DNA from: Pseudomonadota bacterium
Lineage (GTDB): Bacteria; Bdellovibrionota_C; UBA2361; OMII01
Direction of reading: 5' to 3'
Length of the DNA stretch: 38,158 nt
NCBI GenBank assembly: GCA_900299055.1
Contig: OMII01000090.1
Span: forward strand, 1 to 38,158
Shown here: positions 1 through 38,158 of the stretch, in pieces
Layout: every line of letters starts with the position of its first letter
Numbering within the stretch: position 1 is the first letter of the stretch
Translations under genes and position numbers: made by a program
Notes under the pieces: generated by a model
The model's database searches: none
Seen by the model: only the letters and a program-made list of their open reading frames with translations
Told to the model about the DNA's origin: nothing

Positions 1-2
1 AA

Positions 3-506
3 GGTATTGATGTGCTCACCGGCGGCGGGCCTGGCCTGATGGAAGCTGCCAACAAAGGGGCACGCCTCGGTCGAGAAGAAAAGCAGACTCGAAGTCTGTC
101 GTATGGATTGTCAATTCAGTTGGAGTTTGAGCCAGAGCCGAATCGGCACATCGATATCAAGCGACACCATCATAAGTTCTCCTCGCGCCTCGACGATTTT
201 ATACGGTTATCTCACTCGGTAGTATGCACGCCGGGAGGAATCGGAACGCTACTCGAGTTCTTTTTTGTGTGGCAGTTGATTCAGGTGAAGCACGCCACGC
301 CGCGACCGATTGTGTTGCTGGAGAAGGAGTTCTGGGAGGGAGTTCTGGACTGGATGCGAGATGTGCCACTTGCTCGCGGGCTCGTGGGAGAGAAAGATTT
401 TAGTAATATTCACATCGTGGATACGCCAGAGGAGGTCTTTGAGATCATCTCCACCCATCACCGCGAGTTTAGGGCACGCGCTGGGGCAGTTGAAGAATCT
501 GCATAG
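3..506 (+). CDS. LOG/SLOG family nucleotide phosphoribohydrolase (lysine decarboxylase-like), 5'-truncated by window edge
   Basis: TGGGPGLMEAANKGA and PGGIGTLLE (PGGxGTxxE) motifs. The reading frame is open back to position 3 (GIDVLTGGG), so the true start lies outside the window. Confidence 0.9.
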   Translation, partial: GIDVLTGGGPGLMEAANKGARLGREEKQTRSLSYGLSIQLEFEPEPNRHIDIKRHHHKFSSRLDDFIRLSHSVVCTPGGIGTLLEFFFVWQLIQVKHATPRPIVLLEKEFWEGVLDWMRDVPLARGLVGEKDFSNIHIVDTPEEVFEIISTHHREFRARAGAVEESA

Positions 507-1050
507 CCTTCAGAGGCCAGGGTGGTGAGGTTATAGCGTTTCCACAAGACAACGCTGCGGTAGAGTTCACAGGGAGTGCGGCTATAAACTCGCCGATGAT
601 GACTACGTGCCGCTGGTGGCTTTTTCAACGAGGGAGTCGGGCACTATTCGCAGTAGGTCCACAATGGCTGCGTTCTCGGTTTCAAAAATAGACAAAGTGG
701 GCGCTTTCTCGAGTCAGCTGAATTGTGGTGATTAGCCGATGATGGCTCTGCCGGAATGGACCAGAGAAGATGCAAAATGCCTGTCTCTGGCCTCGCGGTC
801 CGTATACGAGTCGCCTGCTTGCAGAGGGTGGCAGGTACACTCTCGTACGAGCCGCACGAAGGCCTTGTCCGACGTGGCGTTTGAGCACGAAGGTGGATGC
901 AGGTGGTGCAGGCGCTCTTTGCTCTTTCAGAGACGCTCGGTGTCTCTGCTCAGTCGTTCGGCTTCGAACGAGCCGATACCCTGCTGGATGTCCCCGTATG
1001 GCGCCCATATCGACTTTTCACAGGGTGATTGTTCAAGATATTATTTGGGG

Positions 1051-2136
1051 ATGCGGCTTTATTCCTTGCTGACCCTTTGGGTCTTTATCGCAGTGCTGGC
1101 GAGTCCTATATCCTCACGAGCTGATGACCGTATTGCTATAGGCGTTTCGACCATTCTTACTGGAGACGGATCGACCTACGGCGAAGATATTAAAAATGTA
1201 CTTCTCTTCGCTAACGATAAGATAGGACACGGCCGGTTCCGCCTTGTCATCGAAGACGATAAATGTAATCCAAAAGACGCTGTCAGCGTGGCGAAAAAGC
1301 TCACATCATCCGACAGGGTGCAAGGAGTAGTAGGCTATGGGTGTAGCGGAGCTCTTCTTGGAGCGGCACCTGTGCTCGATCGATTAGGCATCCCAACGAT
1401 CGGAACAGTTGTTTCCTCAGCGAAGATATCACAAGCCGGACCTTACGTCTTTCGAACACATCCAAGTGATGAAGTCGGGGTGCAGGTTCTAATGTCGCGT
1501 TTGCAAAAGGAACACCGAACGTTTGGTGTTTTGAGTGCTCAAACTGATTTCTGTCAGGGTATTCTTGAGGGCTTGCAAAAACTTCCGCGTAGCAATGACC
1601 TCGTTATCTATGCCGAAGACGCTTTGCCGTCAGATCCCGACTTCAAGCCAGCGCTCCTGCGACTACGCTCGAAGAAGATCGATGGACTGTTCTTAAACGC
1701 GCAGGATGAAGGTGGTGCGTATCGAATGCTGAAGCAGGCAAGAGAGATCGGCCTCAACGTTCCGTTTTACACGTTCTATCTTGGAGCGAGTGCCGCGTTT
1801 TTCTCGCTGGCGGGTGGGGACGCTGAGGGAGTTGTCACGGTCGACACTCCATCGCTTGAGGAGATCTCAACTCCTGACGGTAAGAGGCTCTTTGAGGAGT
1901 TCATCGAGCGGTACGGACCTATGAAGTCGTGGAACTACTCCTTCGCAACAACTTTTGAGGGGTTCCGAGCCTTGTCACAGGCGCTCTTATATACTGGTGA
2001 TCCAATAGAGTACCTACGAAAAACCGAATTCAATGGCATTTTTGGGCCGTATTCATTCGACGAGCACGGTGATATTCGAGGCATTAGTCAGGTGCTAAAG
2101 ATCAATCAGGGTGGGCGCGCTGTAACAGTGCATTAG
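1051..2136 (+). CDS. Periplasmic substrate-binding protein, type I (LivJ/LivK branched-chain amino acid family)
   Basis: Signal peptide MRLYSLLTLWVFIAVLASPISSRA from ATG 1051. Motifs IEDDKCNP, VVGYGCSGA, YVFRTHPSD and FNGIFGPYSFDEHGD are typical of the family. The ORF-track start at 739 is probably over-extended. Confidence 0.85.
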   Translation: MRLYSLLTLWVFIAVLASPISSRADDRIAIGVSTILTGDGSTYGEDIKNVLLFANDKIGHGRFRLVIEDDKCNPKDAVSVAKKLTSSDRVQGVVGYGCSGALLGAAPVLDRLGIPTIGTVVSSAKISQAGPYVFRTHPSDEVGVQVLMSRLQKEHRTFGVLSAQTDFCQGILEGLQKLPRSNDLVIYAEDALPSDPDFKPALLRLRSKKIDGLFLNAQDEGGAYRMLKQAREIGLNVPFYTFYLGASAAFFSLAGGDAEGVVTVDTPSLEEISTPDGKRLFEEFIERYGPMKSWNYSFATTFEGFRALSQALLYTGDPIEYLRKTEFNGIFGPYSFDEHGDIRGISQVLKINQGGRAVTVH

Positions 2137-2341
2137 GTGATGTGTCTGTAGCGTTACCGGATTGATTTGCCAGCGCGATTGTTGAGCAAATGTTTAGAAA
2201 AAATCGTTGTGACAGGGACTGTAAGACACAAGTCATCGACGCTCAAATATATGCTGTAGAAAAGTAGATGCCGTGTGGTGCAAGTATATGCGAGGGGCCG
2301 CGCACCGGGCTCACATCACGAAGCTAGCGAAGGTTAGCTTC

Positions 2342-3121
2342 TCATTCAGTGCCGTTGCACCTCCTTTGATCAAAGAACGGCAGTTCGATCTGCAGCCGTC
2401 CATGTTTTGACAAAATCGGTAACGATGAGAGGGTCTCACTGAACCGCCCAGTCTCAGGCAGAACATCACCCAAAGTTCCGGCGTTGAGGCCAAAAAGCTT
2501 TAACGCTGCGGCGTGGTCATGGGATGGTGCCTGTGTAAATGCCGCTATCTTGCTATTAGACATAGCCAAGAATTGTGCGTAGTAAAGTTTTGGGGTTACC
2601 ACCCTGGGATCTCGATACGGCTTTGGAACGTAGTCCGCCCTTTTTATCCCTCCTGAATCGGCGTAGTAAGGTGAGAAAGCTTCAACGAAACGGGCCATCG
2701 ATTGCTGTGAACACGGAGTATTGGGATCTTGATCTACTCCGAGCGAACATAAAAAGACTCCCAGTACTCGCGACTTTCCCGGCAAAGGCAGCGTAACTCT
2801 GTACGTGCCAACATTTTTGTCGTCAGTTTTTTCCGCAAGGGGCTCTCCTTGCCACTCTATGGGCGACGTCTCTCCGATAGCCTCAACGGTTAATTTGAGC
2901 GCGAGATCACCTCGAGCGTTCTGGAGATCATTAAGAATCAGATCGTAGTCTCCAAACATACAGCGAGATACAGGAACCAAGTCAAAAAGAAAAACTTGCT
3001 CACGTTCTCCTGCTTTGAGCACTGTCATCTCGGCAAGGCCTTCAGCGTAGCTTTTCCTTGCTATGACAAACGCTACAAGGGTAGCACACCCCAATTGCGC
3101 GATCATCCTCCGTAATTTCAT
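2342..3121 (-). CDS. Hypothetical secreted protein, co-oriented with the Hint-domain gene
   Basis: 259-aa ORF with a GGAGG RBS upstream, N-terminal signal peptide-like segment (..ARKSYA/E) and four Cys in the mature part. No family recognised. Confidence 0.7.
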   Translation of the reverse strand: MKLRRMIAQLGCATLVAFVIARKSYAEGLAEMTVLKAGEREQVFLFDLVPVSRCMFGDYDLILNDLQNARGDLALKLTVEAIGETSPIEWQGEPLAEKTDDKNVGTYRVTLPLPGKSRVLGVFLCSLGVDQDPNTPCSQQSMARFVEAFSPYYADSGGIKRADYVPKPYRDPRVVTPKLYYAQFLAMSNSKIAAFTQAPSHDHAAALKLFGLNAGTLGDVLPETGRFSETLSSLPILSKHGRLQIELPFFDQRRCNGTE

Positions 3122-3153
3122 CGTTTATTCCTCCGTGCCCTGGGGAAATTAAC

Positions 3154-4158
3154 CTACTTCTTTCGTTTTGCTGAGATCTCATGCTGTACAATCAGATCTC
3201 CCACCACTAACCCGTCAGCCACCATGAGTCCGTCGCTCGGCAATCCGTGCCGTTCTAAAATAAAATTGATCACAGAGAGTCCTGCCGTAGGTCTCTCCCG
3301 TGATACCTTACGGACCTTGACTTTCTCCCCGGCCGAATCCTGTAGGATGTCTCCTGAGCGGATCTCTTGCGCCTGTCGCCATCCACGCGCCATGAACATC
3401 GGATGCTCGGTGGAAGCTCTAAGTGTCGCCCCATCGGTCTTCAGTACAACAAGCGCTTTCCTCTCGGGGCCCTCAGAGATATTCAGAATTTTCACCGCCT
3501 TCTTGGTCACGGGATTCCAAACTGTCTCGCCTGCGGAGAACTCCTCAATCTTCTTATAGGTCACTCCATCACCGGTGAGAATGTTCACTCCATGAGGGAA
3601 GCAGCCGTACTGCCATCGGACGAGGCCGCAAAGAAAGCAGGATTGCGCAGCGTTGCCCGAGAATTGGCGATCAAACAAACCACTGTCAATTGTCCACTGC
3701 CTCTGATTTATATAATCATTGATGAGGGCGTCGGAGCGAACCCAGGTAAAGTTTGTGACTAAGTTAACTCCTGTGGTGCCGAGTGTCTGTGAATTAGGAT
3801 TCTTGGCACACACCCAGGAAGAGTCGTTATCATTGAGGTACCAGCGCTTTCGAGCTGTATCGTACTCCATCTTAGCGCCATTAAACTGGTACGTGATGCC
3901 GTCGTGCACTTGATTGGCTAATGACACCTGGCTAACCGTTCGCCCGTCACAAAAACTGGCGGGGGGCGGTGGAACGGGCGTTGCCGTAGGCGGCACCGTC
4001 GCTGTCGGTGGAACAGATGTAACGCTATCATTTTGCCCATTTTCGGATTGCCGCTGGGCCCAGGCACGAGTTGCAGTAGCAGATAGCGATCCACCACTAG
4101 AGATGAATATCAACGCTACAAGCAGTCGCTTGCTATGAATATGGCGTTGCCCCTTCAT
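3154..4158 (-). CDS. Secreted protein with C-terminal Hint (Hedgehog/intein) autoprocessing domain
   Basis: Signal peptide and Pro/Thr linker, then G/CFPHGVNILTGDG (Hint block A, Cys codon 3603-3601), LRASTEHPMF (block B TxxH) and VINFILE..GLMVADGLVVGD (blocks F/G). ATG 4158 is preceded by AAGGAAG; the alternative start is GTG 4173. Confidence 0.85.
   Translation of the reverse strand: MKGQRHIHSKRLLVALIFISSGGSLSATATRAWAQRQSENGQNDSVTSVPPTATVPPTATPVPPPPASFCDGRTVSQVSLANQVHDGITYQFNGAKMEYDTARKRWYLNDNDSSWVCAKNPNSQTLGTTGVNLVTNFTWVRSDALINDYINQRQWTIDSGLFDRQFSGNAAQSCFLCGLVRWQYGCFPHGVNILTGDGVTYKKIEEFSAGETVWNPVTKKAVKILNISEGPERKALVVLKTDGATLRASTEHPMFMARGWRQAQEIRSGDILQDSAGEKVKVRKVSRERPTAGLSVINFILERHGLPSDGLMVADGLVVGDLIVQHEISAKRKK
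3958..4017 (-). repeat. Pro/Thr-rich peptide repeat linker (VPPTAT-VPPTAT-PVPPPPA)
   Basis: Seen directly in the translation of the Hint-domain gene. Confidence 0.8.
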
Positions 4159-4565
4159 CGAATCTTCCTTCACGTGATCTCTCGGATTGGTAATCGACTC
4201 CTCGCGAGACTTTCTTGAGTAATGCTTTATTTGCGCCGTGATTACAAGAGTTTGGAAGTTCGTTGTGGGGTTGCCGAATTGCTTTGCTAGCGCTACTTCT
4301 GCCCAATTTCTCTGCGATAATCAGGAAGACTAGGTAGGTGAAACGCACGTCTCTCTTCGTGAGCTCAGTAAGTAAGGAGTGCTCCTCAGCCTCAGCCTCT
4401 GCATCTCGGTACGCTCTGCGATTGTACGAAGCTTAGAGCTTTGAGCTCAGAAATAGCCACTGACTATGTTGTGGTCAGCGGTGCCAGGGAAGGGAGCTGC
4501 GTCTGTGTTGAGGACCCCTTGCCATCGTGTGGTTCATTAGCGTAAGCGCGTGAAGCCAATGTCTG

Positions 4566-5993
4566 TTACGGCTGTTCTATCTCAGCCTCGGCTTGCCGCC
4601 TCTCGGCGGCTGCACGGATCGCTTCTAAGAAGCGGTTGCGAATTTCCTCTCTACGAGCCTCTTCTTCTGAGGCATTCGCGGGTATGCTCTCAGATTCAAC
4701 GGGTTCTTCAGATTCGTTGTAAACCTCCTCGACAGGTGCTGGAGCGCCCGGAGATTTGCTGCTCGCGGACTCTAACAATGAGAAGAGATTGCCAGATTTA
4801 TCTGCCTGGGCTTGGTTCGCTTGAGTCTTGTCATCTGCGGCGCTTTTAAAGTTGGCAACACCGCGCGCCGTATCAAGAAGGGATGTCTTGATAATACTTG
4901 GATAGTGGTCGAGCACAAAATCTTCGCTGGACTTCTTCGATGTCTCCTGCTGGCGAGATAGCGTTGTGTCCGCGACGACTACGTCTGTTGAGCCTTCATC
5001 CTTTATCGAGTGCGCTGGTGCATCGCCCGAAGCTGGGCGCTCTGTTGTTGGCTGGACTTTGTGCTCAGATACTGTGGCTGCCTTAATGGCTGAGCCGCTC
5101 TCGTGTGCGTGAGGTGTTGGGCGCCGTGAATTCGAGAAAAAGCCTATGCCTACCCATACGCTTAGAGCAACACCCAGTGATACTGCTGATACTTTCGCTA
5201 TCGCTTGCCCCCGGCGAGGACGCGTAGGATCCAATAGCGTATCTGTTGAAGCAGGTGTTCCGCTCATTGCTGCAGTCGCGAGAGCTACTTTCTCCGGAGC
5301 TCGGCTAGCTTGCTGGTGTTCTTGGCGTACCTTGTCTCTGATTTCGTTGATGAGTGCGTTGTTATGTGATCCCGCTGCTCCAAAGCCGATCGTTCTCTGA
5401 GAAGTTTGACCAACTTCAATTCGCTCGACTGATTGATTGTCGATCCAGCTCTCAGGCCGATAGGAGAGTGCTGGGATTACGATCAGAGCTTTGCGTGATC
5501 GCGCAAATGTTGCTAGCAAATCCGCTGCGCGTTCACGCCACTGACCGGAGATGTTTTCGAAGGGGTCGTTCAGAACTAGAACCCGCTCGGGATCGGTTGT
5601 GGCGGCGATCAATCGTAGCCTGGCTTCTTGATCAGCACTTAAGTCAGAGCATTTTTTTTCCGCTACGTTCTCAAGGCCGATTTGTAAGAGAAGAGCGTCC
5701 GCGGCCGAGTCGTTGATGTCATGCTTTGCGAGAAAGTCGCGCACAAGTAGTCCGGTTGTAGGTGAAGGCTCTCCAAAGCCGATAACGATATGTTCTTCTG
5801 CGCGGTATTCGTTGCCGGCGCAGGTGACCACGAGATTCTCTTTTCCTGGCGAACCCCCAAGGGCTCTCTGGTAGGGGCGCAGGTCGCTCGGCACTGACGC
5901 TCGAAGCACCGAGATCTTCCCGGCGAGGCAGTTTACCACGTTTAAAAGTTCCCCTGAGTTGGATAGAAGCTTGAGTTGTAACTTGTTCGGCAT
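4566..5993 (-). CDS. Degenerate ABC-ATPase-like domain + single TM helix + low-complexity C-terminal region
   Basis: LSADQEARLRLIAA..PERVLVLNDPFENIS aligns to the ABC signature/Walker B/D-loop. The hydrophobic segment VSAVSLGVALSVWVGIGFF is a likely TM helix. Confidence 0.65.
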   Translation of the reverse strand: MPNKLQLKLLSNSGELLNVVNCLAGKISVLRASVPSDLRPYQRALGGSPGKENLVVTCAGNEYRAEEHIVIGFGEPSPTTGLLVRDFLAKHDINDSAADALLLQIGLENVAEKKCSDLSADQEARLRLIAATTDPERVLVLNDPFENISGQWRERAADLLATFARSRKALIVIPALSYRPESWIDNQSVERIEVGQTSQRTIGFGAAGSHNNALINEIRDKVRQEHQQASRAPEKVALATAAMSGTPASTDTLLDPTRPRRGQAIAKVSAVSLGVALSVWVGIGFFSNSRRPTPHAHESGSAIKAATVSEHKVQPTTERPASGDAPAHSIKDEGSTDVVVADTTLSRQQETSKKSSEDFVLDHYPSIIKTSLLDTARGVANFKSAADDKTQANQAQADKSGNLFSLLESASSKSPGAPAPVEEVYNESEEPVESESIPANASEEEARREEIRNRFLEAIRAAAERRQAEAEIEQP

Positions 5994-6146
5994 TGCCAGT
6001 CTCGCTGCTTGGTCGCCTATGAGTATCGGTCTAATACGAGGAATACATAAGGATTAAGGGTTGAACGTCGAGAGGAAAAGGGACGCACGTTTGCAAAACG
6101 TTATATTACGATGAGGGTCGTCTAACTTACTGAATCGAAATGATTA

Positions 6147-7277
6147 TTAGATGGGCCGCGGTCGATCGACCTTTGCAAACGCGGTATCCTCTGCGATCTC
6201 TTCCTGCAGCGACCCCGAAACGAGGAGGCGATCAAAAACTTTTCCCTTCTCAAAAGGCCGGGTTCGCTCTGAGCGTAGCCCCTTTCGGAGTCGCGCTGTT
6301 CCATAAAACGAATCTCCACAGACGAGCGCTTCAGTACCTAGCCGAGTTTTGCAGGGCGGCGTAAGAATCCGCACTCCTGACGGTACAGAGCCGCCTTGCT
6401 GGAAAATAAATGCGGCGTACTTGATCCTGTGCTTGTTAAAGGAGAGTAGATGATCGAGCTGTGCGTTGAGCGGTGGTTGCTGCCACTCGAGTGTGTCGTG
6501 ACACCAGTCAGTGGCTGACGCGGAGAGCATTGGACACTCGCTTGAGCGAGTGCACGGGAAGATTGGCGCAAGGTCTGAGCGGGAGGCTACGACTCGATCG
6601 CGCATCTCCATTAAGCGACGAGTGTGGAGTTGCTGTCCCGGCTCAAGTAGTAGCAGATATCCACCGCGAGACACGGATTGAGTGAGAGCACTGAGTGTCG
6701 CCACTGACTGCTCATGGCTCAGCTCAGCGAGAACGTTTGCCGCAACTACTAGATCGTACGTCTCGAGACGCGGCTCTACAGAGTTTCGCATCCTAACGCC
6801 GAGTAGGTTGTTATTAATATCCCACGCCTCGATAAGGCTTAAGGCGAGCTCGCTCATGTGCGGCGAGCTTTCAACGCAGGTTATGCGCACTCGTTGCTGA
6901 AGAGAGCTGAGAATCGCCAGTGCCGCCGTGCCGGGACCGCACCCCACATCTAACATCGAGATCTCCGAGCGTTCAAATTGTAGCAACGGGGAGAGATGCA
7001 GAAGTTTAGCGGCGTTTATCGGGGTATAGTAGAGGGCATACGCTTGAGCTGCCCGTGCACTGTGTATTGGTGAGTGCAGCCTCGTGCCGGTCTCGTGCGT
7101 TACGTAGGCTTCAGAGACCCGGCGGAGTTCGGTAACATACGGCTGGAGCTCACGATGGGCGACGTCGCCCAGCTTATACTGGGCGAAAGCCGCCTCTGAG
7201 AGGATATTTTTCGCGATATAGCTCTCTAGTGTGGCGACGTGGCTCATGGGCATCAGTTTTAAGCGTATAGGACGCAA
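6147..7277 (-). CDS. Rsm22/METTL17-like (small ribosomal subunit Rsm22 family) SAM-dependent methyltransferase
   Basis: AYALYYTP, MLDVGCGPGTA (SAM motif I), YDLVVAANVLAEL, LLLLEPG and PCTRSSECPM..DWCH, KYAAFIF. The start could be a slightly downstream ATG. Confidence 0.8.
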   Translation of the reverse strand: MRPIRLKLMPMSHVATLESYIAKNILSEAAFAQYKLGDVAHRELQPYVTELRRVSEAYVTHETGTRLHSPIHSARAAQAYALYYTPINAAKLLHLSPLLQFERSEISMLDVGCGPGTAALAILSSLQQRVRITCVESSPHMSELALSLIEAWDINNNLLGVRMRNSVEPRLETYDLVVAANVLAELSHEQSVATLSALTQSVSRGGYLLLLEPGQQLHTRRLMEMRDRVVASRSDLAPIFPCTRSSECPMLSASATDWCHDTLEWQQPPLNAQLDHLLSFNKHRIKYAAFIFQQGGSVPSGVRILTPPCKTRLGTEALVCGDSFYGTARLRKGLRSERTRPFEKGKVFDRLLVSGSLQEEIAEDTAFAKVDRPRPI

Positions 7278-7381
7278 GTCTAACGAAGCTTACGGAGCTT
7301 TACTAGGGTGTGCTAGGACTTGCATAAGTGCCCTTTATGGGCGACGTTAGCGGTACGTTTTGATCTGACGAGCGCGACGCC

Positions 7382-9202
7382 ATGAACCCCCCAATTATAC
7401 ATCGTGAGGACGCCGTAAAGGTGCGGCAAGCATACGCCACCGCTGGCAAGCGAGTCGGGTTTACGTCGGGGGTATTTGATATCGTGCACCCAGGCCATGT
7501 GGAGTATCTGCGTGCTGCGCGCGAGCTTGTTGATGTTTTGTTTGTTGGTGTTAATTCCGATCTATCCGTCCGAGCTAATAAAGGACCGACAAGGCCCATA
7601 AACTCCGAACGTGATAGAGCGGAGGTCCTGTTGGGGCTCTCCTCGGTCGACCATGTTTTTATCTTCGACGAGCGCAACAACAACACTAATATCGAGCTTC
7701 TGCGCCCGGATGTGTATATCAAAGCAGGGGATTACTCAGAGGAGCGTCTCAGCTCTAAGAAGATAGTGGAGTCTTACGGCGGTTCGGTCGCATTGGTGCC
7801 GTTTCGTGAAGGCAGCTCAACGACTGGAGTCGTTGCAAAGATAAAAGCAGCTCTTGTGACACAAGAAGGACATGAAGTTTCCTATGACTTTCGCCCCGCG
7901 GTGTTCCTCGACCGTGATGGCACCATCAACGAGCATATCGAATATTTAAGCGAGCCCGCGAGGTTTATTCCAATTCCCGGCGCTTACGCGGCAATCAAGC
8001 GTCTTCAAGATCTTGGATATCGGATAGTGGTAGTGACTAATCAGCCCGGAATAGGTCTTGGCTACTTTCGCAGAGAAGATCTATTTGCCGTAAATCGTGA
8101 GATGATGAGACAAGGCACAGAGTACGGCTGTGCTTTTGATAAGATTTACTACTGCCCGCACTCAAAAGCAGACGCCTGTGCGTGTCGTAAACCAGGGACG
8201 TATTTTATCAAGCTGGCAGAGCGAGAATTAAATATAGACCTCGCCAATAGCGTTATCATCGGTGACATGACATCCGATGTAGAATGTGGGGTCCAGTCTG
8301 GCTTGCGTACTGTGTTGGTGAGAACTGGGCGCGGCGGTGATGATAAGATGTTCAAGGTCGCACCGACGCATATAGCCGCTGACCTTGCTGGTGCCGCTGA
8401 GTGGATAGCAGCCCAACCAAAAGTTGCCGCGCGCGAGGGTGGGGCTTCCGTTGTAAAATCGACTGCTCACGATGCACACTTTCTTGCGGCAGCGACCTCT
8501 CTCGCTGACAACCTGGGCCGGGAGTACGCGACGATATTTGGCTCTGTCCTGGGGGGTGCCACTCTGATTGAACAACGTACCAGCACAGATGGCTCACCGT
8601 CGATAGTGGCGGATTCGTTGGATCTGATACGCAAAGCGTCACATCGTGGATTAGCCCTATCGAAGAAGCTTGAGGCGCTGGCGAGAGCGGAGGAGCGGCC
8701 CAGCGCGACGAGATCGCTGGAGTCTTGTGTGAAGGCCGTCATAGAGCTTGTATCAAGTCATCACGGCGATGAGTGTCAGATAGAACTGATATGTCCAGAG
8801 GATGTAGAGGTTGAGGTAGCTGATTTTACCGTCGTGCAGATGTTGCTTGAGCTGTGCGAGAACGCCTTGGAAGCTATGAGAGCCCTACCGGAGCGCTTTA
8901 TCGTGTTTCACGTCGAGAGGCTAGAACTTGACAGCGAAGCGTCTGCTCTTGAATTGAAGCCGGGGTCTTATGCCCGCGTCAGTATTGTCGACCACGGCGA
9001 TGGGCTTGAAGAGCCTCGGGAGCGGGACGGCCTTGTATCCCTCTCGGCGGCCCGCGTAAAAGAGTATGGGCGAGGCCTGGGTCTGAGTATGTTGATGGCC
9101 AAGTCTGTCATGAAGCAACATGGCGGAACCGTGGCTGTGGCGTCTCGCCTGCAGGCGGGGACTAATATATCTCTCTACTTCCCAGTGTCTCATAAATCCT
9201 AG
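7382..9202 (+). CDS. Fusion: D-glycero-D-manno-heptose-1-phosphate adenylyltransferase (HldC/RfaE domain II) + heptose-1,7-bisphosphate phosphatase (GmhB, HAD-IIIA) + degenerate HisKA/HATPase_c
   Basis: Adenylyltransferase: TSGVFDIVHPGH, GVNSDLSVRANKGPTRPIN, KAGDY, SSTT. GmhB: AVFLDRDGTIN, VTNQPG, CPH..CACRKPG, IGDMTSD. HATPase_c: N box LCENALEAM, G1 DHGDG, G2 GRGLGLS, HGGTVAVAS..GTNISLYFP. Confidence 0.88.
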   Translation: MNPPIIHREDAVKVRQAYATAGKRVGFTSGVFDIVHPGHVEYLRAARELVDVLFVGVNSDLSVRANKGPTRPINSERDRAEVLLGLSSVDHVFIFDERNNNTNIELLRPDVYIKAGDYSEERLSSKKIVESYGGSVALVPFREGSSTTGVVAKIKAALVTQEGHEVSYDFRPAVFLDRDGTINEHIEYLSEPARFIPIPGAYAAIKRLQDLGYRIVVVTNQPGIGLGYFRREDLFAVNREMMRQGTEYGCAFDKIYYCPHSKADACACRKPGTYFIKLAERELNIDLANSVIIGDMTSDVECGVQSGLRTVLVRTGRGGDDKMFKVAPTHIAADLAGAAEWIAAQPKVAAREGGASVVKSTAHDAHFLAAATSLADNLGREYATIFGSVLGGATLIEQRTSTDGSPSIVADSLDLIRKASHRGLALSKKLEALARAEERPSATRSLESCVKAVIELVSSHHGDECQIELICPEDVEVEVADFTVVQMLLELCENALEAMRALPERFIVFHVERLELDSEASALELKPGSYARVSIVDHGDGLEEPRERDGLVSLSAARVKEYGRGLGLSMLMAKSVMKQHGGTVAVASRLQAGTNISLYFPVSHKS

Positions 9203-9370
9203 TGGTCGAATTCGGGGGTAATCCCAGGGTGGGGTGGAGGTTATCCGGCAGTGGCTTTGACCCCAGAGCTGCTTTGGTCTCCGCCCTGCGACTTGCGTGC
9301 TTAGCTTCGTAGGTTTTAGCCGCCCAGTGCGCTACAATAGGTGCTAGTCGCCGATTGAGAGGATTGTTGT

Positions 9371-9955
9371 ATGACCGCGTTTCCTGATGTTTCGATTGCG
9401 TTACCGGAGTGGGTTCAGCGTGAGGTGCGGCCAGGTGAGCGCTACGAAACGCTTGAGGATCGGATGAGGTTTGTAATCTCACTCGCCGCCCGAAATGTCG
9501 ACCGGGCAACCGGCGGGCCGTTTGGGGCAGCGGTATTTGAGCGAGATAGCGGCCTTTTAATCGCTCCCGGCGTTAACCGTGTTGAGCTATCGCTCTGTTC
9601 GCTCGCTCACGCGGAATCTGTGGCGCTCATGGTGAGCCAGCAGGCACTTAAAACATATGATCTTGGGGCAGAGCACTTGCCCGCGCTGGAGCTGGTGACA
9701 AGCTCGCAGCCATGTATCCAGTGCTATGGCAATGTGTGGTGGTCAGGGATTAGTCGCTTAGTTACGGGCACTTCTATCGCGCAGACCTCAGCGATAGCGG
9801 GTTTTGATGAGGGGCCTGTGCCGTCGAACTGGGCAGAGCTTCTGCGTGCTAAAAAGCCGTCGGAGCGCGCGATCGAGGTCGTCCAGGGCGTCTTAGCCGA
9901 CGAGGCGTGCAAAGTTTTGGAGCGCTACGCACAGAGCGGTGGGGCGCGATATTAA
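9371..9955 (+). CDS. Zn-dependent nucleoside/nucleobase deaminase (cytidine/guanine deaminase-like)
   Basis: GGPFGAAVF, AHAE, PCIQC and AGFDEG motifs. Confidence 0.88.
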   Translation: MTAFPDVSIALPEWVQREVRPGERYETLEDRMRFVISLAARNVDRATGGPFGAAVFERDSGLLIAPGVNRVELSLCSLAHAESVALMVSQQALKTYDLGAEHLPALELVTSSQPCIQCYGNVWWSGISRLVTGTSIAQTSAIAGFDEGPVPSNWAELLRAKKPSERAIEVVQGVLADEACKVLERYAQSGGARY

Positions 9956-10013
9956 CTCTCGACTGGTACGCCACTCGACGCACTCACAACCTACTTTGAG
10001 GAAGGTGTTAATC

Positions 10014-11585
10014 TTACGAACGCTTAGAGCTTTTTTTCGATCGCTTTGTCTGGGAGCTCTTGGAGCTTTTCAAGGCCGCAGCGTGGTAGTGAGTTGATTT
10101 TATCGAGCGGTAATGCTTTTTGCGGCGAGCGGTTGGCGCCACCTCGGGCATCGGTGGAGGGTCCACTCGGAAGAACTTTTGAAATACTAATCGACCCAAG
10201 TGTGAGGCCTTTGCCCCGTGCCTCGCGTCGACGGTGATGACCGCTACTGCGAGCTCTGGATTGTTTATCGGAGCAGCTGCTATGAACCAGTTGTTAAGCC
10301 CAACGGGGTCAGTCCCACTCAGGGTTCCGGTCTTTGCCGCTACGTCGATATTTCCGAGCGTTGGACGAGAGCCTCGCATGAATTCGCGGCGAGAAGTGCC
10401 GATAGTGGTCGTGTTACGCATCATTTCGAGGAGTGATTGGGCGGTTCCCGGCTCTACGATTCTCTGGATGATCTCGGTACGTGGTTGCTCCAGGGTTCTG
10501 CCGTCGCTGTCGGCGATCCTTTCTATTAGTTGTGGGCGAGGAAGGAGTCCGTCATTAGCGATTCCTGATACCAGGGCTGCCGCGTGGACAGGGCTAATTT
10601 TCACCTGACCGAATCCGGCGGAAGTGCGACTCAATTCAAACGGATCTTCGTGTGGGATTGATGCTGAGCTTGGTGGGAGCGGCGCGGGGAAGTCGAGTGA
10701 TTGGTTGAACCCGAACTTATTCGCATAACGATTGAGTACCGAGCCGTTTAGGTACTTCAATCCGATATGTCCGAAGACTGGATTGCATGATCGTCCCATC
10801 GCCTCACCCACGGACATCATGCGTCGGTCAGAGCGAGGATTGGGGAGGTAGTTCCATTCGTTGAGAGTGTAGGTGCCTCCACGAAAGGCTATGAGGGAGT
10901 TTGGATCGATGCCAGCATGTTCAACTGCGGCCGCGGCGGTTACAACCTTAAAGAGGGATGCAGCTGGGAATCCTGCGTGGTACTCAATATCCGCTATGGT
11001 CGGTGACTTTCCTGCGATGGCAAGAATCGCCCCAGTGCGCGGATTCATCGCCACAACAGCGACATGATTCGCTGCGGCGTTTCTGACCACGCCAGATACA
11101 TACTCTTGGAGTTCAGGATCGAGGGTGTAGAATACGTAGTTGTTGTTGGGAGTAACGCTCGCAAAGCGATCGCCGATTCGCGCGTTGAACGATGGTCGTT
11201 TTGAGAGGCGTAGGGCGCCCGAGGAAGAGCTTGATACGCTCACCACATCGAGCTGCGGCACAGGGTATATGCGACCGCTTGAGCGAGCGGCGCTCTCCAT
11301 AGCGAGTTGATCTCGTGACTGCTCGATAGCTCCTCTCATGAGTGCTTGCTCGCGGGCGATCTCTTCGGGGGCCGCAGCAAGAGACTCTGCGCCACGGGAG
11401 TCTGCCGCTAGAGCGATGCTGCGAGGAGAGTGCGGCATAGCTCCAATGATGCCAAGAGCTGTGAGCCCGGCGGCGACTGCGAGTCTCGGTGCGTACGCGA
11501 TTTTTTTCTTATTTTTTTGTTGTCGGGTAGGGGTGCTTGGGAGAAGAGAGGAGTTGTTGTCTGGTAAGAGATGCCCCAGTTTCAT
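10014..11585 (-). CDS. Penicillin-binding protein, transpeptidase domain with short N-terminal anchor
   Basis: SxxK (ASLFK), SxN (SCN) and KTG (KTGT) motifs; N-terminal hydrophobic segment; basic C-terminal tail. Probable start ATG 11585. Confidence 0.88.
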   Translation of the reverse strand: MKLGHLLPDNNSSLLPSTPTRQQKNKKKIAYAPRLAVAAGLTALGIIGAMPHSPRSIALAADSRGAESLAAAPEEIAREQALMRGAIEQSRDQLAMESAARSSGRIYPVPQLDVVSVSSSSSGALRLSKRPSFNARIGDRFASVTPNNNYVFYTLDPELQEYVSGVVRNAAANHVAVVAMNPRTGAILAIAGKSPTIADIEYHAGFPAASLFKVVTAAAAVEHAGIDPNSLIAFRGGTYTLNEWNYLPNPRSDRRMMSVGEAMGRSCNPVFGHIGLKYLNGSVLNRYANKFGFNQSLDFPAPLPPSSASIPHEDPFELSRTSAGFGQVKISPVHAAALVSGIANDGLLPRPQLIERIADSDGRTLEQPRTEIIQRIVEPGTAQSLLEMMRNTTTIGTSRREFMRGSRPTLGNIDVAAKTGTLSGTDPVGLNNWFIAAAPINNPELAVAVITVDARHGAKASHLGRLVFQKFFRVDPPPMPEVAPTARRKKHYRSIKSTHYHAAALKSSKSSQTKRSKKSSKRS

Positions 11586-11874
11586 TACCGTGAAGTCCCG
11601 CAATACGTAAGACAGCGCATTTGCTGTCGCTTTCGATCCGTTCTCTGCTTGTAGGTGGTGAAGCGATCCTCGCCGCAACAGCTCGCTGAGGTGCGCCTTA
11701 CCTAACTATGATGCCAGAGAAGCCCATTCAGAGCGCACATTGCCTTAAGCAGTGCCAAAGGATGGGTGCGCGAAGCCCAGACCTCCAATGTGACTGATTT
11801 CGGGGGCTTGAACAACCCTTAAAATTACGTTTGCCCTTGAAGGAATGATGCGTCTAGGGTACACCCAAGAGCGT

Positions 11875-12363
11875 ATGTTCTGGCGCAACAAGACCGCTAT
11901 CCAACACCAAGCAGCAGAGTCGCTTTTGAGCGATGGTAAAGGCCAGATTAAGGAGAATTTCGTACGTCAACCAGCTAACGTTGACGCCCAACGGGGTGAT
12001 ATTGACGAGCGCGCTCTGGTGGCAGAGCTCGGGGCCAGTGAGCGCTGCTATGTGGTGCCGCGCTCACACCGCATCTCGGGCGCTATTGTCACATCCAGGG
12101 CGGTCGTTGTGGAAGGGCAGCTTACTAACGGCTCTTTGGACGCTCCTGCTGTGCTGGTGGCGCAGGGCGGTCGTTTGGCTGTGCCGACCCAGGCGTCAAA
12201 AGTGTTCGTACAAGGCGAGGTGAATGCCAACCTTTCGGCCTCGGTGCAGATGATTGTAGGGCCTCGGGGTGCTGTAAAGGGCACGCTTAATGCCCCGTCG
12301 ATACAGGTTGAGCCGGGCGCACAGATGGCAGAGGCGACTCTGTGTGTAGGGCCGAAGCGCTAA
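11875..12363 (+). CDS. Bactofilin (polymer-forming cytoskeletal protein, CcmA/BacA-like)
   Basis: Beta-helix repeats ISGAI..VVVEGQL..VFVQGEVNANL..GAVKGTLNAPSIQVEPGA. MFWRNK resembles the N-terminal MF-basic motif of bactofilins. Alternative start 11845. Confidence 0.8.
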   Translation: MFWRNKTAIQHQAAESLLSDGKGQIKENFVRQPANVDAQRGDIDERALVAELGASERCYVVPRSHRISGAIVTSRAVVVEGQLTNGSLDAPAVLVAQGGRLAVPTQASKVFVQGEVNANLSASVQMIVGPRGAVKGTLNAPSIQVEPGAQMAEATLCVGPKR

Positions 12364-12542
12364 GAAAGTGTAGTGTTGTCCCGCCCCTCGGGGTATTACG
12401 TCGAGATTCCATCCTGGTTTAATGTGCGCTCAGGGAGATACACGCCGCGGTTGCCGCTGGTGTTTCCCGGCGATATGCAGCGAGATCCCTCTGTAGTCAA
12501 TGAGTTCACTGTGACTACTGAAGCACATAAACTGAGTTGAAT

Positions 12543-12571
12543 AAAAAAGGGCTGGTCTTTCGACCAACCCT
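12543..12571 (-). terminator. Rho-independent terminator downstream of rplS
   Basis: Minus strand GGGTTGGTC-GAAA-GACCAGCCC followed by TTTTTT. Confidence 0.85.
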
Positions 12572-12622
12572 CTGTCGCGTACTCTTCTGGTTATTAAGAA
12601 GAGGCGCAGATGTGATGAACAA

Positions 12623-13108
12623 CTAGGCCGCCTGTGTTGGGCTCTCTTCCTTCGAGTTCGTATACATCGTCTTCATGCGGGTAGCCTTACCTCGAAGCGG
12701 TCGTAGGTAAAAGAGTCGCGAGCGACGGACCTTAGCTCGAGTGATAACTTCTACCTTCTCGATGCGTGGGCTGTGGAGTGGGAATGTTCGCTCAACGCCG
12801 ATGTTGTACGACACCTTTCGCACCGTGAACGTTGCATCAGCGTGGTTGCCCTTGCTGCGCTTGAGGACAACGCCCTCAAATACTTGGATACGCTCCTTGG
12901 TTCCCTCGATGATCTTTGCGTGTACGCGAACGGTATCGCCGATGTTAAGTTCTGGGAGATCTGAGCGAATGCTCGCTCCTGTTACAGCTGCCAGCGCCTG
13001 GCCGAGGGTAGTTGGCTCGCGCTTTGTCGCTTTCGGAGCAGTTACGGCCTGCTCGGTCTGCGTCTCTGCGGCTGTCTCTGTCGTATTCGTCTCGTCTGAG
13101 CTTGTCAT
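12623..13108 (-). CDS. rplS: 50S ribosomal protein L19 (bL19) with N-terminal extension
   Basis: [47 protein letters not shown] and [11 protein letters not shown]. Confidence 0.97.
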
Positions 13109-13370
13109 AGTAAATCCACTGGTGCCTTTTCAAACAACGGACGGGACTTGTACCACAAGGAGCCCTGCAGTTCAATGAATTGGGGCCTAGATTGTGAGAT
13201 CTGCCAACGGTAGTGCGCGTCGTCAGTGAGGCTCGATAAGCGCTAAAAACCTGAAGTCTTTGGCTTTTGTTCGGTGCTTTGTCGGTGTACACTGCTCTGC
13301 GTGGTGGCGCGACAGGGCTACTCGAGGGGGCGCTGTTTTTGCAGCTACCTGAATTTATTGAGGTTTAATT

Positions 13371-13682
13371 GTGAATCGAGCGAGTCTAATCATTCGAAAA
13401 GCGAAGAAGCGAAAGAGTTTCAGGCCGGCGTGGACCAAGGAGCAGGACCTCAAGTACAAGGAGTTGGTTGCCCAGCTCGAGCAGCTCGGATTCACGGTGC
13501 GCCGTGAGGAGTTGAAGCGCGGACATTGCTGGAAGGTTGTTAGTGGTTCGTGTCGCTCGCTGTCTCAGCGTTTTATCTTTGTTGATAGTAGGCTTGCGCC
13601 TCAAGATCAGATCTCGTTTCTAGAATTGAAGCTCCTCGACGCTAAAACTGAGGGAGAGTCTCAGGTTTCTGAGGCCGCGTAG
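13371..13682 (+). CDS. Small conserved-looking hypothetical protein
   Basis: 103 aa; GTG start preceded by GAGG. The pattern GFTVRREE..SGSC..FIFVDSRLAP..QISFL is protein-like. Confidence 0.6.
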   Translation: MNRASLIIRKAKKRKSFRPAWTKEQDLKYKELVAQLEQLGFTVRREELKRGHCWKVVSGSCRSLSQRFIFVDSRLAPQDQISFLELKLLDAKTEGESQVSEAA

Positions 13683-13830
13683 CGGTTTCTCGCGGCGGAG
13701 CGCGTCGGGGCAGGCCAGGACTGGGAGTTTTTCAGCGGCCGTTGGGCGATTGAAAATCTCTTCATAGGCGAGCACCTTTCTATCTATTTTCAACTAAATT
13801 GTTGCTATGCTCCCAAGGCTGCTACGGTAG

Positions 13831-14916
<1,086 letters not shown>

Positions 14917-14938
14917 TCTAGGAGCGTGTGTAGGTCTC

Positions 14939-15790
14939 ATGCGACAAGAGATTTCCGAACGGACGCATATCGCACTCGTTTCGTTTGGTCTTTTTGTGGC
15001 CTCGTTATTTCTCACGGCCTACAGTGCGCGTAATCCGGCAGTGGCACGAGTGGGGCATACTATTGTCTTGGAGGTTACGGCTCCGTTCGCTCGCACTGCA
15101 AACGCCATCGCCCAAGGAGTTCAATCGGTCTGGGGTAGATATCTCTATCTCGTCTCGACAGCTCAGCAGAATGAGAGCCTCTCTCGGCGCGTATCGGAGT
15201 TGGAGAGTCGGCTTGGGATGCTCAGTGAGTTCGAGTCGGAGAATGAAAGATTGAGGCAAGCGTTGTCGTTCGCCTCGGAACGTCAATTGCGCGGAGTCGC
15301 CGCAGCTGTGATAGGGGCAGATTCAAGTGGATGGATTCGAGGTCTCGTAATTGATCGGGGCTCTTCACATGGCGTTCGGCCGGGTATGGCCGTTATCCAT
15401 CCTCGGGGGATCGTCGGGCAAATTACGTCAGTCGCGTCGAATTCAGCACGGGTGCTTTTGGTTAATGATCACTCCAGTGGAGTAGATGTGTTAGTGCAGA
15501 GCTCTCGAGTGCGGGGTGTGGTCGAGGGAGCAGGAGAGAAGGTGTGTGAACTCAAGTTCGTGACGAAGGAGAACCCGGTAAAGGTTGGTGAAGTTGTGGT
15601 TACATCGGGGATGGACCGAGTTTTTCCAAAGGGTGTAGTCGTTGGAACTGTCTCTCATGTGAGCGCGCAGACCAGCACGCTATTTCAGACCATAGAGGTT
15701 CGCCCTGCGGTCAATTTCGCGCGTATCGAAGAGGTTCTCGTGGTCGCCTCCGGGGCCGAAGAGTCGGGTATCCAATCAGGGGGTAAGTAA
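14939..15790 (+). CDS. mreC: Rod shape-determining protein MreC
   Basis: TM helix, coiled coil ENERLRQAL, IDRGSSHGV and GEVVVTSGMDRVFPKG; position after mreB. Confidence 0.95.
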   Translation: MRQEISERTHIALVSFGLFVASLFLTAYSARNPAVARVGHTIVLEVTAPFARTANAIAQGVQSVWGRYLYLVSTAQQNESLSRRVSELESRLGMLSEFESENERLRQALSFASERQLRGVAAAVIGADSSGWIRGLVIDRGSSHGVRPGMAVIHPRGIVGQITSVASNSARVLLVNDHSSGVDVLVQSSRVRGVVEGAGEKVCELKFVTKENPVKVGEVVVTSGMDRVFPKGVVVGTVSHVSAQTSTLFQTIEVRPAVNFARIEEVLVVASGAEESGIQSGGK

Positions 15791-15793
15791 GCG

Positions 15794-16306
15794 ATGCGGT
15801 CTCTCCTCATACTTGTGATTGGATTTGCTCTTGTAATCGTGCAGAGCTTGCTGCATGGCATGGGTATGCCGGAGTGGCTGCTGCCACAGGGGCTTATCGT
15901 GTGCGTGGTGTACTTAGCTTTTTTTGAAAGCTCGATAGCGGGTGCACTGCTCGCATTCGGCTGCGGGCTACTGCTGGATCTAACGACAGCGACGGTGTTG
16001 GGGCCATGGGCTGGTGCCTATGTGCTTGCGTATGCACTTCTATCGTTCGTGTCGCCGCGTTTGTTTGTGGAATCGACGGTTGTGACCTCGGTGGTTACGG
16101 GCGTTACGAGTCTTTTCGCTGGCTCGGTCTACTTGTTTTTGGCTTTCGAGTATCAGTCGCTATCACAGGAAGATATCGTGGTGTTGTTGGGGCAGGCCAG
16201 CGCCTCCGCGATTGTTGCGCCCGCAATATCGTCCATTATCGGTAGGGTGTGTGGGCGGTCAAACTCTCGATTGATGAATCACGCTTCGCTCGTATCGGCG
16301 GTGTAA
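15794..16306 (+). CDS. mreD: Rod shape-determining protein MreD
   Basis: 170-aa hydrophobic protein with GLLLDL motif between mreC and mrdA. Confidence 0.88.
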   Translation: MRSLLILVIGFALVIVQSLLHGMGMPEWLLPQGLIVCVVYLAFFESSIAGALLAFGCGLLLDLTTATVLGPWAGAYVLAYALLSFVSPRLFVESTVVTSVVTGVTSLFAGSVYLFLAFEYQSLSQEDIVVLLGQASASAIVAPAISSIIGRVCGRSNSRLMNHASLVSAV

Positions 16307-16312
16307 TCCTAT

Positions 16313-18199
16313 ATGCCGAGGTCGGAACGTAATCAGCTCAACCTTGGAGTGCGTGTGATATGGGCGGGAGCGCTCTGCGCCTGCTGCCTGGCTATTCTTG
16401 TAGGGCGGCTCTGGTACTTGCAGATTGTCAAAGGCAGCTTTTTTCGCGACCGCTCAGAAAACAACAGGCTTCGTACTATCTTCATAACTGCTCCGCGCGG
16501 AGTAATCCACGATAGAAATGGCGAGCCATTAGTTAGTAACCGTCCATCATTCAATGTAGAGCTCGTAGTCGAAGACACTCCAGATCTGAAGAAGACTGTT
16601 GCCGATGTGGCGGAACTCGCAGGGGAAAACCCGGATGAGTTGTACGAGCGTGTGTCGAAGCAGACAAAGCGGAGACGATTTGAGCCGAAGATCGTGCTGC
16701 GCGATGTGTCGCGCGATGTTGTGGGTGCTATTTCAGCGCAGCGGCATCGCTTGCCCGGAGTGGTAGTCGGCGTGGCTCCTGCGCGTCAGTACCCGTTTGG
16801 AGACTTGGCAGCGCACCTTGTCGGGTACATTCGCGAGATCTCCTCGGATCAGCTCAAGAGCGTTACGTACAGTGGTTATCGCTCCGGTGACATGGTTGGC
16901 CAGTCGGGTATCGAATCGAGTCTTGAGCGATATTTGCGCGGCGAGCGGGGCGTGCAGGCGGTTATTGTAAACGCCCTGGGGAGTAAGATCGGAGAGGCTT
17001 ATACCCAGCCCGAGATTCCCGGCAGTAATGTATTTCTGACGATCGACAAACGGCTACAGAAGGTAGCCGATGATGCCTTGGTGGGTAAGAAAGGCGCGGT
17101 AGTTGTCATGGACGTGAAAAATGGCGACATATTGGCGCTTTCATCCGCGCCACGTTTTGAGCCGGCGCTATTCACTGGTGAGATTTCAAAGGATGAGTGG
17201 TCTGATCTGACAGATCCGAAATCGTACAAGTTATCAAATCGCGCTTTGCAGGGGGCGTTTCCACCAGGGTCAGTATTTAAGATCTTTGTGGCTGCAGCAG
17301 CGCTCTCGGAGGGTGTCACAGACACCCACGAGAAGACCTTCTGTCCTGGTTTTCTCCAGTTTGGAAAGAGATCGTTTCGATGTCACAAGCACTCGGGACA
17401 TGGCCGCACCGATTTATTTGAGGCAATAGTTCAATCGTGTGATGTGTTTTTTTACACGATTGGGCAACGCTTGGGCGTAGACCGCATTCATTATTACGCA
17501 CGAGATCTATTTGGTTTTGGGGAGCCTGTTGGACTGGCCGGGATGGAAGAGAGTGTTGGGCTCGTGCCCTCTACGAAGTGGAAGGAGTCCTACTTTCGCA
17601 ATCCTCAAGACAAAAAATGGTACCCAGGAGAGACTCTGCCCGTTGCAATTGGTCAGGGCGCAGTCTCGACAACGCCGATGCAAGTAGCACGAGCGCTCGC
17701 GGCAGTTGTAAATGGAGGAAAGCTGATCAAGCCCCGAGTTGTGAAGCGAGTAGTAGCGGAGGATGGGCGTGTGCTGGAAGATCGCTCACAGGCGCCAGAG
17801 ATTGCCCGAGTGATCGACATTGATCCCGCTATCCTTCAGGAGCTAAAGCGTTCGATGCTGGGAGTGGTTGAAGATAAACGAGGCACGGGCCATGCTGCTG
17901 CTCTTCCTGAGGTTAGTAAGATTCGGGTTGGAGGAAAGACTGGTACCGCGCAGGTGTCGTCACGAGAGTCTGGCGTTGATGTGGAGGATCACGCGTGGTT
18001 TGCTGGGTTTGGGCCAGCTGAGGATCCCTCCCTTGTGGTGGTTGCGTTGGTAGAAAATGGGGGGCACGGCGGGGCGGCTGCGGCACCGATCGCGCGTCAG
18101 ATTTTTATGCAGTATTTCAATGTTCAAGAACCCCAGAAGCCGCAGAAGACAGACCCGAAAAAGCGTAGTCGTGTGGAGGTGAACCGTGTTGACCATTGA
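16313..18199 (+). CDS. mrdA: Penicillin-binding protein 2
   Basis: RLWYLQI, APRGVIHDRNG, PPGSVFK (SxxK), SCD, GKTGTAQV and DHAWF. Confidence 0.97.
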   Translation: MPRSERNQLNLGVRVIWAGALCACCLAILVGRLWYLQIVKGSFFRDRSENNRLRTIFITAPRGVIHDRNGEPLVSNRPSFNVELVVEDTPDLKKTVADVAELAGENPDELYERVSKQTKRRRFEPKIVLRDVSRDVVGAISAQRHRLPGVVVGVAPARQYPFGDLAAHLVGYIREISSDQLKSVTYSGYRSGDMVGQSGIESSLERYLRGERGVQAVIVNALGSKIGEAYTQPEIPGSNVFLTIDKRLQKVADDALVGKKGAVVVMDVKNGDILALSSAPRFEPALFTGEISKDEWSDLTDPKSYKLSNRALQGAFPPGSVFKIFVAAAALSEGVTDTHEKTFCPGFLQFGKRSFRCHKHSGHGRTDLFEAIVQSCDVFFYTIGQRLGVDRIHYYARDLFGFGEPVGLAGMEESVGLVPSTKWKESYFRNPQDKKWYPGETLPVAIGQGAVSTTPMQVARALAAVVNGGKLIKPRVVKRVVAEDGRVLEDRSQAPEIARVIDIDPAILQELKRSMLGVVEDKRGTGHAAALPEVSKIRVGGKTGTAQVSSRESGVDVEDHAWFAGFGPAEDPSLVVVALVENGGHGGAAAAPIARQIFMQYFNVQEPQKPQKTDPKKRSRVEVNRVDH

Positions 18200-19337
18200 T
18201 CGGCGACTCCTTACGCATTTCGACTGGATGTTGTTCTCGCTAACGGTGTGTATTCCGCTTGTTGGTCTCATAGTCCTCTACAGCGCCGGATACGATCCAG
18301 AGTTTGCGGTTGATTTCCTTGGGTGGTTAAACGTGGAATTTAGGAGTCCTGCCTGCTTCAAGCAGGGGGTGTATCTTCTAACCGGCCTCGTCCTGATGGT
18401 GGTGGGGATGGCGATCCCCACTCAGACTCTCTATCGCTACTCATTTGCCATCTACGGGGGCGCGCTTCTTCTCTTGGTCGCCGTCGCTGGTTTTGGAGTT
18501 GTTGTAAATGGCTCTCGTCGATGGTTAGACGTCGGACTCTTTAAGCTGCAGCCAGCGGAGTTTATGAAGCTTGGGTTAATCGTGACAATGGCGAGACTGC
18601 TCGCAAAGTCACCACCTAAAAACGCGATAGCCTACTCACTCCGTGAGCTGCTCGTGCCAGCTTTTTTTATTCTGATCCCGATGGGGCTGATTGCACAGCA
18701 GCCTGATTTGGGCACCGCGCTTTCATTGGCGATAGTGGGAGTATGTCAGATCTTGTTCGTAGGTATTCGCCCGAAGGTTATTTTCGGAGTGGTACTGGCA
18801 GTGTGTGTGCTCGCGTATCCTGCCTGGAATTCACTTCATGAATATCAGCAGCGTCGAGTTATGGTGCTGCTTGATCCCGAAGCTGATCCGCAGGGAAGCG
18901 GTTATCACATCACCCAGTCAAAGATCGCTGTTGGTTCGGGAGAGCTCTTTGGAAAGGGGTTTCAGAAAGGCACCCAGACGCAACTTGAGTTTCTTCCGGA
19001 GCACACTACGGACTTTGTGTTCTCGGTTCTTGCAGAAGAGTGGGGCTTTGTCGGGTGCACTTTTATGATAGCGATGTTTTTCTGCCTCCTCGCTGCGATG
19101 CTTCGAGTGGCACATCGGAGCAGGGACCTGTTTGCGTGTCTGCTGGTGGTGGGCATCACGTCCCAGATATTTGCACATATTGTCATCAATATCGGAATGG
19201 TGATTGGATTAATGCCGGTAGTGGGTATACCGCTGCCTCTCATAAGTTACGGGGGTTCTTCGCTGCTCTCACTCTTGTTCGGGCTAGGCATCGTTCAAGG
19301 GGTGAGTATGCGACGGACGCTCTTTACATCGGTATAA
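18186..19337 (+). CDS. rodA: SEDS peptidoglycan glycosyltransferase RodA
   Basis: QPAEFMK, QPDLGT, GSGYHITQSKIAVGSG, LPEHTTDFVF and SYGGSS; overlaps the mrdA end. Confidence 0.97.
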   Translation: MLTIDRRLLTHFDWMLFSLTVCIPLVGLIVLYSAGYDPEFAVDFLGWLNVEFRSPACFKQGVYLLTGLVLMVVGMAIPTQTLYRYSFAIYGGALLLLVAVAGFGVVVNGSRRWLDVGLFKLQPAEFMKLGLIVTMARLLAKSPPKNAIAYSLRELLVPAFFILIPMGLIAQQPDLGTALSLAIVGVCQILFVGIRPKVIFGVVLAVCVLAYPAWNSLHEYQQRRVMVLLDPEADPQGSGYHITQSKIAVGSGELFGKGFQKGTQTQLEFLPEHTTDFVFSVLAEEWGFVGCTFMIAMFFCLLAAMLRVAHRSRDLFACLLVVGITSQIFAHIVINIGMVIGLMPVVGIPLPLISYGGSSLLSLLFGLGIVQGVSMRRTLFTSV

Positions 19338-19341
19338 CGCC

Positions 19342-20520
19342 ATGAAGCTCAATACTATATATCGCGTAGGTTTAGCTGTCGGGATTATTCTACCCGTCAT
19401 GGGTGCAGCAGTGGTGGCGCCGCAGGCACAGGATTCAAGTGCGTCTGAGGTCACTTCGGCGGACCACATAGCTCCTCAAGTTGAGGTGACACCTACCGTA
19501 CTACCGCGTCTTGCCGTAGAGCCCCTCTCCCGAGAGCAGATCGATATCTTTCTCGATAGTGTTCGCGCGGGGTCTCCTTTTACCCCTCCACAGACGTACG
19601 TGTCGCAGAAAGTTGATGCGGCGACGTCGGGTATATGGTCTGGAGTCGCTTTCGATGCTGACGGTGAGGTGGTTGACCTTGTGCTGCGCTTTCGACCCTC
19701 AGTAGAGGAGCGCTTAAAACGAGCTGAGAGCGGTAAATCAGCGGGGCAGCTTGCCGACTCTGTCGATATCGGTATTCGGTTGGGGATAAAAGGCTTGCAG
19801 TTCTCGCACAGTATGGCGAGAGACCCGCAGATGCAGAATGGCTTCCTCTCGCCGCTGAAATCCGACAAGCGCCATAAAACTCGAACCGCTTTTGTTCGCG
19901 GCGTGCAGGAGTCTGGGATGCACTTGTCTGTCCCTCCGATGCTGTCTGGAGAAGCTGCGGAAAATTGGGGGGTTCTGATTTGCCCCCGTGCCGCAGCTGT
20001 TGTGAAAGATCCTTCAGGTCGTTCTCTCCAGTTGGAGCTCACCGCCTCACCCTATGAGTTGTCTGAGGTGAAGATGTCGATTGTTGGTAGCGCAAGTACT
20101 CGAGTTCCAACTTTAAACTCAAAAGAGCGCCTCAAGATGCGGGTATCGACAACCCAGGAGGTACCGCCGGCGATCATATCTGAAGATGAGGAGATTTCCG
20201 TCTCGCCGAGTCTCCAAATCGCATATCATCCGAGTGCTAGCGCAGACTTTTTTAGATTTGCGCCCCACGCCAGCACGCAGCAGGAGTTGAGGTTGATGGC
20301 TGAGACGGAGAACTCTGCTGGTTATATCCGTCGGGCGTACTTCGCTTCGACGCTCTATATTCAGAAGTTAACAGAGCCCTCGCCAGCTTCGGTTGTCGTC
20401 AATGGTGCCATGGTCGCTCGTGACGAGGGAGTATGCTACGTGGTGCAGCGCCGCAAAAATCGCTGGGCGGAGTATGGACGGGTCGCCCCTTCTAGGCCGG
20501 CGCAGGCAACAGGTCGCTAA
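19342..20520 (+). CDS. Hypothetical exported protein at the end of the mre/mrd operon
   Basis: 392-aa ORF 4 bp after the rodA stop, with an N-terminal signal peptide-like segment. No family recognised. Confidence 0.65.
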   Translation: MKLNTIYRVGLAVGIILPVMGAAVVAPQAQDSSASEVTSADHIAPQVEVTPTVLPRLAVEPLSREQIDIFLDSVRAGSPFTPPQTYVSQKVDAATSGIWSGVAFDADGEVVDLVLRFRPSVEERLKRAESGKSAGQLADSVDIGIRLGIKGLQFSHSMARDPQMQNGFLSPLKSDKRHKTRTAFVRGVQESGMHLSVPPMLSGEAAENWGVLICPRAAAVVKDPSGRSLQLELTASPYELSEVKMSIVGSASTRVPTLNSKERLKMRVSTTQEVPPAIISEDEEISVSPSLQIAYHPSASADFFRFAPHASTQQELRLMAETENSAGYIRRAYFASTLYIQKLTEPSPASVVVNGAMVARDEGVCYVVQRRKNRWAEYGRVAPSRPAQATGR

Positions 20521-20527
20521 AGCTTTC

Positions 20528-20560
20528 AAGTCACGCACGTGGAACGTGCGCGACTTTAGT
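20528..20560 (+). terminator. Stem-loop, probable terminator of the mre/mrd operon
   Basis: AAGTCACGCACGT-GGA-ACGTGCGCGACTT (13 bp, one mismatch) 7 nt after the stop; weak T tract. Confidence 0.6.
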
Positions 20561-20726
20561 TTGAAGCCCTTCAGTAACACACTCGAATTCTTTGGTATTT
20601 TCCCGGGCGTCCGTTTCGAGCGGTAAAACAGTCTTGGTGGCTGTTGTTGTCCATGCCCTGGTTGAAAATCTCTTTCTGCGCTAGGGTGCGATACCAAATT
20701 GCTCGTTACGCACACAAGGAGGCCCA

Positions 20727-22241
20727 GTGGCGATTATCATCGACGATGTTTCCCATACGTTCCATGAGTATCTTCTTCTGCCAGGGTTAACGACCAAAGA
20801 GCACATTGCGTCAAATGTGACCCTCAAGACGCCGATCCAACGGTACAACCTCAAGGATGGTATCCGAGGCCACCTCAATACGCCTTTCGTCTCTGCGGCG
20901 ATGCAGGCGGTATCGGGCCCTGAGTTGGCGATTGCACTCGCTCGAAAGGGAGGTTCAGCTTTTATCTTTTGTTCGCAGTCAATTGAGTCTCAGGCGCAGA
21001 TGGTTCGGAAGGTGAAAGAGCACAAAGCGGGCTTCGTGGAGTCAGACTCTAACTTGGCACCGACTGCAACGCTGGGCGACGCGCTTGCGCTTCGGCGTAA
21101 GACTGGACACTCAACGATAGCGATTACAGAGAATGGTGGTCGTAACACTAAGCTGCTTGGACTTCTGACATCAAAGGATTTTTGGGAGTACAAAGACGAT
21201 CTCACCCAGTGCGTCTCCGGCTTTTATACACCACGCGAGAAGCTTGTGATGGCTGAAGAGGGGGTTAGTCTCCAGGACGCTACTAACTTGCTCTGGAAGC
21301 ACAAAAAGGAGTGCCTGCCCGTCGTAGATAAGAACGGATGTTTAAAGTTCCTTGTGTTCCGTAAAGATTATTTCGATCATCACTCATATCCAGATGAACT
21401 TACCGATGGACGGAAGCGTCTGGTAGTGGGCGCCGCTCTGAACACCTACGATTATATGGAGCGTGCTTCTGCGTTGGTCGAGGCAGGAGTCGATTGTCTG
21501 TGTCTCGATTCGTCCGATGGATATAGTGAGTGGCAGGCTGAAGCTGCCCGCCAGCTTCGAGCCAAGTTCGGCGATAAGATTGTCTTAGGCGGCGGAAATA
21601 TCGTTTCAGCTGACGCCTTCCGCTATATGGTAGAAAAAGCTGAGGTCGACTTCGTAAAAGTTGGTATTGGCGGAGGCTCCATCTGTATTACTCGGGAGCA
21701 AAAGGGAATCGGGCGAGGCCAGGCGAGTGCGATTATGGACGTCGCGCACGAGCGCAACAAATACGCTCGTGAGACGGGTATCTACATTCCGATATGCTCC
21801 GATGGTGGCTTGAATTCCGATACGCAGATGATCGTTGCATTGGCGATGGGCGCCGATTTTGTGATGATGGGCAAGTATTTCGCGATGACCGAAGAGAGCC
21901 CAACAGCCAAGATTAGCTATCGAGGCAGGCTCTACAAACCTTATTGGGGAGAGGGGTCAAATCGGGCGCGCAACTGGCAGCGCTACAAGCAGAGCGAGGC
22001 AGCACATCTTGTGTTTGAGGAGGGAGTAGACGCGTACGTTCCTTATAGCGGGCCTCTCGCTGATAAGGTTGAGGTGTCGCTCGTAAAGCTTAAGTCGACT
22101 ATGTGCAACGTTGGAGTGCTTTCCTTGTCTGAGTTTCATGACAAGGCTCGGTTGACCCGTGTGTCCGAGATGACGGTTGTGGAAGGTGGTACATCGACAG
22201 TAGAGATGCTCGACCGGATGCAGCCAAACTCGGAGTCATAA
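20727..22241 (+). CDS. guaB: IMP dehydrogenase with CBS pair
   Basis: SAAMQAVS, DSSDGYSEWQ, catalytic loop VGIGGGSICITREQKGIGRGQA, CSDGG and YWGEGS; AAGGAGG RBS before GTG. Confidence 0.95.
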   Translation: MAIIIDDVSHTFHEYLLLPGLTTKEHIASNVTLKTPIQRYNLKDGIRGHLNTPFVSAAMQAVSGPELAIALARKGGSAFIFCSQSIESQAQMVRKVKEHKAGFVESDSNLAPTATLGDALALRRKTGHSTIAITENGGRNTKLLGLLTSKDFWEYKDDLTQCVSGFYTPREKLVMAEEGVSLQDATNLLWKHKKECLPVVDKNGCLKFLVFRKDYFDHHSYPDELTDGRKRLVVGAALNTYDYMERASALVEAGVDCLCLDSSDGYSEWQAEAARQLRAKFGDKIVLGGGNIVSADAFRYMVEKAEVDFVKVGIGGGSICITREQKGIGRGQASAIMDVAHERNKYARETGIYIPICSDGGLNSDTQMIVALAMGADFVMMGKYFAMTEESPTAKISYRGRLYKPYWGEGSNRARNWQRYKQSEAAHLVFEEGVDAYVPYSGPLADKVEVSLVKLKSTMCNVGVLSLSEFHDKARLTRVSEMTVVEGGTSTVEMLDRMQPNSES

Positions 22242-22251
22242 AGAGAGCGGT

Positions 22252-22677
22252 ATGTGGTACACTCGGGAGCATTTTGAGATCGCTCGTGAGGCGCAGGTTT
22301 GGGGTGTTTTACCCCGCTTCGAGCCTGGGGATGTTGTAGCGCGAGGCTTTGCTGACTTGGGTTACGAGGAATTCCAAGTCTTGCCGGGGCAAAAACTCCT
22401 GTCGCTTACTGCCGGTTCTATTACGAGCATGGCAGGGGATGACACCAAGCATTTTTTCTGGATCCCCTCCATAGACGAGAGTTTCCAACTCCTTGAGAAA
22501 CAGGGCGCTGAGCAGCTTGTATGCGGTCGCATCGAGGGTCGTGAGTGGCGCGTGTCGTGCCGTGTACGTGGTGAGGACGTGGGCGCGGTAGCGCGCGATA
22601 TGCATACAGCGGTACTCAAGGCGTTACTTGCCACCTATCAATGCTGTTACCGAGCTCGTGAGGGGACTCAAGTATGA
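22252..22677 (+). CDS. Hypothetical protein
   Basis: 141-aa ORF filling the gap between guaB and maf; ATGA overlap with maf. Confidence 0.65.
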   Translation: MWYTREHFEIAREAQVWGVLPRFEPGDVVARGFADLGYEEFQVLPGQKLLSLTAGSITSMAGDDTKHFFWIPSIDESFQLLEKQGAEQLVCGRIEGREWRVSCRVRGEDVGAVARDMHTAVLKALLATYQCCYRAREGTQV

Positions 22678-23255
22678 CACTGGCTGTTTCTCCTCTTATT
22701 TTGGCTTCAGGTTCTCCTCGTCGACGTGAGCTGCTCACGCAGGCTGGTGTTGAGTTCTCTGTAATCGTTCCTGGATGTGATGAGACACCGCTCTCACGAG
22801 AGTCGGCGCGTGAGATGGTTGAGCGTCTCGCTTTCGTCAAGGCATCTGTAGTAGCCGTGAGCTATCCTGATTCATTTGTGCTAGGTGCCGACACAACGGT
22901 TTGTATTGGTGGCGTTTCACTGGGCAAGCCTGAATCGGTAGAGGAAGCCTGCCAGATGCTGCGCACTATTCAGGGTAAGACTCATGAAGTGTGGGGTGGG
23001 ATAGCAGTAGTTCATCACACAAAAAAGGTCCGTGAGTGCTGGTCTCACGTAACACGAGTGACGATGGCGCCCATGGACGAGGAGACTATTCGAGACTACG
23101 TGGCGTCTGGAGAGCCGATGGATAAAGCCGGTTCTTATGCAATACAAGGACTTGGCCTCAGATTCGTTTCGAGCATAGAGGGCTCCTACTCAAATGTCGT
23201 TGGGCTAAATCTCACGACGGTTATGGATAAGTTCCGTGAGCTCTCATGTCGATAG
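22674..23255 (+). CDS. maf: Maf family nucleoside triphosphate pyrophosphatase (YhdE-like)
   Basis: ILASGSPRRRELL, GADTTV, LGKP, DKAGSYAIQG and SNVVGL. Confidence 0.95.
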   Translation: MTLAVSPLILASGSPRRRELLTQAGVEFSVIVPGCDETPLSRESAREMVERLAFVKASVVAVSYPDSFVLGADTTVCIGGVSLGKPESVEEACQMLRTIQGKTHEVWGGIAVVHHTKKVRECWSHVTRVTMAPMDEETIRDYVASGEPMDKAGSYAIQGLGLRFVSSIEGSYSNVVGLNLTTVMDKFRELSCR

Positions 23256-23962
23256 CGACTAATCTAGGTCGAGTGCTGGATTCAGTCGAGCAGGCGGCTC
23301 GGGTCGCTGGAAGGTCACCGGCGGAGATAGTCGTAGTAGCGGTAAGCAAAAAAAAGCCACTTGAAGATCTGCTCGGTTATGAGAAGGCGGCGAGAGAGCG
23401 CGGAGTCTTGTGCGTCTTTGGTGAAAACTACCTTCAAGAGCTCAAAGTAAAGCGCCAGAGCATGGGGTCGGCTGTAATTTTTCATATGATCGGTCCGTTA
23501 CAGAGCAATAAAGTGAGAGACGCGGTTCTGTGTAGTGATGTTATCGAGTCGGTGCACTCACAAAAGGTTTTGGCGCTCATTGCGGAGAGTGCGTGCAAGC
23601 TGGGCAAACGACAGAAGATCATGCTTCAGGTGAATATCGGAAGTGATCCCGCTAAGAGTGGATTTGATCCAGCTCATGTGGAGGAAGCGATTAGGCTCGC
23701 GCATGACGCACGGGAAAGTATCGAACTTGTCGGACTCATGACGATAACACCCTACGAGGCTGAGCCTGAATCCTCGAGGAAATTTTTTCAGGCCATGCGA
23801 ACCCTGCGGGATGACCTATTGAGCAAGGGGCTTGCCGAATGCTTTGCCGCCTCGCGAGTGCTGCTTAGTATGGGTATGTCAGGAGACTACACTATTGCGA
23901 TTCAAGAGGGCGCCGATATCGTTCGTATAGGTACTGCAATTTTCGGCGCACGCGAGAGCTGA
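23246..23962 (+). CDS. yggS: PLP homeostasis protein YggS/PLPBP
   Basis: VAVSK, FGENYLQE, HMIGPLQSNK and LSMGMSGDY..AIQEGADIVRIGTAIFG. Confidence 0.96.
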   Translation: MSIATNLGRVLDSVEQAARVAGRSPAEIVVVAVSKKKPLEDLLGYEKAARERGVLCVFGENYLQELKVKRQSMGSAVIFHMIGPLQSNKVRDAVLCSDVIESVHSQKVLALIAESACKLGKRQKIMLQVNIGSDPAKSGFDPAHVEEAIRLAHDARESIELVGLMTITPYEAEPESSRKFFQAMRTLRDDLLSKGLAECFAASRVLLSMGMSGDYTIAIQEGADIVRIGTAIFGARES

Positions 23963-24008
23963 CCAGCCACATAGACGCAAGTTGCGTAAGCGGGTGATGC
24001 TCGCTGCC

Positions 24009-24422
24009 ATGGAAGTTAATGAAATCATGCAGACTGACGTCGCTGTCCTGACGCCACAGGCGTCACTACGAGATGTCGCGGAGCTGATGCGAGAACGCGA
24101 CATCCGCCATGTCCCCATCCTTGAGAGTGGTAAGATCGTTGGTATCGTGAGCGACCGGGATCTTCGGCTCTATGTGGCAGACCTGTTTCAGTCACAGGGA
24201 GAGACCGAGATTGAGGCTGCTCGGAGAGCTCTTACGATTCGAAATATCATGCAGACAAAACCACTTCAGGTTGATCCAAGTGCGGATATAGGTGAGGTGG
24301 TCGACCTGCTGCTAGAGTACCGAATTGGAGCGGTGCTCGTTTCGGATAATCAGGGAGTTTTGAGAGGAATCGTAAGTTATGAAGATCTTCTTCGAGCATA
24401 CAGAGAGCTCGAAGAGGAATAA
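24009..24422 (+). CDS. CBS-domain pair protein (AcuB-like)
   Basis: Two CBS repeats: VNEIM..IRHVPI..VGIVSDRDL and IRNIM..IGAVLV..GIVSYEDLL. Start 24009 or 23997. Confidence 0.9.
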   Translation: MEVNEIMQTDVAVLTPQASLRDVAELMRERDIRHVPILESGKIVGIVSDRDLRLYVADLFQSQGETEIEAARRALTIRNIMQTKPLQVDPSADIGEVVDLLLEYRIGAVLVSDNQGVLRGIVSYEDLLRAYRELEEE

Positions 24423-24435
24423 ACTAGGTGGCATC

Positions 24436-24774
24436 ATGATGAGAGAGACACGTGAGCTTCCAAAAAACGAGTGGAGACGCTTTTTTGATGCCATTTCGAG
24501 CGGGCTTCCCGGCAAGGCAGTTGATATTACTCTCATCACCCCTCAGGAAAGAGTGCATCAAAGCTGTGTGTGGCAGCTTCATGGGGTGACATACGACCCA
24601 CATGATGATGCGTTAATTATCTCATGTCGGCAGCAGGAGCACGTAATCGCGTCTCCGTTAGAAATTCGAATAGATAGGGATGCCTTTCGCATAAACTCAA
24701 TAGAGGTCATTAAAGGCCCCGGTGATTTGGAGTTGGTCCGTTTCGTGGAGCCGCTCTTGCTGCCAGTCGCCTGA
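24436..24774 (+). CDS. DUF5335-like protein
   Basis: TRELPKNEWRRFFDAIS..LHGVTYDPHDDALII..EHVIASP pattern. Confidence 0.7.
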   Translation: MMRETRELPKNEWRRFFDAISSGLPGKAVDITLITPQERVHQSCVWQLHGVTYDPHDDALIISCRQQEHVIASPLEIRIDRDAFRINSIEVIKGPGDLELVRFVEPLLLPVA

Positions 24775-24864
24775 GGAGCATCAGCGACAGAATCGCCTCC
24801 ACTCTGACAGAATCACAGGAGCAGTTTACTCAGCCGAACGTTTTAGAAAGTGGGGAATAATTTT

Positions 24865-25518
24865 ATGAAGAGTGATAAGCAGCTTCAGCAAGATGTAATG
24901 GATGATTTGCGGTGGGATCCGAGTATTGATGCTTCTAAAGTTGGAGTGTCGGCGACAAACGGGGTCGTTCTACTTACCGGGACAGTACCAAGTTTTTTTC
25001 AGAAACAAAGTGCAGAGCGGATCGTCAAGCGGGTCGCTGGTGTTCGTGCCGTAGCTAACGACATTGAGGTCCGCCTCCCGAATAGCACAGAGCGTACTGA
25101 TACTGACATCGCGCAAGCGGCCTTGAATGCACTAAAGTGGGACACCTCAGTTCCGGATGAGCGGGTAAAGATCTCAGTAACGAAGGGATGGGTGACCCTC
25201 GAGGGAACCGTCGATTGGAACTATCAAAAAGAATCTTGCGAGAAAGTGGTCGAGCGACTCGTTGGTGTAAAGGGCGTGACAAACCACGTTGCAGTTTCGC
25301 CTCACGTTAAGTCTCAAGATGTGAAGAATCAGATCAAGACCGCGCTACATCGCTATGCTGAGCTCGAGTCGCGCAATATAGAGGTAGATTCTGCTGACAG
25401 CACGATTACCTTACGCGGACAGGTGCGTTCATGGGCAGAGCGCAAAGAGGCTGAAACAGCGGCTTGGATGGCCCCCGGGGTGACACAGGTAAAGAACGAG
25501 ATTGTCGTTTCGGTCTAG
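24865..25518 (+). CDS. Triple BON-domain (OsmY-like) protein
   Basis: Three BON repeats: KSDKQLQQDV..NGVVLLTG, TDTDIA..KGWVTLEG and ITLRGQVRSWAE..APGVTQVKN. Confidence 0.92.
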   Translation: MKSDKQLQQDVMDDLRWDPSIDASKVGVSATNGVVLLTGTVPSFFQKQSAERIVKRVAGVRAVANDIEVRLPNSTERTDTDIAQAALNALKWDTSVPDERVKISVTKGWVTLEGTVDWNYQKESCEKVVERLVGVKGVTNHVAVSPHVKSQDVKNQIKTALHRYAELESRNIEVDSADSTITLRGQVRSWAERKEAETAAWMAPGVTQVKNEIVVSV

Positions 25519-25644
25519 TCTGTCTTTAGTTGTTTCGCGGGGTTGTCTCGGGTGGGTGGTTGGCTCCTGCGTCGCCGACAGGGTCGTGCGCATCTAACGG
25601 AGTGACGGTAGGGAAACCCCGCTCGCTGATCGCACTCCGCTCCG

Positions 25645-26652
25645 ATGATTTCTCTGTGTGTCATTGCCAAAAATGAAGCGCATTGTATCGCCACCATGCT
25701 CGAAAGCGTGCGGGGGATAGTGTCGGAGAGTATCGTAGTCGATACCGGTTCTACTGATGGTACTCCCGCTATCGCAGCAGCGTATGGGGCGAGGGTAGAG
25801 CAATTTACATGGTGCGATGACTTCGCGGCAGCACGGAACGCTTCCCTCGCGTTCGCGACGCAACCCTGGATAGTCGTGCTTGACGCCGACGAGGAGCTTT
25901 CTCGTGAAGGTCGGGAGGTGATATTGAGCCTCGTGCGAGAGGCTCCTCGAGCATACTCACTTGAGCGATATCACTTCTCATCGCGACCAGACGCCGTGAG
26001 CTCGATGACGGTCTCACCAGAGATGCCGGGCTATAATCGCGGAGCGCGAGCCTACTATAAGACTCATGATATTCGCTTGTTTCCCAACCGCGAAGAGGTT
26101 CGCTTTGTCGGTGCTGTTCATGAGAGTGCGGAGAGCTCGCTCTATGAGCACGGGATTCCATGGGAGCGCTGCTCCGCAGTGATCTATCACTATGGGCACT
26201 TGGTCACTGAGGAGCGTAAGCGAGAGAAAGCTTTGCAGTATCTCGCGCTTGCTCGCCGGAAAGTGCACGAGAGCCCTGATGATTGGCGTGCCTGGTATCA
26301 CCTCGGAGTGGAGTTGCAAAACCATACGCTTCATTCGGAGGCGAGACTCAGTCTCGAGCAAGCTAGGGTGCGTTGTCCAACATTCGCGCCGTTACTTCGA
26401 CAGCTCGGGATCTCGTATTGCGTGATGGGAGACTATACTTCGGGGCTGCAGACGTTCTCTGAGGCGCTGTCGAATGATTCTTCGTGTGTGCTAACGTGGA
26501 ACGCTCTTGGGGCCGCATTCCTTGAGCTTGGATATCTGGATCAGGCTGAGCACTGCTTTCAGACAATTGTCAGCGGGGACCCGCGCAATCCAGTCGCGTG
26601 TGAGGCGTTGGGGCTCATTCGCCAGCGTAGGGGCCGGCCGAGTGAATCGTGA
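25645..26652 (+). CDS. GT2 family glycosyltransferase with C-terminal TPR repeats
   Basis: ISLCVIAKNEA, VVDTGSTDGT, DFAAARN, LDADE and VHE; TPRs such as AWYHLG and TWNALGAAF. Confidence 0.9.
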   Translation: MISLCVIAKNEAHCIATMLESVRGIVSESIVVDTGSTDGTPAIAAAYGARVEQFTWCDDFAAARNASLAFATQPWIVVLDADEELSREGREVILSLVREAPRAYSLERYHFSSRPDAVSSMTVSPEMPGYNRGARAYYKTHDIRLFPNREEVRFVGAVHESAESSLYEHGIPWERCSAVIYHYGHLVTEERKREKALQYLALARRKVHESPDDWRAWYHLGVELQNHTLHSEARLSLEQARVRCPTFAPLLRQLGISYCVMGDYTSGLQTFSEALSNDSSCVLTWNALGAAFLELGYLDQAEHCFQTIVSGDPRNPVACEALGLIRQRRGRPSES

Positions 26653-26890
26653 TTGCCCTCCCCCGGGCAGAGTCTCTAGCCACTCGCACATCTCCTGCGA
26701 GACGTATTGTAAAGAGTCGCTATATTAGCTACTTAGGCGTTTAGTAGCCGCATCTGCTTGAAAATTGGATTTGTTCAGCTTATTTGTCTCATAATGATAG
26801 ATAAGGCGATCATTCAGCGTGCTGAGCGTCGCCGGATTTTGGAAGCAAAATCCCAATAATCTTAATTATGTGGTTCGAGCTGAGATAGGT

Positions 26891-27208
26891 ATGCCAATTT
26901 ACGAGTACGAGTGCCCTGAGTGTGGTCGGTTTGAGGTGATTCAGAAATTTAGCGACAAGCCCCTTACCCAGTGTCCTACGTGCAAGGAGAAGGGCAAGAA
27001 AAGCTCAGTTACTAAGGCGCTCTCGGCCTCAGCATTCCACTTGAAGGGAAGCGGATGGTACAAGACCGACTACTCTTCGGGTTCATCCTCTTCGTCGAGC
27101 AAAAAGAAGGGTACTAAGGCAGAGTCATCATCTGGGTCAGACAGCTCTTCTAGCGACGCAAGCGCCACCCCTAAAAAGGCGTGCGGCACGGGATGTGGTT
27201 GCCACTAG
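26891..27208 (+). CDS. FmdB-family zinc-ribbon regulatory protein
   Basis: MPIYEYECPECG..CPTC..FHLKGSGWYKTDY with Ser/Lys-rich tail. Start ATG 26891. Confidence 0.92.
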   Translation: MPIYEYECPECGRFEVIQKFSDKPLTQCPTCKEKGKKSSVTKALSASAFHLKGSGWYKTDYSSGSSSSSSKKKGTKAESSSGSDSSSSDASATPKKACGTGCGCH

Positions 27209-27235
27209 ACAGCCTATCGCGCGATAAGCACACGG

Positions 27236-28624
27236 CTAATCTTCAAACGGAACGAATCTCCGCGTCCCATCGAAGCGTTCGATGAGCACTCCACGTCTTG
27301 TTTCGCTGAATCGGCGCGCATATCCGCGTAGTTGCCAGTCTGGAGCAGTTGGATTTTCATCGATATCGCGTTTGAGTGCCTCCTTGCTTCTCTCCGAGAG
27401 TAGTGGATCGTCAGTGAAGTAGACTTCAGGATTTTCGCACTCGCTGAAAAAAGCTCCTTGAAGCCGCCCCTTGTAGCCGTGAACCATCACGCCCTCCTCG
27501 GCGGAGCCGCTCACTGATTGGACTGAGCCGCGAATCATTTTGATGTCTCTCATCTCAACAACTCTGTTGAGCAGTCCTTTGCCCGAGGCGGTGATAGCGG
27601 GATTGTCATCAACGAACGTAGACATGAAATCACCAGCAGGCATTGAGATCGGTATGAAAATCGTCTTCCCGTTGAAAAGGCGGCAAAGTACGGCACCTTT
27701 AGCGCTCATAAAGAAATCACGAACGAGGCCGACCTCATTCCACGGGCCTTCATTTGTAAGGATGTGTTCTATCAGCTCATCACGGATTGCTTGCTGAGAA
27801 ATCTCAAGATTGAAAATATCGTTTCGAGCGAGCTCCAGAAAATCTTCTGAGCTTTGAGGTCGCGTTAGAAGGACCTCATCATTCCCACTCTCATCGCTGA
27901 TAGTGACGAAGATGAGAGCTGGATGAGCAGACCCCGCTGAAAATCGAACTTCAACAGTTTTGTCCAGGAGGAGGTTGTTGTTCATAGAGGCCGCAAAGGC
28001 GATGGTTTTCTGAGACTCGGGGTGAAGTGCGGCGATCGTTTCGCTGTGTCGCGCGAGAAACTCTCCGGGGGTGTACAAGGGCGAAACGGGGGCGAGGCGA
28101 TCACCCTCGGCATCGATCGCCCAGATGCATGAGCCGTGCCGCTTGAAACTCTCGACCAGCCCAACGTAATTCCAGGGGCCGGTTGTATCTTGGATGTACG
28201 ATCGAACCTCGGCGATCTCAGTAGCGTTTAATCCGGGACACATAGCGCTGAGTTGCTCCACTACTACCCTGGAAGACTGTGGAACGCGATACTCCTGATC
28301 GTCCGCAATAAGGGTGTTATTGAAGGGATTCCAGAGCAGTTGCTCCGGTATTGTAAGAGCGAGTTGTTGAAATTCATGGAAGAGATTTTTTTCACCTGAG
28401 GAGAGTCCATCGCCGCGGGTAGTGAGAGCTTCATGGATTGCTTTGTGAGCCGATGGTGATGCGTTGACTGTTAACTCGGCGAGGATTGTGCCCCATTCTA
28501 GTTGATCGAAGAGCCGAGAGTGAGCCGACCATGCGATTCGCGAGATGTCGTGCGCCGGTATGGCACTGAGGGAACAGACTGCTGAGTGCGAGAGTGAAGT
28601 GACTGCGTCGGGAGCCGTATGCAT
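27236..28624 (-). CDS. Hypothetical protein with internal ~140-aa repeats
   Basis: 462-aa ORF; GPWNYVGLV and GPWNEVGLV lie 144 aa apart. Confidence 0.7.
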   Translation of the reverse strand: MHTAPDAVTSLSHSAVCSLSAIPAHDISRIAWSAHSRLFDQLEWGTILAELTVNASPSAHKAIHEALTTRGDGLSSGEKNLFHEFQQLALTIPEQLLWNPFNNTLIADDQEYRVPQSSRVVVEQLSAMCPGLNATEIAEVRSYIQDTTGPWNYVGLVESFKRHGSCIWAIDAEGDRLAPVSPLYTPGEFLARHSETIAALHPESQKTIAFAASMNNNLLLDKTVEVRFSAGSAHPALIFVTISDESGNDEVLLTRPQSSEDFLELARNDIFNLEISQQAIRDELIEHILTNEGPWNEVGLVRDFFMSAKGAVLCRLFNGKTIFIPISMPAGDFMSTFVDDNPAITASGKGLLNRVVEMRDIKMIRGSVQSVSGSAEEGVMVHGYKGRLQGAFFSECENPEVYFTDDPLLSERSKEALKRDIDENPTAPDWQLRGYARRFSETRRGVLIERFDGTRRFVPFED

Positions 28625-28862
28625 GGTGAGCGAGTTTACGTAGCGATGATGAAATAATCAAAAATAAAAAGCGTAATTTCGAGGTGTGTTTGTCGATTGA
28701 ACCGAGACCGCGCTTGAGCGTGGTTCGCATTAGTTTTCTTCTGTCCTATGGCTACGAGTTTTTGTGATGAGGCGCCGCCCGAGGGGTCACGATATGGTTC
28801 TTTCGCCAGAGGACCATCCGTGCCAAGCTCTCGACGGGTACCCTTTTTAAGGAAACGATACT

Positions 28863-29201
28863 ATGGCCAAAAAGACAAAGAGCGCCGCAAAGAAGAGTGT
28901 GTCAGCTACAACCAAGAAAAGCGCTGCTCAGCGCGCCACTGCCGCAAAAAAGGCGACGCGTTCCAAATCTGCCTCTGCAGCTAAGAAGAAATCAAAAAAG
29001 ATGGAGAAACCAAAAGCCCCGTTCATTACCACTGAGCAGGGAGCCAAGGCATTGCAGTATTACTGCGAAGGGATCATGGACATGGTTGGAGAGTATATCC
29101 TGATCCGAAATCCAAAGATCTCCCAGAAGAGCTTCACTACAGAGGCGCACGCCATGATCCGAGGAATCTTCGGTATGAGCGAGAAGCGCGCGGCTCGGTA
29201 A
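28863..29201 (+). CDS. Small basic protein with Lys/Ala-rich (histone H1-like) N-terminus
   Basis: AAGGA RBS; MAKKTKSAAKK..TAAKK..SAAKKK followed by a helical domain. Confidence 0.75.
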   Translation: MAKKTKSAAKKSVSATTKKSAAQRATAAKKATRSKSASAAKKKSKKMEKPKAPFITTEQGAKALQYYCEGIMDMVGEYILIRNPKISQKSFTTEAHAMIRGIFGMSEKRAAR

Positions 29202-29220
29202 GCATCGAGTCTCTGCATTG

Positions 29221-29272
29221 AACGCGGCCACGCCCCCTGGACAGCCCACGGGGCCTGGTCGCGTTTATTTTT
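29221..29272 (+). terminator. Stem-loop terminator between the basic protein gene and convergent recO
   Basis: AACGCGGCCA..GCCCC/GGGGC..TGGTCGCGTT followed by TATTTTT. Confidence 0.6.
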
Positions 29273-29302
29273 GTGGCATCGCGTTTTGAAGCGAGCAGTT
29301 CG

Positions 29303-29938
29303 TCAAGCTAGTGTTCCCACAATCGCGTTGACAGAGCTTCTAGTTAATAGTTTACGCTCGCAAAAGCGCTCGATCGCGTTGAGCGTTGCGTTAAGGACCG
29401 CGCTTCCCGGTGGACGTTCTGAGAGATCGATAATTCCTTCAGCTTGAGTGAGTGAAACCAGGGCGACTAGAGTTGCTCGCAGCATTGTTTTCACGTCACT
29501 CGCCTCATCAATCGCGTTAAGGGCTAAGTCGAGGAGCTCAAATAGTCTCGTTGAGTCCTCTCCTGTATTTTCCTGAATTACGAGATCAAAGCACTCGCAT
29601 AGCAGCGAGGCTAGCGTAAGCTTGTCGAGGTTCGTTCGGAGCTTCTGAAGAGAATGCGAGGGCGTGAACTCCTTTATACAGATAGCTCCGCTTTTCTCTT
29701 TAGTGAGGCGAGCTGTTCCTCTGTCAAAGAGGTCCAGGGAGCTAGGGAATCGTTTCCGGCTCCCGCGCGCGTGGCGTGCGATCACCGAGACCTTGCCAAT
29801 GGTGGGGGTCAGAATCTGCGCCATCAGGTCGCTATCCCGAAACGCCCGCGCTTTGAGGACAATTGCTGGCACGGCCACGTCGAGCCCACGGCGGAGGGTT
29901 TCTAGGGGGTTATTGTGCAGAAGGTTGGTCTCAGACAT
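29303..29938 (-). CDS. recO: DNA repair protein RecO (short form)
   Basis: AIVLKARAFRDSDLMAQILTPTIGKVSVIARHARGSRKRF is the RecO N-terminal OB-fold signature. Confidence 0.88.
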   Translation of the reverse strand: MSETNLLHNNPLETLRRGLDVAVPAIVLKARAFRDSDLMAQILTPTIGKVSVIARHARGSRKRFPSSLDLFDRGTARLTKEKSGAICIKEFTPSHSLQKLRTNLDKLTLASLLCECFDLVIQENTGEDSTRLFELLDLALNAIDEASDVKTMLRATLVALVSLTQAEGIIDLSERPPGSAVLNATLNAIERFCERKLLTRSSVNAIVGTLA

Positions 29939-30070
29939 TGAAAAACACTTGTTTCATGTTTATAGCATACGTTGTTCGGGACGCATCGGCTTGTAGGCCT
30001 GTTCGGAGCGTATAAAAGAAAAAGTTTCGAGCGTAATGCTCGAGCGGACGAAAAAGCGAAAAGGCAAGGC

Positions 30071-30604
30071 ATGGAAGATAAAGCCGAGGATAATCAGGTA
30101 GTTGAGGGAGATGTCGCAGGTGCGGCAGCGCAGCCAGGTGAGCTTGAGAGGCTTACACAGGATTTGGCTGAGACCAAGGATCGCTACATCCGGTTGATGG
30201 CTGATTTCGAGAATTTTAAGAAGCGCGCCTTGAAGGAGCAATCTGAGCTGCTTAAGTATCAGGGAGAGCGGCTCGTCGTAGACCTGCTGGAGGTTCTGGA
30301 CAATCTGGAACTGGCTTTGTCCTATAGCTCGGCCGACTACGAGAAGCTCAAGGCGGGCCTGGAGATGATCCACAAGATCTTTGTGGAGCGGCTTGGGCGA
30401 TGGGAGATCCGGGGAGAGGGTGCTGTTGGCAGCGAGTTTGACCCGAAGAAGCACGCGGCGATTAGTCGGGTGCCAGGAAGTGATGCAAAGCCAGGCACAG
30501 TAGTCGGAGAGTTGAAGAAGCCGTACTTCTACAAAGATAAGCTGATTCGAGTTGGCGAGGTCGTTGTGGCGGCTGGCGTAGAGGAGACGCAGTCTCAAGC
30601 GTAA
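30071..30604 (+). CDS. grpE: Nucleotide exchange factor GrpE
   Basis: [32 protein letters not shown] and LIRVGEVVV; probable ATG 30071. Confidence 0.96.
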
Positions 30605-30638
30605 GAGTTACAAGCAGAGATTTTTTAGAGGAGCTAGT

Positions 30639-32558
30639 ATGTCAAAAGTAATTGGTATCGATCTTGGAACAACCAACTCATGTGTTTCGATCATGGAGGG
30701 TGGAAGCCCAGTAGTTATCGCTAACAGCGAAGGGAGTCGAACAACTCCATCGGTGGTTGGTGTCAACGACGCTGGAGAGCGCCTTGTCGGTCAGATCGCT
30801 AAGCGCCAGGCGGTTACGAATCCGAAAAATACGATCTTCGCGGTAAAGCGCTTGATCGGTAGAAAGACCGACTCCCCAGAGGTTGAGAAGGCTAAGAAGG
30901 TCCTTCCGTATGAGATCACCGGCGCTTCTAACGGTGATGCGTGGGTTAAGCTCAAAGGTGAGTCGAAGAGCCCACAAGAAGTGTCGGCCATGATTCTGAC
31001 TAAGATGAAGCAGACTGCTGAAGATTATCTTGGCGAGAAGGTAACGGAGGCTGTTATTACGGTTCCGGCGTACTTCGATGACGCACAGCGTCAAGCGACA
31101 AAGGATGCAGGAAAGATCGCTGGCTTAAACGTGCTCCGTATCATCAATGAGCCAACCGCGGCGGCGCTCGCGTATGGTTTGGACAAGAAGCACGAGAAGA
31201 TGATTGCGGTATTCGATCTCGGAGGAGGAACATTCGACGTTTCGATCCTGGAGCTTGGAGATGGAGTGTTTGAGGTAAAGGCCACCAACGGAGACACGTT
31301 CCTCGGTGGTGAAGACTTCGATCTTATTCTCGTTGATTATTTAGCGGATGAGTTCAAGAAAGAGCAGGGAATTGATCTCCGTAAAGACACGATGGCCTTG
31401 CAGCGCTTGAAGGAAGCGGCCGAGAAGGCGAAGCACGAGCTCTCAAGTTCGATGGAAACGGATATCAACCTTCCGTTCATCACAGCCGATGCCTCGGGGC
31501 CGAAGCACATGAATCTGAAGATTTCGCGGGCGAAGTTTGAGTCGTTGTGCGCCACGTTGCTCAAGCGACTTGAGGAGCCGTGCAAGGTTGCCCTTCGTGA
31601 CGCCGGCCTGAAGGCGAGTGATATAGGCGAAGTGATTCTGGTCGGCGGAATGACTCGTATGCCCGCTGTTCAGCAGCGCGTAAAGGAGATCTTTGGGAAA
31701 GAGGCTTCGAAGAGCGTAAACCCAGATGAAGCTGTGGCGATTGGAGCTGCAGTGCAAGGTGGAGTTCTGAAGGGCGACGTGAAAGACGTTCTCCTCTTGG
31801 ATGTTACTCCGCTCAGTCTCGGTATCGAGACGTTTGGTGGTGTATCGACCAAGCTCATCGAGAAAAACACCACGATCCCGGTTCGTAAGTCGCAAGTGTT
31901 CTCGACGGCGTCTGATAATCAGCCAGCCGTTTCGATTCACGTACTCCAGGGAGAGCGTGAGATGGCGACAGACAACAAGACTCTTGGTCGTTTTGATCTC
32001 GCTGATATCCCGCCTGCTCCACGTGGTGTGCCGCAGATCGAGGTTACTTTTGACATCGATGCAAACGGTATCGTTTCAGTGGGGGCTAAGGATCTTGGCA
32101 CTGGCAAAGAGCAGTCGATTAAGATTACGGCAAGCTCTGGTCTCTCAAAGGAAGAGATCGACCGTATGGTGAACGACGCCAAGGCGCATGCTGAAGAGGA
32201 TCGTAAGCGGCGCGAGATGGTGGAGGAGCGTAATAAGCTCGACACGCTCGTGTACTCAACGGAGAAGACTTTAAACGAGCTCGCGGATAAGGTCTCCCCA
32301 GACGTTAAGGGTGCCGTAAATACAGCCCTTGAGGATGCCAAAAAGGCGCTGGAGTCCAATGAGCAGGATGCGATGAAGAATGCGTTTTCTGCCCTAGAGA
32401 AGGCCAGCCATAAGCTCTCAGAAGAGGCTTATAAGCGTGCGGCTGCTTCCGGTGAGGGGGCAGCAGCTGGCGACGGAGCGAGCGGCTCAACCGGCGCTGA
32501 CGCAGGGAAAGATGACGTTGTCGATGCGGATTACGAAGAGGTTCGCGACTCGAAGTAA
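30639..32558 (+). CDS. dnaK: Chaperone DnaK (Hsp70)
   Basis: [41 protein letters not shown] and [10 protein letters not shown]; GAGGAG RBS. Confidence 0.99.
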
Positions 32559-32581
32559 TTCCCGGTGCAGTAGCGATATGC

Positions 32582-32627
32582 AAGGTCGGAGCTCCTGTGG
32601 TATTCATCAGGGGCTCCGACCTTTGTA
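32582..32627 (+). terminator. 16-bp stem-loop between dnaK and dnaJ (partial terminator or mRNA stabiliser)
   Basis: AAGGTCGGAGCTCCTG-10 nt-CAGGGGCTCCGACCTT followed by TGTATT. Confidence 0.7.
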
Positions 32628-32658
32628 TTAGGTAAGAAGTAATAAGGGGATAACCACC

Positions 32659-33783
32659 GTGTCCAAGCGTGATTACTACGAGGTGCTTGAGGTTTCTAAG
32701 AGCGCCTCTGTTGAGGATATTAAGAAGGCGTATCGTAAGAAAGCCGTCCAGTTTCATCCCGATAAGAATCCTGGCAACAAAGAAGCTGAGGAGAAATTTA
32801 AAGAAGCCACTGAGGCGTACTCGATCCTTAGCGACGCAGAAAATCGGGCTCGATACGATCGATTCGGGCACGCCGCATTCCAAAATGGCGGTGGCGGTGG
32901 TGGATTTCAGCAAGGAGATTTTTCGGGTTTTGAGGATATCTTTGGCGATATCTTTAGTTCGTTTTTTGGCGGCTCGATGGGGGGAGACCCTCGCCGTGGT
33001 CGTGGTCGGGCAGGGAACGACCTTCGCTACGATCTCGAGGTTAGCTTTGAAGAGGCGGCCTTCGGATGTGAGAAGGAGGTTACCCTCTCGCGGCGTACTC
33101 GTTGTGAGGAGTGTTCGGGCTCAGGTGCTGCAAAAGGGTCGACGAAAGAACGGTGTCCGCAGTGCGACGGTGCGGGGCAGGTGAGAATTCAGCAGGGATT
33201 CTTCACGCTGGCGCGTACGTGTCACGCTTGTGGTGGTGCGGGAGAGGTAGTTAGAAATCCGTGTAAGCCGTGCTCGGGCTCGGGGCTCACGACCAAGGAA
33301 TCGCGATTGAAGGTCAAGGTTCCAGCTGGTGTCGATAATGGCCAACGTCTCAAAATGCGAGGCGAGGGTGAGCCTGGTCAAGGTGGTGGCCCGAGTGGTG
33401 ATCTGTACGTGCAAATCGTCGTCGCTGAGCATCCGCTATTTCAAAGGCAGGATGCGGAGACGGTGTGCGATATGCCGATTACATTCTCGACGGCGGTTTT
33501 GGGGGGTGAGGTAGAGATTCCATCACTCGATGGGAAGTTAAAGTTGAAAATTCCCTCGGGTACCCCGTCAGGCAAGGTCTTCCGAGTTAAAGGAAAGGGG
33601 GTGCCGATCCTCGGTAGTAGCCCGCAGCGTCGGGGCGATCACCACGTTAGGGTGCACGTGCACGTTCCAAAGAAGGTCTCCGATAAAGAAAAGAAACTAC
33701 TGGAGGATTTAGCTGAAATCCAGGGAACAGTGGTTGATGATGACAAGGGGTTCTTCGATAAAATGAAGGATCTGTTTTCCTAG
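32659..33783 (+). CDS. dnaJ: Chaperone DnaJ
   Basis: J domain with HPD, G/F-rich region and four CxxCxGxG repeats. Confidence 0.98.
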
Positions 33784-33850
33784 TTGGCTAGTTGCGGCGT
33801 GGCTGACTATAGTTCGATACGTGTATATTCCCGCGCTTTGGTAGCCGTTT

Positions 33851-35764
33851 ATGCGTACGAGTGCCATCCGTATAGTTTCATGTGCTGTTCTAGCTAGCGT
33901 GCTCTTCGCCTGTGGGTCGCCCACGAAGAGGCCTGCTGCGAGACGTGCCCCAGAGTCTGTCATCCAGGAAGAACCATCTGAGGCGCTAGCACGACCAATG
34001 CCCTGGGAGGTATGGGCGCTTTTCAAGGATCTCGACGGACAAGACCTGCACAACAGAGCGCTGTTACTGGGAGATGAATTACAGCAACGTGGCAAGCGTA
34101 ACTCAGCATTGGATTCCTATCTGCGAGCTGCCTCAGAGGCTTTGCCGCCAAACGAAAGCGCTGTTGCGGTTCTTCGTGTCGCGAGCCAGCAGTTAGCGCT
34201 TGATCAGCCGAAAAAAGCCCTAGCGGCGATCGGAGCGTACTACAAGCGAAGAGGTTTGGGTGAGGCCAATGTCGACGTGCCGTTTGGTTTGGTGCTCGCT
34301 TTCGCCTATGGGCGACACGGCGATGTCGAGCAGTCGCTTGCGTGGTTCTCAAAGGTTGCCTCGCAGGGACGTAGTGATGGCCCTGCGGTTCAGGTTGCCC
34401 GCAACGGCTTGGGGCTGCTGCTGCGCACCCTTTCGCCTGAGGAATTCGAGCGTGTGGCAACAAATTGGTTTTCGGATTCCTTTGTAAATGAACAGGTGGG
34501 GCGTGAGCGACTACGCCGAGCCTCACCCGGATTCACGGTGAGTGAGCAAAGCGCCAAAGAGCCATTCTGGTCCTCGTACGAGATGGTTCAGTCGAGCCAG
34601 GTTAATCCTGCTGGTTCGCTTCGACCGACGGATAAGCCAGTTGTAGGAGTAGTGCTGAGCCTCTCAAGTAAATTTGCTGCAATAGGACGAGATACTCGGC
34701 AGGGATTGGAACTCGCTGTTGAAAGAGGAAATACGATTGAGCCGAAGATTGAAGTGCTCGCTCGAGATGTTGGATCGGATACAGCAGCGGCTTCGGCTGC
34801 GGTACGTGAGTTGGTCACTAGTGGTGGTGCGACGGTGATAGCCGGACCGCTTCTAACAGAGCCATCGGTGGCAGCGGCGCAGACCGCTCGCGAGATGGGG
34901 GTTCCTCTCGTGTCGTTCTCAAAGAGCGAGACGTTCTCAACGGGAGGGGGGATATTCAGACTGGGTGCCACCACAACCAGTCAGATCGAAGCATTGGTCA
35001 ATGCTGCCTACGGCGAGTATCACATTACGCGGTTCGCGGTCGCCTATCCTCAAACGGCGAGTGGCGCAGAGTTTGTTGAGGTCTTCAAAAGAAAATTAGG
35101 CTCGCTTGGTCTCACGCTCGAGCTCGAGGTTGCGTACGTGGCAGGCAATGAGGCGTCGATGCTCAACGTCGCCCAACAACTCGATGGTTCGGCCGCTGAA
35201 GCGGTGTTGATACCTGACACAATTGAAGCCAGTGAGCGTTTTCTGTCGAGCCTCTCACCGACAGTGAAGAAGCGTATCCGACCCTTGGGAACGGCGCTGT
35301 GGGATAACGCGCCGAAGATAGCACGCTCTCAGGCTCTCTTCGAACGGTCGATCTTTGTGACCCCATTTTTTTCACAGAGTGTGCGGCCAGAAGTGCAGCA
35401 GTTCGTGGAGTCATACCGCGCCAAGTACGGTGGCGCGCCTAACTTCCTGGCGGCTCAGGGGTTTGACGCTGGCACATTACTCGTGAGCGCACTCCGAATG
35501 AGCTCCCAGGCGGGGCGACCGCTTGAGAGGGCCTTGAGTGAATCTGCCCCAGTTCAGGGCGTCACGGGCTCTCTATCAGTGCTGCCGTCAGGCGAGATAC
35601 AGCGTAGCTTTTACGTTGTTGAAGTTTTGCGAGATTCGTTCCAGGAAAAGCTTCCAAGTGGAGCAGTTACCCGATTTGATCCCTCAGCCGCAGTGGGGCA
35701 GGGACCTACGCAAAGCCTAACACCTCGCCTGGGTGATAGTGAGCGAGTAGAAAGCGGCTATTAA
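33851..35764 (+). CDS. Outer-membrane lipoprotein, LpoA/LppC-like penicillin-binding protein activator (TPR-like + type I periplasmic-binding fold)
   Basis: Lipobox LFAC; helical N-terminal part; VGVVLSLS..G..GLELA, IAGPL, AAQGFDA and VQGVTG. Confidence 0.75.
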   Translation: MRTSAIRIVSCAVLASVLFACGSPTKRPAARRAPESVIQEEPSEALARPMPWEVWALFKDLDGQDLHNRALLLGDELQQRGKRNSALDSYLRAASEALPPNESAVAVLRVASQQLALDQPKKALAAIGAYYKRRGLGEANVDVPFGLVLAFAYGRHGDVEQSLAWFSKVASQGRSDGPAVQVARNGLGLLLRTLSPEEFERVATNWFSDSFVNEQVGRERLRRASPGFTVSEQSAKEPFWSSYEMVQSSQVNPAGSLRPTDKPVVGVVLSLSSKFAAIGRDTRQGLELAVERGNTIEPKIEVLARDVGSDTAAASAAVRELVTSGGATVIAGPLLTEPSVAAAQTAREMGVPLVSFSKSETFSTGGGIFRLGATTTSQIEALVNAAYGEYHITRFAVAYPQTASGAEFVEVFKRKLGSLGLTLELEVAYVAGNEASMLNVAQQLDGSAAEAVLIPDTIEASERFLSSLSPTVKKRIRPLGTALWDNAPKIARSQALFERSIFVTPFFSQSVRPEVQQFVESYRAKYGGAPNFLAAQGFDAGTLLVSALRMSSQAGRPLERALSESAPVQGVTGSLSVLPSGEIQRSFYVVEVLRDSFQEKLPSGAVTRFDPSAAVGQGPTQSLTPRLGDSERVESGY

Positions 35765-36072
35765 TCGTAGCTCCTATAACGCCTCTTTGTACGAGTAGAT
35801 GCACGCGCTGAAGTCTGATAGGAGTGCTTGCGCGAACTGTTCGCATCTCAAGGCGCTCAGTATGTGGTAAGCGGGAAGCTTTCCTGAGAGGACGCCCATG
35901 ATTTGTGAGTTGTTCAGAGACCGAGAATAATCAGAGCATTGTAGTTTGATATAGTCAGTTTTAGTCCGCTTTCGAAAGAACCCCGAATTTTTAGAGTCCG
36001 TTGCATGGTGCACTATCGATAACAAGCGTAGGCTTGAGCATATTTCAAGTAGTACGAAGTGAGGCAGTCGGT

Positions 36073-36531
36073 ATGGAGCGGGAAATTCGTAATTTATTGT
36101 GCGGTACGTGGTTAAGTCTGGTGAGTCTCACGACGGGCTGTGGTGGCAGCAGTGATTGCACACCTCTCCTGAATGCCCAAGATCCATCTGGACAGTGGCA
36201 GGGTGTGCTTCAGCGACAAGAGAGTGACTGCGGTACAACGAGCCGTGGGATGGACTTTGCGTTTGAGCATCAAGTCGCACTTGACTGCGGAGCCAACGGA
36301 GACTCCAGCGTAACCCTTTTCAACGAGGATGGCCTTCATTTCACAGAGACTTCATTTGACGACCTTGGGGGTGGATCGTTTTCGGTCCAAAACCGTAACA
36401 ATGGAGTTACGATAGACATATCGTATGATAATTTTGATGGTTCCCTCGCAGATGTCACAGAACGAATCCGTATATATTCGAACGGCAAGATCGTGTGCAG
36501 CGAAAAGTATACAGGAAGAGCGCGAAGGTAG
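36073..36531 (+). CDS. Hypothetical lipoprotein
   Basis: ATG 36073 with GAGG RBS; lipobox LTTGC followed by GGSS; beta-rich mature region. Confidence 0.7.
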   Translation: MEREIRNLLCGTWLSLVSLTTGCGGSSDCTPLLNAQDPSGQWQGVLQRQESDCGTTSRGMDFAFEHQVALDCGANGDSSVTLFNEDGLHFTETSFDDLGGGSFSVQNRNNGVTIDISYDNFDGSLADVTERIRIYSNGKIVCSEKYTGRARR

Positions 36532-36717
36532 GGCCAGGCGTCTCGTTCGAAGCCAATAATTCGCGCGTAGCAAATTGCTATTGATAGCTAGTAGTGGCCT
36601 TGCGTGTACGACTTTTTCGTTGATGGTGTAGATGACTACATAGCCTGTCTCTGCTGACGTCCTTCAACTCGCGATAATCGGTCTGCGTAGGTAACTGGCA
36701 GCGGATCAAGAGACGGT

Positions 36718-38157
36718 TTATTTCGCGTAGACTTCGATGTAATCGGATTGCGAGACCTGAGAAGCAGTGAAAAACCCGCTTCTACACGTGTAGCCGTGAC
36801 CAGAGTCGATAGTACCGTTCTGCATAATAGTGCAGAAATCATTGTCTGCACCGTTGACGATCGAAATGTTTAACGGAGGGAAGATCGTGTTGGCGCTCAG
36901 GTTGTACGGTGAGCCCTGAAAGCGGAGGTGCGCGTAACTTGAACCGTCAGAGGCTCCATCCCACATATTATTTGCACCCGATTCAAATTTTAAGCAGGCC
37001 CCTTGATCGGTAGTAGCGATGACAAAATCACCAGATCGATTCGTCCAGTTACACGTCCGCGCGGTAGATCCTCCCACAAAGCTCGTATACTTCTGGAGGT
37101 TCCCACTGAAGTCGCTTACGGAGTTTAGTCCTCTGCCGTTTGCGACGGCTCCCCAGGTCGCAAACCCTTGTCTGTCATTTCCAAGGATATACTTGTGTGC
37201 CGTAAGTGAGCCTACTGTCGATAGTGATAAGTATTCAGATGTTGAGGGCACCGTGCTCGTAATATTTGCGTTGTCGGCGAAGGTTCTGGTGATCAGGGTC
37301 CAGCCACCTCCTGAGTAGTCCATGTTGCAGAAATGATTCTCTGCGCTCAACGAGCCAGCTCCATCGGGGTCGATTCGATAGACCCCCGTTCCGCGGCTGG
37401 CGCCATTTGACAGGATGCTTGCGCACGAGACCCCTTCAGATGAGAGCGATGAGCCGGTAACAGAGACTCGGTGACTTAAGCAGCTTGAAGCGCCAGATGC
37501 GCCACGAAACCTGGCGTAGACGGTGGCGGTGCCGTCACCAGAGTTAACAAGAGTCCACGATTTTGTAGCCGCCTTTGTCTCCCATGTTCCGCCTGATGCG
37601 CAGCCGGAGGGGTTCGTAATATACATTTCAGTTGCTGTTGGCGCGTACGTGCTGAGCGTAGCTGATGTTCCCGAGTTTGATGAGACCTCTAGAGATGAGG
37701 GGCCATTCAAATCGCTGGGTGCTAGGCGTACGCCTCGACCACCGACATTTTTATAGCGAGTTGTATCAGTGCTTGCAGCGCTGCCACGGTCTGAGATTCG
37801 CAAATACCCCACGCTATCTAGCCAGCCACCACCTCGAAGGCCGATACCTGCCGCGCTCGTTCCTGGCCACGTGCTTACATCAGGATCCCCACTCGCGTTG
37901 AGGGCGCCGTTGCCGTGATAGCGACCCTCAAAGCTCCTCCCTGAACTGTTACCAATTGTTACAGGTCGCTCCCATAGATTGCCCGAGAGTTCCATGGCTC
38001 CATAGTAGCCACCCCCAGAAGCTATTCTTGTGGTGACATTGTAGGCAAAGCTACCCACTCGCAAAGGACCTTGCACAGATGCGTGATTACCATAAGCGGC
38101 GTTTGAGCCGCTCTGAGCGCGCTCGGCCGACAACCCTCCACTTAAGATGCTTGTGGC
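36718..38157 (-). CDS. Extracellular multidomain protein (FGE-sulfatase/SUMF1-type C-lectin-fold domain + Ig-like spacer + fibrinogen-related domain), 5'-truncated by window edge
   Basis: YYGAMELSGNLWE..RGGGW..R.SDR..GGRGVR (SUMF1-like) and SCASIL..GVYRIDPDG..FCNMDYSGGGWTLI (fibrinogen-like). The frame is open to the window end. Confidence 0.8.
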   Translation of the reverse strand, partial: ATSILSGGLSAERAQSGSNAAYGNHASVQGPLRVGSFAYNVTTRIASGGGYYGAMELSGNLWERPVTIGNSSGRSFEGRYHGNGALNASGDPDVSTWPGTSAAGIGLRGGGWLDSVGYLRISDRGSAASTDTTRYKNVGGRGVRLAPSDLNGPSSLEVSSNSGTSATLSTYAPTATEMYITNPSGCASGGTWETKAATKSWTLVNSGDGTATVYARFRGASGASSCLSHRVSVTGSSLSSEGVSCASILSNGASRGTGVYRIDPDGAGSLSAENHFCNMDYSGGGWTLITRTFADNANITSTVPSTSEYLSLSTVGSLTAHKYILGNDRQGFATWGAVANGRGLNSVSDFSGNLQKYTSFVGGSTARTCNWTNRSGDFVIATTDQGACLKFESGANNMWDGASDGSSYAHLRFQGSPYNLSANTIFPPLNISIVNGADNDFCTIMQNGTIDSGHGYTCRSGFFTASQVSQSDYIEVYAK

Positions 38158-38158
38158 C

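What the first reader, a model, noticed from the sequence alone, without database searches (positions are those of the whole stretch)
3154..4158. Secreted Hedgehog-like self-processing protein: small Cys-rich cargo + Hint domain without C-terminal His-Asn
Seen: the order is signal peptide, Pro/Thr linker, a roughly 115-aa domain with four Cys (FCD, WVCA, SCFLCG), then Gly/Cys-Phe starting a Hint domain. It has the block B TEH motif and ends ADGLVVGD where inteins have VHN, followed only by a short tail (LIVQHEISAKRKK). Known: Hint domains with Cys1 and TxxH but no terminal Asn cannot splice; they form an N-terminal thioester resolved by hydrolysis or an external nucleophile (cholesterol in Hedgehog). 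Inference: the exported cargo is released at ..WQYG with an activated C-terminus and may be ligated to a lipid, surface molecule or protein. The layout is the reverse of polymorphic toxins, where the toxin follows the Hint domain.
Basis: partly seen in the sequence, partly recalled or inferred. Interest (0 to 1): 0.8.

Follow-up and report, generated by a model that had tools for sequence, protein, structure and literature searches.

The report
Self-cleaving Hint protein with conserved partner
An exported bacterial protein ends in a Hedgehog/intein-type self-cutting domain and is almost always encoded next to an unannotated exported partner protein, a two-gene module that may release or covalently attach surface proteins.

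Summary
Window 3154..4158 (-) encodes a 334-aa protein. It has a signal peptide, a Pro/Thr linker, a 4-Cys cargo domain, a Gly185|Cys186-Phe junction and a Hint domain (S249-x-x-H252). The domain ends G320-D321 where inteins have His-Asn, followed by a 13-aa tail. Sequence, profile and two structure searches all give inteins, BIL domains or Hedgehog.

It belongs to a large family: 946 representatives at E<=1e-10. In 145 of the 150 listed representatives the Hint domain lies at the extreme C-terminus, behind unrelated cargos. Gly-1 and Cys1 are invariant (144/144). Burglin (2008) noted such bacterial proteins, and this scan has met other C-terminal Hint proteins before on other DNA.

It encodes an exported 259-aa beta-sandwich protein with no Pfam, NCBIfam or PDB match. 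In the 124 species genomes of this phylum, 34 of 41 family Hint genes have it directly downstream. All 23 genomes with the Hint gene have the partner. None of the 9 places matching other Hint types has one on its contig.

Best reading: Hint-driven thioester cleavage in the periplasm, assisted by or aimed at the partner. Cleavage, adduct and binding are untested, and the complex prediction never ran.

The parts
3154..4158 (-). CDS of the cargo-Hint precursor (334 aa, P0001), stop codon included
   Evidence: homologues 46-72% identical over the full length
4164..4170 (-). Shine-Dalgarno-like AAGGAAG before ATG 4158
   Evidence: read from the sequence
4057..4158 (-). signal peptide, residues 1-34, putative cleavage AWA|Q
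   Evidence: read by eye. A hydrophobic N-terminus is found in 98 of 117 full-looking family representatives
3955..4056 (-). low-complexity Pro/Thr linker, residues 35-68
   Evidence: pLDDT below 50
3640..3954 (-). cargo domain, residues 69-173, beta-rich, Cys70 and Cys117, no family match
   Evidence: (pLDDT about 80)
3604..3639 (-). conserved pre-Hint junction C174-x-x-C177-G-x-x-R181-x-x-x-G185
   Evidence: Gly-1 in 144/144; Arg at -5 in 79 and at -4 in 40 of 144; CxxC common
3157..3603 (-). Hint domain plus 13-aa tail, residues 186-334. Cys186 = 3601..3603, His252 = 3403..3405, Asp321 = 3196..3198
3130..3134 (-). GGAGG Shine-Dalgarno sequence of the partner gene, inside the 32-nt intergenic spacer
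2342..3121 (-). CDS of the conserved exported partner (259 aa): signal peptide, then a beta-sandwich with 4 conserved Cys (54, 125, 137, 255), D58 and S233

Best explanation
The locus is a two-gene operon. The first product is exported by Sec. Its C-terminal Hint domain then carries out an N-to-S acyl shift at Gly185|Cys186. This cuts the cargo off and leaves its C-terminal glycine as a thioester, which water or another nucleophile resolves. Splicing is impossible: the intein His-Asn is replaced by the invariant Gly320-Asp321, the next residue is Leu, and only 13 residues follow. The second product is a periplasmic beta-sandwich protein of an unannotated family. It works with the Hint domain rather than with the cargo. 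It may position or supply the nucleophile, doing in trans what the sterol-recognition region does for Hedgehog, or it may receive the cargo itself. Shown here: the anatomy, the Hint fold, the conserved catalytic residues, the variable cargo and the conserved gene pair. Inferred: cleavage, any adduct, and physical contact between Hint and partner.
For: Hint fold and motifs. Family size: 4087 representatives at E<=1e-3, 946 at E<=1e-10 and 56 at E<=1e-30. The Hint domain lies within 28 aa of the C-terminus in 145 of the 150 listed representatives. Gly-1 and Cys1 are found in 144/144 and Phe+1 in 136/144. In the aligned domain rows, [T122/S50]xxH (His in 173), V-x-N (164 and 167), G-D (149 and 148) and Q325 (151) are near-invariant. 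Cargos differ: DUF4215 Cys-rich repeats, dockerin repeats, CGCG repeats, TadE-like N-termini, or none; no toxin or enzyme domain was found. Partner association: all 10 first loci have it. In the order, 17 of 23 partner places have the Hint gene directly upstream, and 2 more are cut by contig ends. In the phylum's 124 genomes, 34 of 41 strong Hint places have the partner directly downstream on the same strand, 2 more are the first gene of a Hint-Hint-partner tandem, and 0 of 9 places matching other Hint types has a partner on the contig. All 23 genomes with the Hint gene have the partner. Nothing else is conserved around the pair in 13 of 13 larger loci. The Hint and partner trees share 12 of 25 splits, against a mean of 0.29 and a maximum of 3 in 500 label shuffles. 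The partner is exported or membrane-tethered facing the periplasm. It folds confidently (pLDDT 84.9, pTM 0.81). The two genes are 32 nt apart and each has its own ribosome-binding site.
Against: No experiment or expression data exist; no RNA run holds the locus. The model of the Hint protein is only moderate (pLDDT 60.2). Adjacency and congruent trees show co-inheritance, not binding, and related genomes are not independent samples. Seven of the 41 Hint genes are not directly followed by the partner. Four genomes have a partner-like gene but no Hint match (G026, G072, G099, G122; two of these have fragments or contig ends). The partner's fold gives no functional lead (best Z 4.9; no Foldseek hit at E<=1e-3). 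The pairing was tested only inside one phylum. A periplasmic thioester might simply hydrolyse.
Confidence: 0.55

Rival explanations
1. Plain self-removing pro-domain. The Hint domain only cuts itself off by hydrolysis to mature or release the cargo, with no ligation. The partner has another role, for example a chaperone, an inhibitor of premature cleavage, or a binder of the released Hint domain.
For: BIL domains mostly give cleaved products (passages read in PMC7765530, and PMC7664689). The protein has no sterol-recognition-like region. The partner's fold is a generic beta-sandwich.
Against: Simple hydrolysis does not explain why a dedicated exported partner is kept with the Hint domain in 34 of 41 cases and across cargo types. 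It also does not explain why the last 12 cargo residues (CxxC..R..G) and Asp321 are conserved.
Confidence: 0.25
2. The Hint-like domain is not catalytic. It serves as a folded binding or docking module for the partner, and the precursor is not cleaved.
For: The His-Asn dyad is lost, and the block-F Asp is replaced by Asn298. Pfam scores for this protein are below threshold.
Against: Gly-1/Cys1 are invariant in 144/144 and the block-B His is present in 173 of the aligned rows. These residues are needed for the acyl shift, not for folding.
Confidence: 0.08
3. A polymorphic-toxin-like pair in which the N-terminal domain is a toxin or effector and the downstream gene is its immunity protein.
For: The Pfam PT-HINT model is the best hit. 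Distant plasmid hits are annotated as polymorphic toxin-type HINT proteins. Cargo is variable and a small gene follows.
Against: The partner carries an export signal and stays homologous while cargos change completely, whereas immunity proteins vary with the toxin. No toxin domain was found in 104 representatives or in 12 full-length loci proteins. The Hint domain comes after the variable part, not before it. PADLOC gives nothing for the Hint protein and only sub-threshold Cas5-model noise for the partner.
Confidence: 0.05
4. BIL-A-like two-ended processing. Asp321 cyclises in place of Asn and cuts off the 13-aa tail, whose free amine may then attack the thioester, joining the tail to the cargo.
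For: Asp321 sits where inteins have the terminal Asn in the motif A-D-G-x-V-x-G-D (read against the RecA intein alignment, and the family consensus). The tail positions L322, Q325 and L328 are conserved. That some inteins use a terminal Asp, and that A-type BILs ligate without a +1 nucleophile, is recalled from the literature; only the titles were seen in reference lists.
Against: The penultimate His is replaced by an invariant Gly. The tail is short and variable beyond Q325/L328.
Confidence: 0.05

Closest known systems
Bacterial proteins with a C-terminal Hint-like domain noted by Burglin 2008 (PMC2362128; passages read). Burglin attributes their earlier detection to Dassa and Pietrokovski; that work was not seen.
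   Same: [quoted passage not shown] Examples named include Myxococcus and Stigmatella.
   Different: Only a sequence observation was reported, with no function. No partner gene is mentioned in the passages read.
Hedgehog/Hog C-terminal autoprocessing domain (PDB 1at0; review PMC9163320, passages read)
   Same: Secreted cargo, Gly|Cys junction, TxxH motif, Hint domain at the C-terminal end, first step an N-S acyl shift. Structural match Z 7.1.
   Different: There is no sterol-recognition region (13-aa tail), no SCYA cysteine (Cys186 is the only Cys in the domain) and no PF01079 hit for this protein. A separately encoded partner is present instead. The Phe after the Cys in Hedgehog is recalled, not seen in a call.
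Bacterial intein-like (BIL) domains, A-type (C. thermocellum, PDB 2lwy) and the Tetrahymena BUBL BIL2 (6tmm/6y75)
   Same: Best sequence and structure matches (2lwy E 7.9e-14 with the family profile; Z 8.0). No +1 nucleophile. Found in variable secreted proteins.
   Different: A-type BILs keep the C-terminal His-Asn (PMC7765530 passage), whereas this protein has Gly-Asp. BILs usually sit inside proteins with a C-terminal flank, whereas here the domain ends the protein.
PT-HINT (PF07591) of polymorphic toxins (Zhang et al. 2012, PMC3482391; passages read)
   Same: Best Pfam model for this protein (26.7 bits). An autoproteolytic release module in exported proteins.
   Different: PT-HINT precedes a C-terminal toxin, and the neighbouring gene encodes an immunity protein. 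Here nothing follows the Hint domain, and the neighbour is conserved regardless of cargo.
Vint domain (PF14623; Tetrahymena structure 8r2c)
   Same: Commonest Pfam hit in the family: 64 of the 104 representatives scanned.
   Different: For this protein the hit is E 0.17 (12.1 bits against a cut-off of 27). The structural match is weak (Z 3.9). Vint proteins are eukaryotic, intracellular and follow a VWA domain.

Membership tests
HINT superfamily | Hint fold | tested here: met
   Foldseek gives 27 hits at E<=1e-3, all inteins, BIL or Hedgehog. VIA-align gives 26 chains at Z>=5 of the same kinds. The model is only moderate (pLDDT 60.2).
HINT superfamily | N-terminal nucleophile (Cys/Ser) and block-B TxxH | tested here: met
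   Cys186, and S249-T-E-H252. In the family, Cys is found in 168 of 168 non-gap rows, and the block-B motif shows T 122/S 50 and His 173.
Inteins (class 1) | C-terminal His-Asn followed by a Cys/Ser/Thr +1 residue and a C-extein | tested here: not met
   Gly320-Asp321-Leu322, then only 12 more residues. Gly appears 149 times and Asp 148 times in the family.
Hedgehog/Hog domain | Gly|Cys cleavage junction at the start of a C-terminal Hint domain on a secreted protein | tested here: met
Hedgehog/Hog domain | sterol/adduct-recognition region after the Hint domain | tested here: not met
   13-aa tail. The tail is at most 28 aa in 145 of 150 representatives.
Hedgehog/Hog domain | SCYA cysteine and a PF01079 match | tested here: not met
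   There is no second Cys in residues 186-334. PF01079 is not among the hits for P0001 at E<=1. 27 of 104 relatives hit it at E<=1e-3; the strongest of those hits belong to multi-Hint proteins.
Hedgehog/Hog domain | general-base Asp (D46/D303) that activates the incoming nucleophile | tested here: inconclusive
   A conserved Glu232 (GPE; 162 rows) lies 20 residues before His252. No residue-level structural superposition was available.
BIL A-type | conserved C-terminal His-Asn | tested here: not met
   the feature is as stated in PMC7765530
BIL B-type / Hint_2 (PF13403) | match to the family model | tested here: inconclusive
   No PF13403 hit for P0001 at E<=1. 21 of 104 relatives hit it. The B-type C-terminal motif was not available for comparison.
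PT-HINT (PF07591) | model match above threshold, with a toxin domain downstream | tested here: not met
   26.7 bits against a cut-off of 27.7. Nothing follows the domain.
Vint (PF14623) | model match and a VWA-Vwaint N-terminal part | tested here: not met
   12.1 bits against a cut-off of 27. No VWA domain is present.
Burglin's bacterial C-terminal Hint-like group | C-terminal Hint-like domain, signal peptide, two conserved upstream Cys | tested here: met
   These are the descriptive features only.
Burglin's bacterial C-terminal Hint-like group | sequence relatedness to the named members (MXAN_6253, plu1731 and others) | not testable with these tools
   The alignments are in closed supplements, and the named genomes could not be reached.

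The most novel reading that the evidence does not exclude
This is a bacterial protein-ligation system built like a split Hedgehog. A C-terminal Hint domain turns the last glycine of many different exported cargos into a thioester. A separately encoded periplasmic beta-sandwich partner then directs that acyl group onto a defined acceptor: the amine of an envelope lipid, peptidoglycan, or the partner itself. That would make it a sortase-like or Atg8-like anchoring route in diderm bacteria, in some lineages tied to Tad pseudopilins.
Probability: 0.22. Interest if true: 0.88.

Novelty: new variant of a known kind. Interest (0 to 1): 0.64.

Why it matters
Hint domains are known as splicing elements (inteins), toxin-release modules and the Hedgehog cholesterol-transfer domain. 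What the many bacterial proteins that simply end in a Hint domain do has been open since they were noticed in 2005-2008. This locus offers a small, tractable example of 334 + 259 aa. It also adds a new lead: an unannotated exported protein family that travels with this Hint type whatever the cargo. If the partner steers the thioester to an acceptor, this would be a previously undescribed way for diderm bacteria to attach proteins covalently. It would also be a natural two-component tool for C-terminal protein labelling. If the partner does nothing of the kind, the pair still defines a new conserved gene family and a clean system for studying Hint cleavage without splicing.

Tried and rejected
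**Complex prediction.** The machine gave no usable answer. There is therefore no verdict on binding.

**Partner annotation.** Pfam and NCBIfam gave nothing. None of 27 partner homologues had a Pfam hit better than E 0.016. A PDB profile search found nothing below E 0.57. ESM Atlas scores were at most 0.76. PADLOC gave only Cas5-model noise. Foldseek found nothing at E<=1e-3. The best VIA-align Z was 4.9, to EMC7, arrestin, pilins, CBM20/21/41 and C2 domains, which indicates only a generic beta-sandwich.

**Cargo domain.** There was no Pfam hit and no Atlas hit. A region search found only 5 close Hint-bearing relatives. The fold search of the whole model was filled by the Hint domain, so the cargo fold is untested.

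**Wider context.** The genome-contig scan gave 2 loci, both in the same phylum set. The metagenome scan gave one locus cut by its contig end. A plasmid tblastn found only 7 distant records: 6 annotated as polymorphic toxin-type HINT proteins and one as a DddA-like deaminase toxin. A PF14623 search of the window's own genome found nothing.

**Regulatory signals.** Promoter and terminator scans gave no more sites than shuffled sequence.

**Literature.** Searches found no paper on a Hint-partner gene pair, on a Hint-Tad link, or on experiments with C-terminal bacterial Hint proteins. The MXAN_6253 search returned 0 papers even though the name occurs with a prefix in PMC2362128, so blank results from this tool are weak evidence.

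**Rejected idea.** The upstream gene 4566..5993 is not part of the module, because it is not conserved next to the pair.

Full report
**What is there.** On the minus strand, 3154..4158 encodes a 334-aa protein. An AAGGAAG ribosome-binding site precedes ATG 4158. There is a hydrophobic signal-like N-terminus ending AWA|Q (residues 1-34, read by eye) and a Pro/Thr linker. A roughly 105-residue beta-rich domain follows, with Cys70 and Cys117. Next comes the stretch C174-F-L-C177-G-L-V-R181-W-Q-Y-G185, and then Cys186-Phe opens a Hint domain containing S249-T-E-H252. The domain ends A-D-G-L-V-V-G320-D321, and 13 more residues follow.

Pfam gives PT-HINT at E 7.6e-6 (26.7 bits, cut-off 27.7), Intein_splicing at 1.7e-3 and Vint at 0.17. 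The closest solved sequence is the Clostridium thermocellum BIL domain 2lwy, at E 0.0045 alone and 7.9e-14 with the family profile. An AlphaFold model from 8 sequences is moderate, with mean pLDDT 60.2. Two independent structure searches nevertheless return only inteins, BIL domains and Hedgehog at the top: 27 Foldseek hits at E<=1e-3 and 26 chains at Z>=5.

**The family.** A profile of 8 homologues (A1) was searched against 1.84 billion representative proteins. It finds 4087 at E<=1e-3, 946 at E<=1e-10 and 56 at E<=1e-30. Of the 150 listed, 145 have the Hint domain within 28 residues of the C-terminus. The other 5 are multi-Hint proteins of another kind. In the 144 C-terminal domains whose first Cys aligns, Gly-1 and Cys1 are invariant and Phe+1 occurs in 136. 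An Arg lies at -5 in 79 cases or at -4 in 40, and two cysteines lie in the last 15 or so cargo residues.

Inside the domain, [T/S]xxH-P, V-x-N, G-D and a Gln four residues later are nearly invariant. The consensus A-D-G-I-V-T-G-D lines up with the intein motif that ends His-Asn, so Gly-Asp replaces His-Asn. I read this from the RecA intein alignment and the consensus; it is not a structural superposition. Of the 104 representatives scanned against Pfam (104 of the 150), 64 hit Vint, 38 PT-HINT, 27 Hint, 25 Hom_end_hint and 21 Hint_2. N-terminal domains are mostly unassigned: DUF4215 in 5, Tim44 in 5 (the multi-Hint set), and dockerin and TadE in 1 each. A hydrophobic N-terminus is present in 98 of 117 full-looking representatives.

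**The cargo varies.** In relatives of the window's genome the same Hint type ends proteins of 229 to 1148 aa. Their N-terminal parts are unrelated. They include up to 21 DUF4215 Cys-rich repeats, dockerin-type repeats, CGCG repeats, TadE-like N-termini, or almost nothing. No toxin or enzyme domain was found. The window's own cargo domain recurs in about 15 representatives, always with the Hint domain. It has four conserved cysteines and no recognisable catalytic motif. Its fold remains untested.

**The partner.** A second gene, 2342..3121, lies 32 nt downstream with its own GGAGG site. It encodes a 259-aa protein with a signal peptide. It has no hit in Pfam or NCBIfam and none in PDB sequences. 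The Atlas gave nothing, and no source names it. With 27 homologues it folds confidently into a beta-sandwich with helical inserts (pLDDT 84.9, pTM 0.81). That fold resembles nothing in particular. Four cysteines, D58 and S233 are conserved.

The partner gene follows the Hint gene in all 10 loci first found with the Hint protein. Searching the order with the partner profile gave 23 places in 15 of 91 genomes. Of these, 17 have the Hint gene directly upstream and 2 are cut by contig ends. The other 4 lack it: one fragment, one truncated copy and two membrane-anchored variants.

In the whole phylum (124 species genomes), the partner occurs in 27 genomes. The family Hint profile matches 50 places in 29 genomes, and 41 of those places are strong matches that include the C-terminal motif. 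By coordinates, 34 of the 41 have the partner directly downstream on the same strand. Two are the first gene of a Hint-Hint-partner tandem, one is convergent at 81 nt, and four lie 2.8-6.7 kb away. None of the 9 weaker matches, which are other Hint types, has a partner on its contig. All 23 genomes with a strong Hint match have the partner; four genomes have a partner-like gene only.

In 13 of 13 longer loci, nothing but these two genes is conserved. Hint and partner trees for 28 pairs share 12 of 25 splits, against a mean of 0.29 and a maximum of 3 in 500 label shuffles. Pairwise identities correlate, with Pearson 0.81 and Spearman 0.40. These figures show that the two genes are inherited as a unit. 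Related genomes are not independent, and none of this shows binding.

**A link to Tad pili in some lineages.** Where the pair is split, the genes in between are TadE-like and TadG/VWA pseudopilins (G120). In G078 they are a TadE-like gene and a Laminin_G_3 protein. Several Hint proteins themselves start with a TadE-like segment: P0010 by Pfam, and G036 and G078 by eye. In these versions the partner carries an N-terminal membrane helix and a Pro/Ala linker. This places the partner in the periplasm.

**Mechanism.** The following is established knowledge, from passages read in PMC9163320, PMC7664689 and PMC7765530. A Hint domain with Cys1 and the block-B His can shift the preceding peptide bond to a thioester. 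Hedgehog stops there and lets cholesterol, held by the sterol-recognition region, attack. BIL domains without a +1 nucleophile mostly cleave.

Here the acyl-shift residues are kept, and those needed for splicing are absent. I therefore infer cleavage at Gly185|Cys186 after export. The partner is kept with the Hint domain rather than with any cargo, is exported, and co-diverges with the Hint domain. I therefore infer that it acts on the Hint step. It could position a nucleophile, as the sterol-recognition region does, or accept the cargo, or control the reaction. Asp321 sits where inteins have the Asn next to the active site, and the conserved Glu232 is another candidate; either could act as a general base. 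Both are guesses. The acceptor is unknown. An envelope lipid amine, peptidoglycan and the partner itself are possibilities that I could not rank.

**Comparison and novelty.** The protein is a member of the HINT superfamily. It is not an intein, not a Hog domain (no sterol-recognition region, no SCYA cysteine), not an A-type BIL (no His-Asn), not PT-HINT in architecture, and not a Vint protein. It fits the description of bacterial C-terminal Hint-like proteins in Burglin 2008, but I could not compare sequences. Earlier notes of this scan report C-terminal Hint domains on secreted proteins in at least 27 other genomes, some with a fused tail domain. None shares sequence with this locus or reports a separate partner gene.

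I found no paper describing the gene pair. Large parts of the literature are not in that library. I rate the locus a new variant of a known kind.

**Limits.** The complex prediction could not be run. There are no expression data. The pairing was tested only within one phylum of uncultured bacteria, whose record titles call them delta-proteobacterial or proteobacterial MAGs. The window itself is ordinary core chromosome, carrying mreB/mreC, PBP2, rodA, dnaK/dnaJ and IMP dehydrogenase.

Noticed in passing
L075 (G078:C16), L077 and L078 (G120), L043 (G036), protein P0010: In some lineages the Hint-partner module is interleaved with Tad pseudopilin genes (TadE-like, TadG/VWA). Alternatively, the Hint protein itself starts with a TadE-like prepilin segment. 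There the partner is membrane-tethered by an N-terminal helix.
   Followed up: partly
proteins P0025, P0030, P0047, P0086, P0102 (one search list): Proteins of 786-1132 aa carry 3-5 tandem PT-HINT-type domains. In the three that were scanned (P0025, P0030, P0086), one or two Tim44-like domains follow. This is an unusual architecture, unrelated to the C-terminal family.
   Followed up: partly
L076 (G026:C4:5027-6082), L079 (G099:C13:5001-5852): Partner-like genes occur without any family Hint gene nearby. G026 and G099 also have no strong Hint match anywhere in the genome, so the partner family may have a Hint-independent role in some genomes.
   Followed up: partly
window 4566..5993 (-): A 475-aa protein. 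Residues 90-175 weakly match only the signature/Walker-B part of ABC ATPases (E about 1e-3, far below the cut-offs). A hydrophobic segment and a long acidic low-complexity tail follow. It is not conserved next to the Hint pair.
   Followed up: no
window 7382..9202 (+): One 606-aa ORF combines a cytidylyltransferase-like domain, a HAD-like phosphatase domain and a histidine-kinase-type ATPase domain (HATPase_c), an uncommon fusion.
   Followed up: no
L041 (G047:C9) and G046:C43: Two Hint genes lie in tandem ahead of one partner gene. One of them is a minimal 229-aa protein: signal peptide, a Ser/Gly/Gln-rich stretch and the Hint domain.
   Followed up: partly

Follow-up and report, generated by a model that had tools for sequence, protein, structure and literature searches.

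Gene and domain organization

The window, the whole 38,158-nucleotide stretch of DNA analyzed here, carries on its plus strand an open reading frame at 7382..9202 that starts with ATG and encodes 606 amino acids plus a stop, with no stop codon inside. The ORF call, the domain profiles, the AlphaFold2 model, and the fold matches together define the whole frame as a fusion of HldC, GmhB, DHp, and CA domains. Pfam detects three domains in it, CTP_transf_like (residues 28 to 132; 49.3 bits, cut-off 21), Hydrolase_like/HAD (residues 175 to 337; 55.6 bits, cut-off 22), and HATPase_c (residues 484 to 603; 41.6 bits, cut-off 26.4). The AlphaFold2 model has a mean pLDDT of 81.2, while its pTM of 0.40 lends no support to a fixed arrangement of the domains.

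An identical unbroken three-domain frame is present in many independent assemblies, and this conservation rules out a misassembly or frameshift at the junction of GmhB and the kinase-like part. A contig from another assembler spans 7000-9600 with 2 substitutions and 0 indels; it possibly derives from the source sample and is thus not an independent observation. An earlier note made from the DNA alone had described one uninterrupted ORF in which HldC and GmhB are fused to a DHp and HATPase_c module; the frame stands in the many assemblies, and the fusion is borne out by the profiles, the model, and Foldseek. The motifs and coordinates of that note were also correct, with HPGH at residues 36 to 39, DRDGT at residues 177 to 181, and the codon of D177 starting at 7910. 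A scan of 7100-10100 for promoters and terminators gave none beyond the shuffled expectation and none on the plus strand. The host is an uncultured freshwater bacterium, and its named relatives are metagenome-assembled genomes labeled Bdellovibrionota or Pseudomonadota.

HldC and GmhB domains

ADP-heptose serves as donor in building the LPS inner core and also acts as a strong agonist of innate immunity. In E. coli, HldE is a bifunctional heptose 7-phosphate kinase/heptose 1-phosphate adenylyltransferase. The HldC adenylyltransferase domain of the fusion (residues 1 to 160; 7382..7861, plus strand) is homologous to domain II of E. coli HldE and to the stand-alone HldC of Burkholderia pseudomallei (PDB 5xf2), as indicated by NCBIfam, Foldseek, and a genome-wide search. 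The NCBIfam model rfaE_dom_II (TIGR02199) matches residues 17 to 155 (E = 6.8e-51) with 171.9 bits, slightly below its cut-off of 181.5, and gives the fusion gene 175.2 bits in the genome search, where nothing else in the 96.7% complete genome matches the model. Foldseek aligns the domain with 5xf2 at a TMt of 0.83 to 0.87 and 42% identity. The HxGH nucleotidyltransferase motif, H36-P-G-H39 (7487..7498, plus strand), is intact, and its H36, G38, and H39 are invariant in both alignments of relatives (31 and 83 sequences). The fusion protein matches positions 332 to 473 of PRK11316. Unlike in HldE, the PfkB kinase domain is absent and an HldA-like kinase is encoded by a separate gene on another contig; unlike in HldE and HldC, the adenylyltransferase is joined to GmhB and a kinase-like module.

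The GmhB domain (residues 170 to 345; 7889..8416, plus strand) is a HAD-IIIA heptose 1,7-bisphosphate 7-phosphatase domain by NF006506, TIGR01656, and Foldseek. The GmhB model PRK08942 (NF006506) matches residues 171 to 345 (E = 1.9e-48) with 164.4 bits, below its cut-off of 178, and the TIGR01656 (132.4 bits, cut-off 84.15) and HAD-IIIA TIGR01662 (102.8 bits, cut-off 44.6) models are matched above theirs. The fold resembles GmhB structures 3l8e and 3l8h, with a TMt of 0.84 to 0.89 and 33% identity. HAD motif I, D177-R-D179-G-T181 (7910..7924, plus strand), is invariant at all five residues, and D177 is presumably the nucleophile, as in HAD phosphatases generally. Across HAD motifs I to IV, little or no variation is seen at D177, D179, T181, T219, K270, G294, D295, and D299. 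The Zn-site residues C258, H260, C266, and C268 (8153..8185, plus strand) are invariant in alignments A1 and A2, and the catalytic motifs DxDGT and GDxxxD are invariant too; the Zn-site Cys and His residues are missing from some distant relatives that bear the kinase His. The domain thus shares the HAD-IIIA fold, DxDGT, GDxxxD, and the Zn site with GmhB (PDB 3l8e, 2gmw, and 3l8h), but it does not stand alone, being placed between HldC and the DHp-CA module.

The fusion gene is also the only strong GmhB match in the 96.7% complete genome. The remaining pathway genes are present: GmhA was found, HldD is matched over its cut-off (374 bits), and an HldA-like kinase homologous to rfaE_dom_I (332 bits) adjoins two heptosyltransferase genes on contig C249. 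By profile searches, the fusion gene therefore appears to be the only HldC and the only GmhB of the genome in an otherwise complete pathway. The separate rfaE_dom_I homologue rules out the GHKL domain as a replacement for a missing HldA or HldE domain I heptose kinase.

Kinase-like module

Whole histidine-kinase models of NCBIfam span residues 338 to 605 of the fusion protein (VirA-like, E = 1.2e-22; PRK13557, E = 8.1e-21). Pfam HisKA (PF00512) has no match in the protein at E <= 1; as a test of His loss it is not diagnostic, for the His-bearing relatives L110 and L111 also lack a match (E <= 0.001). By Foldseek, the module matches the DHp-CA kinases ZraS (9jfj), CckA (5idj), and HK853.

The module is connected to GmhB by a flexible linker (residues 346 to 361; 8417..8464, plus strand), defined by pLDDT, identity, and pN. 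In the AlphaFold2 model, pLDDT falls below 50 at residues 350 to 374, and the linker varies from 17 to 43 residues among relatives. A linker so poorly conserved and of such low confidence argues against a classical helical lever from sensor to kinase.

The DHp-like helical hairpin (helices 362 to 400 and 410 to 437; 8465..8692, plus strand) is defined by the AlphaFold2 secondary structure, the kinase models, and the alignment with ZraS. At the position of the phospho-accepting His it has Arg380 (codon 8519..8521, plus strand), followed by the conserved acid E381. The solved structure that the protein matches best is ZraS 9jfj (E = 5e-07), and there Arg380 lies opposite the His of the AHEIRNPL H box; among relatives, it aligns with the His of GHDFNN. 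The AlphaFold2 model has Arg380 on helix 1 of a helical hairpin, with an alpha/beta domain after it at residues 446 to 601. The Arg that the earlier note had placed at the phospho-His position is confirmed by these three lines of evidence. With Arg380 at the aligned position, the window protein is not classed as a histidine kinase. The residue after the His site is Asp or Glu in all 103 distinct three-domain sequences, and the fourth residue past the His site is Asn or Thr in 88 of them; the window reads R380-E-Y-A-T384.

The CA (GHKL ATP-binding) domain occupies residues 446 to 606 (8717..9199, plus strand), as supported by Pfam HATPase_c and by the Foldseek match to the CckA CA domain (5idm, TMt 0.72). 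Its N box contains Asn494 (8861..8863, plus strand), which is Asn in 101 of the 103 sequences. The G1 box, D537-H-G539-D-G541 (8990..9004, plus strand), has Asp in 100 of 103 and Gly539 and Gly541 in 96 of 103 each, and in the G2 box, G563-R-G565-L-G567-L-S569 (9068..9088, plus strand), Gly565 is kept in 83 and Gly567 in 96 of 103. The F box (residues 551 to 560 or thereabouts, just before G2) is eroded, reading LVSLSAARVK, whereas relatives have FxPFSSTK. The alignment of relatives thus agrees with the earlier description of present N, G1, and G2 boxes and an eroded F box.

The module finds its best sequence and fold matches among kinases of the NtrB/ZraS/CckA type. With these class-I kinases (HDFNNLL H box; 9jfj, 5idj, and 1r62) it shares the hairpin, the GHKL CA domain, and the N, G1, and G2 boxes. 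Its relatives keep GHDFNN and an F box FxPFFTTK, whereas the window protein has Arg and the eroded F box. Unlike these kinases, the window protein has no PAS, HAMP, or membrane sensor, no receiver, and no adjacent regulator, and their helical signaling linker is replaced by a floppy one leading to two enzymes.

Of the 38 ORFs listed in the window, the target and 8 nested, antisense, or duplicate ORFs were omitted from the search for receiver domains; none was found by Pfam in the 29 others of at least 150 amino acids, which sustains the earlier claim that no receiver or response regulator gene is nearby. Nor did Pfam find a receiver domain adjoining the gene in L013/L014 or L110/L111. A complex prediction with two copies of residues 373 to 606 plus residues 1 to 345 (alignment A2) scored 0.00, which speaks neither for nor against an association.

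Distribution of the fusion and loss of the histidine

The fusion occurs in 89 of 120 protein clusters among the matches listed. Genomes of the order usually carry a two-domain HldC-GmhB fusion; 30 of 91 genomes have the three-domain fusion, and one more (G038) has the module as a separate, His-bearing protein of 247 amino acids whose start overlaps the hldC-gmhB stop by 4 nucleotides. This overlapping split gene counts as a sign of a functional link between the enzymes and the module. In the ESM Atlas, only clusters of short soluble DHp-CA kinases were found, with no three-domain cluster of at least 50 members.

All eight distant full-length representatives of 50% clusters have a canonical GHD(F/L/I)NN and canonical N, G1, F, and G2 boxes. 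The H site is readable in 30 genomes of the order and is His in 11, Ala in 8, Arg in 6, Gly in 2, and Lys, Tyr, and Gln in 1 each. All non-His forms belong to genus g1, the genus of the window, within which His is replaced by Ala, Arg, Lys, Gly, Gln, and Tyr; the 6 readable genomes outside it, one of them with the split form, all have His. Over the family (103 sequences, in which kin sequences are not independent counts), eight kinds of non-His residue occur (Ala, Arg, Gly, Lys, Tyr, Thr, Gln, and Ser), a diversity that looks like relaxed constraint at the His site. In an IQ-TREE tree of 80 rows, built with the H-site column left out, all deep rows have His and four changes from His are placed, of which the well-supported branches force at least three. 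By these alignments and the tree, the His-less state is derived and confined to one genus rather than a property of the family; the ancestor of the module would be a canonical kinase with the His, of a kind that relatives still carry, fused or as an overlapping gene. Of the two features that the earlier note proposed to check in related genomes, the fusion is conserved, being found in 30 of 91 genomes, and the His-less state is limited to one genus.

Within the genus, the full-length frame is open in 22 genomes, and 2 more are cut solely by contig ends. Ten of the 35 genomes of the genus lack the module. Seven of these ten two-domain loci were examined; they lie in the same place, with flanking marker genes present in five of the seven, and a tblastn search of the seven for remnants of the module gave nothing better than E = 0.14. 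In one His-less sub-clade (G018 and G071), the G1 box is lost as well, so ATP binding is not kept everywhere.

Constraint on the His-less module

The rate of change of the His-less module was compared mainly between domains within one protein, since most pairs have saturated synonymous sites (pS 0.62 to 0.89), which leaves dN/dS poorly estimated. In pair L091-L092, pN is 0.127 for DHp and 0.104 for CA versus 0.084 for HldC and 0.096 for GmhB; the corresponding values in pair L096-L097 are 0.086 and 0.076 versus 0.091 and 0.068. Beside these values, the linker stands at 0.29 to 0.53. Overall, the linker, taken in these analyses as residues 346 to 372 (about 27 residues), has a pN of 0.29 to 0.70 versus 0.03 to 0.29 for the domains. 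The His-less DHp and CA thus evolve about as fast as the enzyme domains, whereas the adjoining linker changes 3 to 6 times faster than they do. In the one His-less pair with unsaturated synonymous sites (L102-L114), the dN/dS of CA is 0.096 and DHp has no non-synonymous change. Mean pairwise identity within the Arg clade (7 sequences) is 0.88 for HldC, 0.88 for GmhB, 0.83 for DHp, 0.83 for CA, and 0.49 for the linker. These rates indicate that purifying selection still keeps the His-less module. The earlier note had considered that relatives might carry two separate genes, with the kinase part in neutral decay; instead, the lone split gene pair is intact, and the module without its His keeps to the slow pace of the enzyme domains.

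Functional interpretation

The analysis establishes how the domains are arranged, that the enzyme motifs are intact, that the gene is the sole copy, that the loss of the His is derived, and that the remainder of the module is conserved. From them we infer that the protein is, on balance, probably an active bifunctional enzyme with a functional pseudokinase attached, the latter being a putative dimerizing, nucleotide-binding, and partner-docking unit; enzyme activity, ATP binding, dimerization, and the partner are all part of that inference. A single polypeptide would combine the HldC and GmhB activities of its N-terminal two thirds with the kinase-like module. With Arg380 and the eroded F box, neither autophosphorylation at the canonical site nor onward transfer of phosphate is expected of the module. 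It may hold two enzyme units together as a dimerizing, nucleotide-binding unit, and the docking surface of its ancestor may persist, as in DivL, for a partner encoded elsewhere, be it another kinase or an orphan response regulator. ADP-heptose synthesis would then be tied to a signaling state without phosphotransfer. The N, G1, and G2 residues of the predicted ATP pocket, kept in most of the 103 sequences, count in favor of this pseudokinase reading. Counted against it are the dispensability of the module in those close relatives that lack it, the search for receiver domains, which found none in the scanned window ORFs or beside the gene in L013/L014 and L110/L111, the variety of residues at the His site, the lost G1 box of G018 and G071, the erosion, in the clade of the window, of the F box as part of the ATP lid, and the scores of both enzyme domains, which fall slightly under the NCBIfam equivalog cut-offs.

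Precedents for such a module exist. DivL of Caulobacter has Tyr at the His site and no kinase or phosphatase activity, yet dimerizes and binds DivK~P (PMC4211667); PsmA is a histidine pseudokinase of Streptomyces (PMC12963549). Like the window protein, both have a conserved transmitter module in which the phospho-site is occupied by a residue other than His. Two relatives of the window protein carry Tyr, as DivL does, and many carry Ala, like the DivL of M. magneticum in the same text. In these descriptions, DivL differs in keeping all boxes and in having PAS domains and a known partner (DivK~P/CckA), and PsmA is hybrid-kinase-like and binds DivIVA, whereas the N-terminal part of the window protein consists of two metabolic enzymes. 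The window protein further differs from both in carrying Arg at the site and in a loss of His that took place recently and more than once in a single genus.

The pseudokinase reading has to be weighed against several others. It is unlikely that the module is a relic, which lost its partner or signal in the ancestor of the genus and now decays slowly while the essential enzyme that carries it tolerates it. Its frame would then stay open just because truncations seldom arise or slightly impair folding. A relic would fit the 10 of 35 genomes in which the module is absent, with no remnant at the seven loci examined; the replacement of His at least three times by many different residues; the eroded F box in the clade of the window and the lost G1 box in G018 and G071; and the response regulator not found among the 29 ORFs. 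It does not fit a DHp and CA that change at about the pace of the enzyme domains, the low dN/dS of CA and the unchanged DHp in L102-L114, a frame open at full length in 22 genomes of the genus and cut in 2 more by contig ends, or N, G1, and G2 residues kept in 96 to 101 of 103 sequences next to an acid past the His site in 103 of 103. Less probable again is a transmitter that acts only as a phosphatase or binds a regulator, in which the His-less DHp would dock a phosphorylated orphan regulator and dephosphorylate or sequester it, as a sink or sensor. E/D-x-x-N/T is the phosphatase motif of HisKA kinases, and His-site mutants of EnvZ and NtrB reportedly retain phosphatase activity; R380-E-Y-A-T384 fits the motif, as do the acid after the His site in every sequence and the Asn or Thr four residues on in 88 of 103. 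DivL uses the same surface to bind DivK~P, but is itself devoid of phosphatase activity (PMC4211667). Moreover, no receiver domain in the scanned window ORFs could serve as a candidate, and several members of the wider Arg/Lys clade of the window have Ala at the fourth residue. This reading overlaps the pseudokinase reading and differs from it only in the action of the module on its partner.

GHKL serine kinases of the SpoIIAB type phosphorylate non-His residues. A still-active kinase whose intact ATP pocket phosphorylates another acceptor is quite improbable here, whether that acceptor were a different His or a Tyr, Ser, or Thr, and whether it lay in cis or belonged to a substrate, for instance the enzyme to which the module is attached. 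The kept N, G1, and G2 boxes, the Tyr at the His site in two relatives, and a His421 in DHp helix 2 of the sub-clade of the window (4 of 6 Arg/Lys-clade sequences listed) would be in line with it. However, among the 10 His-less sequences examined, P0015 (Arg), P0020 (Ala), P0061 (Gly), and P0077 (Gln) have no His at all in residues 362 to 437, P0012 lacks one at 421, and the sole one of P0082 is at 428. Counted from the helix limits, His421 is about 9 residues closer to the hairpin loop than the canonical site; as a relocated acceptor, being present in only part of the Arg/Lys clade and at a different height on the hairpin, it is a weak rival at most. The eroded F box and ATP lid in the clade of the window also stand against such a kinase, as does DivL, which has Tyr at the site and no kinase activity (PMC4211667).

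A further idea concerns the His-bearing relatives. GmhB is a HAD phosphatase that works via an aspartyl-phosphate, and its fold and Mg/Asp site resemble those of a receiver domain (HAD/CheY). By this analogy, which we regard as a long shot, the DHp His of the kinase might exchange phosphate with GmhB, forming a self-contained two-component circuit that would read or throttle the flux to ADP-heptose; the exchange would run via the 17- to 43-residue tether or between the products of the overlapping genes. The Arg380 form would then be one with phosphotransfer switched off and with docking and ATP binding kept.

Significance

Full-text literature searches found no paper on an HldC/GmhB-kinase fusion, in accord with the earlier note, which knew of no such architecture in the literature; by these searches, this fusion of enzymes and a signaling module has not been described so far. 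To our knowledge, the post-transcriptional control of ADP-heptose synthesis in bacteria is poorly known. The fusion physically joins the last two soluble enzymes of the ADP-heptose pathway to a transmitter module of the two-component type, and such a tie would be a direct link between the supply of an envelope precursor and signaling. The transition from histidine kinase to pseudokinase can moreover be studied in this family as a series provided by nature: a canonical His, a split form, at least three independent His replacements, further decay of the ATP pocket, and clean deletions are found in one order, all at one syntenic locus and joined to an enzyme that can be assayed.

Architecture of the fused protein

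The open reading frame at 7382-9202 on the + strand encodes a protein of 606 residues from an ATG start without interruption. The HldC part is matched by CTP_transf_like (residues 28-132, Pfam) and rfaE_dom_II (residues 17-155, NCBIfam, E = 6.8e-51), and the GmhB part by HAD models (residues 175-337, Pfam) and GmhB PRK08942 (residues 171-345, NCBIfam, E = 1.9e-48). The kinase-like module, i.e., a helical hairpin with the phospho-His site (DHp) and a GHKL ATP-binding domain (CA), is matched by HATPase_c (residues 484-603, Pfam) and by VirA-like whole histidine-kinase models (residues 338-605, NCBIfam, E = 1.2e-22). The rfaE_dom_II and PRK08942 scores (171.9 and 164.4 bits) are slightly below the curated NCBIfam equivalog cutoffs (181.5 and 178, respectively); the broader HAD-IIIA models of NCBIfam exceed theirs. 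The motifs that the earlier note had read from the sequence are in place: HPGH of HldC (residues 36-39), DRDGT of GmhB (residues 177-181; the Asp177 codon begins at 7910), the GmhB Zn site (Cys258, His260, Cys266, and Cys268), and the N, G1, and G2 boxes of the kinase (Asn494, Asp537-x-Gly539-x-Gly541, and Gly563 to Ser569). Its description of an eroded F box agrees with the alignment of the protein with its relatives. The arginine that it had placed at the phospho-His position is Arg380 (codon 8519-8521), which lies opposite the H-box histidine of ZraS, the top-scoring kinase of solved structure in the sequence comparison (E = 5e-07).

The AlphaFold2 model, built from 83 relatives (mean pLDDT 81.2, pTM 0.40), takes the shape of two compact enzyme domains, a helical hairpin (residues 362-400 and 410-437), and an alpha/beta domain, with low confidence at residues 350-374. 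In Foldseek searches, the GmhB part resembles 3l8e and 3l8h (TMt 0.84-0.89), the HldC part resembles 5xf2 (TMt 0.83-0.87), and the C-terminal part resembles the DHp-CA kinases ZraS (9jfj), CckA (5idj), and HK853. The sequence at 7000-9600 recurs without indels in one contig from another assembler, possibly derived from the source sample; that contig has T>C relative to the window at 7133 and 7690.

Distribution of the fusion

The fusion of HldC, GmhB, and a kinase module is real and conserved. The C-terminal module is present in 89 of the 120 best protein clusters (drawn from 1759 matches among 8000 scored candidates), at identities down to 42%. The remaining 31 clusters are two-domain HldC-GmhB proteins of approximately 348 residues, one of which ends inside the H box. 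The best 150 matches listed from 1.84 billion representatives of 50% identity clusters include 10 that span the full length and 4 module-bearing fragments. Other permutations of heptose-enzyme fusions were also observed among these 150 (proteins P0133, P0135, P0174, P0203, P0251; P0156, P0158, P0162, and others): one group of approximately 670-715 residues has HldC-GmhB at the C terminus, preceded by an N-terminal part of approximately 350 residues, and another of approximately 340 residues has the reversed order, GmhB then HldC.

Within the order, 91 genomes were surveyed, and the two-domain HldC-GmhB fusion is the usual form. In the genus of the window (35 genomes, its own counted), the three-domain gene is present in 24 genomes (clipped by contig ends in two) and the two-domain gene alone in 10; no match was found in one genome, which is 70% complete. 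The three-domain gene also occurs in the sister genus, which is represented by one genome. Among the 55 genomes of other families, 5 have the three-domain gene (one clipped by a contig end), 1 has a split form, and the remainder have the two-domain gene, bar four incomplete genomes without a match. In the split form (genome G038, locus L111, 2998-4817), an hldC-gmhB gene (359 residues) is followed by a gene for a 247-residue DHp-CA protein, the start of which overlaps the hldC-gmhB stop by 4 nt; this protein has a canonical H box (AHDFNNLL) and F box (FQPFFTTK). Its neighbors encode CysS, a peroxiredoxin, and an NTP_transferase, and no receiver domain was found among them. In a FastTree tree of the enzyme part (149 rows, root not inferred), two-domain forms are nested among three-domain forms and the two-domain state changes 8 times, of which the starred branches require at least 2; the deep part is unsafe because of long branches.

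Loss of the phosphoacceptor histidine

The His-less state is derived. The residue at the His site in 103 distinct three-domain sequences, in which kin are not independent counts, is Ala in 40, His in 27, Arg in 19, Gly in 7, Lys in 3, Tyr, Thr, and Gln in 2 each, and Ser in 1. All eight distant full-length representatives carry GHD(F/L/I)NN with canonical N, G1, F, and G2 boxes. In 30 readable genomes of the order, one per species, the site is His in 11, Ala in 8, Arg in 6, Gly in 2, and Lys, Tyr, and Gln in 1 each; the non-His forms are confined to the genus of the window, and the site is His in all six readable genomes outside it, the split form counted. In a quick IQ-TREE tree (LG+G4, 80 rows, 607 columns, H-site column excluded), the deep branches carry only His forms, and a 59-row clade (support 98) divides into four well-supported clades without a branching order among them: R/Q (6 rows), H with one Y and one A (11 rows), R/K, which includes the window (12 rows), and A/G/S (30 rows). 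The histidine changes four times on this tree, and the well-supported branches require at least three changes. In one sub-clade with Arg or Gln at the site (genomes G018 and G071; L112, L128, P0077, and P0079), the G1 box is gone as well; VTDMRSGP or VDSDHAPA is found where DHGDG is expected, with the frame still open, and this sub-clade represents a later stage of pocket decay.

Constraint on the module

On present evidence, the His-less module does not appear to be decaying. The nonsynonymous difference (pN) of DHp and CA is similar to that of HldC and GmhB and much lower than that of the linker between GmhB and DHp, both for the window and its nearest genome (L091-L092: DHp 0.127, CA 0.104, HldC 0.084, GmhB 0.096, linker 0.286) and in the Ala clade (L096-L097: 0.086, 0.076, 0.091, 0.068, and 0.528, respectively). 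The dN/dS ratios are unreliable in most pairs because synonymous sites are saturated (pS 0.62-0.89); in the sole unsaturated His-less pair (L102-L114), CA has a dN/dS of 0.096 and DHp has no nonsynonymous change. The mean identity among seven sequences from the R clade of the window is 0.88 for HldC and GmhB, 0.83 for DHp and CA, and 0.49 for the linker. In the 103 sequences, the pocket residues are largely preserved (Asn494 in 101, Asp537 in 100, and Gly539, Gly541, and Gly567 in 96 each), and an acidic residue directly follows the His site in all. On the other hand, erosion of the F box in the clade of the window, loss of G1 in the G018/G071 sub-clade, and the lack of the module in ten genomes of the same genus all speak against its upkeep. 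That the module is a tolerated relic seems unlikely.

An unusually conserved set of cysteines was observed in the module (window 8555-8857, residues 392-492) and its relatives: Cys449 in 102, Cys465 in 93, Cys471 in 88, and Cys492, within the N-box helix (ELCEN), in 85 of the 103 sequences. Cys392 is present in 84 and is Gly in the R/K clade of the window. Distant His-bearing relatives keep Cys449 and lack Cys492. One possible role for this set is in redox chemistry or metal binding.

Genomic neighborhood and heptose pathway

Within the genus, whether the three-domain or the two-domain form is present, the gene is flanked by a PBP-type transpeptidase gene on one side and an Rsm22-like methyltransferase gene on the other. 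At least one of these flanking genes is in place at five of the seven two-domain loci examined in the genus, and none of the seven retains a module remnant (best tblastn match, E = 0.14). As the earlier note had remarked, no receiver domain is nearby: none was found in 29 of the 38 ORFs listed in the window (the other nine are the target itself and 8 that are nested, antisense, or duplicates), and none adjoins the gene at the relatives' loci L013/L014 or L110/L111. Any partner must be unlinked. The gene order at 10014-19337 (PBP-type transpeptidase, bactofilin, ribosomal protein L19, MreB, and MreC) is common to L014 (2049-8023), a relative only 40% identical, and in the window PBP2 and RodA come next as well. 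The shared order may be no more than ordinary synteny, or it may point to a connection with cell-wall elongation. Elsewhere, a 339-residue ORF at 3154-4173 (-) weakly matches Pretoxin-HINT (E = 7.8e-06; 26.6 bits, slightly below the 27.7 cutoff), and the ORFs on either side, at 2342-3121 (-, 259 residues) and 4566-5993 (-, 475 residues), matched no Pfam family.

In the 2.9-Mb genome (96.7% complete), the gene is the single rfaE_dom_II match and the single strong GmhB match. GmhA and HldD (374 bits, exceeding the cutoff) are found, and a separate HldA-like kinase (332 bits) adjoins two family-9 heptosyltransferases; the GHKL domain as a substitute for the sugar kinase was rejected on account of this kinase. 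From this inventory of the pathway, the fused gene is predicted to be the housekeeping route to ADP-heptose. The GmhB Zn site is invariant throughout the wider clade of the window; some distant His-bearing three-domain proteins (L110 1962-3785 of genome G028, P0124, P0127, and P0129) are without its cysteines, e.g., YSPHTKAENSKWRKP.

Proposed mode of action

The linker is 17-43 residues long, of low confidence, and fast-evolving; it is floppy rather than a conserved signaling helix, which argues for tethering or co-localization and not for a classical sensor lever. A kinase with a different acceptor is very improbable, since residues 362-437 are devoid of histidine in 4 of 10 His-less sequences examined, those with R, A, G, and Q at the site, and His421 is found in only four of the six R/K-clade sequences listed. 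His421 (window 8642-8644, DHp helix 2) belongs to ASHRGLA in the sub-clade of the window, and most relatives have Asn (AANRGLA). The E/D-x-x-N/T motif is kept in the module and would be used in a phosphatase-only or regulator-binding function; this reading is also improbable, if a little less so.

The best reading, with somewhat better than even prospects and by analogy, is a pseudokinase that would dimerize, would bind ATP, and would keep the ancestral docking surface for a putative unlinked partner, and by which phosphate would not be passed on. The precedent is DivL of Caulobacter, which has Tyr at the His site, where our protein has Arg380, and is described as having neither kinase nor phosphatase activity; it still dimerizes and binds DivK~P (PMC4211667). 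PsmA of Streptomyces is a second histidine pseudokinase (PMC12963549).

HldE, HldC, GmhB, and histidine pseudokinases are already known. A full-text literature search, supplements aside, found no paper on a two-component transmitter module joined to HldC/GmhB or on the stepwise conversion of such an attached module to a pseudokinase, and proteins like the target are annotated only as rfaE-domain protein, GmhB protein, or hypothetical. The host organisms are uncultured. Both the architecture and the evolutionary series that it forms are real, and they are unusual.
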